A DNA stretch of 64,000 bases. It comes from Sphagnum compactum. Its lineage: Eukaryota. Under the pieces are notes generated by a model. It saw nothing but the letters and a program-made list of their open reading frames with translations. It ran no database searches and was not told the DNA's origin. A program made the translations under genes and the position numbers. Positions within the stretch are counted from its first letter, which is position 1. Each line of letters starts with the position of its first letter. Positions 1 through 64,000 of the stretch are shown here, one piece after another. The stretch covers positions 9,672,001 to 9,736,000 of the forward strand of contig OZ234494.1 of assembly GCA_965153455.1 (NCBI GenBank), in the 5' to 3' direction.

Positions 1-80
1 GAAATTTGCTCTTGTGACTTGACTTCTATATAGGCAAGCATATGAGAATTGTTGGGTAAACTGGAGACAAAACTTTTACC

Positions 81-3000
81 TTAGAGAATGCGGTCTGACT
101 GTGAAGGTAACCTTTTGAAGAAGTTCATGGGCAGAGCAGGCAATGGATCACGAAACCTCGGATGTCGCAATATATACACACCAAGCAGTACTGCAACCAC
201 TTGGAATGGTGTGACATACAGGATAATTGCTGTAACCAAACAAAAGCTTATGAAGATTGCAGTTGCCCTGTACAAACAACAGCAACTGAGTATTACACCA
301 AGCTGGTTGAAATCAGACTTGTGGATCCAATGGAAAAAAAAGCAATGGAATCATCAGAAGAGGATGGAGACGAGGCCTGGGTGATTCAAACTCTCTGACC
401 TTGGGTCTCGCCAACTGAGGAGAGCATGTAGACGTTCTCCCATGGTGGCAAGTTCACCAAGTGCATTCTGGATTCGACCCGCAACACCCCGTAGCCTCTC
501 ATACCTTCTTTTCAACACCTATGCATCACATTCCCAATGAAATAAAAAGTCATCAGATTTATGTGTGCAACCTTGACTCCTTTGCACACACAACCTTGAT
601 AGGTTGATTGGATAAAAAAAGCATGGGTTAAAGATGATGGGGAGTGTGAAGTTTGCTGCTGACCTCTTGAGCTCTACTGGCAGGTACAACATTGAATTCT
701 TCCTCCAGTTCATCCAGATCACCAATGTGCTCACCCTGTGAAAGCTTGGCATCCATGAAGGGAGGAGTTCTGGAACGGAATCGATAGTTCCAAGCTCCAA
801 TCAGGAACATGTATAGAAACATAGTTGGGAGCAAGAGCTCAGGGTACCACACAAGAATCAACAAAAGGATGTGAACAAGAACAGTTGTGACTGGGGATTT
901 CCAGCTGCAAATATCTGAAAACCAGTTCATCACTGCCATAACACCATTGAGCACACCCTGCACACACGCACCCAAAAAACAAAAGGCAGTTATTTTTGCT
1001 GTCAAAAGTTTTTCAGTATATTGAAGGAAGTCATGAAGTTCATAACATACTGTAGCCTGTAGGAATTTTCTAGCTTGAAAGAGAAGCTCACAAATGGGCA
1101 AATGTTTGAGAGCAGCAAGAACAGTTGACAATTGCCCTCCACAGGCAAAATGGAAATGATTTTAGTTCTCAAGTTCAAGGAAGCATATTATATTACCATA
1201 ATACGAAAGTAGTTAGCTTTGCTCCTACGCATACTCCACCGCTCTGCTTCTGTGTCAAGCATAAATTGAACAATCTCTTGCCTCAATGGAGGCTCAGATC
1301 TCATTAGTCTCAAAGCCACTATATTCATTGCTGCAACTCGCAATGTTTCCAACTGCTTTGCATCAAGAGGGTAGAAGTAATGCATTCGGGGTAACTGAGG
1401 CTGCAAGTAAGCTTGCATGAGGTTCAATGTGGAAGCACATGATAGCCGAACAGCCAGCTCCAGCTCTCCCATTTTCTTCACACCGTGGGGTGTGACAACC
1501 AACAATGGATATGCATTGGTATATACACGGTCACTCTCGAGTGTTGACAGACGTATTCGTACTTTGCCAATTGGAAGATCTTTTGCACCCGTTGGCTTAT
1601 CTGGTGTCATGAGATTAAATGTATGGCTGCAGAATCAATTGCAACAGGGTCAGATTTATACTGCACATCCACATATGCAAAGACTCTATCCTAGAAATCT
1701 TCTTATTACTCAAAATCAGACTAATATACTCTAAAAATTGCCATGACATCATAACTTATTGTGCTCCTGATCTCAGCCCATAATAAGACATACCGATTGT
1801 CGAATACACCAACTGTCAGTACAGTGCAAGGATCATCAACCTCCCATGTGTACTGTTCATTCCAGCGAGGATTGAAGCTCTCAAAAATGGTGCGGGTTCG
1901 AATCCACTTTTGCCCATATTTTGCAACACAATAAGCATCCGTACTCCCACGGCTGTCCTTGGTAGCCTTCATTGGGAGTAGGTTATTGGCACCATGGATG
2001 CCCAACTCCAACACACCCAAGCAAGGTCTCCAAAGCCGCTTTGCACTTGGTCGTGTGCTGCTAAGGTAGTTAGATGACTCGTCCATCACATGGTAGCCTC
2101 CATCAAAGCAGAGTCGCAGGTGAATTCGTCCAAGAAATCCACCGCCTTTCCCAGGCTCCTTTTCTAGAATATACCACCTGTTTGGTGCACAAAATATGTG
2201 AACAAGAGAATTTCTTGACATCTCTCATTTGAATGAGAAGTAGCCAATTGCTAGGAAATCTAATGCTTACATATGAAGCTCATCCCAGGCCAAAAGAGAG
2301 GCACCAACAAACATGTCTAAAACAACTAGGAATGGGTGTAGTGTACAGGCAGGCAAAAGAAGAACCTCACCTTGTAGCAACAGGACGTCCATCAATCCGA
2401 CTCTCAATACTGTGAAGTGGAATTCGCACCTGACCCAAAATGTCCTCCTGCAGAACAAAGTCATTTGGTCAACTGATGTGCAATGATGAGGCACATAACC
2501 ACCCATGATTCACAAACACAAAACAACACCTAACAAATAAACTAAAAATATGTTTGTGGACATTGGCCTCCCACTTACTTTGCCACCATTTCTGTCTTCC
2601 ACAAGAATGTGCAACAGATCATCAAAAGGCTCTGAAACGACAAACATCAAGTCTTCATGCCAGAAAGGGCTGGCACTCCTCACTTGAGCAAATTGTGTTC
2701 TCAACGTTTGGTAGGGAGCCACATGTACCTTCACATACTGGACCCAAAAAAAAACCCCACCCTCCAAAACATCAACTTAATACTGATCTTCCGATTCCAA
2801 GCACTCGCTAAACAGTCTACAGCAACAGTCAAAAACCACAAAATAGTTGATGAATTATCACACCCAAAACATTGGGTGAAGCTTCTTTCTAAACATCTGT
2901 CCAGTTTGTTCATCTCTTCAGCTATTGAAGACATGATAAAATTTCACATGCATGATGGAGGACTTAATTCTCCCACCAAAATTGATAACTCATCACATCT

Positions 3001-6000
3001 CTCAAGTGAATCAAAGACACACCGGTTCAGGTAACTGCCCTTTGTCAAATGGAACTAGATCTTGAGCTTCAATGATTGTCACCCGCAAGTACCAAAGCCT
3101 GGGTGACAAGTAAACCTTTGAGCGGAAATAGGGATGGCCACCAGTGTCAGATTGCCAGGCATCAGGAAATGCCTCATCTGCCTGTGTACCCCACCAGATT
3201 GCAATCAAAATGTCTCCTGAAAATGCCCAAAGGAAGGAAGAATTCAGCAACCTTGGGAATGTTAGAATGGTGACAAGCATTCATGAGATTCAATTTCTCC
3301 AGCAGTAATTTTAGACTTGCGGGATTCTTCAGAAAACAAACATATTGTTCCCTTGCAGTTTTCTGCAAATGCATTTGTAACAACGCAGTTCTTGTCACAC
3401 ATATATTGTGGCCCAGGAGTTAAAAGCTCTTGGGGAGTACGTGCATACCTCTTACTCTACCCTTTCCATTTTTGGCCTCCAGTCTATACCACTGTGGGGG
3501 TAATGGGCTTTCAGGAGGCTTCCGTTGTGGAACTTCATGTAAATCAAACATGAGCCCTCCAAGAAAATCATCTGCTGACTCCTTATCCTGCAGAGACAAA
3601 ACACAAAACATGACTCTCATTTGACAAACAACAGAGAAATCGCTTGAACAAGAGAATACTATTCTTGTTCATGTCCTTGTTTCAATCCAAAGTTTGTTTC
3701 ATACTGCTGCACTCTATGTAGATCAGACCCAGTGTATAATTCACATTATGTGTGTAATTTCTCAAGAAGATAGATCATGTGGATAGCATTTGCTACAATT
3801 CAAGGGCACTTTGCAAATCCCAGGGTTGAAACCACATTGTGGGCATACATACTGCTAGATGGTGCACAGAGTTAAGTCCATACAAAACACCTGTTTTCTT
3901 CATCAAGGAATCAAAATCTGGATTGATGATGCCTTGTTGTACATATTTCTGAATTTCCAAAGGGGAAGGAGAAGGAGAGTGAAGGATTAGGTACCGCATC
4001 CCATACTGTAAGTTCGAGTGTTCCTCCATGAATCTTATCTCTCCCCACAGCGAAGACTTCATTCCATTCTGGGTTGAGCTCACCCCTAATAATCCTGCTC
4101 TGTGTTTTGACTGCTCCCACTGTCAACCTCACATACTGTCTCCTCCCACACCCAACATTCAAGACCAAAAAAAAATTTAGTGCGTCTAATGTGTTTGACA
4201 CAAGTAAAAAACACAATGTAGTAGTACTGCACCACCTGCTGCAACAGATGATGAGTTCTTCAATTGGGTACATAATATATGTATATCAAGTGATCAAGAA
4301 AAATTCCATTTCAGGAGGAATTGATAGAAGAAAAAGAAATTGTTCAAGAAAAGTAAATTATTACTTACAGGATCACTCTTTCCATTAGCATCTTTTGCAA
4401 GGAGATCGCGAGCCTTGACCACACGAACAAACAGATAGGTCATTTGCTCAACAAGATCAAAGTGTGTTTTCAAATCCACTGCCTTTCCAAGATCGGGATT
4501 TGTTTCCTTGACTGTGAAATCTGTATCAGGAAGAGTTCTGGGAGTTGGTCTATGAAATTCTGGTTGCTGATCTGCCTTCACTATCCTTCTGATTTGCCTG
4601 ATCCTTTCCCCTCCTCCAGCAACCCAACCTTTTTCCCTTACTACTCCAGCCCCCAGCTCCCTGGTCACAGCTCCAGCATTTTCTCCTCCACCCCCACCTC
4701 CTTTCTCTGCCTCTTTTGGTGCTTCTTTTGGTGTCTCTTTTGGGACCTCTTTGGCAACTTCTTGTACTAATTTTTTCTGTTCCTCCTTGATCTCTTCTTT
4801 GGTCTCTTCTTTGGTCTCCATTTTTTTCTCCTCTTTGACATTCTCAGACTCTTTGATTTCCTTTTTTCTCTCAGGCTCTAATTTGTTCTCAATCCCTTTG
4901 GTCTCTTCTTTTTTCTCCTCCTTTTTTTCTTCTAGTTGCTTCTCCACCTTTTCTTCTTTGGGTTGTGGTGGCGGCGGCGGTGGTGGTGGTGACTCCATTA
5001 TGTGCCAGATCCTCAGCCTGAAGAAAATCACACTGCCAGGTCAATATAGTTCTTGAACACAAATCAAACACAAATCAAGTACAATGCTTGCAATGAAGGT
5101 AATTGATATTCTCGACTTGAATCCTGCTCAATGTCAAGACTTAGAGGCTTAAATTGGGTACTGAAAAGCCAACAAATGCTTCATGAGAATGCACTAGGAC
5201 TGATAAATTCAAGAGGTGCATGGAAACAACAAAGACTTGCATTGAACTGGAGATGACAAGTGATCCAAGGATTCAACAAAAAATGTGGTGTAGAGACTTG
5301 ACAAGGTTTTCAGATGTTTTTGCAACAAAATGTTCATCTAGATTAGATCTAGAAACCAGTTAAATGAACTAAGAACATGGTCCAAGTTGGTAATAGAAGC
5401 CATGCAACTAAAAATCCATGTGCACAGCTGTTTGATTATAGCAATCAATAGAAAACAAATGACCTGGAGTACTGGCAATAATAGTAGAGGGAATCAGAGA
5501 TTCAAAGCATTTTTCTTGAGCAATGATCTTCTGAGAATCAGCTGCAGCAGTTGATCAATATGGGAAGATTGTTCAAGGAGGTGGTGGCAATTACCATTGA
5601 TGGATTATCATCCTTTGGTATTGCAGGAGAAGCTGCATGTGCAAACATGAGCTTGCAGGTCTAGACTCTATAGATCTCAAGTTGGTACTGATCAGTGCTG
5701 GCTCTGCAAATTTTGCACTTGATGGTTAAAAACGAAATGGCAAGAAGCTTGCAGGTGAAGAAAAGTACTAGAATACTCACCCTAAGTCGCCTTTGATGTT
5801 AGAGAAGAGACCTCGTTTCTGCAATGGATACCATCTCACATCGCCTGGAGCACCGGGCATGAAGCTCAAAGGAACGACCACCCTTCCTAGAAAGCTGCTT
5901 CTTCTGCCGGTACCACTCTTTCGCTCATTCTGCACGTTGATCTCCAAGTCTCCGGGCATTGATGGATCTATTATGAGAAACTCAAACTGCGCAACGTTCA

Positions 6001-6835
6001 CAGCATACTTTCAAGCTCTCGATCTATTTGCAGCTAATGAATACGATCATGACGCCGCTAACACGACGCTCAAGTCTCAGACAAAATTGCTGCAGAGGAC
6101 TGACTTCAACATTGCAAGCATTTCGTGAAACAAATGCAGCAGAGGATCTAGCTAGTACAGTGGAAATCCATGAGGAGCATCATCAATATCTGATCAGTTC
6201 TCTCACCTTTTCATTCCATGCGGGATCGAGATCTTTCGGCATCACTCTCGTCCTCTTCCGTTGGTCGCCATAGTCGAGCTGCACAGGCAACAAAAAATTC
6301 TCCAAGTTAATATTACGGTGACGGCTGTTAGCATGAAGTCTTTGTGCACTTGAGGATCTGCAGCTCATGAGTCGCAGCAGTACCGATCATCGTCTAGTAG
6401 CAGAAGCTGTCTGATTGCAGAAGAAGAAGACCACAGTAAAACGCGACGAATTCGAAATGTAGAATTGTGGAACACAACACGACTGACTTCCTTCATCATC
6501 TACACTTAGATCTTCAAATTCCTCGCTGCACTTTGAGCTACAACTTCAGTATCATGACCAGTAGCAAAAACAACACTAGTCTGGACACTTTCCATGGTCT
6601 GGACACTTTCCAAAACCATTCTATCCATGGCTTCTTAATACAACAACAACGACAACGACAACGACAACAATAACAACAACAACAACAACGAGGAGTAGCA
6701 TCTGAAGCAATTCACAAATACAGATGAGACGAAACTCACAACACAATAAGCATTGGACGAGCCTTCTCCATCCTTGGGCATTAGACCTCTTGCAGACGTA
6801 ACCTCCACGACAAGTTTCCGTTCTACAGCCATCAT
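81..6835 (-). CDS. MCTP: Multiple C2 domain and transmembrane region protein (FTIP/QUIRKY family; four C2 domains plus C-terminal PRT_C/transmembrane region), 14 exons
   Basis: Exons read by eye, each with GT-AG junctions that keep the frame: 6740-6835, 6207-6278, 5781-5986, 4369-5017, 3995-4135, 3449-3587, 3023-3216, 2579-2737, 2371-2447, 1794-2177, 1197-1626, 664-957, 400-518, 81-267. Family motifs: KLVVEVTSARGLMPKDGEGSSNAYCV, FDLVEQMTYLFVRVVKARDL, IWWGTQADEAFPDAW, STDAYCVAKYGQKWIRTRT, WSMRRSKANYFR, LLSWRDPRAT, NFFKRLPSQSDRIL*. Poly-Pro/EK-rich linker after C2A. Confidence 0.95.
6641..6690. repeat. Compound (CAA)n/(CGACAA)n microsatellite in MCTP intron 1
   Basis: caacaacaacgacaacgacaacgacaacaataacaacaacaacaacaacg seen directly. 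Confidence 0.9.
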
Positions 6836-7087
6836 TTCTCAATCCTACAAACACCACACAGCTGCTGCACCCTCCTGCTACTTACTTCCCTTACTTACTC
6901 GTTCAGGAATCCCAAATTTCTTTTGTAACAAACCAAAACTCTAATCTACCCAAAACAAAAACAGAAAATCTGCAGACCCTTTCTTTTGATTGCATATCCC
7001 AACACAAAAGCTCAAAAAATCATTCAGACTCTACTTCTGCCCCCACTCTACTTCCACCAAAACTCCCCACACACCATACTACAAATC

Positions 7088-7148
7088 TCCTCCTCCTCCT
7101 CTTCTTCTTCTCGTCCTCCTCTCTCTCTCTCTCTCTGTTCTGTCTCTC
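7088..7148. repeat. Pyrimidine-rich (TCC)n/(TTC)n/(CT)n simple repeat upstream of the MCTP start
   Basis: tcctcctcctcctcttcttcttctcgtcctcctctctctctctctctctg, about 250 bp upstream of the ATG. Confidence 0.8.
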
Positions 7149-9744
7149 GTGCAGGCCGCTGTACACAGCGAGAATGCACTGCACATGGCGCTGCAATGGT
7201 ACCACACAACGGACCTGACATTGTGTACGTACGTATTTTGAGGTATGTATGTATTATGTATGTATTAATGTAGAGGGTACATAGGCAGGATTATGTATAC
7301 AGAGAGAATGCACTGCACATGCTCTGTAAATAGTATCACATGAATGACTTGGCATTGTGGACGTTGGTATTTTTAAGCATGTGAGTATGTATGTAGAATG
7401 TATATTTGAAGTATATTTGTATGTATGTATGTATGTGTGTAGACAGTACCAGTAAAGGGTATTTGAAGTTTTTTTTGTTGTTGTTTTAGAAACCTCACTT
7501 GGATGGCGATTGATGAATTAACGTAGAAGGATGAAGAAGAGGAGAAAAGTATGAATGAACTTTGTCAAAGGTTTTGAAGGAAATTGAATCATTATTTGTG
7601 CTGCTTTGTGAATTTTTCGTGCCCACTATAAAAAATTCTGGAAGAAGGAAGTATGAATGAATGGAAGTGGAAGAAGACAAAAAATAAAGTGGGAATGAAA
7701 TTTGTCCAAACTTTTGGCCAAAATTGAAACTATACTTGTGTTAGCTTTATGAATTCTTTGTACCAGAAACATACTTGTGGCAGAAAGGAGAAGAAGAGGA
7801 GGAAAAGTATTAATGAATTGTGTGTTTCGGATATAACTCAAATCATACTTGTGCTATTTCGTGACTTTTCTTTTGGGTGTAAAACTGAACTTTTTCAAAG
7901 AGACAGATAATGCAACATATAACCTAAACCCAACCCAACTAGAAGTTTTATTGGTACCTATGGAGTCTGAATTTGCTTGTCATGTTGATTTGGTGCATTA
8001 TAGAGACTCACATTACACATATGGGTGTGTGTAGAAATAAAATTGTTCTTTGTCCACACTCTTCCCTATGTGTCACTAGTCGTTGATAAGAGTGAGAAGT
8101 CTGTTCAAAGATGTGAGTGAGAAAAAGTCATCATCATGGGCACCACTCACTCTGATCGACCAACAGCCAAATTTTCTGACCCAATATCTTTTAAGGAACC
8201 AAAAAAAAAAAAAAAAAACTGGATTGTGAATGGAGAGACACTTAGTAGAGGAATCTATGCACTTTGTGAACTTGTCCCTGCCCTTTTTTGTGTCCACAAA
8301 CTGGTGACCAATGTTATTGTTTAAGAGTGTTTCAAAGTAGGCTAGATTTTGGATAAATTATCTAGCCTACTTTTCACAAACTTGTTGGTGATCAATTTTG
8401 TTTTGAGTATTGGGGGGTGTAGTTTGAGAATTGAACTTTTGCAAACTTCTTCTTGTGGGTCCAGATGCCAATATGATTTCTTGGGATAGGCTCCACCGCC
8501 CTCCTTGTCTTTAAATGGCTTTAACATAGCTATGCACCATAAAGAGAGATTCCACGTTTCAAATAGTCTTCAATCTTCAAATAATCTACAATCCTTTGTC
8601 GCAAATCCAACACTCTCGAAGGTAGTCCATGCATGCAAAATAGAGAATCTCCACATAGAACTCTGTCATCCGGGCTAAGAAATCATTTTTAAGTGCACAA
8701 ATGATGACAACGTAACAACAGATCACAGTGTTTTTGTATTTTTCTAAAGGTAGAAAATACATTACATACACAAGACCAAATTCGACAGCCAAAGTTGAGA
8801 TTTCTTGCATCTTGGGACTCCCCAACATAATTGTCTTATGGTGCCTTCAAAACTGTAGCTGTGGAAGTTTGACCCATTCCCAGAGATTTTTTTTTATTTC
8901 CTTTTGGTGGAAGGGGTAAGGAGAGGAAGCCTCTAGTAGAACTTAATTTGTTAAGAGGAAAATATTGTAGATGAAAATAAACCGACACTGAACAGCTCTT
9001 GTGGAACATGTGAGAAGCTCATCCAAAGAAGAAGGAAGCCGTTGTTTCTTCTGGTACATCAATTTGATCAGAGGAAATTTGTAGATGAAAGGTACAGACA
9101 ATTCCAGTATTTTCTGCACAATTCCGGTGTTTTTCTCCTCGTTTTCACATCAGTGCAAGCCATTAGAAAAACAGAATGTTTTGGTGAAAATTCCCAATGT
9201 CTTTTGCAGGTATTCTTATTTTGTTCCTTGTGGATCAAGCTGAAATGTAAAGGGTGAAAAACCAATTCATTAGAAGTAGCAGAAACTGGAGCAGATCTGC
9301 CCAGAGTGCTAGCAGAATGGACGGCTGCAGGCAAGGAAGATGTTGTGTTACATATTGACGCAGTCATTGTGTCCAACAGGGTCTATTTTCTGCACATCAA
9401 GGATCCTTCATGGATCCGGTCATTTTGTTCCGTTTGAAATTTCCTGAATTTTTTTTAGAAAATCAATGTCAGCTTTTGGGTGGTTTTTTTCCCCTCTTCC
9501 TAGACCTGTCTCCTCTCCGTATTCCTTTGTTCAAAAATTCTTGCATTCTTAACCTCTATCATTGATTCCTCATGGCTTTCAAATTTGGCCGTTTCAGGCT
9601 TGGTATCCAATAAAGACCCATTCTTAGCATACGGATGGTTTGGAATGTAGAGTTGCATCTTGATCAGTGTTGAGGAGGTGCTCACTTTGGAGGGCAAGAA
9701 TCAGCAGTTCCTTTTCCAATTGGAGAACCTGGACCTGAACCCCC

Positions 9745-10078
9745 AAAAAAGATCTTGATGAGTAGGATTTAATCAAATTTATTTGGTAAGATTTGGATTT
9801 AGAATGTGGAAGATATTGACTTTTAAGTGATTTCTGCTGCTGAAAATTCAAATAAATTCCAAAAACCCAGGTTTTGGAAGGAAAAATCAGTTGAGAATGT
9901 GATAACACTTAAATGTCTACCACTCAATTCAAGTAGAAGGAATTGTGATGTGCCTTTTGTGTTGCTGGAAAGATCTTGCAAGGGGACATAATTATAACTG
10001 GCAAAATAATGTCATATGTTGTGTCCACCTTACATTATAATGAGTTCACACTTTGGCCAAGGGCACAAGCCACACTAG
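9745..10078 (+). mobile_element. Putative non-autonomous Helitron, 3' portion (copy 1)
   Basis: About 160 bp (9750-9905) is similar to 10340-10490. Ends ggccaagggcacaagccacaCTAG|t, paralleling copy 2. 5' boundary approximate. Confidence 0.5.
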
Positions 10079-10082
10079 TTTA

Positions 10083-10523
10083 TCTATGAAGGAAGGTAAG
10101 TTTGTTTGTTTTGTTTTGTTTGTATTTATGAGATCTATCAAACCAAGATGTTTCAAATTGTGTTCTTGGTCTCTTTGGAAAGCTCTCAAGGAGGAGGGGT
10201 GCATGGGCTTGGTTTCATGGCGTTTGGACTTATGGTGTAGAAGTTCTTAAATATTGAATGATTTTTTCACTGAAAATTAAATTAAATGGTAGTTGAAAAT
10301 TTCGGAGGAATTGGAAAATTCCTTTGATGTTATTGGAAAGATCTTGCTGAGAAGATTTAATGGAATTTATTTGGTAAGATTTGGATTCAGAATGTGGGAG
10401 ATATTGATTTTTTAGTGATTTTTACCATTGAAAATTCAAATAAATTCCAAAAAACCAGGTTTTGGAAAGAAAAATCAGTTGAAAACGTTGTATCACGAGG
10501 GCCAATGGCACAAGCCAAACTAG
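10083..10523 (+). mobile_element. Putative non-autonomous Helitron (copy 2)
   Basis: a|TCtatgaagg ... gggccaatggcacaagccaaaCTAG|t: 5' TC after A, 3' CTAG before T, GC-rich stretch just upstream of the end, no TSD or TIR. Confidence 0.55.
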
Positions 10524-12590
10524 TAATAATGAAATTGAAGGGTCATCTATTTACAATTGTTACGAATTGGAATCCTTATTTGTGATTTGAGATTTGGAAA
10601 GCTTTAGGAAGGTGAAATCACATTCAAGGTCTGGGCCAAGACATCATAAACATTTTTAAAAACTAAGGATGAGGTACAATGTTTTTTATCCTCCCCAACT
10701 ATCAAACCTCTATCATTGTGTTATTTTGTGCTTGGATTGTATTCAAGAAAGTAGCTCCATTCTTTTCACAAAGTTCTAATTGTATTGTAAAAGTTAGCAC
10801 ACCTTTTTGTTGTTGCTAACAATTAGATAGGGCTTTATAAGCAAACACAATAACCCTTTGCCATCCTTGAAAGAAATGGTACATAAATTGTCCATTAACA
10901 CTTGGTGATTTGAACTAGTTGAATCCCAATAACAAAACTCACATGTGTAATCAATTGTCTTCTTGATTTTCATATATAATTTACCCATATTTTTTGTGAA
11001 ATAATTTTGCAAGAAAAGCTTTTGAAAAAAAATGTCACCAAAAGCATATACATGGCATAAGCTTGGCAAACCCTAATTCTTTCTTTGTGCTCATGGGTTT
11101 ATCCGAACAACATTAAATCAAAGATTTGATCTATTGTGATGTTTGTTCAAGGGGCAAAAGTTGTATGCTTTAGGTTTAAACCCTAGCTCCAAGTTGAGGA
11201 TTCTCCTTAATCAAACACTTGTAATATAATGATCAAGGATTATTATTTTTTAAAGGGGGGGGCTCTCACAAAACCTTGTATTTGCCTTTAATTGAAAGCT
11301 TTAAGTCAATTCAACCAAGTTCACATTAGTTGTCGGAGATTCCAATAAGGGAGAACATGCATGAGTCTACCATTAATAATTCTTAATTAACACCTTTGTT
11401 CAACATTTTCCTTATCATGGTGCAGACCTCAACAAGAGTAGCACAAAATAATGAAGAAGAAGAAAGTAGTAGAACACAAGATGCAAGTTCTTCTCATCAA
11501 TTGATTAATGAAAAGAAGCAAGACATCACTCCCATGTTGCAAGATCCTTTTATCACCTCCCTTGGTGATTATGTTAATTGTGCATTTTCAAGTTTGCAGC
11601 AATGACAAATAGAAGGTTGAAATTGTTTGATTTTCCTTCTGTATTTGGATTCCTTCAATTTCCTTTGGTTTTGGACTTTAATTTCCCAAGTTGTATTGCA
11701 TTTCTATCATTGACAATGAAAGTTTCTTGATGAATTTTCTCAAAATTTTCCTTGGTTGGGTTGAAACATGTTAAGACAATTTCATCAAGAGTTAAGTTAT
11801 TTTTCAAGTATTAAAATTTCACACTTAAAATAATTGATTTTATGGTAAGTGGTTTGTAATATTTTCCTTGGGATGAATACCACATGGAATAGATTTAGAA
11901 TATGATATCTACACAAAAGGGAGTGCAAGAAAAGCAACCTAGCCACCATCAATTCATAGGTTGTTGGAGTTTTGTAATTTTTGTTTCTAATAAAATGAAT
12001 CACATGTTGTAATTGGAAGGTTCAAGTTTTGCAATGCTTTGTGGCTATAAGGTTTGACTTTAAGCCCAACTTTTTTTAATGTTCTTGCAATGGTTTATTC
12101 AAAATAAATAAGTTGAATTACTTTTGCGATGTTTTGCACATTCTTGGATTTATGACAAGACAAGATTCTTTGATCTATAACAAATGCAAATTCTTGGATC
12201 TAAGACAAGTCATCATGGAGGTGACTTTAGTTTTTATGAATTGTGCATGGCCAATAATTAGTTAAACTTTGGGTCATGATCTTTTCACACCTATTTTAAA
12301 TGATTAATCATATTCACTTTGATGTTGTGTTTTGGCATTTCATGTCATCTTCCAACCTACCATCCTCATTTGAATGTTTGAAAGACCTAACTTCAAGCTT
12401 AGGTTCAAAAACTTAAATTCCATTTTACAATAGAAAAATCTAAAACCTCACATTATTTTATTTTAGTACATCCGACCATGTCAAAACCTAAATATAATTT
12501 ATCATGTTGAAATTGGTGTGCAAACATTATTTTGAATATAGCAAAAACACAAATTAAAGATTTTAAAAACCATTTACTTTGTAGAAGGGA

Positions 12591-12592
<2 letters not shown>

Positions 12593-12628
<36 letters not shown>
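12593..12628. repeat. (TA)18 microsatellite
   Basis: Seen directly. Confidence 0.95.
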
Positions 12629-12633
<5 letters not shown>

Positions 12634-14563
12634 GTAATTGGATCCAAAATTACAAGACTAGAGTAATAATAAACAAAACATTGATTGGGGTTTTGATATC
12701 AATATTTTTGTAACAACAAGAAAAATATTGATTGGCAAGGTGTTAGTTTGCTTGAGGAAACCAAATTTTAACATGCATTTTAGGTATTTTGGAATACCAA
12801 CAAGTACTAAAATTTACCAAAATCACAATTGGGTATAGTTACACTAACATGAGCCACATCAAGTGTACCATGTGCTTAGATTTTCATGTTTAGAAGTTAC
12901 AATTTAATTTGGTGTTGAAAGTATAAGATTTTTTATATAGTAAGGTTCATAACATATCATTGGAGCATCTGAATTAATCTAAAAAATATCCAATGAATGA
13001 AATACTTTCAAAAACATTCATTAAACATTATAACATGTGTTAAAGGAGTAGTTACTTACGATAATTATTAGTTAGTATATTTTTATTTACTTCAATTATT
13101 ATTTTAATAATTACTAGCTAGATTACATAGTTTTTATCACCATTTGAATTTGAATAGAATATAGGATTGTTTTTGTGAAGGAATATATTTTGGAAGAATA
13201 GGAAGAAATGAAGACCATGGCATCATTGTAGAACATGGAGCTTTAATGGAGTATGAAAGAAATATACTTCGAATTTTGGAAAAACTTTGTTTCCATGGTT
13301 AGAATTTGTTGTTTTAGTGTTTTTATCATACTTTCATTATTGGATTTTAATTCTGAAACTAGTTCTAAGTAAATCTGAATGAGTAGACTTTGTTAGTATT
13401 AGTTTTATTGCATTTTAGTCTAGATTTTAGACCAAAAAGATAGGATTAAAGATTTTGTATTTACCATTTGGTGACCATCCCAGGGTCTAAATATAAAGTG
13501 AATTTCAGAATGTTGTTTATGTCTTGCTGTTGAATTTTTTATTTCTATAAATAGATAGTGAACTTTAATTTTGTTTTCTACATTTTTTTTCAAATCTTGA
13601 TCATAATTTTTTTGTTCAGGAAGTAGATCTAAGTAGAATAATTAATTGTAAGGATTTTGTTTTAATGCAAAAGTTTGTTCAAATTTGAATTAAGATGTGG
13701 GAAATGGAAAATATAATTATAATTAGAAGTCTAAAGAGACAATTAGAGCAGGTTGTATTGTATGAACAAGTGGAAAATGGCATTGCCATTAGCAACAATT
13801 TGAGTGTAGATTAGGTAGATTAGTGGTTTAAAACACCTAAAGAGTTTCTTGGACAGAATAGAAACATTTGTAGATAGAAGAGAGACCTATAGGCCATAGA
13901 ATGCCTCAGGTAGCACCGATTATTTTTCATGAAGTGCAAACTAGTGAAGCACAGAGGTGCATTAGTAATCTGCTGCAAAATTCCAGGAGGGAAGAGTGTC
14001 AAATTGAAAATGCAGACTCACAGGTTGAGTTTAAACAAAGGAATCAAGAATCTGAACTTCGACAAATAGTTGTGTTGGAATCAACCAATCTGATGCAACA
14101 ACATACCTTTGATGTTTTGATTTAAGAAGAAAAAAAAAATTCAACATGTCAGAAAAGGGAGGAAGTAGTACTAAGGTATAGATCTATTTCACCTCCTTAT
14201 TATCGACACAGTCAGGAGAATGAAGAGTTTGAACAAAGAGCTCAAAATTTTGAACCTCCAATTCATTGTGTCGTTGAGTAAAAAGTTGTAATTTAAGGTA
14301 TTAGAATGTCTAGAAGAGTTGAGTTGGTACTTATAATTAGACAAGAAACTATAGTCTTACCAAGAGCATAACCAACAATGGCAAAATGTGTTCCTATGGT
14401 TGTAAGAGTGAGGTACAATGAACCAGATTTAATCAGCAAAATAGAAGCACAGTTAAAGGAGTTCCAATGGATTGGAATAGAGGGATTCACAGTGTGAATA
14501 AAGTTCTAAGACCAAATTCTCCACTTTGCACATACTACCATCAGATTAAACATCAGATTAATG

Positions 14564-17500
14564 CACTAGAAGAAAAACATGTATTTTCGATTAGTCTTTG
14601 TGACTAAATTTTAGTTGCAATAAACATTTTCCAACTAAAATCCCTTAGTCGCCTAAGAGAAGTCGCATGTGATAAATTAGTCGCAAATGACAAAGGGTAT
14701 TGTATGAAAGAAAAAGTCAACAAATACATTTCATCCTTTGACTCCATTGTATATGTATTGTCACATGCGACTAAGATACAACTATTTTGGTCACAATTGA
14801 GGGCAAATGATGTGTTGCCACGTGTCATAATATTTGATTATTTAAAATATTATAATAATTAATATTTTGAAATAATCTAGGACGTTCAATTCAAATACTT
14901 GGATGATCTTATATTATGACACGTGGCCCAACGTAAGTATGCCACATGGCATTAAATTTTTTTAATAAAAATATTAATATTAGATTGGTAGGTATTTGGG
15001 TAAGTACATAAATAGGTGCCTACAAACCTAGGCTACATACCAACCTACCTACTTCGGTTTAAAAATAGGTAGGTAGGTTTTACGTTCCTAGATTAAATAC
15101 CTATTCATATAGGTAGGTACTTAGGTAGGTAAGTACATAGGTCAACCTAGGTGGGTAGGTCAAACTAGGTACCTACCTAGCTAGGTATATTAGTAGGTTG
15201 GGAAGGTAAATATTTTAGAAATGTGCATAATTTGTGTTTTTGTTTTAGGTTGAGCTTTTTGATTAGCTCATCCCATGTGCACAAATTTCTTAATGTGAAA
15301 TTGGATGACCACACCCTCTTGTTTATATAATGTTCAAAATAGGATTGAAAAACAAACAATATGGGATAAGTTTTGAACTTCCTCACAAACTAAGTTGTAA
15401 TTCCAAAACTTTCTTCATGCCTTACTTTCTTAGTTTTTAGATTTCTAAACAATTCAAGTACTAAATAACTAGATAATCATTTAATTAATAATGATTAAAT
15501 TTACATATATTTAAATTATAAATTATACACTACAAATATTCAATATTCGTTATCAATTACTTAAATAAGTAATAACTTCTCAATATTTAACAAACTAGCT
15601 ATCTAGTTACTCACAAATTAATAATACATAACTCATAAATAATTAAATAAATAAAATATTTTTAAATATTTTATTATTTTTAGAATCTGTTTGAATTATA
15701 TATAATATAATTAATGTAAAAATATTTTAAATACTTAAGTTAAAATTATAAATAATGAATTAACAATTGCTATTAGAAAGTAACAAATGTTTTTAAAATT
15801 ATTATTCAACTAATTACATTACTTATTTTATAATTACATTTATTGTTGTAAAAGTTATTATAGGTCAAGTAATTTTTTTCTCTTGGTAATTGTTAACTAT
15901 AAATACAATAATTTGTTAAACACAAAATTAATTTTCATAATTACTGTAAAATTACTATAAAATATTTATCGTAAATGATTAATCACAGAATTAAAAAATA
16001 TATATTATAGAATAACTTGTGAAATTAAAATCAATAAAATAATTATTTTAACTACATGTAATTTTTCCAAATTTTTAATTCAGGTTTGAAGTTATAAATT
16101 ACATGTTCAATTAGAAATAATTATGCACATACTAATTAATTCTTATCTGAAATAATTACAATGATTTTAAAGTAATGTCACAATAATTATATTAATTAAT
16201 TCATTCTTATATAAGAATACAGATTATATCTCATACAAATATATATTATCACAATAATTATTTAGTGTAACTTAGATTTAATAAACATAATCATTTATAA
16301 TTATTTATAAAAGTGATTTAGTATGGATAACACTAGTAGGAAAAACCCTTAAAACTCAATCAATAGTTTTTTGAGTTAAAATACAAATTTAAGATTCGAA
16401 CATAATAATTCAGAATTCAAATTTCAATTTTTAGATCAAATAAGTATTTTGAAGTTAAATAACAAAATTTCAGAATTGGAATTTCAATTTTTAGATTCAA
16501 ATTATAATATTCAAAATTGAAATGTCCATTTGAAGACACAATTAACAATCTTCTGAATTGAAATATTAATTTCGAAACTCCAAAATAATAATTTAGAATT
16601 CAAATTTCAACTTTCAAGTCAAATAATTTCTTAAAATTGAAATTTTAAACTTCAGAATTAAAATATCAAATTTCAAGTCCAAATAAAAATATTTTAAAAC
16701 AAAATGTCAGTTTTCAGACTCAATAAAGTTTTTTGAATCGAAATACTAATTTTTGGAATCGAAAATAATAATTTAGAATTCAAATATCAATTTTTAGATC
16801 AAATAAGTTTTTTGAATTTAAATAAAAATTACCAGAATTGAAATGTCAATTTTCAGATTCAAATCACAATATTCAAAATTGAAATGTCCATTTCAAGATT
16901 CAATTAACAATTTTCTGAATTGAAATATGATTTTAAAAAATCCAGAATAATAATTTGGAATTCAAATTTGAACTTTGTTGTCAAATAATTTCTTAAAATT
17001 GAACTTTTAAACTTCAGAATTCAAATATCAAATTTCAAGTCCAAATAAAAATATTTTAAATCAAAATGTCAGTTTTTAGACTCAATAAAGTTTTTTGAGT
17101 TGAAATACTAATTTTTAGATTCGAAAATAATAATTTAGAATTCAAATATCAATGTTTTAGATCAAATAAGTTTTTTAAATTTAAATAACAATTGCCAAAA
17201 TTTGAAATGTCAGTTTTCAGATTAGAATAACAAAAGTGAAAATTGAAATGTCCATTTTAAAACTCAATTAATAATTTTTCATAGTTGATGTATTAATTTT
17301 GAGAATCCAAAATAATAATTTGCAATTGAAATTTCAGGTTCAAATCAAAGATTTAAAATTTAGATTCATAATTCTTAGAGTCGAAATATAAATTTTCATA
17401 TTCATATAAAAATATTCAAAATTAAAATGTCCATTTTTATAATCAATTAATAGTTTTCTGAATTGAAATACTAATTTTTGGATTGAAAAATAATAATTTA

Positions 17501-18093
17501 GAATTCAAATATCAATTTTTAGATCAAATAAGCCTTTTTGAATTTAAATTGAAAATATGAATTTCAAATCAAAAATTTGAAATTCAAATAATGTTTTAAA
17601 CATTTGAAATAATAATTTTCAGATTGAAATATCAAGTTTCAAATTCTAATATATTTTTTAAAAATTAAAATAATAGTTTTCAAAATTGAAATATCAATTT
17701 TCAGATGTATAAAAAATTCAAAATTCAAATATTAATTTTGAGATTCATTATATAAACAATATACATACGTATGCATATGATATATATATAATTTTAGTAC
17801 ATACACTAAAATACATCCCTATGTCATTATAGAATATTTTTAGGATGCAACTAATTTGATGACTATTGCGACTAATAGGACATATCAACCTATTAATGGA
17901 TGAAAATAAATGTAAAATTGATCCAACCAATAGGATGAAATTTTCTAATAGTTGCATTAGAGTTGTGAAAATGATCAAAATAGTTGAAATATGGTCTTAT
18001 AGTTGTAAATGTTCCCAAATCTAGTCACAAACGATTACAAGTCGCATGTAATTATAAATGGAGTGGTTACATTTTAGATGATTTCTACTAGTG
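14564..18093. mobile_element. Non-autonomous CACTA (En/Spm) DNA transposon, 3.53 kb
   Basis: Termini CACTAGAAGAAA...TTTCTACTAGTG; 3-bp TSD ATG (14561-14563 and 18094-18096); subterminal agtcgca/tgcgact motifs; AT-rich noncoding interior. Confidence 0.9.
16340..17750. repeat. AT-rich tandem array, about 363-bp period, roughly 4 diverged copies built from short sub-repeats, inside the CACTA element
   Basis: ttagatcaaataag recurs at 16431, 16794, 17157 and 17519. Confidence 0.85.
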
Positions 18094-20613
18094 ATGAATG
18101 TCCATTTATTGAAGATAATTTGAGGCAAGGATTTGCTGAGCATTTCTAGAATTTGAATCCGGAACCTGTAAGTTCTTTTGTGTCACCAAGTGGCAAAAAT
18201 GCCCAAAACTAACACAAGTTCAAATAGGGATGACTTGTTTGTGTTGGAATGTATAAGTAAATTAAATGGAAAACGTGGATATAATATAAGTAGACCAGGT
18301 TGCTTTTCACCCTATTTGCAGTTGTTTTGTAGGGCTGACATTAACACTTCACATAATGTAAGTGCTCAACCATATAGGATAAACCGGCCCATCATTGATT
18401 GTCTGCCTATGACCGAACACTTTGGTAGATTTTTTCAATTCTTTTCCATTTTGAGTGATTTAAAAGGTTATAGGAACACCTTTTCAAGCTTTTACATATC
18501 ATTTGAAATTGAGCCTTGACAAATTGAGCGTTGAGTGATTTGTAGCCTTGACAAATTGAGCCTTGAGTGATTTGAAATGTTATAGGAGCACCTTCTCAAG
18601 CTCTACAAATCATCTTTGAACTCTAATAGCAACAAAGCAACATACAAGGAATTTTTTAGGTGTTCAAGAATTAGCCTTTGTAACATTTGGTGGTTTTTTT
18701 TTTTGAGTTTTTGACCCCCTCGACTTAGAGGGCCGTAACTTTCTCACCAATAAGAGGAGTTCAAGTTTTGTTTAGACACCATAAATAACGAAGCACTCCC
18801 CTTGGATGCGGCCTGCCCTGAAAATCACCGACTGGTTTACCCTATCTGCACAACACTGGTTCCAACCCTCCAAACCAGGTAACCACCTGCCACTAGTTCG
18901 AATATCCCATGAAGAACAAAGCCATTACAAGATGAGCTTCTTGTTCTGTAGAGCAATTGTGAGGCACAATATTGTTCAGTTTGGGGCAGTGCCCATCATG
19001 GGCATTACATTCCTAAGGTCCCTTGACAGGCAGATTTTACTATTTATTACCAATTTGAATAGGTTTTTATCAATGTTGGGTGGTTATTGATTTCTATGAA
19101 ATGAAAAACCTTTGATTCCAATTCTAAAAACTAAATTAGAACAATCCAGTTCTGGTTCAATAAGGAAATAATTTTCATAAGATCCCCCCTTTATCTACAT
19201 TTTTGGTGTTTAATAGGGGCAAAGTGGAATTGTAATCTTTTTTTCGTGTAGTGGTATGCAGCCTACATATGTACAAGGAAAAATTATTGTTACATATCGA
19301 AATATTCCATGGACATTTTTAATTCCCAAAACAATTGGGTTCTACATTGCAAGCACCTTTAGAATTAGGCTATTAAGGACATAGATGTATTCTCCATTTA
19401 CTCCATTGCAGATGAAATGTTTTGAGCATTATCATGACTAAACTTTACATGGGCAATATTGGCTTATAAAATTTAACATTCATGTTGCTTTTGAACAACT
19501 CAGCATGAAATTGCAGAAAGACATTCACTTTATAAAAGGTTCTAGGCTTTTAGAGGTAACATAACTGAAAAGGCGAAGGTTTGAAAAATTCAATCAACTC
19601 CAGTGGGCCAAGCAGATTCACTCAAACGTACTGGTTATTGAGATGACTACACGCACATTCATGCTTAAATATAACAGTCCAAAAAGTCTTTAAGATGTTA
19701 TAACAAATAAAAACCAAGGATTGCATAAGTATGAAGTATCAACAAAATAAAACTAGTATTGAAATATAAAGTTCAGCTCACATGTTAATTTTATAAAAAA
19801 ATTAACTTGCTTACCTAATGAATAGTTTGACATTATGTTCAAGAATGTTTTTTCCAATTCCAGTTTTTGGTTCTGGATCTAATAAAAAGAAAATTCATGA
19901 TTTTGATGCTTGTACCATGTCCAATTTATAAAAAAAAAGTGCTAGTTCAAATCCAAATCACAAAACCTGACTCTGAAACCCCAAGCTAACATTGCAAACT
20001 GTATACCCTCACAACATTGATACAAACAGCAACAGTTAACATAAGAAATGGTTCAATAAAAAGGTCCCAAAAATGAACTCACAAAATTTCACAAATGACT
20101 CCTGGTGAACATTCTTCCAAATCATAATAATCTCATTAATACGATTATTAAGAGGAAAATCCAGCCAACTGAGAGCAAGCCTTTAAAAACTTGCACCTAG
20201 AAATTCTAGAGAACCAATCAAATATCTAGAATGATGATGCCATAATAATAATGGCTCTTCCCATTATACAAAGTTATTGGCAACTACACAAACCAGCAAC
20301 CACAACAGGTCTGGGAGAGAATGAATCTGAGGAATGGTTTCCAATCAAGCTCGCAGAGACTAATAACCAACCAACGAGTTTCTCACTAACAATAGTTCAG
20401 TGCCCACTCTCACAACACCTGGTGAACATTCTTCAAAATGTGGGACCAAATGCAAATTAGGCTATATCATCATTTTATACTAACTCCCTTACACGGCAGC
20501 CCAGATTTTAATAACGACGGTCTTCATAGGTAGCTATGTACTAGGTACTACCTGCCTAGTAGCAGTACCTATTACCTTGAGCCAAGTGTCCAAGGGACAT
20601 TCGACCAAGTTCG

Positions 20614-21906
20614 TCACAATCCTACTAGATAAGGTCGCAGGGAAGTCGGAGCTTGCAAGATCGGTAACGGACCAGCGAGGACACTCTCCGCGGTGGGAGC
20701 GCCAGGCTCGTCGGCAATAGCTATCATAAGGAGGCCAAGCGGCTCGATTTGGGCAGGGATGGTGACAATGCCAGTGCTGGTGTTGAATGGCACACTGTAG
20801 GTGTTCAATGCATGGAAGAACACGGCGTAGTAGTTGTCGGCCTTCGCCAGCTGATTTCCGGAATTTGACTCTACAATCAGCTCAATCGTCGTCCCCGGTG
20901 CCAGCGTTGACGTTGTGTTGGCGTTGTAGGTCAGTCGAGGCAAGTGTTGGGCACCGATTGGATACGGTGGATTGGCTGGCGGGCAAGATCCGTCTACTAT
21001 GAAGCCGTTTGTGGTGTCAAGGATCTGCGTTGCGTATGGATAGAATGTGTCGACAGGTCCCGCGAAAGGAAGGCCTCCGTACTTTGGCGAACCCCAGATG
21101 TCTTTCAGAAACCAGACCTCGTGGCGTGTCTCCGCCTGCCCAATCACGGCTAGTGCACCCTTGGAGATGTCCAGTTTTACCTGTTCTGTTAGTCCGCTCA
21201 CGAACGCCATGGACGTCAGCTCGACGAACGTTGCAAATGCTAGATACTGTGCCGGGTCTCCCGTCAGACCATAATCGTACCTACGTCGTCAGAAGCAACG
21301 AGATTGCGGTAATTGATGTTAGAAACTACTGATCTGCAGAGCTAAATTCACTTCCCATTTCCACGAATTTCACGTACTGTATTCAATTTGCAAAAAGAAA
21401 AGACACTCACTTGCATGGGCCAGGCACGACAGACGCGTTGGAAATCTGGTCCTGGAAGACGCGTAAATGTCCAGCCTCGTTGTCACGGATTTGAGCGATG
21501 CGATCAAAGGTAGTATTGGGGAAGCCTGCGTTGATGAAGTCGCTGGCGTTGAAGGGCTCCACGCCTTGCTGATACACGTTGTACACCAGCCACAGCAAGG
21601 CTTGATCTCACGCTTTCTGGGTGATTGACCCTTAGCTCAAATTCCCGAGCTTTAGAAGGTGAGGTGTTTTCGACGGGTGCAGTATAAGGCCATGATTGCT
21701 ATGCAATGGCACTACTAGAGCACCTCGAAACTATTGCAACCAATTTATTTGCACACACAAAAATAACGAATAGCAACTCCATCACTAATCAAAAGAGTGC
21801 AACTGGTTCTTCACATACCATCGACATGAACGACAACCACAAAGACCATAGCCAGGGCGGCGCACACACACAGGAGATCACTACTCAAAACTCGCAACTT
21901 TACCAT
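20614..21906 (-). pseudogene. Secreted ferritin-like domain protein (Ferritin_2 / Rds1-like, fungal-type), 3 exons, disrupted
   Basis: Exon 1 21819-21906 (MVKLRVLSSDLLCVCAALAMVFVVVVHVD, hydrophobic signal peptide), exon 2 21411-21730, exon 3 20614-21280; GT-AG introns 21731-21818 and 21281-21410. Motifs QGVEPFNASDFINAGFPNTTFDRIAQIRDNEAGH, PGPCKYDYG, FVELTSMAF, IGQAETRH, FAGPVDTFYPYATQILD, GSCPPANPPYP. In-frame TAG at 21699-21701 and a frameshift near 21595. Confidence 0.8.
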
Positions 21907-22599
21907 CTCGTCTAATTAGTAGTATATATATCTCGAAACAAGTGATGAGCTGCGAGTGTCAGCCACGTTGGTAAAAGCTGGATCGACAACTGATTCTGCA
22001 ACCTCGATCGACAAGCTGCTGCAGATCGCTAAGCAGCGACTAGATATATGTATACTATAAACTGCCAAGTTCTGTTGGGTGCAAATGCCGCAGTGCAAAC
22101 ATGATCTTAGAATGCATATGTAATGACTTCGCATCAACTCGGCGTATTTATAATCAAACGTCCAGACTCCAGCTATCAGAGATTCTAAGAGTTTGATTAG
22201 TCTCAGCTGATCTCCATTTCCACTCAACTGCGCAGGATGTCGCTTGGAAATTGTTGGAGCGTACGTGGCGTCTCGCTGTTTCAAAGGATGGATTGAAACA
22301 AAGTCCGCGATATCGCTCAGTTTGATGGAGTCTCGGTCTCTCTGGAAACGCAGCAGCAGCGCAGCGCAATTCACGTGACTTCTTCCACGTTCCTTCCTTC
22401 CTTCCTTCCTTCCTCATGGACAGCGAGACTTGGGCAAGGTGACAAAGACCCTAGTGTCACAAGTGACGATTGATTTCAGAGACATATGTTTATGCTCCCC
22501 AAAACACCACTTACCACCGTCCCTCCCAAAAAATAAAGAAAAGAAAAGAAGAAAAAAAGCAAACACTGGGTCTGATCTATTGGGTACAGGCATTAGAAG

Positions 22600-25500
22600 A
22601 CAAGGTTTATGTAGAAACCTATTACTATCATAACTAGAATGATACTCAAGTGGATGAGACACCAGCAAAAATACAAGTTCAAAATCTTCAAATAGTAGGT
22701 TAGACTTTGACTGAAAAACAACAACTTGTTAAACTGAATCTTGGCATAGAGGCAAATCCACAATACATCAAGGTTAATTCACAATTGACAAAGGAGAAGA
22801 TTGAGGAACTTTAGATGCTACTTAAAGAGTTCAAGGATGTGTTTGCCTAGACTTACAAAGATTTAAAAGACATACCTCCAAAATTGGCTCACCATAGAAT
22901 TGTGTTAGATACTTCAATTCCACCAGTGCATCAAACAAGGTGTAGATTGAACCTTAATTATGTTGCAGTTGTCAAACAAGACATTGACAAACTATTAGCA
23001 GCTGGATTTATTCAACCGGTAGAGGAGGTTACATGGTTATCACCCATAATGGTAGTGCTTAAGAAGAATGGTAAATTGAGAATTTGTGTGGATTTTAGGA
23101 AGCTCAATAAGGCAACCAAAAAAAATCCTTATCCTTTGCCATTTTCTAATGAAGTATTGAACACTATAATAGGGTATGAAGCCTACTCAATTCTAGATGG
23201 ATATTCAAAATACCATCATATTTTTATAACCCCTAAGGATAGACACAAAATAACTTTTGTAATAGATTAGGGAGCTTTTGTTTGGATGGTGATGCCATTT
23301 GGTGTCAAAATGGGCCACCAACTTTCCAAAAAGCAGTTAACAAAGCCTTTAGAGAATATTTAGACTAGTTCATGAAGATATTTTTAGACAACTTCACAAC
23401 TTATAGTGATATGCAAAGTCATTTGATGAAGTTTAGTCTTTGTTTTCAGAAGTGCAAAGAATATAGAATTAGTTTTTAACCCAGAAAAATGTGCCTTTAT
23501 GTTATTTTCAAGACTAATTTTAGGGTTCATAGTTTCCAAGGAAGGAAAAATACCAAACCCTAAAAAAGTTCAGGCAATATTGAACATGCCAGTACCTACC
23601 AATCCACAATAGATTCAGGTTTTTAATGGTATGGCTCAATTTTATCAAGAATTAATTTGCCTTTATCATGGCACCAATCACCAAGTTGATGAAAAAAACA
23701 GAACCTTTTATCTAGACCATAAAATGTTAAGAAGCTTGGGATCAGATCAAGTAGAAGTACATAAAAAACATCGTTTCTAATACCTCCAAATTGGTAGTTG
23801 GAGTTTCATGTGCTTACAAATGCATCATTGTTGGTAGTAGGTGTAATGTTGGCATAGAATCCAATTAGTAAGTATGACCAGCCTATAGTATATGCTTCTA
23901 AATTTTTCAATAAGGCAAAACATAATTATACTACTACAGAAAGAGAAGCTTTAGCAATGGTTTATGCTTTGCATAAGTTTAAACATTTTTTATCGAGAAA
24001 CAAATTTGTTTTTTATGTAGACCATAAGGCTACAGTGTACTTGGTCAACAAACCATAGGTGTCAAGAAGGATAGCAAGATGGTTGTTCTTATTCTTGGAG
24101 TATGAGTTCACAATATTTTACAAACTTGGTAAAACATGTGGTTGCTGATGTTTTATCTAGATTTCTAGACAGTTTAGAACCATTGGGTGTCCCAGATTAG
24201 ACTCTGGATGCATCATTATTTTTGTAAAACCTATATGAATGCAAGAAGTAAAAACCTATTTAGAGAAAGGTCAGATGCCAGAAACTTTGAATGTAGCTCA
24301 GAAATAGAAGTTAGCTAGAAAGGCAGAACCTTTCATTTTGAAACAGAGAATTATGTACATAATGGGACAAGACAACAGAATGCGTAGATGTTTGACCACC
24401 TCAAAAGCATAGATTGTTCTGAAGGAGCTACATGGAAGAATGGTTGGACGACATTTTGCTACAGATATCACTGCAAAGAAAACATTATATGCAAGATATT
24501 GGTGGCCAACTTTATTTAAGGATGCTCATGACTTTTGCAAAAGTTGTGATAGTTGTTAGAAAATTGGAGGATTCAAAACAAAGAGTTTGGCCAAGTTGGT
24601 AACAACACTTCTAAAGGAACACTTTATAAAGTGGGGTCTAGATTTTATAGGTCCAATCAAACCAGCATGAAGACTAACAAAAAACAAATACAGTTTGGTA
24701 GCTACATATTATGCAACCAAGTGGGTAGAGGCAAAGGCATTCAGAACCAATATTGCAGTAGTTATAGCCAAATTTCTATATGAGTATATTTTGACTAGAT
24801 TTGGATGTCCATTGACCATAATTATAGATCAAGGAATACATTTCATCAATGACACAATAAAACATCTAACAAAACAGTTTCTGTTGAAGCATGTTAGTTC
24901 TACTACATATTATCCACAGGGAAATGAACAAGTACAATCTACCAACAAAATCATTAATAGACTATTAACCAAGTTGGTTAATGAGAAAAGAACAGACTAG
25001 GATGGACATCTATCTATAGTTTTGTTTTCATATATGACTGCTTACAAGGTGGCAATAGGTGATACACCCTACCAATTAATTTATGTTTTGCATCTTTTAT
25101 TGCTAACAAAATAGGTTGTGTTGGTTATTAGTGGGGACCACAGAGATGCAAAACCAACCAGAGTGTTAACAGCCACCAAAATTGGAAAAAATATAAGAGA
25201 ATATATTAGAAGTTCAAAACAATGCGGGAGCCAACCAATGGAATAGATATCTATGGAGTCAATAGAAAAGTACTAAAAAGAAGTTCCAATTTGGAGATTA
25301 TGTCTTATGGTTTCCCAAAGGAAAAATAACACATCTAGGCAAATTCAAGAAAAGATGGTTTGGTCCATTAAGGTTACAATATTGCTTACCCAATAATACT
25401 GTTCTTCTTGTTTTATTAATAATTTTGAACCAAACCCAATATTGGTCAATGTTAATAAGTTGAAACCATATACATATGTGGATTAAACATTGAAGGGAAT
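22600..25500 (+). mobile_element. Decayed Ty3/Gypsy (non-chromovirus) pol: RT, RNase H, integrase
   Basis: WLSPIMVVLKKNGKLRICVDFRKLNKAT, MPFGVK, NYTTTEREALAMVYAL, YWWPTLFKDAHDFC, WGLDFIGP, TKWVEAKA, YYPQGNEQVQSTNK, WFGPLR; numerous stops and frameshifts; boundaries approximate. Confidence 0.9.
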
Positions 25501-25734
25501 TCAAAGTTGAATTCAAAATTCAACAGAGGATCAAAAGTCTTTACAATCCATAGATGAAAACCACATGAAAGAAACATTTGATGAAGATTTAGAAGATCAA
25601 AGAGAAATAGAAACCATTGGGACTAATTAGACAGTAGTATTAGAAAAAGCCCTAGTAAATTTGATAAGCCAGCAGGTCATCAACAAATATCCAAACCATG
25701 GTTAAACAGTTTCACATTTATTGGATTGTGGGGT

Positions 25735-27125
25735 AAAATGCATGATCCCAAGCTCTCGTACTATAATGGCTGCCATTACTGACATAGATGCGCCAGTGTC
25801 CACAAGTCCTTCAATCATCCCATTGTTGATTTCCACAGGTAAGTGCATGGTTTTACCTTTGTAATTCTTGTTCACAGAAATCCTTCTGACAACAACAATG
25901 TTGTTGACAATAGCAACCTAATTCCTACCAAACTTTTCATCTTTCCTTCTTCTGGCTAGTTTAACCAACCCCTCAAGATATTCCAATTCTCTAGGAATTT
26001 TCATGATTGTTTCCTTGGGGTTAAAGAAATCCGGCCTTCATGAAATGTAGAAGAATTTTGATCTAGCAACAGAATCGGGCACTGCTTCCCTCATCCTGTC
26101 TTTTGCCTCAGCGTACTCAGCTTGTTCAGCAACTCCTTCTGCTTCATTAGCATGTACTGGGAGTCTTCTTTTTGGAATCATGTTTCCAAATGTCAAATGG
26201 TGATTGGCACCACAAATCTTGTTCAATTCATTCAGTGTGGCCTCTTCATCATTTACCAACACCTCAAGGTAATTGGCAATATAGTTAGACGGCTTAGTGT
26301 CTTTCTTCCTCCAACAACGATCCTTTGAATGCCCCATACCATTGCAAAATGAACACCTTATGCCATAGTTCTCAGCCCTATGTCCTCCACCACATTTGCT
26401 GCACTTGGGCCGCATATCATTATGCTTTGGACAAACCACTGCAGTGTGGTCTTTAGCTTGGCATAACTGACACCTAGATGCACTCCTAGAAGAGCTAACA
26501 CTTGCTCCACTCTTACTGCCAGATTCCTTAAAGAAATGTATCAAAGTTTCATTCAACATTAACAACTATTTGTTTATAGATGATTCCCCAATTACATCTT
26601 CATCCTTCTCCTCCCTGAGGGGATCATATGGTGTTTCCCCCAAATCCCCTAGCACCCTCTCTATCTCAGTTGCTGCACTCATCATTTCTTCAATGTCTGT
26701 GTATGTCCTCACCACACAAAGCCTTCTAAGTTCTGGCCTGAGTCGAGCCAGAAACCTTCTTTTCTACTCAACATCACTAATCCTCCCTCTCTGAAAGAGT
26801 TTATCCAACCTTACAAAATACTTTTCAACCCGCTCTCTGGGTTCTTGTTTGATTGCATCAGCTTGACACAAATCTCATCCACATCAACATCACCAAACTT
26901 CTGAACAATTGCAGTCCTTAGTATAGTCCAATCTACTGGTGGTGCATTGAGTTTCTTGAAACACTCCTTAGCTCTGCCACGCAAGTTCAATTTGGCTATC
27001 TTAAACAACTTATCATCATTGAGATCTCTGACTTCAGCTGCCATGGTCAGATGCTCAGCCCAATCGTTTACATCTTCATGGTCCCTGCCCCAATACAGCT
27101 CATCCATACCTTGAGGACTAGTCAT
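25735..27125 (-). mobile_element. Decayed Ty3/Gypsy gag (three CCHC knuckles) plus truncated aspartic protease
   Basis: YWGRDHEDVNDWAE...LNLRGRAKE; CQLCQAKDHTAVVC, CSKCGGGHRAENY, CSFCNGMGHSKDRC; GLVDTGASMSVM near 25775-25810; breaks off at about 25735. Confidence 0.85.
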
Positions 27126-28486
27126 GATGACTAGTTGGATTCTGATAAAATAGTGAAAAATATTGGGATAGATTGTCTAAGGAAAATCTCTGCAAGTGCA
27201 GAAATCTTTATGATCATAAACACTACCAATCCGTTTTCGTTCTATAGTGTACTTAGTACACAAAGTATTTCTTCTGCCTATGTCGACATTACATGATGTA
27301 CTTAATACCTGACCAAATCCTTTCTCTTTACCAGCTTTGGCAGCAGATCAGACAATTGCTGTGGCCACTAAGAGGGAAAATGATGGGTTGAGGTGCAGTA
27401 CTTGAAGCCTTCTTTAGGTTACAACATCCCACAACCAGAAATCTATTATATCTAGTGTATAAGGACTGAATGTCAACACTGGAAAGGCACTGCTTGACAA
27501 TCCTATTTCCACATCTGGCCTTCACCTAAGTTATTGGTGAAAGACTCAGAACCACTTTGAAAATTAAGTTTCAAATCACAGGAACTCAAGGAAAGAGTCT
27601 TATCTAGGTTACTGATGAAAATCAACTAATCCAGTGACTACAAAGTTTGTAATATGTTATTGGAAAAACACAATTTAGTCAAAAGATAAGGTTCTAACAA
27701 GTTTTCAAAATTCATGACATCTTCCTAAACAGAACCTAAAGGTCATCTTGCACTTATCTATTCAAAGAAATCCTGCTGATCTCCTTCTATTACTGGAATT
27801 AGGTCCTGAAAAACAATTGGTAAACGTGAGAAGGATTGCTCATCTGAGCTATCTAGTTGCCATGCCCGCTGAAGCTCAACATTTTGCCAAAGTCTCCAGC
27901 ACACCAGTTGTGATGATAGACCTGATACTTCAACTCTGAGAATCCTGTCACCTGATTGGTACAAGACTTCAATTCCGGGAATGAAAAATTTGGTGACGTG
28001 ATTAGGAGATCTTGCAGCATAAGGTATCTAGATATCTCTAACCCTAGGAACTTCCTTGGCCCCATCTGACACAATGTGGGTGGGTTTATGCGAGGTATGA
28101 AAAATGAAATGGAACTGTTGTTGCAACTCTGCACTCTTGTACCAGCTGCTTGGTCCATCTTGTGAATTTACCCACACTTTCACCCTAAACACACATCCAT
28201 TGTGTGTGACTTTGACAGTAATGTCTCACACCTGTGCCTTTGCAAGGTTGAATCCCACCACAGTAAGCACCCCAAATCCAACCAGCCTTAAGACAACAGA
28301 TCTAACTTGAGGAAATGGTTCACTAGAAGAGTTATTGAAGCTCCTAACAGTCTGTTGATCATGGATTGCTTGAAGATCAGTGACAAACTGCTCTAAATCA
28401 GAATCAGACATAACTTCCCGTGACATAACACCTATCACCACACATAGTGTTGTTCCAAATTAATAGGTGTGTACCTAATTCGACCT

Positions 28487-28498
28487 GCTCTGATACCA
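28487..28498 (-). promoter_or_regulatory. tRNA-iMet primer binding site
   Basis: Minus strand TGGTATCAGAGC, upstream of the minus-strand gag. Confidence 0.8.
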
Positions 28499-28500
28499 AA

Positions 28501-29593
28501 AACAAGGGTGCAAGACAAGCAGAATGCAAATCATGTATATAATGGATAGCAAATACATTCTCAGAGTTTCACACTGGCATTAGCCAGTGACCACCCAAGT
28601 TCTGCCCAGTAACTACATAAGACACTACCTTCTTCACTAAAAAGAAGCTTGAGGTTTCTAAGGGGTCAAATCGCTCTAATCTCTCTCTCTTGAGCCCCAT
28701 TGGCCTTCTTTCCTTTTCTCAAAGTCTTCACACCAGACACACCTAGGACCACATTAAACATCCACAGGAACTCAAGTTCCTGCTTACATTTGGTGACGCA
28801 GATCCCTCATCCCACACAGATCACACAGTCTAGATTTCCCAACACCATCGTTCCACTTGACAAAACAGAAAAACAGGACGACAACACATCCACTTTCCCC
28901 AGTGACTGCTTCAAAGATTCTTACAAAGAACCACAATCCTCCTTTGTATGATTGACCCCGTAACTTCAATGGACTGTTGCAGTTCTTCGGAGTTCCCAAA
29001 AATGAGGGTACTCTTTCTTGAAATGCAAGCCAACGAAACCCAGATACAGACCAACCCAAACACAAATTTTGAGAAGAGTATCTGGTCGCTCTCGAGACCT
29101 TTAAAACTTGTCATCATCCCCCTCATTAACCACCAATGCCAACTTTTAGATAGAAGCTCTACCTTTTTGAGTACATTGCGCAGCGGAATTTTTCTCGTAT
29201 TTTTCCTTCGAAATAGAGATTTAAAAACCCTCATTCCAACAAGTTCCCTACTTCCCAAAACAAAATCCACACTACTTATTTTCACTACGGCACCTCCCTC
29301 CGTCGTTGCTCCATGAGATTTCCGCCGAATGCACCTCCCTTGGAAGCTCCTTTGCCACACAGTCATCCTGCGTCCAGCAACAACAGACACACACCAAATA
29401 GAAGAAAACAACACACAGGATTCAATGTTATCTAACACTACCGCATCTCCATTCAGTTATCTTCCTTGTCTCCACGTCGTTGAGAGCAAAAACTCCCAGC
29501 CGCCAATAAAAAAGAAAACTTGCTTCTTTGAAAAAAAACCCTAAAACCACTTTCTGTTCACACTCAAAACCCTAAAGTTAGAAATTTGTTACA
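28501..29593 (-). repeat. Putative 5' LTR (about 1.1 kb) of the minus-strand Gypsy element
   Basis: Begins TGTAACA at 29593 on the minus strand and abuts the PBS. Terminal CA not evident and no partner LTR seen, so boundaries are inferred. Confidence 0.5.
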
Positions 29594-29918
29594 TTACCTC
29601 TTATTTAATTTTGAAATCATAAATCCATTACATGCTTCAAAAGGAGTTAGAGCAAGTGCCATCTGTGGCTTGTAGTTGCGATCCTTATAAATATGGGGAT
29701 ATATGGTATGTAGATGTTTGACATTTCCTTGTGTGAATGAGCTTGGATTCTTGGTACCTTACAACATTTACCACATTCCTTGAACACATATCCATTTCAA
29801 AATTTTAGAGGGATTGCTTGCACAATTGTAAAATTTACCAAAAAAAAGATTTTGTATTTTCTTTCGTTAAAGCAAAGGTGAAATCATATCTAGAAGAAAA
29901 ATAACTTTGCGTTTCATT

Positions 29919-32093
29919 CACTAGAAAGAATTCGCTAATATATGACTAGATTTTCGACTCGTTTTTAGTTGTAATTACCACATGCAAATTGTTATAATGC
30001 TTAGTCGCCTTGGACAAGTCGCATAAAATTCTAGTCGCAAAAAAAAAACGTGGCATTAAGTTGCAAAGGCAGTCGCATAAAGATGTGACTTATATGAACT
30101 TTTCATCCATGCAAACCAGCTTACATGGCATCGTCATTTTGCAACTGATTTTACAACTCAAAAATATAGTCGCATTATTTAAATTGTTTAAATATTTATT
30201 ATTTAAATAATAAGATAATAATAAAATATATTTATATTATTGTTAATTTTATTAAATTCAACATGTACCATGTTGACACGTGTCATTACATAGGCTAGGT
30301 TTAAAAGGCTAGTTTAGGTTGCTAAGTAGGCCACCTATTGTGCCTACTTAAGGTCACCTAATAGTATTTAGGTTATGTTAATTATGTTGGAATATTTGGT
30401 CAACATTTTAACGTTGACCACAACCCCTGCCATTCGTGAAGATTGATCCTTGACCCCAAGGATGGAGATCAACTCCTTTACCACAAAACCACCCCACTTG
30501 TTGTGGAAAAGAAGCAACGTGCATTTTATTTAACCTATTAGATTTCAAACATTACACAAAACATCATTTTTGAACTTTGATATCTTATTATGATTTTGTC
30601 CAAATGATAATATTGTTTAAACTTAATTTTTTTCTAATAATGTACACAAAGATATTTTTTCCTTCTTAAAAATATGAATCAATTTGAAAAAAAAAAATTT
30701 GAATTCCGTTATTCACCACAATTTCAAAAACCATTTCATGGAAAAAATAAATTCAACCACATGATTTATAAATGGATAATATAATAAAAAATAAATAAAT
30801 AAATTTCATATCTTAAACCTTCATTTTATTTTTAAAATTATATTATGCAATTTTTTTTTGATATATCATAATTTTACCAATATAATTTAATTAAAATGTG
30901 TGATATATAATTTATTCACACATAATATTTATAAACTAATCATAAATAAATTATAATAAAAATACAATAAAAATTATTCTATCAACTATATTTCTGATAT
31001 AAAATATTAATCTAGATAATCAATTTTAATTTTTAAATGTTGATTAGTGCCGTATAATTAATTGATTTTATGGAATTGTACATTTTATTATGTTAACACA
31101 AATAATATCCTAAATTTTAATTGAAATTAATGATAAAAAATTTATCATGAAATAAATTATATTTTTTCAGATCTCAAATATCTATTTGATTTAAGAAATT
31201 ATATTTTAAAATTTTGCTTATAATAGATAATAATTATACCAACAAAATGTAGTTTAAATGTATGACATGAAATGGGTCATAAATTACTCCTAGTACCTAG
31301 CATATTCAATAAATAAATTACATTATCTACCTAATATAATAATTAATTTAAAAAAATATCACAAACATCAACATGATAATATATTTATTACTTAACCCAC
31401 ATACATATGACCTACTTGTCATTTACTACCTATCCTATTTATATATAATACATTAATTGCATAGCCTACTTAATTATTTAATTACACTTACTATCTAAAC
31501 CCTAACCAATTTAATAAATAAATACATAGCCTAATTAATTAAATAATTAATACAAGAACATTATCACATATCAACAATATGATAAAATACCTACTATTTC
31601 GCCCTATTTCTACCATTAATTTCCATGGGTCCTTTGAAATTTTCACAAACCCACCAAACCTTACTACACATTTAATGGTTAAAACATTGAAAAAAATTAA
31701 AGGAAAACGATTAGACCACTAAATCTAGCAATTTCATTGGCCAACTTTTTTTTTCACATTTGATTACATGTGCATTTGCGACTAAAATTTATAATCACAA
31801 ATCAAGTTGAAAAGATGCCACTTGGTATCCAATGGCCCTTGAACCACCTTCTAAGTTGCAAAAATAACTACATTTTCATCTATTTTAGGATGCCACTAAA
31901 AATGGATGATAAAGTGTATTTTTCATTTTTATTTTCATCCAAATCGACATTAGTCACAAGTATAAGTTGCATATGCAACTGCAAACCACTTTGTAATCAT
32001 TTATGCGACTATTAATCATTTTTACCAAGTGCCACGAAGGACATCCTATCTAAAGTCACAAAAATGGTTGATTTGGCAAGATTCCTTGTAGTG
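29919..32093. mobile_element. Non-autonomous CACTA DNA transposon, 2.18 kb
   Basis: Termini CACTAGAAAGAA...TTCCTTGTAGTG; 3-bp TSD ATT (29916-29918 and 32094-32096); same agtcgca/tgcgact subterminal motifs as the 14564 element. Confidence 0.9.
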
Positions 32094-32444
32094 ATTGATT
32101 CTAGGGTTGTAGAGATGATTACACAATCATTTGAAAAAAAAATAGAGAAGAGAAAAATTATTTTTAAAAAATGGCAATCTTGCAATATTATATTAAGGAG
32201 CTTAAAAAATGGATGAAAAAATTGCATAACATGAATTCAATAGGGGACGAAAACTAAGTATGAATGAAAGAAGAAGGGAAAAATATCTCATTCAGAAATT
32301 ATTTTTTATGATTTATTTTTTGACAAAAGGACTATAATTCTTCAAGAAAAAATAAACACATTGGTTTTTAGAAACATGGTTTTACCCTTTTGCTACTAGG
32401 GTAGCAGTTACTCTTACATGCTTAACCATCCCACATGTTGGTTG

Positions 32445-32748
32445 TGTCATGGCCTAGGATATTTTGGGATACTTTTGGCAATGTCATGTCCTAGGATATT
32501 TTGGGATACTTTTGGCAATATCATGGCCTAGGATATTTTGGGATACTTTTGGCAATATCATGGCCTAGGATATTTTGGGATACTTTTGGCAATATCATGG
32601 CCTAGGATATTTTGGGACTAGTATGGCTCAGGGTTATAAAAGGAGATAGTCTGGGGAACAACCCTTTAGCAGATCAACACCAGTTGATGGGTCAATAAAG
32701 CTTGTCTTGTCTTGTAATTCTCCACTTGTTTGTAGTCGGTCCATAACA
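32445..32748 (+). repeat. 5' LTR (304 bp), with 4 full plus 1 partial 37-bp U3 repeats, TATA box (32635) and AATAAA
   Basis: TGTCATGG...CCATAACA; matches the 3' LTR apart from one extra 37-bp unit. Confidence 0.95.
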
Positions 32749-32750
32749 GT

Positions 32751-32760
32751 TTGATCTGCT
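32751..32760 (+). promoter_or_regulatory. Self-priming-type primer binding site
   Basis: TTGATCTGCT, 2 nt after the LTR, is the exact reverse complement of AGCAGATCAA (32668-32677) in the LTR; no TGG tRNA-type PBS present. Confidence 0.75.
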
Positions 32761-32891
32761 CCTTCTTCTTGTTTGTTTGTTTTGTTGTTTCAGTAAGTAG
32801 CTAGAGGTATATTGGAGTGAAACTTGGAAAGGTTATAGAAGACTATAGGACGCTTCTACTCTCAAAGTTTCAAAAGAAAAGGATATGTTTT

Positions 32892-33699
32892 GAGAGAGAT
32901 CCAAGCATCTGAAGTTTCAAGTGCAGATCTGGTTTTTTGGTCATATCTCCTTTGTGTAAGCTTTTCTGGGTTTGTAACTTTGTGATCTTATAGATCATAT
33001 AGGAATATATGTGTGAGAGAAATTTCATGTCATTTGGACTTGTATTGAGAGAGATCCAAGCATCTGAAGTTTCAAGTGCAGATCTGGTTTTTTGGTCATA
33101 TCTCCTTTGTGTAAGCTTTTTTGGGTCTGTAACTTTGTGATCTTATAGATCATATAGGAATATATGTGTGAGAGAAATTTCATGTCATTTGGACTTGTAT
33201 TGAGAGAGATCCAAGCATCTGAAGTTTCAAGTGCAGATCTGGTTTTTTGGTCATATCTCCTTTGTGTAAGCTTTTTTGGGTCTGTAACTTTGTGATCTTA
33301 TAGATCATATAGGAATATATGTGTGAGAGAAATTTCATGTCATTTGGACTTGTATTGAGAGAGATCCAAGCATCTGAAGTTTCAAGTGCAGATCTGGTTT
33401 TTTGGTCATATCTCCTTTGTGTAAGCTTTTTTGGGTCTGTAACTTTGTGATCTTATAGATCATATAGGAATATATGTGTGAGAGAAATTTCATGTCATTT
33501 GGACTTGTATTGAGAGAGATCCAAGCATCTGAAGTTTCAAGTGCAGATCTGGTTTTTTGGTCATATCTCCTTTGTTTAAGTTTTTTTCGGTCTGTAACTT
33601 TGTGATCTTATAAATCATATAGGAATATATGTGTGAGAGAAATTTCATGTCATTTGGACTTGTATTGAGAGAGATCCAAGCATCTGAAGTTTCAAGTGC
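32892..33699 (+). repeat. 155-bp tandem array (5 full copies plus a partial one) in the retrotransposon 5' leader
   Basis: gagagagatccaagcatctgaagtttcaagtgc starts at 32892, 33047, 33202, 33357, 33512 and 33667; copies are near-identical. Confidence 0.95.
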
Positions 33700-33735
33700 G
33701 AAGATTGAAAGCGCAAAAGTGTGAGAACTACCACC

Positions 33736-34711
33736 ATGGACAACTCAGAATCCAACATCGATCTCACTCAAATCCTCGCCGCCCTTCAACACCTTCAACA
33801 AGAAAATGCCGTGCTTAGAGACTCGGTGACCCGCCTACAGAATCAGCCACCACCTCCTGCCCCAGTACTTCCTGCTCTTGCAATGGCCGCCCAACAACCC
33901 AAGATCAGTCTGCTAGAAAAGTTTGATGGAACGCGCCTCAAATTTCGAGGCTTTGTCAGCCAGGTACGCCTGATCATGCAACTACACCCCCGTCGTTATT
34001 TTGATGACACCACTCGTGTAGGATTCGTTGGAACCCTACTCACTGGGACAGCTGCAGCATGGTTTGCTCCCATCCTGGAAACATCATCCCCTCTTCTACA
34101 AGATTTCAACGCCTTTATGGCGGAATTTGAAGCAGTATTTGGGGACAGTGATAAGGCCAGGACTTCAGCCAACAAGCTGCGTCGCCTCCAGCAAGGGACA
34201 CGTTCGACCATCGTCTACGCTTCAGAATTCAGGCAGCTTGCCCTGTGACGTCAATTGGGGAGAAGCTGCCTTGATTGATTAGTTTCGCTGTGGGCTTCGT
34301 GATGATGTTCAAGATCTTTTGTTGACACTCGCAGACCCTTCTTCCTTCAGTGAAGCCATCACCCAGGCAATTCGGTGCGATAATCGTCTGTTCGAACGTC
34401 GCCAGGAAAAGAAAGTCACCTCCAACGCCCAGCTTTGGAACAGTCGGCCTATTACGCTCCCCTTAGTTCCCCAAACAACACCAGTTGCCCGACCTGCCTC
34501 TTTTGGACCTGCTCCAATGCAGATCGACACAGCTAAGTTTAAATCTTTGACAGAAGCCGAGAAACTTCGCCGAAGGACAAACAATCTATGTCTTTACTGT
34601 GGCAACCCAGGGCATATAGCTCGTCAATGCCCTCAAAAGCTTGTCAAACTTCAGGTACAAGCTGTGGAAACTCCCCAGGAGTTGGAAAACAAGAACATCC
34701 AGTCACAGTAG
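33736..34711 (+). pseudogene. gag: Chromovirus gag (Retrotrans_gag plus CCHC), disrupted by a frameshift near 34243 and a TAG at 34279-34281
   Basis: PKISLLEKFDGTRLKFRGF, LTGTAAAWF, LRRLQQG, then CDVNWGEAALID*FRCGL in another frame, GPAPMQID, CLYCGNPGHIARQC. Confidence 0.9.
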
Positions 34712-37700
34712 GAGCCGTGCGACTGGATCTCACCCAACACCACCTTTGCAAAGGCTCCTGTTCCGCTGTTGGTCCCAGTCCCAGTTTCACTCAGTATGTG
34801 GACATCATTCGTATTCCAGAAGACATACCACAAGTGTCAGCTTTGGTGGACTCCGGCGCCACCTCTTCTTTCATCGACCAAACATTTGTCGTCCAACACA
34901 ACATCCTTGTGGTCAAGAAGTCAACCCCTGTTCCGGTAGAGGTTATTGATGGGAGAACCATTGCTTCTGGTGCAATCACACACGAGACAACCCCTCTAGA
35001 ACTCTGTATCGGCAAGCACACGGAGAAGATTGTTCTCAACATCATTTCCACCCCTCACCATCCCATCATCCTTGGTCTGCCTTGGCTAGAAGCACACAAC
35101 CCTATCATTGATTGGCGATCTAGAACCCTCACCTTCAGCGCACAACGATGCACCTCTCAAGAACCCCACACTCAGAAAAACACTTTGTCCAGTCCTGCCA
35201 AGAACCCTGTGGTCGAGAACCCAAAGAGGGTCGGAACCAATTCCAGTTTTATCAAGTCTGTTATGTCAAATCCTGCAGTCAAGAACCCCCGATTGGTTAG
35301 AACGAAACCTTGTCCTGTCAAGAATCTTGTCAAGAATTCTGCCCAGAAAACCAACCCTGTCCAGATCTTCGTTGATAGAGCTGTCCCTTTCTATCGGGCT
35401 GCTAAGAATCTTCAAGTCTTCGCCATCCATGTCAACCCAGCCAACACCACAAACCCCCAATCGGAACCAACACCTGTCAAACTTCCCAAGAAGTACAAGG
35501 ACTTTGCTGATGTTTTTGAAAAGATTAATGCTGATCAGCTCCCCGCCCATAGTCCATATGACTGCCCGATTGATCTAGAAGAAGGACACTCACCACCCTT
35601 TGGTCCTATCTATGGCCTATCGGAACCGGAACTCCAAGCCCTGCGTGATTACCTTACTGAAAATCTTGCCAAGGGGTTCATTCAGCATTCCAAGTCTCCA
35701 GCCGGCGCCCTAATTTTGTTTGTCAAGAAGAAGGATGGCTCCCTTCGACTTTGTGTGGATTATCGTGGACTCAACAAGATAACCAAAAAGAATCGATATC
35801 CTTTGCCCTTGATTTCAGGTCTCCTAGATCGACTACGTACCGGGAAGATCTTCACCAAGCTTGACCTCCGTGGAGCCTACAACTTACTCAGGATTCGCCC
35901 TGGTGATGAATGGAAGACAGCTTTCCGCACACGCTATGGCCACTTCGAATACACGGTCATGCCCTTCAGCCTCACCAATGCACCCGCAGTCTTTCAGCAT
36001 CTGATGAATGATATCTTCCGGGATTACATGGACGAATTTGTCGTGGTCTATTTGGATGACATTTTAATCTTTTCCAAGGACCAGGAAACCCACGACAAAC
36101 ATGTACGATTGGTGCTTGCGACGCTGCGGGAGCATGGCTTATACGCCAAGTTGGAAAAATGTGAATTCGACAAATCTTCAGTGGCGTTCCTCGGCTACGT
36201 GATCTCTCCAGATGGCATTTTCATGGACAAGTCAAAGGTCGAGACCATCCAGTGTTGGGCTACTCCATCCTCGGTCAAAGACGTTCAACACTTCCTAGGG
36301 TTTGCCAACTTCTATCGTCGGTTTATCAAAGGCTACTCCAAGATCACAACACCGTTAATAACCCTGACTTGCAAAGACAAGCCCTTCTCGTGGAATCCAA
36401 CGGCCCAGGCTGCTTTTGATACTCTCAAGATGGCATTCACCTCTGCACCCATCCTGATACATCCCGATCCTGCCAAGCCATTCATTGTGGAAACGGACGC
36501 TTCAGATTTTGCCTTGGGAGCTATTCTATCTCAATTTGGAATAGATGGGTTGCTGCATCCAGTTGCTTTCTATTCACGGAAGTTAACCAGTGCCGAAATC
36601 AACTACCAGGTCTACGATAAGGAACTCCTGGCAATCATCACGGCATTCGAGCAGTGGAGACCGTATCTTGCCGGAGCTCAACATCGAGTCCAAGTTCTGA
36701 CAGATCACAAGAATCTCCTTTATTTCACAACTACTCGGACCTTAAATCGTCGCCAGGCACGCTGGTCTATCTTCCTAGCTGATTTCGACTTTGAGATTCA
36801 GTATCAACCCGGCACCCAGCAAGGGAAAGCTGACGCGCTATCTCGTCGTTCAGAATATGAACTTCGAGCGGGGGATGAGGCCTACGGCCAGCAGAACCAG
36901 ACTTTACTCAACCCCAAGCAATTTCGAGTTGCAGCAACAATCAGCACCCTCCCAGACTCATACCTTGTCAGGGACATCAAGATAGCAACTGAGGAAGACA
37001 CCTGGGCTACCAACATCAAGAAGGAACTCCAGGAACGACCAAGGAACCCAAATCGTGATGACTTGGATCAATTTGAGCAGCAAGACGGACTTCTCCTTCG
37101 AAATAACCTGATTTATGTACCCGAAGGACCTATACGCCTAAAAATCCTGAGGGAATGCCACGACAACACCCTGGCAAGTCACTTTGGAATGGCACGGACT
37201 CACGAACTAGTGTCAAGGACTTACTGGTGGCCCAAAATGAACAAGATGCTACGGGAGTATGTCAAGTCTTGTGATACATGTGCTCGATCCAAGGCTCCAA
37301 GGCATCGCCCGTTTGGACTCCTACAGCCTCTGTCGATTCCTAGCCGACCTTGGGGATCTATTGCAATGGACTTCATCACGGACCTCCCTACTGTCAGAAC
37401 CAAGAATTCAATACTGGTTGTGGTCGATCGACTCACCAAAATGGCCCATTTCACCCCTTGTTCCAAGTCAATCACGGCAGAAGAGACAGCTCAGTTAATT
37501 CTGGACGGGATCGTCCGACTGCATGGACTCCCCGAGGAAATTGTGTCCGACAGAGGTCCTCAGTTTGCATCCAAGTTCTGGCATCGTCTATTCGAGCTTC
37601 TTGGAGTTGACATTCGGCTATCTTCAGCTTTCCACCCTGAGACAAATGGTCAAACCGAACGGACAAACCAGACACTCGAGCAATACCTTCGCTGCACTGT

Positions 37701-38442
37701 GAACTACCAACAGGACGACTGGCTGGACCTACTATCTCAAGCAGAGTTTGCTTATAATAACACAACACATGCATCGACCGGGATCAGTCCATTCTTTGCC
37801 AATTACGGTTTTCATCCCAGGTTCAGCCTTGAAATTCCTGGAGACTCCGTAAACCCCTCGGCTGAAGAAAGGGCCACGAGGCTTGGACAGGTTCAACAGA
37901 ACCTTATGGCAGAACTCAAGCTAACACAGGAGTGGCAAAAGAAGCAAGCAGACCGCCGACGCAAGGACCATCCAAACTTCAAGGTTGGAGACAAGGTCTG
38001 GCTTCTCAGAAAGAACATTGCTACCACTCGCCCATGTGCCAAGTTGGATTACAAGCGCCTCGGACCTTTCAAAATCGCCAAATTGGTTGGTCTAGTGGCT
38101 TGCCAGTTGGAGCTTCCACCCCAGTTCAAAATCCACAATGTTTTCCATGTCTCCCTGCTTGAGCCCTATCATGAAAACCCGATCCCAGAACGTCATCAAG
38201 AACCCCCAGCTCCAGTCGAAATTGAAGGCCAAGAAGAGTTTGAAGTTCAGGAGGTCTTGGACTCCAAGAAGATTCGTGGAAAGCTCCTGTACCTTGTCTT
38301 TTGGCGAGGTTATCCTCCTTCTGAAGCTACTTGGGAGCCTGCTGGAAACCTAGTTCATGCCCAAGACTTAATTAATCGGTTTCACCAACGATATCCTAAC
38401 AAACCGGCTCCATCTAGAAGATGTCGCTTGAGGAGAGGATAA
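34588..38442 (+). CDS. pol: Chromovirus Pol polyprotein (protease, RT, RNase H, integrase, chromodomain); open ORF in the -1 frame relative to gag
   Basis: ALVDSGATSSF; LRLCVDYRGLN, YLDDILI; ETDASDFALGA, YDKELLAI; CHD...SHFG...CDTC, AMDFITDL, SDRGPQF, GQTERTNQ; EFEVQEVLDSK...YLVFWRGYPPSEATWEP. True start is probably via frameshift at about 34690. Confidence 0.95.
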   Translation: MSLLWQPRAYSSSMPSKACQTSGTSCGNSPGVGKQEHPVTVGAVRLDLTQHHLCKGSCSAVGPSPSFTQYVDIIRIPEDIPQVSALVDSGATSSFIDQTFVVQHNILVVKKSTPVPVEVIDGRTIASGAITHETTPLELCIGKHTEKIVLNIISTPHHPIILGLPWLEAHNPIIDWRSRTLTFSAQRCTSQEPHTQKNTLSSPAKNPVVENPKRVGTNSSFIKSVMSNPAVKNPRLVRTKPCPVKNLVKNSAQKTNPVQIFVDRAVPFYRAAKNLQVFAIHVNPANTTNPQSEPTPVKLPKKYKDFADVFEKINADQLPAHSPYDCPIDLEEGHSPPFGPIYGLSEPELQALRDYLTENLAKGFIQHSKSPAGALILFVKKKDGSLRLCVDYRGLNKITKKNRYPLPLISGLLDRLRTGKIFTKLDLRGAYNLLRIRPGDEWKTAFRTRYGHFEYTVMPFSLTNAPAVFQHLMNDIFRDYMDEFVVVYLDDILIFSKDQETHDKHVRLVLATLREHGLYAKLEKCEFDKSSVAFLGYVISPDGIFMDKSKVETIQCWATPSSVKDVQHFLGFANFYRRFIKGYSKITTPLITLTCKDKPFSWNPTAQAAFDTLKMAFTSAPILIHPDPAKPFIVETDASDFALGAILSQFGIDGLLHPVAFYSRKLTSAEINYQVYDKELLAIITAFEQWRPYLAGAQHRVQVLTDHKNLLYFTTTRTLNRRQARWSIFLADFDFEIQYQPGTQQGKADALSRRSEYELRAGDEAYGQQNQTLLNPKQFRVAATISTLPDSYLVRDIKIATEEDTWATNIKKELQERPRNPNRDDLDQFEQQDGLLLRNNLIYVPEGPIRLKILRECHDNTLASHFGMARTHELVSRTYWWPKMNKMLREYVKSCDTCARSKAPRHRPFGLLQPLSIPSRPWGSIAMDFITDLPTVRTKNSILVVVDRLTKMAHFTPCSKSITAEETAQLILDGIVRLHGLPEEIVSDRGPQFASKFWHRLFELLGVDIRLSSAFHPETNGQTERTNQTLEQYLRCTVNYQQDDWLDLLSQAEFAYNNTTHASTGISPFFANYGFHPRFSLEIPGDSVNPSAEERATRLGQVQQNLMAELKLTQEWQKKQADRRRKDHPNFKVGDKVWLLRKNIATTRPCAKLDYKRLGPFKIAKLVGLVACQLELPPQFKIHNVFHVSLLEPYHENPIPERHQEPPAPVEIEGQEEFEVQEVLDSKKIRGKLLYLVFWRGYPPSEATWEPAGNLVHAQDLINRFHQRYPNKPAPSRRCRLRRG
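38430..38439 (+). promoter_or_regulatory. Polypurine tract
   Basis: GAGGAGAGGA just before the 3' LTR, overlapping the end of pol. Confidence 0.85.
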
Positions 38443-38709
38443 TGTCATGGCCTAGGATATTTTGGGATACTTTTGGCAATGTCATGTCCTAGGATATTTT
38501 GGGATACTTTTGGCAATATCATGGCCTAGGATATTTTGGGATACTTTTGGCAATATCATGGCCTAGGATATTTTGGGACTAGTATGGCTCAGGGTTATAA
38601 AAGGAGATAGTCTGGGGAACAACCCTTTAGCAGATCAACACCAGTTGATGGGTCAATAAAGCTTGTCTTGTCTTGTAATTCTCCACTTGTTTGTAGTCGG
38701 TCCATAACA
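38443..38709 (+). repeat. 3' LTR (267 bp), with 3 full plus 1 partial 37-bp repeats
   Basis: TGTCATGG...CCATAACA followed by TSD GGTTG. Confidence 0.95.
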
Positions 38710-41700
38710 GGTTGTTTGCCATAGCACAAATTGAAGGTAAAATATTCTTCGAGGTTTTTTTCTTTTTTCTTAAAACTAAAAAAAAGAAAACAAATGAGCA
38801 AACATTGGAACAATTTTTTGAAACAACCCAAGTGGAAAAATGAAGAGAAGAAAGTGAAAATGCATCTCAAAAACTTTCTAAAGTTCAAAATTCACATGTT
38901 TTTGAAAAAATATATTACTTGCAACACACACATTATAACACAAAAGCTTATCCCAAAAGTGTCCCAAAAATAATAAACATGTCTTCCTACTTTTAGCTAA
39001 ATTTCAAATGACGAAATTTTCCTTCTACATTTTGCATAGAACATTATATTGTTTTGCAGAACAAAAATCTAGATTATCACAATTGACAACAAAGGGGAGG
39101 AAGGTTGTTCCACGATGTTTTGAAGATGGAATTGGAGAAGGAGTCATTTGCACCATGTGGAAACTTTGGTGGTGGGGCATGAGACCTAGGGAAGGTGTCG
39201 GATAGAGTTCAATGGGCAATATTTAACATCTTGCGTATTGCAAGTTTGGAATAGATTATGAATGTCAAGTAACAAAAAGAAATAAAAGGTAATTCCCAAC
39301 CTATTTAGTTGTCATGGTGTTCAATTGCAACAACCCTTGTCATAATTTTAAATCCAGTGTACTACTCAAACAATAAATCAATGACTTCACCTCAATATTA
39401 TCAATTGGACCTAACATTATTGGGCATTCAAGGATCACAACATTCTAGTCCCTATTTCATAAACATCATTATCCTTTTGTAAGCAATCTTACTATGGATT
39501 GAATAATACCCCATCCATAATGACCCTAATTTTCAGTAGTGACAATGTGCCCAAATGAAATCATATAGAACACAACACACTAGATGGATATTCAACAAAC
39601 AAACACAATTGCCTCCTTCACCTAACTATAGTTGTTATCCACAGACACCAACAAAATACACTATTTGCAAAGATGACTAAGAAAAAAGACAATGATAAAA
39701 CATTGTTTCGATTTCCATGCCTAGAGATTCTTTAGGAATGATTTTTTTCAAACAAAATCTACCCTCAAAGCTTCCATACGAATGGGTACTCTTTCTCCCC
39801 AACAACTATATACACATCACATTGGACAACATAAATGTTTAAACAAAAGAACCTGACTTGCTTCAGGGACTGCTTACATAAACACTAAAGCTTGTCATCA
39901 CAACTTTGAATCCACCCCTATTTTCTATTGCTAGATCTGCATTCTTATTGTCGAAACATGTGCGCAATGGAATTGCATGCTTCAAAAATGAAAAACCAGT
40001 CTACCATGAGTTCTTCTTCCACTCTACTTTTATAATAAATTCTCCTACTAATAAAAGGTATCTACTTTCGAAAATCCACTACAACCAATTGGATTCAAAA
40101 ACTTATCCCTTCAATAAAATTCAATAGAAGACTCCAACATCTCCTCCAAGATCACAACAGTTCCATCACTCCATCACTTGCTTCCTCCAAAATCCAAGTA
40201 ACAACATTTAGATGACTTTGCAATGAGGAAAAACCAACCAACATTGAACACCATCAAGCCATCACTCCATAACCTACACAAAACAAAAACACAAAAACAA
40301 AGCAAAAACTAGCACAACTCCTTCACCATCACTATCAACTGTCGACGCTTTGTCACATACTGAGTCTAGAAGTTGATAGTATTGTGTCATTGCATTAGGG
40401 TTTCATCCTTACCCCGTTTTTCATCATAGTCCGAACAATATACAATAAATTCATGTGCAAATTGGGCATTTTGAAATGTGTGTCACACAAATAAGTCATG
40501 GTTTCTTTTAGTGTAACCATTTTAATGGAATCAAATGGGTTTTGGAACAAGAAATATTCAAAAATAGTTGGAAAATATGAATTATCTATGTGAAGTATTT
40601 TCTTTTGTATTGCAATATTATCAAAAGTGTAACAAGGTCACAACTAATGATTGACCATATTTCAAAGTGGGCCAAACTTTAAATGCAAAGAAAGATCACT
40701 CATCAATTCAAATATTTTCAATTTTTTTCATTATAACAAACTTGATCACTTTCCATGGTTTCATTTCATTGAAAATGATTAAATGATATTTCACATGGCC
40801 ACAATAGCACATGTTCCATTATAGTGATCAATTAAACATTAATATAGTAATTGAGATGTTGCATTTGGGTGAAATGTTTCATGTGTTCAATGTCAACTAT
40901 TGTGTGTCTATGAACTATGAACATGTGACTAAAATTCACATGTTTATATTTACAACATAAAATTATATAAGACATAGTTATGACAATATGGAAGTCATTA
41001 AAATTGACTTGGAAAAATGTTATGTATTATTGTCAAAATTCTTTGCAAAAAATATATATATATAATCATTCCATATCATATAAATTTACCATTGTGAATA
41101 AAAGGATTAGGTTCAATAACCTCCTAATGTATCAATTGCCGAAGGCACATATAACATGACTAGTTAAATCAAGTTGAATTTTAATGAAGACATTATAATT
41201 TAAATTGTAAGCCTTGGACAAATGTCAAGTTCCTATTTTAGGTCTTCCCTGACTCAAATTGGAAAATTAATTAAAAACCTTTGTGCCTGCACTTAAGCTA
41301 CTAGTGACTAATTTATTTTTCTTGCAATCAACACTAGTTGTCCGATTGAAGGAATGAGAAGCTTCAGTGTTCTCCAGTCTGTATAGGAGATTTCATAATG
41401 TAGGGCACCTTTGGGCAACTATGAAAATTCTAGCAAATTCACAAAAGGTCTCCCCTTCCACAAGTATTCTAATTGGAATGTAAAGACACTTAAGTTATCG
41501 TAGACATAGACATGGAGTTATATTCTTGATTATGTAATGTCCCACAACAACAGAATTCTCTATTTTATAAATTATGACATATCCATTTACAAGACCAGAT
41601 AGTATGCAATTCTCAAACATTCAAGTTCATACTTGAGATCCCAAGAAGCATTTGGGTTGCTATTGAGACCAACTTGTTATATCCAGAGTCCCAATGTTTC

Positions 41701-42539
41701 TAACAAACTGATTTAAATTTGAGGAATCATTTTATGTGTACCAAACTGATATACTGAAATCCACACACTAGAAAGGCCAGAGCAAAATTGGTATAAACCC
41801 AAGCAAAAAGACGTGTCATTTTAGGTGAGGAAAGTACCATATGACTCATTGATGGATTTTGGAGAATGAACTAGCATAATTTGTTGATGAAATGCATGAT
41901 TGCAATGGGAATGTTGACATGTTCAAGATTCACAAGTTTTCTTGGCAAGTGTGTATGCATCGTTGTTGTAAAACAATAACCTAAAACACCTGCTTTACAA
42001 TTATAAACACAACTTTTAAGACAAATAAGATTGAGTCAAAGCACTTTTTCATGTTATATTGGTAAGTGGAATATGTTATCTTTGTATGTTAATTCTTGTC
42101 TTGCTAAGAAGATTTTATAAATGATCAGTCACCATATCATAAAACTGAATAGTGGTTCATTTTTATGTTATATAAATAGCTACATGAATCTCTACAACCT
42201 GAGGTTTTGTTGGCACTGACTTGCAAATAACTATGGCCTGAATTGAAATATGACTCACATTTGATAATTTCTGTAAATAGACGCAAGTTTATTAAATGAG
42301 GGCAAGGTTTCCCCTACAAACAGAGTTGATGGCTGCTAAAAATCAGATGGAGAGTTGGAGTTAACACACCCAAGTCATTCACAGTTCTTGGTTGTTGTGT
42401 TGCAAAAGAATCTGAAAGCCAACAAATTCTCTGCTTCAAGTTCCAGGCAGAAAACATTAGAACAAAAGAGAAAAGTACAGCACTCAAAACCTGAGAGCTA
42501 CTTTGGTCAAACAACCTTGGTTCCATATTTCACATCAAG

Positions 42540-45500
42540 TGAAGCCAATTAGCAAAGGAGATCGATTGTCAACTTACAGGTAGTGGGTAGTGTAGAATAT
42601 ATGCCAATCCCATTGGATCTACATATCAGTTTGCACAATAAAGTTCCTGTTCTTCTCTAGTCCTTCAACTATCTGAACAATAATTGACAAAATTCACTGG
42701 GATCACATACGCCACCATCTCCAGGAAATTTGTTATCCTTTGCACTAGGCTTAATCTATGAGTATCCTGGGAGCCTCCTGAGCACCTGCAATGGAATCTA
42801 CCATTGGCACTGCATCCTGATTGACACCACATTCCATAGTCCAGCAGTGGCCTGAACCAGAAAATCAACTCCCTCAGTTGTATCCTCCTGAATCTCATTC
42901 TCAGCCATGACAAATTGCTGCAACTGCCCAGCACCAAATGCAGGGAATAGTGCCAAAACACCTTCTACTAACCAGCATGTTGTGATAGTGTTGTTCCACT
43001 TGACAAAACTTTCTGCATCCTCAATCCATTGTCATTCATCAGTTTGGTTTGGTGTGTGATCAGAAGATGTGTGGATTAGACACACTGATGTGATTAGATA
43101 CACATTTTCTCATCGCATAATCTGTGAAGAGAAAGAGATGTGTGTATACATTTTTGGATTTGGGCTGCATTGTGTAAAACCCTCATGGCTAACACCATGC
43201 CATTTGATGATTCTTATATTGCAGCCATTGGTTGTAGCACTCAGTGAAGATGAAACTAGAGCTGGAGTCAAGCGGAGGCTCAATATGACATCAGAGCCAC
43301 TGGCAAAGATCCCATGTTCTGGGCACCACCAGTTTCAGTGCCTTTTTCCTGGGGGATTGTTGCTGGCTGCATCATCAATTCCTCTTTGAAAAAGAGATAT
43401 GATGAGATGAGTAAGTACTGTCCAAAACATCAATGACCTTGCCCATAGTCCTGCCACCATATACCCAATTCTTTGATTCATTTGACAAGTCCATCAGTGT
43501 AGCTATGAACTGCCAGTGCAGTCATTTTTCTACCATTCAGGAAAGTAGACTAATTACTGGTGGGTGGTGCACATGCTTGGGTGGCATCCCTGAAGAATGA
43601 CCTGTTGTTACATAAACCTTACTGGGATCACTATCTTACTGTCATTTCAGACAATCTGCTACAGATTCAACATGTAGGATCTACACAAAATCAGTGACGG
43701 ATGCAGCAGGCAAAAGCTTTTGCCAGAAAACACTTTGTATACATAATGGAATTGTTACATAAGCTGTAAGTAAAACAACTTTGTAAAGACTGGAAAGGAC
43801 ATGCTAATTTTCCTGTCCTTCGTCAGGCTTTTCAGAATTTCTAGATAGCTTATCAAAACCTCCAGTTGATACAGTAAATCTCTCAGCCAAGTGTGACCAA
43901 CCAACCAGCACTCCAACAAAGAGCCTCAGTAGGAGGGCACACTTGCACCTTTTCAAGTTGATGATATATATCTATATATGTATGAAAGCCTTTTCCCACA
44001 TGCGACAAGAAGCTTACCCATTGGCTCTATTTACAAACTTTTGCCTTTGTTGATGATGAGCAACCTGCATTGAAATGGAATTGAAGGCAGCTGCTGAGAT
44101 GGGTAGTTGTGACAGACTCTCAAGAAATTTACCTTCACAGCAATTGACAGTGCAGCACTTTGAAAGAGGCAGAGTACTGTCTACTACTTTGTTGTTTCAA
44201 GGCTCTGCACATCTGGCAATGTCAGATGCTTTTGCTTTGAGAAAGAGAGATGTTTTCATCTGGCAAGAAGTGCATTGGTGCTGATGATGATGATGGCAAA
44301 CAACCATGCACCTCTCCTCTGCCTCCAACTCCTCTTCCATTGTCATGACCTTTGGCAGACTGGAGACTCATCTAGCTTTTTGCACAAGTCAGTAACGACT
44401 TTCCTGTGTCCACACCTCAATGCCAAAAAAAGCATGCTGAGATGCCAAATGTATGTGTATACCTCAGTGGAAAGTTTGCAGAGTTGAACTGTCCTCCCAT
44501 CTCTGCCCAGCTCTGATGAAAGCCTGAGTTTTTCTTTCTTCTCCATGCTATGATACACTGCTACATGACCGAGATAAGATCTGTGACAGGATGATGCAAC
44601 AGCAGCAACATGCTTTGGTGTTTGAGGTTTGCTCACAAGTGTGCCAGATCTTCTTTCAGGTAGTAGAGCAATTTTGTGTGCCTTAAGAGAATGAAAGTTG
44701 CCTGCAGCAGAATGTGATTTTGCACCCAGACTATTATTGCGCCCCACACCTACTTTCAATAGGTGTGGAGGTTTTGGCATTTGCTACATTTCTCTTGGCA
44801 GTTGGAGTTTTCATGCTCAGCAATGGCATACTTGGAAACTGAGTTTTTTCATTTCTGAAATCCACAAAGCCAGTTGTCATCATCTTGTTATCCTGGAGAG
44901 AGCCTGCAAAAACCTTCTGTGCAATCTGCTTTGCAAAGAGTTTGCAATGAGTTTATACTGCTGGGCTTCAATACTCTACAGCAAAAGTGGGTGCTTCCAG
45001 TGTTCACATTGAGGTCCTACAATTGACAGCAAATTGCATCCAGACACTGTAAACTGTACCGCAAAGATATGGCAGTGGTCCAAGATATCTGCCAGTTACT
45101 TGCACCAAGATAGCAGCTCTACAGCCATTTTACTAATTCATCGCTATGTGACAGCCTACATGCAAGGAAGCCTAGATACAGAGAGAAGTGTTCAAACTCA
45201 AATAATACCATTTTAGTACTCTTTGAGTCCTGAGACAATCCTATTATTAATATCTTGCTACTGTGTAGGCTTTCTTTCCTTGCAGTTAAACAGTGAGACT
45301 AAGAGCATCTGCACATTGAGGTGCTTACAATGTAAGTCAAAAGGTTGTGCACTTGAAATTGACATACCACTTTTGATTTGAAGTGGGAGGGATTTGGATC
45401 ATGAAACACTCCACAATACCACACTCCAGCAATCACCTGCACAGACCCTCGCATCAGGTCATTTTCATCAAGTCATTTGCCACCAAGTTTGAACTGGTTA

Positions 45501-46943
45501 TCATCTATGACAGTGAATGCCACCATGAAAAAAATTGTCTGCCGAAACCCATATGACTTGACTTAACCTTTGACCTTACTTTCTAGAGATGGTCATCAAG
45601 TGTACAGCTTGGTCAATGGCTGCAAAACTCCTCACTCCATGGAGTATTCAGTTCCACAAAACCTGCCTCATTTTTAACAGCACCAATGAGCTGATGTGAA
45701 GTGCATTGTCCCATTTATGACAAACTAATGACCCTTTCTCTGTGCTGTTATGGCTCATTCTCGTCAGGATTCAGACAAAATGAATTGTGAGGATGGCAAG
45801 TGATTGTGCAAATTTCTGAGGAGAAGCAGTTTCTAGTCATCAGTGTCAGCAAGCAACTGAGTTCATACAAGTGTGAAACTCAACAGAGGAGGTTGGAGAA
45901 GCACTCTACAACAAAAGAAAATCATCAAGACCTTTGCTATATGGTAATCTGTCTCCTTAAACAAAATTGCAGACAGATTTTTTACACCTTACGATACAGG
46001 TGAAGATGGTCACCAACCCCATGTTCCTTAACAATGAGAAAGAAAGCACTGACATAGCATCACACATCTCCACTGCAATACAGAACAATCCCCAGCTGTC
46101 AATTCATCCACAATTCCAGGATCTCCTTGAATCAACAACTGCCATCAATTTCAACACATTTTATTGTGCATGATGAAAACCAACATGACTCTGTGCTTGC
46201 AAACTATGGTAGAAAAAGGTTGTTGGGAAGATTAGCTTGCCTGGAAACACCTTCAATTTGCTAGGTCCAACCTCGTTGTTTGGACAATTCAGTGCCAGCA
46301 ATGGTGTTGTAGACGAAGTGTTTCCTCTTAATTGCTTCCTCTTCAACCGTCATCTCAATCCGATGCTTCAGCCACTGAGCTCTATAAAAGAAAACAGAAA
46401 TAGCACGATGCCACACGTCCCGGTTTTGCCAAAAACTCCAGTTTGAGGAATCGAGCCGCCCTGGCAAGAGCTTGTGCAAACATGTGCAGACATGTTTTAA
46501 GAGCAAGTGTTGAACCTCATCCAATACCGCCAGGAGAGAGCGAAGGAGGTGTGCAGGAAAAGAACACCCATACAAATGTCCGAAGATTCAGCTTGCAAAA
46601 GCAACAAAAAATCGAGGGATGAAACCAACAACAGCGGAGAAAGCAAGAATCCCAAAATCAACATGTGTGGAAGATAGGTACCCACATCAAAAGCTTCCAA
46701 GCGCAATCAAATGTAGTAGTGAACACAAGACGAGGGTGGAACCCGATCCCCAGTTCTGTTGTTGTACCCACGAACAAACCTACCTATGAACTCTCGCAAT
46801 TAAATTATTCCAGAAATCGAGAGACAAGCTTGAAAAACGCTCTACCGAATCCCAAGAGCCAACAAAAACAGCTGATTGCAGAAAATGGGAGACGGACACT
46901 GGCAACAGTGTACAGAAGAAACAGCAGATGAAGCCACCATCAT
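42540..46943 (-). pseudogene. Decayed multi-exon host-like gene of uncertain identity
   Basis: Higher-GC, coding-like blocks alternate with T-rich intron-like stretches bounded by GT/AG (e.g. 45368-45436; donors near 44461 and 42711), but I found no long open frame. Putative start near 46940; may extend to about 41300. Confidence 0.4.
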
Positions 46944-47063
46944 CGTCAAGCACATCAAGCACTAGAGTCGAGGTCCCTCCCACTCTTGATTGATTTAGGT
47001 GTGATTCCCTCCCAAATACGAGGATCGAGAGGCATAGGAGGGGAAGGGTCCTTTATGCCTAAG

Positions 47064-47079
47064 CCCTAAACCCTAAACC
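47064..47079. promoter_or_regulatory. Telo-box / short interstitial plant telomere motif
   Basis: CCCTAAACCCTAAACC about 120 bp upstream of the putative minus-strand pseudogene start. Confidence 0.55.
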
Positions 47080-47479
47080 ACTACCACTGACTTACCATCT
47101 AACTTTGACATAGCATTAACCCAAATTGTTAACAAACATTCAGAAGTGTATTCACACTTGTGATATTTGCCACTAGTTTAGGGTTAAAAAGTTAGTAGGG
47201 TGTACCTTCTTGCCAGCATGGATACACACCAAAAATTCATGATGGCAAGTTACCACTTACTTTTGGCCATTTTTGCGTCATTTTTTCCAAAGCATCTTTG
47301 CATCATTCCTTTCAGCATTCCTGAGACTCAATTGAAACTCTTAGTTTGCAAGCTCTATAAGCTCGATCTTTTCATCGTTGCACTCATTTGTTCTCTTCGC
47401 AAGTTGAGTTGTTACTTGTTCAACATTTTGTAAGTTTGGTTGTTGTTCATTCCACAAACTCGTTCACTATTCATTATAT

Positions 47480-48190
47480 CACAAGTCTGCTTGCTTGTTC
47501 TAATGCTTTGTGTTGCTTTTGGGATTGTGTTTGATTTTTTGTTTTTTGTTCACTATTGCTACCACCTCCATTCCAAGTTTGCTCTTTTTTTGTTCTTTGC
47601 TTTGCTTTTTGGGTTGTTTTTTGTTTTGTTGTGACCTCCATCGCAAGTTTGTTCTCTCCTTAATCTTTGTTTTGTTTTTGAGGTTGTTTTTTATTTTCCT
47701 TTGCTTTTCAATTTGTTGTGTGTGGTTTTTTGCTATTGCAAGTCGCACATCCCATTGTTGTGGGGTTGTTTTTTTTTCTTGGTTTTACATCTCGATCTAT
47801 TGTCAATGAATTCATTACTACTGTGACCTCCATTGCAAGTTTTCTCTTTACATGTTCTTTGATTATTTTTGGGATATTTTTTGTTTTCCTTCGCTTCTTA
47901 ATCTATTGTGTGTAGTTCTTTATTATTGCAAGTCACATGCTCCATTGTTGTTGGTTTGCAACATTCAAGTTTGTATTTTTTAGTGTTTTGTTTTTGTTTC
48001 TAGGTTTCTTTTTTGGTTTGTTTCCTTTGCATCTTGATCTATTGTGCATTATTGTTTGTTGTGTTGCAAATCACACATTCCATTGCCATGATTTGAGATA
48101 ATGAGTGCTACAACCTCCATCGTTGTGTAGCAAAGAAGATCAATTTTTTTTCCTTGTTCTTTGCTTTGTTTTGGGGTTTATACTTCCACA
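47480..48190. repeat. Degenerate T-rich tandem repeat, period about 190 bp
   Basis: tgtgacctccat at about 47630 and 47822; tattgcaagtc.ca at about 47734 and 47924, with a further diverged copy near 48064. Confidence 0.55.
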
Positions 48191-51100
48191 ACATTGAGTT
48201 TCAAACTTTAAGGAATCAATAGTTACAAGCTTCAACACATTTGCAGTTCACAAAATTTTTCACTCTCCATTCTCCCAATTTGATTGGTGTGCTTTCATGT
48301 CTTAAACTTGCACATTGGAATTTGTTGCTTGACTGGAAATTGTTTTCTTGTTTTTTGCTTTCTTTCATGCTTAAGCAATGGCCTCATTGAGGTAATTGTT
48401 CATGAAGTTTTTTTCTACAAGTCTACATAGAATTCAAAAATGTGTTTGGTTTTGCTTTATAAATATTTGCAATTTCAAATTACAATATAATTGTACACCA
48501 TTTGGTTTCTAACATGTGTTCATGTGTTTTTGTGTTATGTAAATGTTGTTATTTAAAAGTTTGTTGATCAAGGTTTTTTTGTCCAAGAACTATTTTTTCA
48601 ATATAAATAGAAGACTATACTATCACATGTTGATGTTATTCAAGAATTGAAGAAAAAGTATGTTCTTTATTCATGGCAAGACACAATATAAACTAGAAAT
48701 AAAAGTTGCTTACCTTGTGTGTTCTAATAATCATCTTGGTTAGAGAAACATGTCCTTGAAATCTCCATTGTGGTAATGAGAAGTTGTTGCTACTTTGTAA
48801 CAATCTTGAACAAAACAATTGTTTGTTCTTTTTTTTTCTTTGAGCAAAGTGTAGCATGAAGAGAGGTAGAAGAACATAGGAAATAGGTAAAAGAAAATGG
48901 CAAGGAGGGGGGAGATGAAAGTGGAGGGGAATGTGGGGGGTGAATAGGGAGGGGAATGAAAGGAGAACTATGTAATGACATTCTAATAACTTAAATGAAT
49001 TAAATAGCCTTTTTCGGGGTTGTTAGCTATCATTGGAATGTTAATGCAAAAATTACCATTTTTGAAGATTGTATTAAGGAGACACTAACTAAACAACAAG
49101 CCAACATTCCCTTAACATTGGGTGCCATCTAGGATGCCACATAGATTTTAATGTTAATTAACATTGTTGGTTTGAATTCAACAATGTTCTTGTTATCCCT
49201 AAATAAACTTAGTAATGATTTTCCATCAAGTGTGATTCTAGAACATAAGAAAGATATTGATGGCTATAAGGTGCTCTCTAAACACACTAGGAAATTCATC
49301 AGTTTCCTATCACCTAAATGCGGGCCATAATGAACCAACACCCATTAGTGTACCATCCACTAGCTGCCCGTTATTATTTAGTTGTGGATGAACCTTGGTA
49401 ACCAATTTTGGAGGAAATAGGTCTCATACATAGGTAGATAGGCAGGCAAATAGGTAACTCCTAGGTAAGTAGATGGTTTCTACACATGTAAAGGTTGTTT
49501 TTTTTACCTACCTAATAACAACATGCTCATGGGTTGTTAAAAGGTACGTAGAAACAACTAAGTTAACCACTATGGTTCGAAAAGGAATTGAAACCCAACA
49601 AAAAATTGTTTCTTAACAACTTACCATTCATCTTTCATGGTGCGTTGGTGGGTGTTGGTTCATAGTGGCCTTAAAAGCAAAGGTTTCAAATTTAAAAGGT
49701 CTAGAATCTAAATTAACTACTCAAAGATGTAGGACATTGGTATTTTGCATTATATAATGTCCTAGAATTGTGTAGATTTTGTAGGACCTTTTGTGACATG
49801 TCCTTTCATTTCCTCCTTATAGTAATGTTTTATTGCAAGTATTATCCATAATTTTGCTCATGTTCTCTATTACAAGAGAAATTTATCTTCCTTGTCAGAT
49901 TTTAAGTATACCTATGTCATGAACCTTTGGTGAACCATGACATGATGCCCTTATGTTATTGATATACAAAATATGTAGAGATGTCATGTGTGGACATAAC
50001 AACGTTTACAATCAACCATTTAACATTTTATTCTATCATTGCATTTATGTCACATCCAATAAGTTAAATAATGGCATGAGTACCTTATATGCATGAATGA
50101 TTAGACATAATTAGAAAATAAAATAATAATTAATGGTATAAAATGTTTATCATTCTAATTTGTTATGTGCAATCACACTAAAATTCTATTTTCAATTTGC
50201 TAGATTTTCATTAATCAACAATAAATTACAAAACATCTCTTCAAATCATACATGTTAACAATTAACATATTGTCTTTGTTGTTTATAATGTTATTAATAA
50301 TTTGCATCCATATATTTATATTTGACTACCAAGACATTTATGTGGCAAGGTGATGTGTTTCTAATACATAGTCGTAATGAACTAATCAACTTGCTTTTGT
50401 TTAATCGTGTCAAATCATTGTAGAAACAAGGGGTGTGTCACATTGTGGCCTTGCCATTTACATTAAAAATTATTTTAAAGCAAAAAAGAATTATGGAAAC
50501 TCAAATATTTCGCCATGCAAAAATATAATCTTCAAAACATCCTCTAAAGGAAACCAAAATCCTTCAAGATATTAGAACTCTATAACTAATATCAAATTTC
50601 AACACAAGCCAAAATATCATCTTTCAAAAATCCTCATATAAACCTATTACATAGGGGTCAAAATCCCTTAAGCTACCATACTCTATAATGAATCTAAACA
50701 TAATATATTCCTTGCCTTGGTAGGCAAGCCCAAGAAAAGATGAATTTATTGATGAACAATTGGTTCTTGGATGAGTAATTCTACAATTTATTCTCATTAA
50801 TTGGAATTTGTGTTGGACCTTATAACATTAGGAACTTATCATAATAGTTAATTAAATATTTAAAAATTATTAATATTTTTATAATTTCATGCTAATATGC
50901 ATAAAATGTATATATTTTGAAAGACATTATAGTAATTTTGAATATATTCATACATGATCAATTTTTTTAAAATAATGATATGTTTGGAATATGTTGAAAG
51001 CAATGCATGGGGAGGGAATAATATTCAACATTGAAGTTTAATCCCAAAAATTATGATTCATGGCATTTGCATTTGTACAAATACAAATATGTATGAATAT

Positions 51101-54100
51101 TCAAGTGTTTTGAAATTTCACCCACTTATTTTGAAAATTTTGGCATATCCTACTAAAATAAATTTTCAACATTTAATTTATTTAGATAAATAATATTTAT
51201 TTTCAATTTCAAAGTTCAAATTGTTGAACTTGTCTAGAGGTACATGAGTAGTTGATTAGTTCATGTACAATCACAGTTAACATGAACCAATCTAATGTGA
51301 AGTTCAAAATTTCAAATGCATTTGGACTTTTAGATTAATGTCTTAACCTTTTACATTGTAACAAAATAAACATGTGTGAAAAAATGAGGATTTTCAAATC
51401 AAGCCATTGATTGTTTGGAATAATAGTGGTTGATCATTTTTGTAACGACAATGATTTAGTTGGTAGTTTATACTGAGCTTACAGTTTAGTACCTAAGGTT
51501 TTTACTTATATTTAAATAATGTTATTGAAAACTATTTAAACAAGGTACATGTAGTGATTGTTTTTAGTGAAATTTCGTCATTTTGCTAAAAAATAATGCC
51601 CAAAAACATGGTCCAAGGAACTTTTTGGAAATTTTCCAAAAGTCATTACCTTTGGAGGAATGGTTTTTGAAATTGCCAAGAGTTTTGGAGGATTTTGGAA
51701 AAATTTTAGCTTTCTTCTTTCAAAATTGCCATTATTTAACTAATAGTTTTAGTGTTTCACAAACATGTAATAGTATTCATAGATTTTCTATTTCTCTATT
51801 TGTCTTGTAGCGAGATTTGGTGAAATCCTCTTGTGGATGATCACCACTTTTGGAACAACATGAAAAAATTGAAAAAACAATGGTTATATAACTTTACTTT
51901 TGTCCCCAAAACATTATCATTTTTTGAACTTGAATTTATGTCTAATTTGTCTTGCTTAAATGTTCTTCAGACTTACTATTATGTTTTGATGATGTATGTG
52001 CAATATTCCTACTTAATATGATAGGTTAAAGGTCCCTTATTGGCTTGCACAAAGTTTGATTTGATATCTGGAGTTATAAAATAAAAACAGGCAATTGAAT
52101 ATTACTTATTTGTTTTTTGATTTTGTAGGTGTAATCACCCAACCATTTGGTCACATGGATTATTTCCTGCCTTGTATTTATTACATTCATATTAAAATTT
52201 AAAAACCACATTTCAATGTAAAGGTATTTTATACAAGTACAAATAGTGAAAGGGCTGAAAATATACAAAGAAAAATATGTGGAGGTCAAAATAAGCTCCC
52301 ATGTGTAAAAGGTCTATGTACAATCCAAAAAAATTTAGAAAATATTAAAATTTGAAGTTATAAGATGCCATTTTAGTGTTGTCTAAAAGCTAACCCTTTG
52401 ATTTACTTAAATTGTCTTGTCATGAAATTGCTTACCATATGCATTTTTACTATTGTTGGCACTCAACATGAAACCATTGAAGAAACTTTGTAACAAAAAT
52501 TAGACATCAGTAACAAAATTCAAAAGTCTTTCGAAAAAAGGCTTAATTTATTTAATTTGTCCCCAATAGTCCTAACTCCTCAATTGGATGCAAATTATTA
52601 CTAATTAGATTTTAACTTATGTTTTTGAATTGTTCAAAACATTTATTAATGGCATTTGGGTGTTTGGAAACCTTAAAGTTTAATCTAGTACATGAAATGA
52701 TGAAAACCTATTAAATGTTAATTAGAAAAAACACCTAAAATAGGGGGAGAAAAAGGGACAAGATGGATGGACCCCAATCCATGCAAAAAGAAAAAACCAT
52801 TAATGAGAGTGGATCGCAAATGGAACATGAACAAATCAAGTACTCAAACCTCCCTTAGTTGCAAGGAGCATATCAAATAAAAAGTGGGGAAAAACATTTG
52901 AAAAAACACTTAGCCCAGAAGAGCCCTCACTTATAATAATAACACACCTCAAAATAAAAGTTGTTTGTGTTCATTGCAATGCCACCAACGCCCTTTACCT
53001 ATAAATTGAACACAAAATCAAAAGAGGAGGGCTTCTAGAGCCTTTCACACTCCATGTTATGTTGTCACATCAATGAAGAAAATGGTTGGCTTACTCATGC
53101 AAATACTCAAAGACCTCTATGGCTAGAAGGAAAGATTAGTTTGTTGGGTGTTGATCATGATAAAGGCCATCCTTAATTTAAGTTGTAATTGTTGTAAAAA
53201 CCCCATGAGATAGAGAAAGCTATCCGTAAAACCAGATTTGCTCAAATGGGGTTAATGATGACAATGTTAACCATATAAAAAAATGAGCGAGTGCAAAAAG
53301 AGACCCAATAAGGGAGTCACCAAAACATGTGTTCACAAATGAAATAAACAAATCTCCCAAAGGGGAATGATGATTAAAAAACAAAGAATGTTGAAAGGCA
53401 TAAAAGGAACAAAAAAAGGGAAAAATTGAATCAACTAATTTCTTACTGTTTAAACTTCCTATAAGATGGCCATATGTGAAATGGTGTTGAAGGCATTCAC
53501 TACATCCACCTAAAACACCACTTAATCAAGATGGACATCCAAAACGCCTCAAATACCATGGACCATTGCCTCACAACCACCCTTAATCGCCACGTCAAAC
53601 TAATGTGATGATAGATGAGAAGAAAACATGTCATGAAACTAGAGAAATAAAGCCCTACTAATTAGGTTATAAAACGTTTCATCCACTGCAATTAACTAGA
53701 TGCCACTTCAAAGTTTAACTGAAACCAAAACCTAACAACACCAAAAATGCAAGCCACAGACTATGGGTTGTGGCCTATGGCCACATGGGAATTTAATTGG
53801 TGAAGCTAAATGAAACGATTAATTGGATCTTCGGGGTCAAAAGAATCCCAAAAATGTTCAAAGATAATGTTTGACAAACTACTTCTAACAAATGGAACAT
53901 GCGCAAGAAAGTTAACTTAAAAAAATCCATGGAAAGCTCCACATTTGTGTCCAATTAAAAATCCAACAAGGTGTTCGAATAGGAGGAATTTGAATCTAAA
54001 GGATGCAAGGTTTATAATGCACAAACCATCGTTGATGACATTGAAATCGAGGCAAAGCGACGAAAGCCCTAGCTACACATGCAAACTCCCCAACATGCTC

Positions 54101-55725
54101 GAAGGTTAGGCTTCAATTCTTAATTGACACAAAAGGGGCACAACAAAAAAAAAACTAGAAGAGGCAAGGTTGGTAACATAAATGTGCACAATGATCTGCT
54201 TTTTGCAAAAGTTTCCTCCATTGTAGGAATTTATGATTTGTATGATTATGGACATTCACTTCAATTTTAACTAAAAGAAAATAGTTCCTTGACTTGTTAA
54301 AATCTTTTTTCTATAATGAATAAAACTCAAAAATGTGAAAACCATAATATCATTTCCTAGTCCAAAATCAATTCACTTCACATTTTGTTACCCACTTAAC
54401 AACATCCATCATCACATTTGTTAAACCAACCTTAATAGTGCTTTATTTCTTTCTTCGCTCATGTCCTTTAAGGTGAATGCACATTACACTATCCCTAAAA
54501 TGTTGTCACAATGTAGTTTTTGCAAGATTTTGGGTTTTTAATTACCTATGTGATTAAATAAAATCAACTAAAATGATAAAGGACCCAACATTACAATGTT
54601 GTATATAATATAACCACATTGTATGAATTTCATGGATAATTTTTAAATAGCCATAACATAATGGACTTTCAAAAGAGCATCGAAAAATTTACAACAATTC
54701 ATAATCAATGAGTGTGAACTCCATGCACTTTCATATAGTGTTTTTTAATGAATAAAGAACTTAATGATAACATAATGTGATAACATTGATACCAAGGAAA
54801 ACTTTTTAAAAAAAATTTAATGATCAAAATTTTTTATGTATCTTGAATTGCGTTTTTTTCTTATTAAGTCTTTACTTTAATGAAAGTGATAGTTTATAAG
54901 CTCATCTTTCAAATTCAAGTTCTTCACAAAATAAACTAGCGTTGAAAAAAAATTATAATAAAATTTTAATGATAACTGGTAAAATGATGTGTGTTTCAAA
55001 ATATCCTACCTTCATGTTATTTTCATAATATTAATTTGAGCAAATATGAACTTTCACATGTCCCTAAAAGTGTTACACCTGAGCATGTTTTCACCGTTTA
55101 GAATCTTTCAGTTAAAGTGCCCAATATTGGTGTTGCTGATTCAATTGGTATTCAGCTGTTGCTGATGAACAACAATAGTTTTCAGGTTTGAGCAAGGGTC
55201 AATGTCCCTGGCACACAGGGTATTGGAAAACAGATTCTACACTTCAACACATACATATGACTAGTGAAATTGTGCACTAGTCACTCATGTGATTTCATCT
55301 CTTGTTCCAGTTGGTCACTGGTCATTTTCTCAGTGCTGTCCAGGTTTGCCCTAGTTTACCCACCTTGTTTTGGTGATTGTTTGAAATATCTTAGGATTGG
55401 TTTACCAATGTTTTTCGAAGACAAGTGACCCTTAAAAATAGCTGAGTTCAGAGTATATAAATGGGTAACATCTAAGCCTGGCTTACTGGTAATTTGAACC
55501 CACAACCACTGGCAAGGCAGTTTTCAAATCCCAATCGCTTGAGCTTTTGGCTTGATACTAATATGAAATATGAAAATGGCACCTCTTGTTCCAATGCAAA
55601 CAACTTTGACATGAAATTTTCCCCTCTCCCTTTGTTGTTTTTTCTCTACAACACACAAATTTAATTATTCTTCTTCCAAAAACTCATCCACTTTGTCAAC
55701 CTGAAAATTGATGTGGGGTGCATAC

Positions 55726-56299
55726 CAGTGTTGGGCGGTTCTCACTTTTTGTGAGAACCGGCCAGTTCCAGTTCTCTCATGGTGTTATGAGAACCTGATT
55801 GGTTCTTTGCTGTATAATTTTTTTGGGGCTGGTGAGAACCGGTCAGGTTATCAGTTTTTTTTCAAACTCACATGGTTCTCATATATACAACAACAACCGG
55901 TTTTCACAACCTGATTATTAAATTTTTCATTAATTTAAATCAGTTTTAATAATTAAATAATTAATAATCAAATGACTTCATCACACGAAATGTGAGAAAA
56001 GTAACAGCAACAATGGGAAAAAAGTAATACTTACAAAGAGAGAAGAATAATAATGGGAGAAAAGTAATAGTAGTATGAGAAAAAAAGTAATAGCAACAGG
56101 AGAAGAGTAGTAGTCCCAAGTGAGAAAAAGAACAAGAGGAACCAATAAATGATACAGAGAACTCTGAGAACCGGATCTGAGTTCTACGAGAGAACTTGTC
56201 CAGTTCCCTCAAAAAATATGTATACATTTGAACCGGTTCTCATACCCGGTTCTTGTTCATGTGAGAACCGGGTCAGCATTTGAGAACCGCCCAACACTG
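55726..56299. mobile_element. hAT-superfamily MITE, 574 bp
   Basis: Perfect 19-bp TIR CAGTGTTGGGCGGTTCTCA / TGAGAACCGCCCAACACTG; 8-bp TSD GTGCATAC (55718-55725 and 56300-56307); multiple subterminal GAGAACC/GGTTCTC motifs. Confidence 0.95.
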
Positions 56300-56326
56300 G
56301 TGCATACATTGCAGTCCAAAGGAGGT

Positions 56327-56899
56327 TTGCACTGAGGAGGCCCCTGAATCCCCTCAACACTGTCTCCTCGAGTGTCCCCGCGCCAAACGGGCTTGGGAGG
56401 CCTTCTATCACATATGGCAAAAATGGGGAGCGCCCAATGACATCATTCTTTCCTGGCCTTTCGTCATGCTTGGTGAAGCTGTCTTCGAGAGAGAAGATGA
56501 CCCCCCTGGAGTCCAAGGGTACCATGTAGGAGGCTTCTCCTACATCAGACAACCGCTTGACATCCTTCGCAGTTTTATCCTCTACTTTCTTTGGACAGAG
56601 AGATGCCGGAAGCATTTTGATAACCAGTATTCCTCTAGGAAAATCCTTCAACAAGCCTGGGTTGCTACCGTTGAGGTTGGAATGGCCACTTGGAAGGCCA
56701 TTAATTCCCTTCGATCCTCCCGGGACCCTAGTATTCAAGATAGGATTGAGCAAGCCTTTAAGGCGGAATGGTGCCACTTAGGCATCTTTGGGGTTGATTG
56801 CGTCACCATCGTGTGGTGCTTCTTGCCCCCCTTGTATTTCTTGGATTTCTTTAATGTTTGATGGGGCTGCTGCCTCCCTCCCCTTCTCGGGGTTTCTTC
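56327..56899 (+). mobile_element. 5'-truncated L1-type LINE fragment (ORF2 C-terminus, zf-RVT region)
   Basis: VCTEEAPESPQHCLLECPRAKRAW...ILYFLWTERCRKHF, stop at 56861; flanked by 11-bp direct repeat CCAAAGGAGGT (56316-56326 and 56900-56910). Confidence 0.8.
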
Positions 56900-57174
56900 C
56901 CAAAGGAGGTGTGATCTAGTGTGAGCATGGACAATAATTTGAACATCAGGCACTCAACAGAATCATACTTGAATTTAGGCTAACTATGATTCTCAGTGTA
57001 GGGTAAAGCCCTGGGATGGGAAGATTCTCTAAACAAGGGGCATAAGACAAGGTGAGTGTCGAATCCAGCCCCGCATTTTGGGAATGTCCCGCACTGATAG
57101 GCTTTACCTATATCTTAGAGCATGAGGCAAAATTTATCATGAACCAAGCATATGCAGATCATGAGGCATAGGAG

Positions 57175-57300
57175 TGGGAGGGACATTATGCCTCCTCCTC
57201 AATAGTGGGAGAGACATTAAATTACATATAGGTGTAAGAACTCTCCATATAGGTGTAAGAACTCTCCCACTATTGAGGAGTAGGCATAATATCCCTCCCA
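57175..57300. repeat. Fold-back inverted repeat with 39-bp arms (2 mismatches) and an internal 21-bp direct duplication
   Basis: 57175-57213 is the reverse complement of 57262-57300; catataggtgtaagaactctc occurs twice in tandem. Confidence 0.85.
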
Positions 57301-60300
57301 TTTTGAAGGAGGGAAATTGATGGATATAAGGAGCCCTCCAAATACACTACAGATTTTCTCCCCATGCTTTAGCTTAATATATATATAATTTAAGCATATA
57401 TATTCAGTTACTCTTATATATAAATTTAGGGCAAGTAAGATTCTCAGTTCTATATGAATTTAGACCATGAATTTGCCCATGGGTATACAACCAAAGCTCA
57501 CAATACTTGATTGGTGGTGAACTTCTGCTTGCATCTTCATTGTCTTTGTACATGGTCCTCTTCATCCAGACTTCCCATTGCCTCATGAACAGGTGACTGA
57601 AGGGTAGTGGACCCACATCAAAGGCTGCAGTACTTCTTGGGGTATGTTGTAGGTACTTCTTGTTGTGATGAGCTTAGGTGCTGGGCTGTGCATCAATTTC
57701 AAGTTGCAACTACATTGGCATAAGCTCCTATAGAAAAGTCCTCTCTTGCAATGTGCGCATTATGACCAAAGAAAAGAAGAAGAAGAGTTATATGGCCAAC
57801 AATGAATGAATGGCCTTGAAGAATCTTGTCAAATTTAACATTTTGTAAGGCAGTGCTCAACTAGAAGCCTCAATTGTCAAACCTTTTGGACTCGGTCGCC
57901 AATGAGAGCATGTGAATGGTTGAGGTGTGTGAGCGTCCAGATTGTTCATGGTAACCAGCATGCTTGAGCTGGTTATCGGACTTAACCAAATGCAAAGCTT
58001 ACAGGGTATGGGACATAGAAGAGGGTGAGTTACAAGATTCAACCAACTAGTGACCATGAAAGAGCAAAAAAGTATTAGCGAGGCAAGAAAATGTCATTAG
58101 GCAGCAGGATACGTGATATAATTGGGGAGCTCTTGTCCAATGGCATGCTGCCACATTAGCAAGATGCTCCATACTTTGGTTATGAAATCTTATTACCACC
58201 GTGGCCACTCAGCTACAATGTATCATACCTCTGCACATCATGTGCTCATCATTATTGTCTTACAAGTGACATGATGTAAAAGAGTACTTTGCCCATTTCA
58301 TGAAACAAAGACATTTGCATCCTCTTGTCTTTAAGTCTTCTGTACAGATGCCAACAACTCAACCCACTTGAGAGATTCACACCAGGGACTCCAATTCAGC
58401 GGTTTTTTTTTCTTTGTTTTGTGATGTAGCTGAATTGGTGAGCATCCATAAGAAGATTTAGTCAAATCTTGCTATAAACAAAACATGAAAATAAGAAAAA
58501 TGTTGTCACCCTTCTATTGGAACCTAATACAGAATCTGGCAAATCATTTCAATTTTTTTTTGCAAAATCTGGCAACCTGAAAACACTAACAAAATTCACC
58601 ATTTCGAAAAAATATTCACCATGAAAAGAAAAAGGCTGGACTCCATTCAAATTACACAGCCACAAAAAGATTTAGATACTATGTAGAATCCATTTTCTAA
58701 ATCTGGCAATTTCAAAAAAAAAGTCCTTGCAACCTGGCGAAAGTGGGCCATTTTTTCCGAAAAGAATGTTTTGTATGAGTCATATTGCCTTTTCTTCCAG
58801 CCAGGATGCAAAATTTCGCCATTAGAAAAAAGACACTGAATATCACAGGAACTGTATACAGCAACTAAACTAAGTCCAAGAATGTCGACAACCAAGGATT
58901 TTCTAGTGAAGAGTGAACAGCATTTTGCAACAAATAGAAGCCAAACTGTCGCCAAACCCAGAGTTTCTGAAGATTTGGTAAATCCACTCAACATCAAGCA
59001 CCATCATGAAAACCATAATGAGAAGCCTTAAAACGAATGAACAAAGTTGAATGCTAGTTGAATGCTAGGTAGACAATAGATCACAAGCTGAGCATGCCCA
59101 TATGCTAGAACTAGAGAACAATCAATTATCTGGCAAGGATTCCTGAAGTTGCTCAGGCTTTCCAGCAAATCTTTGAGTGGTTCCAGATTCTCATAAATTC
59201 ACCATCATACTTCAGACTCTTGGTGCTAATCTACACTGGAACAGCCAGAACCCACCACACAGGACTCGCCAGAATGAACCACCAATTCACTAATTTGAGG
59301 TCAAATGAAGATAGTATACCTAATGAAAGAACTCATAGAATTTTTCTAGAGAGGGTACCTTGCCATTGGTAAAATTTCAGCCTCAATGAAGGATGGCACC
59401 TTGTGCATGAGGTAGATTCAAAAAACAGGAAGCTTATAGGTAAAGTGCCTACCCTGCTTCTCAAACTGAATCACATCTGGTGAAAAATCTCCCATAAGGA
59501 CCTTGTCTCACACCTTGCACTGGACCCTCATTCTCAGAACGGCCCATTCTCAATCCCTAACCCCCACACATGAAGTACCTACGAGAAGTACAATTTCAAA
59601 TGTGTAAATACATAAATGAGAAAAAAAATCATTTGATGTCACTACGTTGGGCCTCCTAAATGCGAGACCCCAACAATGGGGTGAACTCAAAAAGGAGTGG
59701 TTGTATTGACATAGTTCAAAGTTGGGCCTGTTACATTAGGGCTCAAGTCCAAGATCAAGGTGGCTGCCTATCTGCCTTCCTGTGTCTATTTTGGCACCAA
59801 ATTCTTGGGCTAATTCATGAAAATGGAACCCTTGAGGAATGGAGACCCAACTTCTTGGCTCAGCCTATGAGTTGGATTATTTATTTATGCATCTTTTAAA
59901 TCAATTTTGGATGTTGTGTCAAGGCTTTATTATAAGAATGGAATGTGGAGGCAAGGAGACCTCGCCTTTGTTCTCTCCTCTTACAGTAGGCTGCTCCCCT
60001 CTCTCATCAAAGCAGATCTTCACAAATTGTGATGACTCAGAGGCAGCCCTTAAAAGGAGATGGGGATGATATAGTGCCTTGATTTGTAAGCAAGCATCCT
60101 TTTTCCCCTCTTGTTTTATCCTCCTTTTCTTATATGAGGCTCGTTAATTGCGCTTTACCAAGCTTTTTCCATTGCCCAGCACATTAAAAGGGTTTACAAA
60201 AACAGAATTGTGCAAGAAAGACACTAACTACTATGCTAGAAGACAACCCCCTAGCCCAAAGCTTTGGTCCAAAATCTTTTGAATTTTAGTTTTGGCTTCA

Positions 60301-61922
60301 CATTGTGATACAAATTCAAGAAACACACAATTTTTGGATGGCTCTTGGAAGGGGGAGTATTGTTTCTCTAGGATTTCTTGCCATCCAGCTTTTTGAGTAA
60401 CTGAGATTAGCTCCACCAATGCACTGGATTTTAACTCCTTAGATCTTGACCAAAGCCAACGTTCATTTCACCCTCTATCAATACTTAGCACATCCAACCA
60501 ATAAATTCATTAGTTTCTCCCCAATTCCCACCCATAAACCTGCAAAAATGAACTCTACAAAGTGATTGACTATTCAAGGCTCATCATCTGGACCAATCAT
60601 TATACTTGCCCAATGAAAAACAGTCATTTCTTGTTATTGGCACCCTTCGAGGGCTCTGTTAATATATGTATAGTTTTACCAGCCGCTAACAGTTTCACAA
60701 TGTTTAACTGCAAAGGTGACTAGATGTAAAAGATTGAACTAGTGATGGATGATGGAGTTGAATGTTGCAATTTGTGACCCAAAAAAATGGAGCGTCACAG
60801 CACTATGTGTTACTTGAGTATGTGGTATCTAAGTCAAAGTGTTGAATTCAAAAGGTCTTGACTCTTGCGAAGGGGGTGGCCTCCCACACACAACTATAGT
60901 GAATGGGTTTCATGGTGCCATCTGACATATTGATGAGAACATGCTGTCACCCTGGACAGCTGAGCGGATTGATGGTCTTTCAAGTTCCTCCTTTTTGGTA
61001 TGGGTTGGATATGACTCTCAGAAAGGTTAGGTGCCCAAATCTCAAATTCCCCCCCTCTCCCGCCGCCCCCAACCGACTTAGAATATTAAGCAGCTTGTTA
61101 CTCCTCAAATTTGTAGCAACTTTTGGCTTTCGCCCCTACATCAGTGAATGGCATTTCTCACAACGATACCGAATCTAAACACTAATATGACTCAAGTTCG
61201 CAACAAGTAGTCGCCATGAGAGTGGCCAGGTCAAAGCTCGCTAGGGCTAAATGGCCTAGTGTAAAGCAGGTCTTAGACAACCAAACTTACTATAATGACA
61301 CATTGCCTTCCAATTCCATTCTAGAATGGAATTGAAAGGCAACTTGCCAGCTGAAGGACTCCACATATACAGACACAAGGTAAACAGAAAAAAATAGTTC
61401 AAGATTTTACAACTCTCTCTGTCACCACTTTCCGTGGGAACATACATTCCTTAAGTTTCTTAGGAGTTCTTTAGGACAAAGAACTCTATCCCAGGGTCCT
61501 ATGTAAGGGTTCCCAATATACCCCACATTTATTTAGTTAATTATTATTTTTCAGAGCTGTCCTCGAACTCAGTAAATGAAACTACATGTTGATGCAGAGC
61601 AAAAATATTTAAATAGTTTAAACTTACAGAAAATAACTACTTGGGAGTCAGGACAAAAAACGAACAGACACCTGCACACACACCGACAGACAGAAAAGAC
61701 TCTGGTGGTTCGAGGCGTTAGTGACTTACGGTCCGAGACTCACTAAGACCTGAAGCTCCAAAGCTCAGCTCACACCATAAGTTACCGACTTCGAAGAGAA
61801 GCTAGAAGAAGTTCAGACCGTAAGAGCAGCTCTTCAACGCCAGCAAGCGAAGGGACCCGAAGATCTAGACCGAAAGAGGAGACGACAGTACTGGTAGCCT
61901 GTGAAACACCGGACTCGGTTCC

Positions 61923-63140
61923 ATGGCGCAATCGGCTTGGAGCACGGAGTATTTCGACCAGAATGTACAGTCTCGGGAAAACTCTGCCGGCACGATCCCT
62001 ACGATCCCTCCAATGTACACGCAACCAGCCTCGGTGACAGCGACGTCCACAAAAACTGGGAGACTCCTAGGCGGTGTCAGCATCGTTCTGCGGGTGGCTA
62101 CCATACTCTTCTCTCTCATCGCCGTTGCGCTCATGGTGTCGTGGAGTCAACCGATCGAGGCACCAGACGGAACAGATTTTCTTTTCACGGACTCCATGAC
62201 TCTTACGTTCTCCGCTTTCGCAGCCTTCGAGTGAGTAGTAGTACTACTTTTTTTAATACTTGACTCTTTTGTGAGATAGCTGTTCGTCTGCATGTCTTGC
62301 TATTGCTTACCATCCTGCGATGTGATTCAGCTATCTAAATTTTTTTTCTCGTTTTATCAAGTCATGGTGAATCAAGCTCGATGAGTCTCGAAGTGAGCTT
62401 TTTTGGTAGTTTGTGATCACACTGTTCCTGAACTGGGGATTGATGCGATGAAAATGGCGGTTGAATATTGAAACCCATATATAAGATCTCGAGACTTAAC
62501 TGTAGTACTCCAAAAAAATGTTTTTTTTAATTTTTTTTTGCTAACTCTGGCTTGGCGTATCATGATGTTGATGACGAGGAATATTACAGCGCCGTGGTGG
62601 CCGTGAATGTAATCGTGACCTTCTACGCGATTGTTCAACTTATCCATACAAGCTTCATCCTGGGTCTCGGAAAAGTTTATCCACAACCGGTTGTAGCACT
62701 CGCAATCATCAGCTTCGTTTTCGATCTGGTGAGAGTCCGTACTATATCCTTATAATTTCCCACTAGATCTTCAAACCAAATTTTTTTCAGAAAATACCAG
62801 ATCGTCACTGCACTATGCTGCACATCCAGACGTTGCAATGCTGAAATTAGATAGGAATCAGTCGAGATCAGGAGTCAGGAAGTTGAACACTGAATGTATG
62901 AATACAGATCTGTATACTACTGCAAAGCTTACTCCAGAAAATGTGGGTCGTGTATAGGTGCTGGCGTTCACGTTAATTGCAGCAAGTGCAGCTGGAACAG
63001 CAATTATAGCTCCTCAACAATATACCAATGTCCCCAAAGCTCAAGCAGCTCTAGCCTTGTCCTTTGTTGCGTTCCTGTTCCTAGCCATGTCCTCTGTCTT
63101 GTCTGCGAGGCGTCTCTTTCAAATGAAGCAATATTATTAG
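61923..63140 (+). CDS. CASPL: CASP-like (CASPL, DUF588/MARVEL-related) four-transmembrane protein, 3 exons
   Basis: Exons 61923-62230, 62590-62728, 62958-63140 with GT-AG junctions. Motifs SIVLRVATILFSLIAVALMV, FSAFAAFDAVVAVNVIVTFYAIVQL, ISFVFDLVLAFTLIAASAAG, AALALSFVAFLFLAMSSVLSARRL. Typical CASPL exon layout. Confidence 0.9.
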
Positions 63141-64000
63141 CCTTCGAGATATCACTATCTTCAACTCAGCATAGTGGGACATCTGTACATCTCATGGGTA
63201 TATAGTATAGAACACGATGCATAAAGTTCTAGAGCAGTATCAGCTCGCGGTTGAGTCGAACCGGATTTCTCCTATGTTTCACTTTCAAGGCATAATATTA
63301 TGGAAGAAAATATTGCATCACAAACGGATAACACACCTTGGAGGTCACAGAAAGAGTCAGGTCTTAGAGCAGCTGCACTGGTGTTCAGTATGTAACCCTG
63401 CAAAAATATTTCTCGCATCCAAGTTTAGTCTTTTACTAATTTCCAACCTCACTCATAAAACTAAAATTACTCGGACTGCAATGAGGTGGGAGACTAAGGG
63501 GAGACTAGTAATAGCAACCCACCTGGACCAATCAAACTATCTAGCCAATCAACAGCAGCAGGTTTTAGGTTTTCCTGTGCCTTTTACCAGCCTCAGAATC
63601 CTGGAGAAAAATGTCGGGTCGAAACTATTTTGCTCAGGAGCTAAACCGGCACGATTTGACTTTTCGTCAATTTTCTTTTTTATGCGACATACTGAACACC
63701 GGTGGAGCTCCTCTCTTACATACTTCACACCAGCAATCATGCTGGATACTTAGATGTTCATCTTAGTCACAACAAATTGCTCCTTATAGCTATGTATGCG
63801 GAGACCTGTCAGTGGTTTCTGGCTAAAATATCCAACCTCCAGTTAGGCAAGCAGAAGCTGGAAAAGCACGAAGTCTGGTGAGAGAGTTGAGAGAGGCGAC
63901 AGTCCCGAGAGACAAAAAGGAAGAGAGAGCGGATCCGTCCTTGGAAGTTGGAGGAGAACCGAGGCTGCCCTCGGAGAAAATAAATACGGAAAAGAGGGGG

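What the first reader, a model, noticed from the sequence alone, without database searches (positions are those of the whole stretch)
20460..22430. Fungal-type secreted ferritin-like gene on a GC-richer island: candidate fungus-to-plant horizontal transfer, now pseudogenised
Seen: an island of about 2 kb, visibly richer in GC and CpG than its AT-rich flanks, carrying a complete 3-exon minus-strand gene that the ORF track shows only in pieces. It has a signal peptide, short introns (88 and 130 nt, the second with a CTGAC branch point a few nt from the AG), two ExxH motifs (NEAGH, AETRH) plus the intervening E (FVELTS), and a C-terminal extension. Known: these are diiron-carboxylate motifs of the ferritin-like Ferritin_2 family, which includes fungal Rds1-like stress proteins and plant desiccation protein PCC13-62. 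Inference from recall: segments such as AGFPNTTFDRIAQIRDNEAGHLRVFQDQIS, FAGPVDTFYPYATQILD and GSCPPANPPYP resemble ascomycete members more than PCC13-62. The premature TAG (likely CAG>TAG) and a frameshift at the first ligand helix suggest decay in this genome rather than contamination. Intact paralogues could represent an undescribed acquired stress-protection family.
Basis: partly seen in the sequence, partly recalled or inferred. Interest (0 to 1): 0.8.

Follow-up and report, generated by a model that had tools for sequence, protein, structure and literature searches.

The report
Broken fungal-type Rds1 gene in peat moss
This is a recently disabled copy of a small peat-moss gene family whose closest relatives outside bryophytes are fungal stress proteins, so the family probably came from a fungus, but such a transfer into bryophytes has already been reported and intact copies are already annotated.

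Summary
The GC- and CpG-rich island is real: GC 0.49 against 0.37 for the window, CpG o/e 0.97 against 0.39. On its minus strand lies a copy of a multicopy Sphagnum gene for a fungal-type Rds1 protein (Pfam Ferritin_2 plus a C-terminal beta-sandwich).

Intron 2 (130 nt), the signal-peptide exon and the NEAGH / FVELTS / AETRH motifs are there. The "88-nt intron, premature TAG and frameshift" are a misread remnant of intron 1.

The real lesion is one clean 365-bp deletion at 21594|21593. It removes the intron-1 acceptor and codons about 30-93, including the first metal-ligand glutamate. The remaining 282 codons are still open and look constrained, so the loss is recent.

Intact 375-aa paralogues are annotated in five Sphagnum species. 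Apart from Sphagnum, every named relative in the hit lists is a fungus, except Ceratodon (moss) and Calypogeia (liverwort).

Bryophyte sequences are as similar to Pezizomycotina Rds1 as those fungal proteins are to each other. That favours fungus-to-bryophyte transfer, but AU tests do not reject the alternative trees.

A 2025 paper already reports fungal RDS1 acquired by liverworts. Verdict: real, mostly correctly interpreted, moderately interesting, a new member of a known kind.

The parts
21819..21906 (-). Exon 1 (88 nt, ATG at 21906-21904). It encodes a hydrophobic N-terminus, the presumed signal peptide, and ends in phase 1 before a GTATGT donor.
   Evidence: Sequence. tblastn residues 1-20 of P0001 match at 85%. 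In register with exon 1 of L003, L001, L004 and L005.
21594..21818 (-). Remnant of intron 1 (225 nt; 382-400 nt in intact copies). It has no acceptor site.
   Evidence: Alignment A2, columns about 190-416, nearly identical to intron 1 of L004 and L005.
21593..21594 (-). Deletion junction. 365 nt are lost relative to L004/L005 and 367 relative to L003/L001: 175 nt of intron 1 plus 190 nt of exon 2, about codons 30-93. There is 2-nt GT microhomology.
   Evidence: One 371-column gap in the window row only. All 10 fetched loci that reach this point break alignment at 21592/21593.
21411..21593 (-). Retained 3' part of exon 2 (183 nt). It encodes W94-K154 of the intact protein, including the first ExxH (NEAGH).
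   Evidence: tblastn residues 94-153. Pfam Ferritin_2 at 31.2 bits.
21281..21410 (-). Intron 2, 130 nt, GT..AG, phase 2, with CTGAC near the 3' end.
   Evidence: Sequence. Conserved in all five aligned rows.
20614..21280 (-). Exon 3 (664 nt) plus the stop codon at 20616-20614. It carries helix C (FVELTS), helix D (AETRH) and the C-terminal beta-sandwich domain.
   Evidence: ORF of 224 aa. 92% identical to P0001 residues 154-375. Domain layout from the AF2 model of P0001.
21907..22591 (-). Upstream region shared with paralogous loci (presumed promoter and 5' UTR). It includes a (TTCC)6 microsatellite at 22390-22414.
   Evidence: blastn 86-95% to L001-L008 up to 22591. Tandem repeat call.
18173..20613 (-). 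3' UTR and patchy downstream homology with paralogous loci (20425-20613, 19168-20302, 18173-18336). The duplicated block is about 4.4 kb, larger than the GC island.
   Evidence: blastn against L002, L004-L007, L010 and L014.

Best explanation
Window 20614-21906 (minus strand) is a dead or dying member of a multicopy Sphagnum gene family for fungal-type Rds1 proteins.

Intact members (375 aa, three exons) have three parts. These are an N-terminal signal-like peptide, a four-helix ferritin-like bundle with a six-residue E / ExxH / E / ExxH dinuclear metal site, and a C-terminal Ig-like beta-sandwich. This is the two-domain layout of the only solved relative, the tardigrade ferritin-like metabolite phosphatase RvFeMP-1.

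In this copy, one 365-bp deletion with GT microhomology removed the 3' end of intron 1 with its acceptor, plus the first 190 nt of exon 2. About 64 conserved residues are lost, including the helix-A glutamate ligand. Normal splicing and a complete metal site are therefore impossible.

The deletion is recent. The remaining 282 codons have no stop or frameshift, and their lineage-specific changes still look constrained.

Shown here: the anatomy, the deletion, family membership, the fold, and the plant genomic context.

Inferred:
- The family entered bryophytes from a Pezizomycotina-like fungus by horizontal transfer.
- It then turned over by local duplication and loss in Sphagnum.
- Intact proteins probably work in the secretory pathway or apoplast as dinuclear-metal enzymes, either a phosphatase-type hydrolase or a redox enzyme, linked to stress.
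For: Anatomy and deletion.

Family:
- Ferritin_2 at 31.2 bits for the window piece and 56.1 bits for P0001.
- 92% protein identity to S. magellanicum CY35_02G070600.
- Named members occur in S. magellanicum, S. fallax, S. jensenii, S. troendelagicum and S. tenellum on 30-36 Mb scaffolds, several per genome.
- 14 Sphagnum-like loci were fetched. Two of them lie on one 109.6-kb contig.

Constraint (NG86 on 282 codons):
- dN/dS is 0.26-0.47 between the window and other copies.
- Window-unique changes are 6 synonymous and 5 non-synonymous. About 2.6 and 8.4 would be expected if neutral (binomial p 0.027).
- By contrast L008 has a stop codon, gaps, and 6 synonymous to 21 non-synonymous changes.

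Fungal affinity:
- All named non-Sphagnum rows among the 120 listed of 638 hits are fungi.
- The nearest Atlas clusters are fungal Rds1.
- Median identities: Sphagnum to Pezizomycotina-type rows 47.6%; Ceratodon/Calypogeia to those rows 54.1%; those rows among themselves 54.5%; the basidiomycete-type row to them 31.5%.
- The quick tree puts Sphagnum inside a 9-row fungal clade (SH-aLRT 95).
- Ceratodon plus Calypogeia (100/99) sit in the Pezizomycotina polytomy.

Plant context: PRT_C and C2 domains at 628-2221 and a chromovirus at 33709-38442.

Fold:
- AF2 model of P0001 has pLDDT 88.2 and pTM 0.85, with helices 83-215 and strands 269-363.
- The six best Foldseek PDB hits are RvY_06210 chains (E 5e-11 to 1e-9, TMt 0.74-0.78, about 297 columns). 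The next hits are bacterioferritins at E about 0.07.
- The profile search of the PDB finds only that protein (E 2.7e-12).

Ligands: E132, H135, E174, E204 and H207 are invariant, and E93 is kept in at least 90% of 58 sequences.

Function of the solved relative: Zn/Mg dinuclear site and phosphatase activity (PMC11616004; abstract and sections 6 and 9 read).
Against: - The topology is not decisive. The careful tree puts Sphagnum as sister to all Pezizomycotina-type rows with weak support (93/79).
- AU tests do not reject any of three alternatives. These are all six bryophyte rows as one clade (p 0.316), bryophytes outside the 49 Pezizomycotina-type rows (p 0.369), and bryophytes outside all 50 fungal rows (p 0.253).
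- Only one basidiomycete-type lineage, on a long branch, was available as an inner reference.
- The deletion is not independently confirmed by reads. Logan contigs of X1 and X2 end at 21592/21593. No listed record bridges the junction, and 50 records were not shown. Raw Hi-C reads (about 2% of the run) gave no depth in bin 21515-21595.
- The constrained look of the retained codons, together with two in-frame cryptic AG acceptors at 21608/21607 and 21602/21601 (read), leaves room for a truncated but used product.
- RNA evidence is thin. 14 reads were laid from about 12% of one polyA run. None were at 99% or better, and the variants of those in the gene match the intact paralogue.
- The metal site differs from RvFeMP-1: Ser in place of Asp135 and Glu in place of Asp162 (alignment against section 9 of the paper). 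Phosphatase activity is therefore an extrapolation.
Confidence: 0.8

Rival explanations
1. The copy still works. Exon 1 splices to a cryptic in-frame acceptor just upstream of the junction, giving a protein of about 314 aa. That protein keeps the signal peptide, helices B-D and the beta-sandwich, but lacks about 64 N-terminal residues.
For: - Two AG dinucleotides, at 21608/21607 and 21602/21601, would keep the phase-1 frame into W94 (sequence; open frame 21407-21607).
- The retained 282 codons have no stop.
- Window-unique changes are 6 synonymous to 5 non-synonymous (p 0.027 against neutrality).
Against: - The deleted stretch holds invariant or nearly invariant residues, including P47, P64, D82, D83, Q87, N88, L89, A92 and the ligand E93. 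It also holds most of helix A of the bundle (model helix 83-106).
- No pyrimidine tract precedes the cryptic AGs.
- No RNA read at 99% or better was laid on the copy.
- The constrained pattern is equally explained by a recent deletion.
Confidence: 0.1
2. The 365-bp gap is an assembly error, and the gene is intact in the living plant.
For: - No read or contig listed bridges 21594|21593.
- Contigs carrying intact-paralogue sequence end at that very point.
- Collapses between near-identical paralogues are a known failure of assemblers (general knowledge).
Against: - The junction is clean, with 2-nt microhomology. Both sides are otherwise collinear with L004 at 92-96%.
- The contigs of X1 listed on the upstream side (record 6, 21592-22173) match the window with 0 differences. 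The paralogue contig on the other side (record 5) differs at 6 places. The two sides are therefore distinguishable copies.
- Summed contig depth in bin 21515-21595 (104.5) exceeds that of the single listed paralogue contig (69.6), which suggests unlisted contigs there.
Confidence: 0.07
3. The family is an old eukaryotic gene inherited vertically in fungi and bryophytes and lost in nearly all other plants. It was not transferred.
For: - AU tests do not reject trees with bryophytes outside the Pezizomycotina-type rows (p 0.369) or outside all fungal rows (p 0.253).
- A single bryophyte clade is not rejected either (p 0.316).
- The Sphagnum stem is long, 0.77-1.14 changes per site.
Against: - Ceratodon and Calypogeia proteins are as similar to Pezizomycotina-type Rds1 (median 54.1%) as those are to each other (54.5%). 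The basidiomycete-type protein is far from both (31.5% and 34.5%).
- No vascular plant or alga appears among the listed hits: 120 of 638 and 120 of 470.
- Beyond the Rds1 group, similarity drops at once to 25-32%.
- Dong et al. 2025 classify RDS1 in liverworts as fungus-derived.
Confidence: 0.1
4. The island is fungal contaminant DNA joined to moss sequence by mis-assembly.
For: - The exons are GC-richer (0.55) and not CpG-depleted (o/e 1.0), unlike the neighbouring plant gene (0.43 and 0.27).
- The island-to-flank junctions were not bridged by the listed contigs.
Against: - The same gene, with the same introns, upstream region and partly the same AT-rich downstream flank, occurs at 14 Sphagnum-like loci.
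- It also occurs on chromosome-scale scaffolds of five named Sphagnum species.
- Identity to any fungal protein is at most about 54%.
- The window also holds a plant MCTP-type gene and plant-type retrotransposons.
Confidence: 0.01

Closest known systems
Pezizomycotina 'stress response protein Rds1p' family (Pfam PF13668 Ferritin_2 with a C-terminal extension), e.g. proteins of Cladophialophora, Fonsecaea, Hypoxylon, Botrytis and Mycoblastus
   Same: - Same length (about 350-375 aa).
- End-to-end collinear alignment at 40-54% identity.
- Same N-terminal hydrophobic peptide.
- Same six metal-ligand positions and same conserved C-terminal domain.
   Different: - The host is a moss.
- The Sphagnum genes have two spliceosomal introns, form a local multicopy family, and sit on a long stem branch.
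- The window copy lacks about 64 residues.
- Names such as 'Rds1' are the sources' annotations, not tested functions.
Fungal RDS1 gene reported as acquired by liverworts (Dong et al. 2025, Nat Genet, PMC12513842)
   Same: The same gene family moves in the same direction, fungus to bryophyte. Calypogeia (liverwort) proteins found here belong to the same family.
   Different: - The paper's main text names liverworts only (section 8).
- Here the family is also found in the mosses Sphagnum and Ceratodon.
- Sphagnum does not group with the Ceratodon plus Calypogeia clade in any free tree.
- Its supplementary HGT tables could not be opened and may already list mosses.
RvFeMP-1 (RvY_06210), ferritin-like metabolite phosphatase of the tardigrade Ramazzottius varieornatus (PDB 8kce, 8wai, 8w9k; PMC11616004)
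   Same: - Only solved relative (profile E 2.7e-12).
- Same two-domain fold, a ferritin-like bundle plus an Ig-like domain (TMt 0.74-0.78 over about 297 columns).
- Dinuclear site built from all four helices.
- N-terminal signal-like peptide.
   Different: - About 21% identity.
- The ligand set is E / ExxH / E / ExxH, rather than the Glu51, Glu90, His93, Glu132, Asp135, Asp162 set of the tardigrade enzyme. Metal and chemistry may therefore differ.
- No activity was tested here.
Plant desiccation-related protein PCC13-62 and Deinococcus DRB0118 (Ferritin_2 'clade 2')
   Same: Same Pfam family, a signal peptide, and a link to stress tolerance in the literature (PMC11616004 section 6).
   Different: - According to that paper these lack the Ig-like domain, which the Sphagnum protein has.
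- No sequence named PCC13-62 was fetched, so the distance was not measured directly.
- Generic Ferritin_2 hits of about 300 aa are only 25-32% identical.

Membership tests
Pfam PF13668 Ferritin_2 | HMM score above the gathering threshold (24.7 bits) | tested here: met
   Window exon-2 piece scores 31.2 bits (E 2.7e-7). Intact paralogue P0001 scores 56.1 bits. Exon 3 alone gives no hit.
Pfam PF13668 Ferritin_2 | Complete dinuclear metal site: Glu (helix A), ExxH (helix B), Glu (helix C), ExxH (helix D) | tested here: not met
   The window copy keeps NEAGH, the Glu of FVELTS, and AETRH. The helix-A Glu (E93 of P0001) lies in the deleted 190 nt of exon 2. Intact paralogues P0001 and P0002 have all six ligands. 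P0003 has Lys at the helix-A position.
Fungal (Pezizomycotina-type) Rds1 | Full-length collinear similarity, including the C-terminal domain beyond Ferritin_2 | tested here: met
   P0001 aligns over 86-100% of its length at 46-56% identity by BLASTP, or 40-54% on alignment A3. Window exon 3 is 44-50% identical to fungal proteins over 92-96% of its length.
Fungal (Pezizomycotina-type) Rds1 | Phylogenetic position inside the fungal radiation | tested here: inconclusive
   Nested in the quick tree (SH-aLRT 95). Sister to the Pezizomycotina-type rows in the careful tree (93/79). Unresolved without outgroups. AU p values 0.369 and 0.253 for bryophytes outside.
Horizontally transferred gene (fungus to plant) | Physically integrated in the recipient genome | tested here: met
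   Plant MCTP-type gene and Ty3/gypsy elements in the same 64-kb window. Homologues on 30-36 Mb scaffolds of five Sphagnum species. Spliceosomal introns conserved among copies.
Horizontally transferred gene (fungus to plant) | Patchy distribution in the recipient kingdom against a broad distribution in the donor kingdom | tested here: inconclusive
   Named plant hits are only Sphagnum, Ceratodon and Calypogeia. All other named hits are fungi.
FeMP-type ferritin-like metabolite phosphatase (RvFeMP-1) | Ferritin-like bundle plus Ig-like domain fold | tested here: met
   AF2 model with pLDDT 88.2. Foldseek E 5e-11, TMt 0.76-0.78. This applies to the intact paralogue, not the window copy.
FeMP-type ferritin-like metabolite phosphatase (RvFeMP-1) | Same metal ligands and phosphatase activity | not testable with these tools
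   The ligand positions align, but two differ in kind: Ser for Asp135 and Glu for Asp162. Activity needs a bench assay.
Plant PCC13-62-type desiccation-related proteins | Close sequence kinship with streptophyte PCC13-62 proteins and no Ig-like domain | tested here: not met
   The Sphagnum protein has the beta-sandwich domain. No vascular-plant protein is among the listed hits. Direct comparison with a named PCC13-62 sequence was not done.

The most novel reading that the evidence does not exclude
Sphagnum took up its Rds1 gene from a Pezizomycotina-like fungus in a transfer separate from the one that gave Ceratodon and Calypogeia theirs. The same fungal stress gene would then have been captured and kept at least twice by bryophytes. 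In peat mosses it then grew into a birth-and-death cluster, whose intact, secretory-pathway members act as dinuclear-metal enzymes in tolerance of drying, oxidative stress or phosphate poverty.
Probability: 0.35. Interest if true: 0.5.

Novelty: new member of a known kind. Interest (0 to 1): 0.35.

Why it matters
Peat mosses store a large share of soil carbon, and how they tolerate drying and nutrient poverty is of practical interest.

A fungal stress-protein family that is kept under purifying selection and multiplied in Sphagnum would be a concrete candidate for such tolerance. If gained independently of other bryophytes, it would be an example of repeated capture of the same foreign gene.

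The particular copy in this window matters less. It documents turnover, by a recent deletion, within that family.

The fold match to the tardigrade phosphatase gives the first testable biochemical hypothesis for these moss proteins.

Tried and rejected
- Whole genome of the window: none is held. Paralogues in the same genome could not be counted, so metagenome loci and named proteins were used instead.
I cannot say whether mosses or Sphagnum are listed there for RDS1.
- Reads:
  - Meant to confirm the deletion junction, the island borders and expression.
  - Logan contigs are short and end at paralogue branch points, including 21592/21593.
  - Hi-C raw reads were too thin, and their loose ends at 21635 fall on a CTAAG site. 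I read that as a Hi-C ligation point (my inference).
  - The polyA run gave 14 reads, none at 99% or better. Ten of them lie on a 34-nt repeat at 20414-20447.
  - No verdict on the junction or on expression follows from this.
- Donor lineage: three trees disagree on the nearest fungal class. No donor is named. The careful search without outgroups was not finished (one search shows the quick tree).
- Earlier findings of the scan: nothing on this family.
- Literature searches for Sphagnum with Rds1, ferritin-like, PF13668 or fungal HGT: no paper in the held library states a fungal origin for the Sphagnum genes. The only Rds1-plus-bryophyte paper is PMC12513842.
- Rows left out of the trees:
  - Most of the about 120 listed fungal hits were thinned by hand to 73, 59 and 55 rows.
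  - P0006, P0004 and P0005 (partial models) were never included.
  - P0125 and P0130 (long branches) were dropped.

Full report
**Observation**

The region is a real compositional island. In 500-nt windows, GC rises from 0.30-0.35 to 0.47-0.54 between about 20250 and 22500. The whole window has GC 0.373 and CpG o/e 0.39, and the flanks have CpG o/e 0.31 and 0.085.

The coding parts are more extreme still, at GC 0.55, CpG o/e 1.0 and GC3 0.63. A resident plant gene in the same window has GC 0.43 and CpG o/e 0.27.

On the minus strand there is a 224-aa open frame (20617-21288) and a 66-aa frame (21410-21607). The second hits Pfam Ferritin_2 above threshold (31.2 bits against 24.7). The motifs NEAGH, FVELTS and AETRH, the 130-nt second intron with CTGAC before its AG, and an ATG followed by a hydrophobic stretch are all present.

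**What the gene really looks like**

The best protein match is a 375-aa hypothetical protein of Sphagnum magellanicum, at 92% over exon 3. Further Sphagnum proteins follow.

A scan of metagenome contigs with that protein gave 14 Sphagnum-like loci. One is 100% identical to it, and two lie on one 109.6-kb contig.

I aligned the window with four intact loci. The window row has a single gap of 371 columns and is otherwise collinear.

Counted on the closest loci, 365 nt are missing: 175 nt from the 3' end of intron 1, with its acceptor, and the first 190 nt of exon 2. The junction is at 21594|21593, with a two-base GT overlap. Intact copies have a first intron of 382-400 nt.

All 10 of the 14 loci that reach this point stop aligning at 21592/21593. 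The other four cover only the 3' end.

tblastn with the intact protein finds residues 1-20, 94-153 and 154-375 in the window, and nothing for about 31-93.

The true parts are:
- exon 1: 21906-21819
- intron-1 remnant: 21818-21594
- rest of exon 2: 21593-21411
- intron 2: 21410-21281
- exon 3: 21280-20617, with the stop at 20616-20614

**Is it dead, and since when**

The lost segment carries residues that are invariant or nearly so across 58 family members. These include the helix-A glutamate that completes the E / ExxH / E / ExxH metal site. It also covers most of the first bundle helix of the model. With no acceptor and no first ligand, the ordinary product cannot be made.

Yet the 282 retained codons have no stop or frameshift. 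dN/dS against other copies is 0.26-0.47. The changes private to the window are 6 synonymous and 5 non-synonymous, which differs from a neutral expectation of about 2.6 and 8.4 (binomial p 0.027).

I read this as a recent deletion.

A minority reading remains open. One of two in-frame cryptic AG acceptors just upstream of the junction (21608/21607 and 21602/21601) might yield a shortened protein.

Another family member, L008, shows what old decay looks like: a stop, gaps, and 6 synonymous against 21 non-synonymous private changes.

**Reads**

One search and one lay were allowed.
- Contigs of two DNA runs match the window-specific upstream part with no differences (21592-22173). They also show a paralogue contig with six differences ending at 21593, whose overhang continues into intact exon 2.
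- No listed record bridges the junction, and 50 records were not shown.
- Raw Hi-C reads (2% of the run) left the junction bin empty.
- A polyA RNA run (12% read) gave 14 reads, none at 99% or better.
  - The few reads in the gene carry the paralogue's variants.
  - The rest lie on a 34-nt repeat at 20414-20447.

The reads therefore confirm neither the deletion nor any expression of this copy.

**Genomic setting**

The window is plant DNA. ORFs at 628-2221 (minus strand) carry PRT_C and C2 domains of a plant MCTP-type gene. Coordinates 33709-38442 hold a Ty3/gypsy chromovirus with gag and a 1299-aa pol frame. A reverse-transcriptase fragment lies right beside the island at 22851-23270.

Homology with the paralogous loci runs from 22591 down to about 18173 in patches. 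The duplicated unit (about 4.4 kb) is thus larger than the GC island.

Named family members lie on 30-36 Mb scaffolds of S. magellanicum, S. fallax, S. jensenii, S. troendelagicum and S. tenellum, with several per genome. Contamination is excluded for practical purposes.

**Origin of the family**

- A profile search listed the best 120 of 638 hits. Every row with an organism name, apart from Sphagnum, is a fungus. Nearly all are Pezizomycotina, and one is Basidiobolus.
- An exhaustive search of 1.84 billion representatives found 302 hits, 33 of them below 1e-30. Identity falls from 40-57% to 25-32% outside this group. Of the ten representatives looked up, six carry an organism name and all six are fungi.
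- The Atlas's nearest clusters are fungal Rds1.
- A search from a Helotiales-like member brought up three more bryophyte proteins: one of the moss Ceratodon purpureus and two of the liverwort Calypogeia fissa.

Trees:
- Sphagnum forms a clade with full support on a long stem of 0.77-1.14 changes per site.
- Ceratodon plus Calypogeia form another clade (100/99).
- The two never join in a free tree.
- Sphagnum is nested among fungal rows in the quick tree (SH-aLRT 95).
- It is sister to them in the careful, outgroup-rooted tree (93/79).
- It is unresolved without outgroups.

AU tests reject nothing:

| Constraint | p-AU |
|---|---|
| One bryophyte clade | 0.316 |
| Bryophytes outside the 49 Pezizomycotina-type rows | 0.369 |
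| Bryophytes outside all 50 fungal rows | 0.253 |

The case for transfer rests on distribution and on distances:

| Comparison | Median identity |
|---|---|
| Ceratodon/Calypogeia to Pezizomycotina-type rows | 54.1% |
| Pezizomycotina-type rows among themselves | 54.5% |
| Sphagnum to Pezizomycotina-type rows | 47.6% |
| Sphagnum to the other bryophytes | 46.7% |
| Basidiomycete-type row to Pezizomycotina-type rows | 31.5% |

A gene inherited vertically since plants and fungi parted should not sit at within-Pezizomycotina distances. I put fungus-to-bryophyte transfer at about 0.8. Whether there was one event or several stays open.

**Likely function of intact members**

The AF2 model of the intact protein (pLDDT 88.2, pTM 0.85) has a helical bundle at 83-215 and a seven-strand beta-sandwich at 269-363.

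Its only clear structural matches are six chains of RvY_06210 (E 5e-11 to 1e-9, TMt 0.74-0.78 over about 297 columns). Bacterioferritins follow at E about 0.07. The sequence profile finds the same protein alone in the PDB (E 2.7e-12).

That protein is RvFeMP-1, a tardigrade ferritin-like metabolite phosphatase with a Zn/Mg dinuclear site and an IgG-like domain. The same paper notes that S. pombe Rds1 is uncharacterised and reported in the ER, and that PCC13-62 and DRB0118 lack the IgG-like domain (PMC11616004: passages, abstract, sections 9 and 6).

The moss and fungal proteins keep the canonical six-ligand set, whereas the tardigrade enzyme has Asp at two positions.

My inference is a secretory-pathway, dinuclear-metal enzyme. 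A phosphatase-type hydrolase is the leading guess, and a redox role (Mn or Fe) is the alternative. None of this was tested here.

**Comparison with what is known, and novelty**

Dong et al. 2025 (PMC12513842: passages, section 8 in full) state that the fungal RDS1 gene was acquired by liverworts and is potentially linked to stress responses. Their supplementary tables could not be opened.

Seven full-text searches found no paper in the held library that assigns a fungal origin to the Sphagnum genes. The genes themselves are annotated in public genomes.

The finding is therefore a new member of a known kind. It is a real, mostly well-interpreted horizontal-transfer candidate, seen here through a recently broken copy.

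Interest is moderate (0.35). It would rise if an independent Sphagnum acquisition, or a role in peat-moss stress tolerance, were shown.

Noticed in passing
window 628-5040 (-): ORFs with PRT_C (plant phosphoribosyltransferase C-terminal) and C2 domains, apparently a plant MCTP-type gene. Its GC is 0.43 and CpG o/e 0.27, unlike the Rds1 island.
   Followed up: partly
window 33709-38442 (+): Apparently intact Ty3/gypsy chromovirus. It has a gag ORF (179 aa) and a 1299-aa pol frame with protease, RT, RNase H, integrase and chromodomain.
   Followed up: partly
window 15250-17750: Extremely AT-rich stretch (GC 0.14-0.20) holding a 362-bp satellite in 3.3 copies (16354-17549) made of about 20-bp sub-repeats.
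   Followed up: no
window 22851-23270 (+): Reverse-transcriptase-like open frame (RVT_1, weak, 18.1 bits) directly upstream of the island. The homology between paralogous loci ends at 22591, just before it.
   Followed up: no
window 20414-20447: A 34-nt element with very high summed contig depth (335 in X1). Ten polyA RNA reads continue into unrelated sequence on both sides. A similar word recurs near 20110-20130.
   Followed up: no
L008:1446-3087: Another member of the family is an older pseudogene. It has an in-frame stop, gaps, and 6 synonymous against 21 non-synonymous private changes.
   Followed up: partly
L004 and L009 (one 109.6-kb contig, about 15 kb apart, opposite strands): Two near-identical copies (dS 0.01) in inverted orientation, which indicates a recent local duplication in the family.
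   Followed up: partly
protein P0003 (Sphagnum-like, 375 aa): Full-length copy with Lys in place of the helix-A ligand Glu. It may be a copy that has lost metal binding.
   Followed up: no
proteins P0344, P0347, P0349: A moss (Ceratodon purpureus) and a liverwort (Calypogeia fissa) share a strongly supported Rds1 clade (100/99) at 65-68% identity. Calypogeia has at least four such proteins.
   Followed up: partly
protein P0110 (Basidiobolus ranarum): The Rds1 of this early-diverging fungus sits among Pezizomycotina and bryophyte sequences (median 57.6% to Pezizomycotina-type rows). It is not at the base, which may mark another transfer.
   Followed up: no
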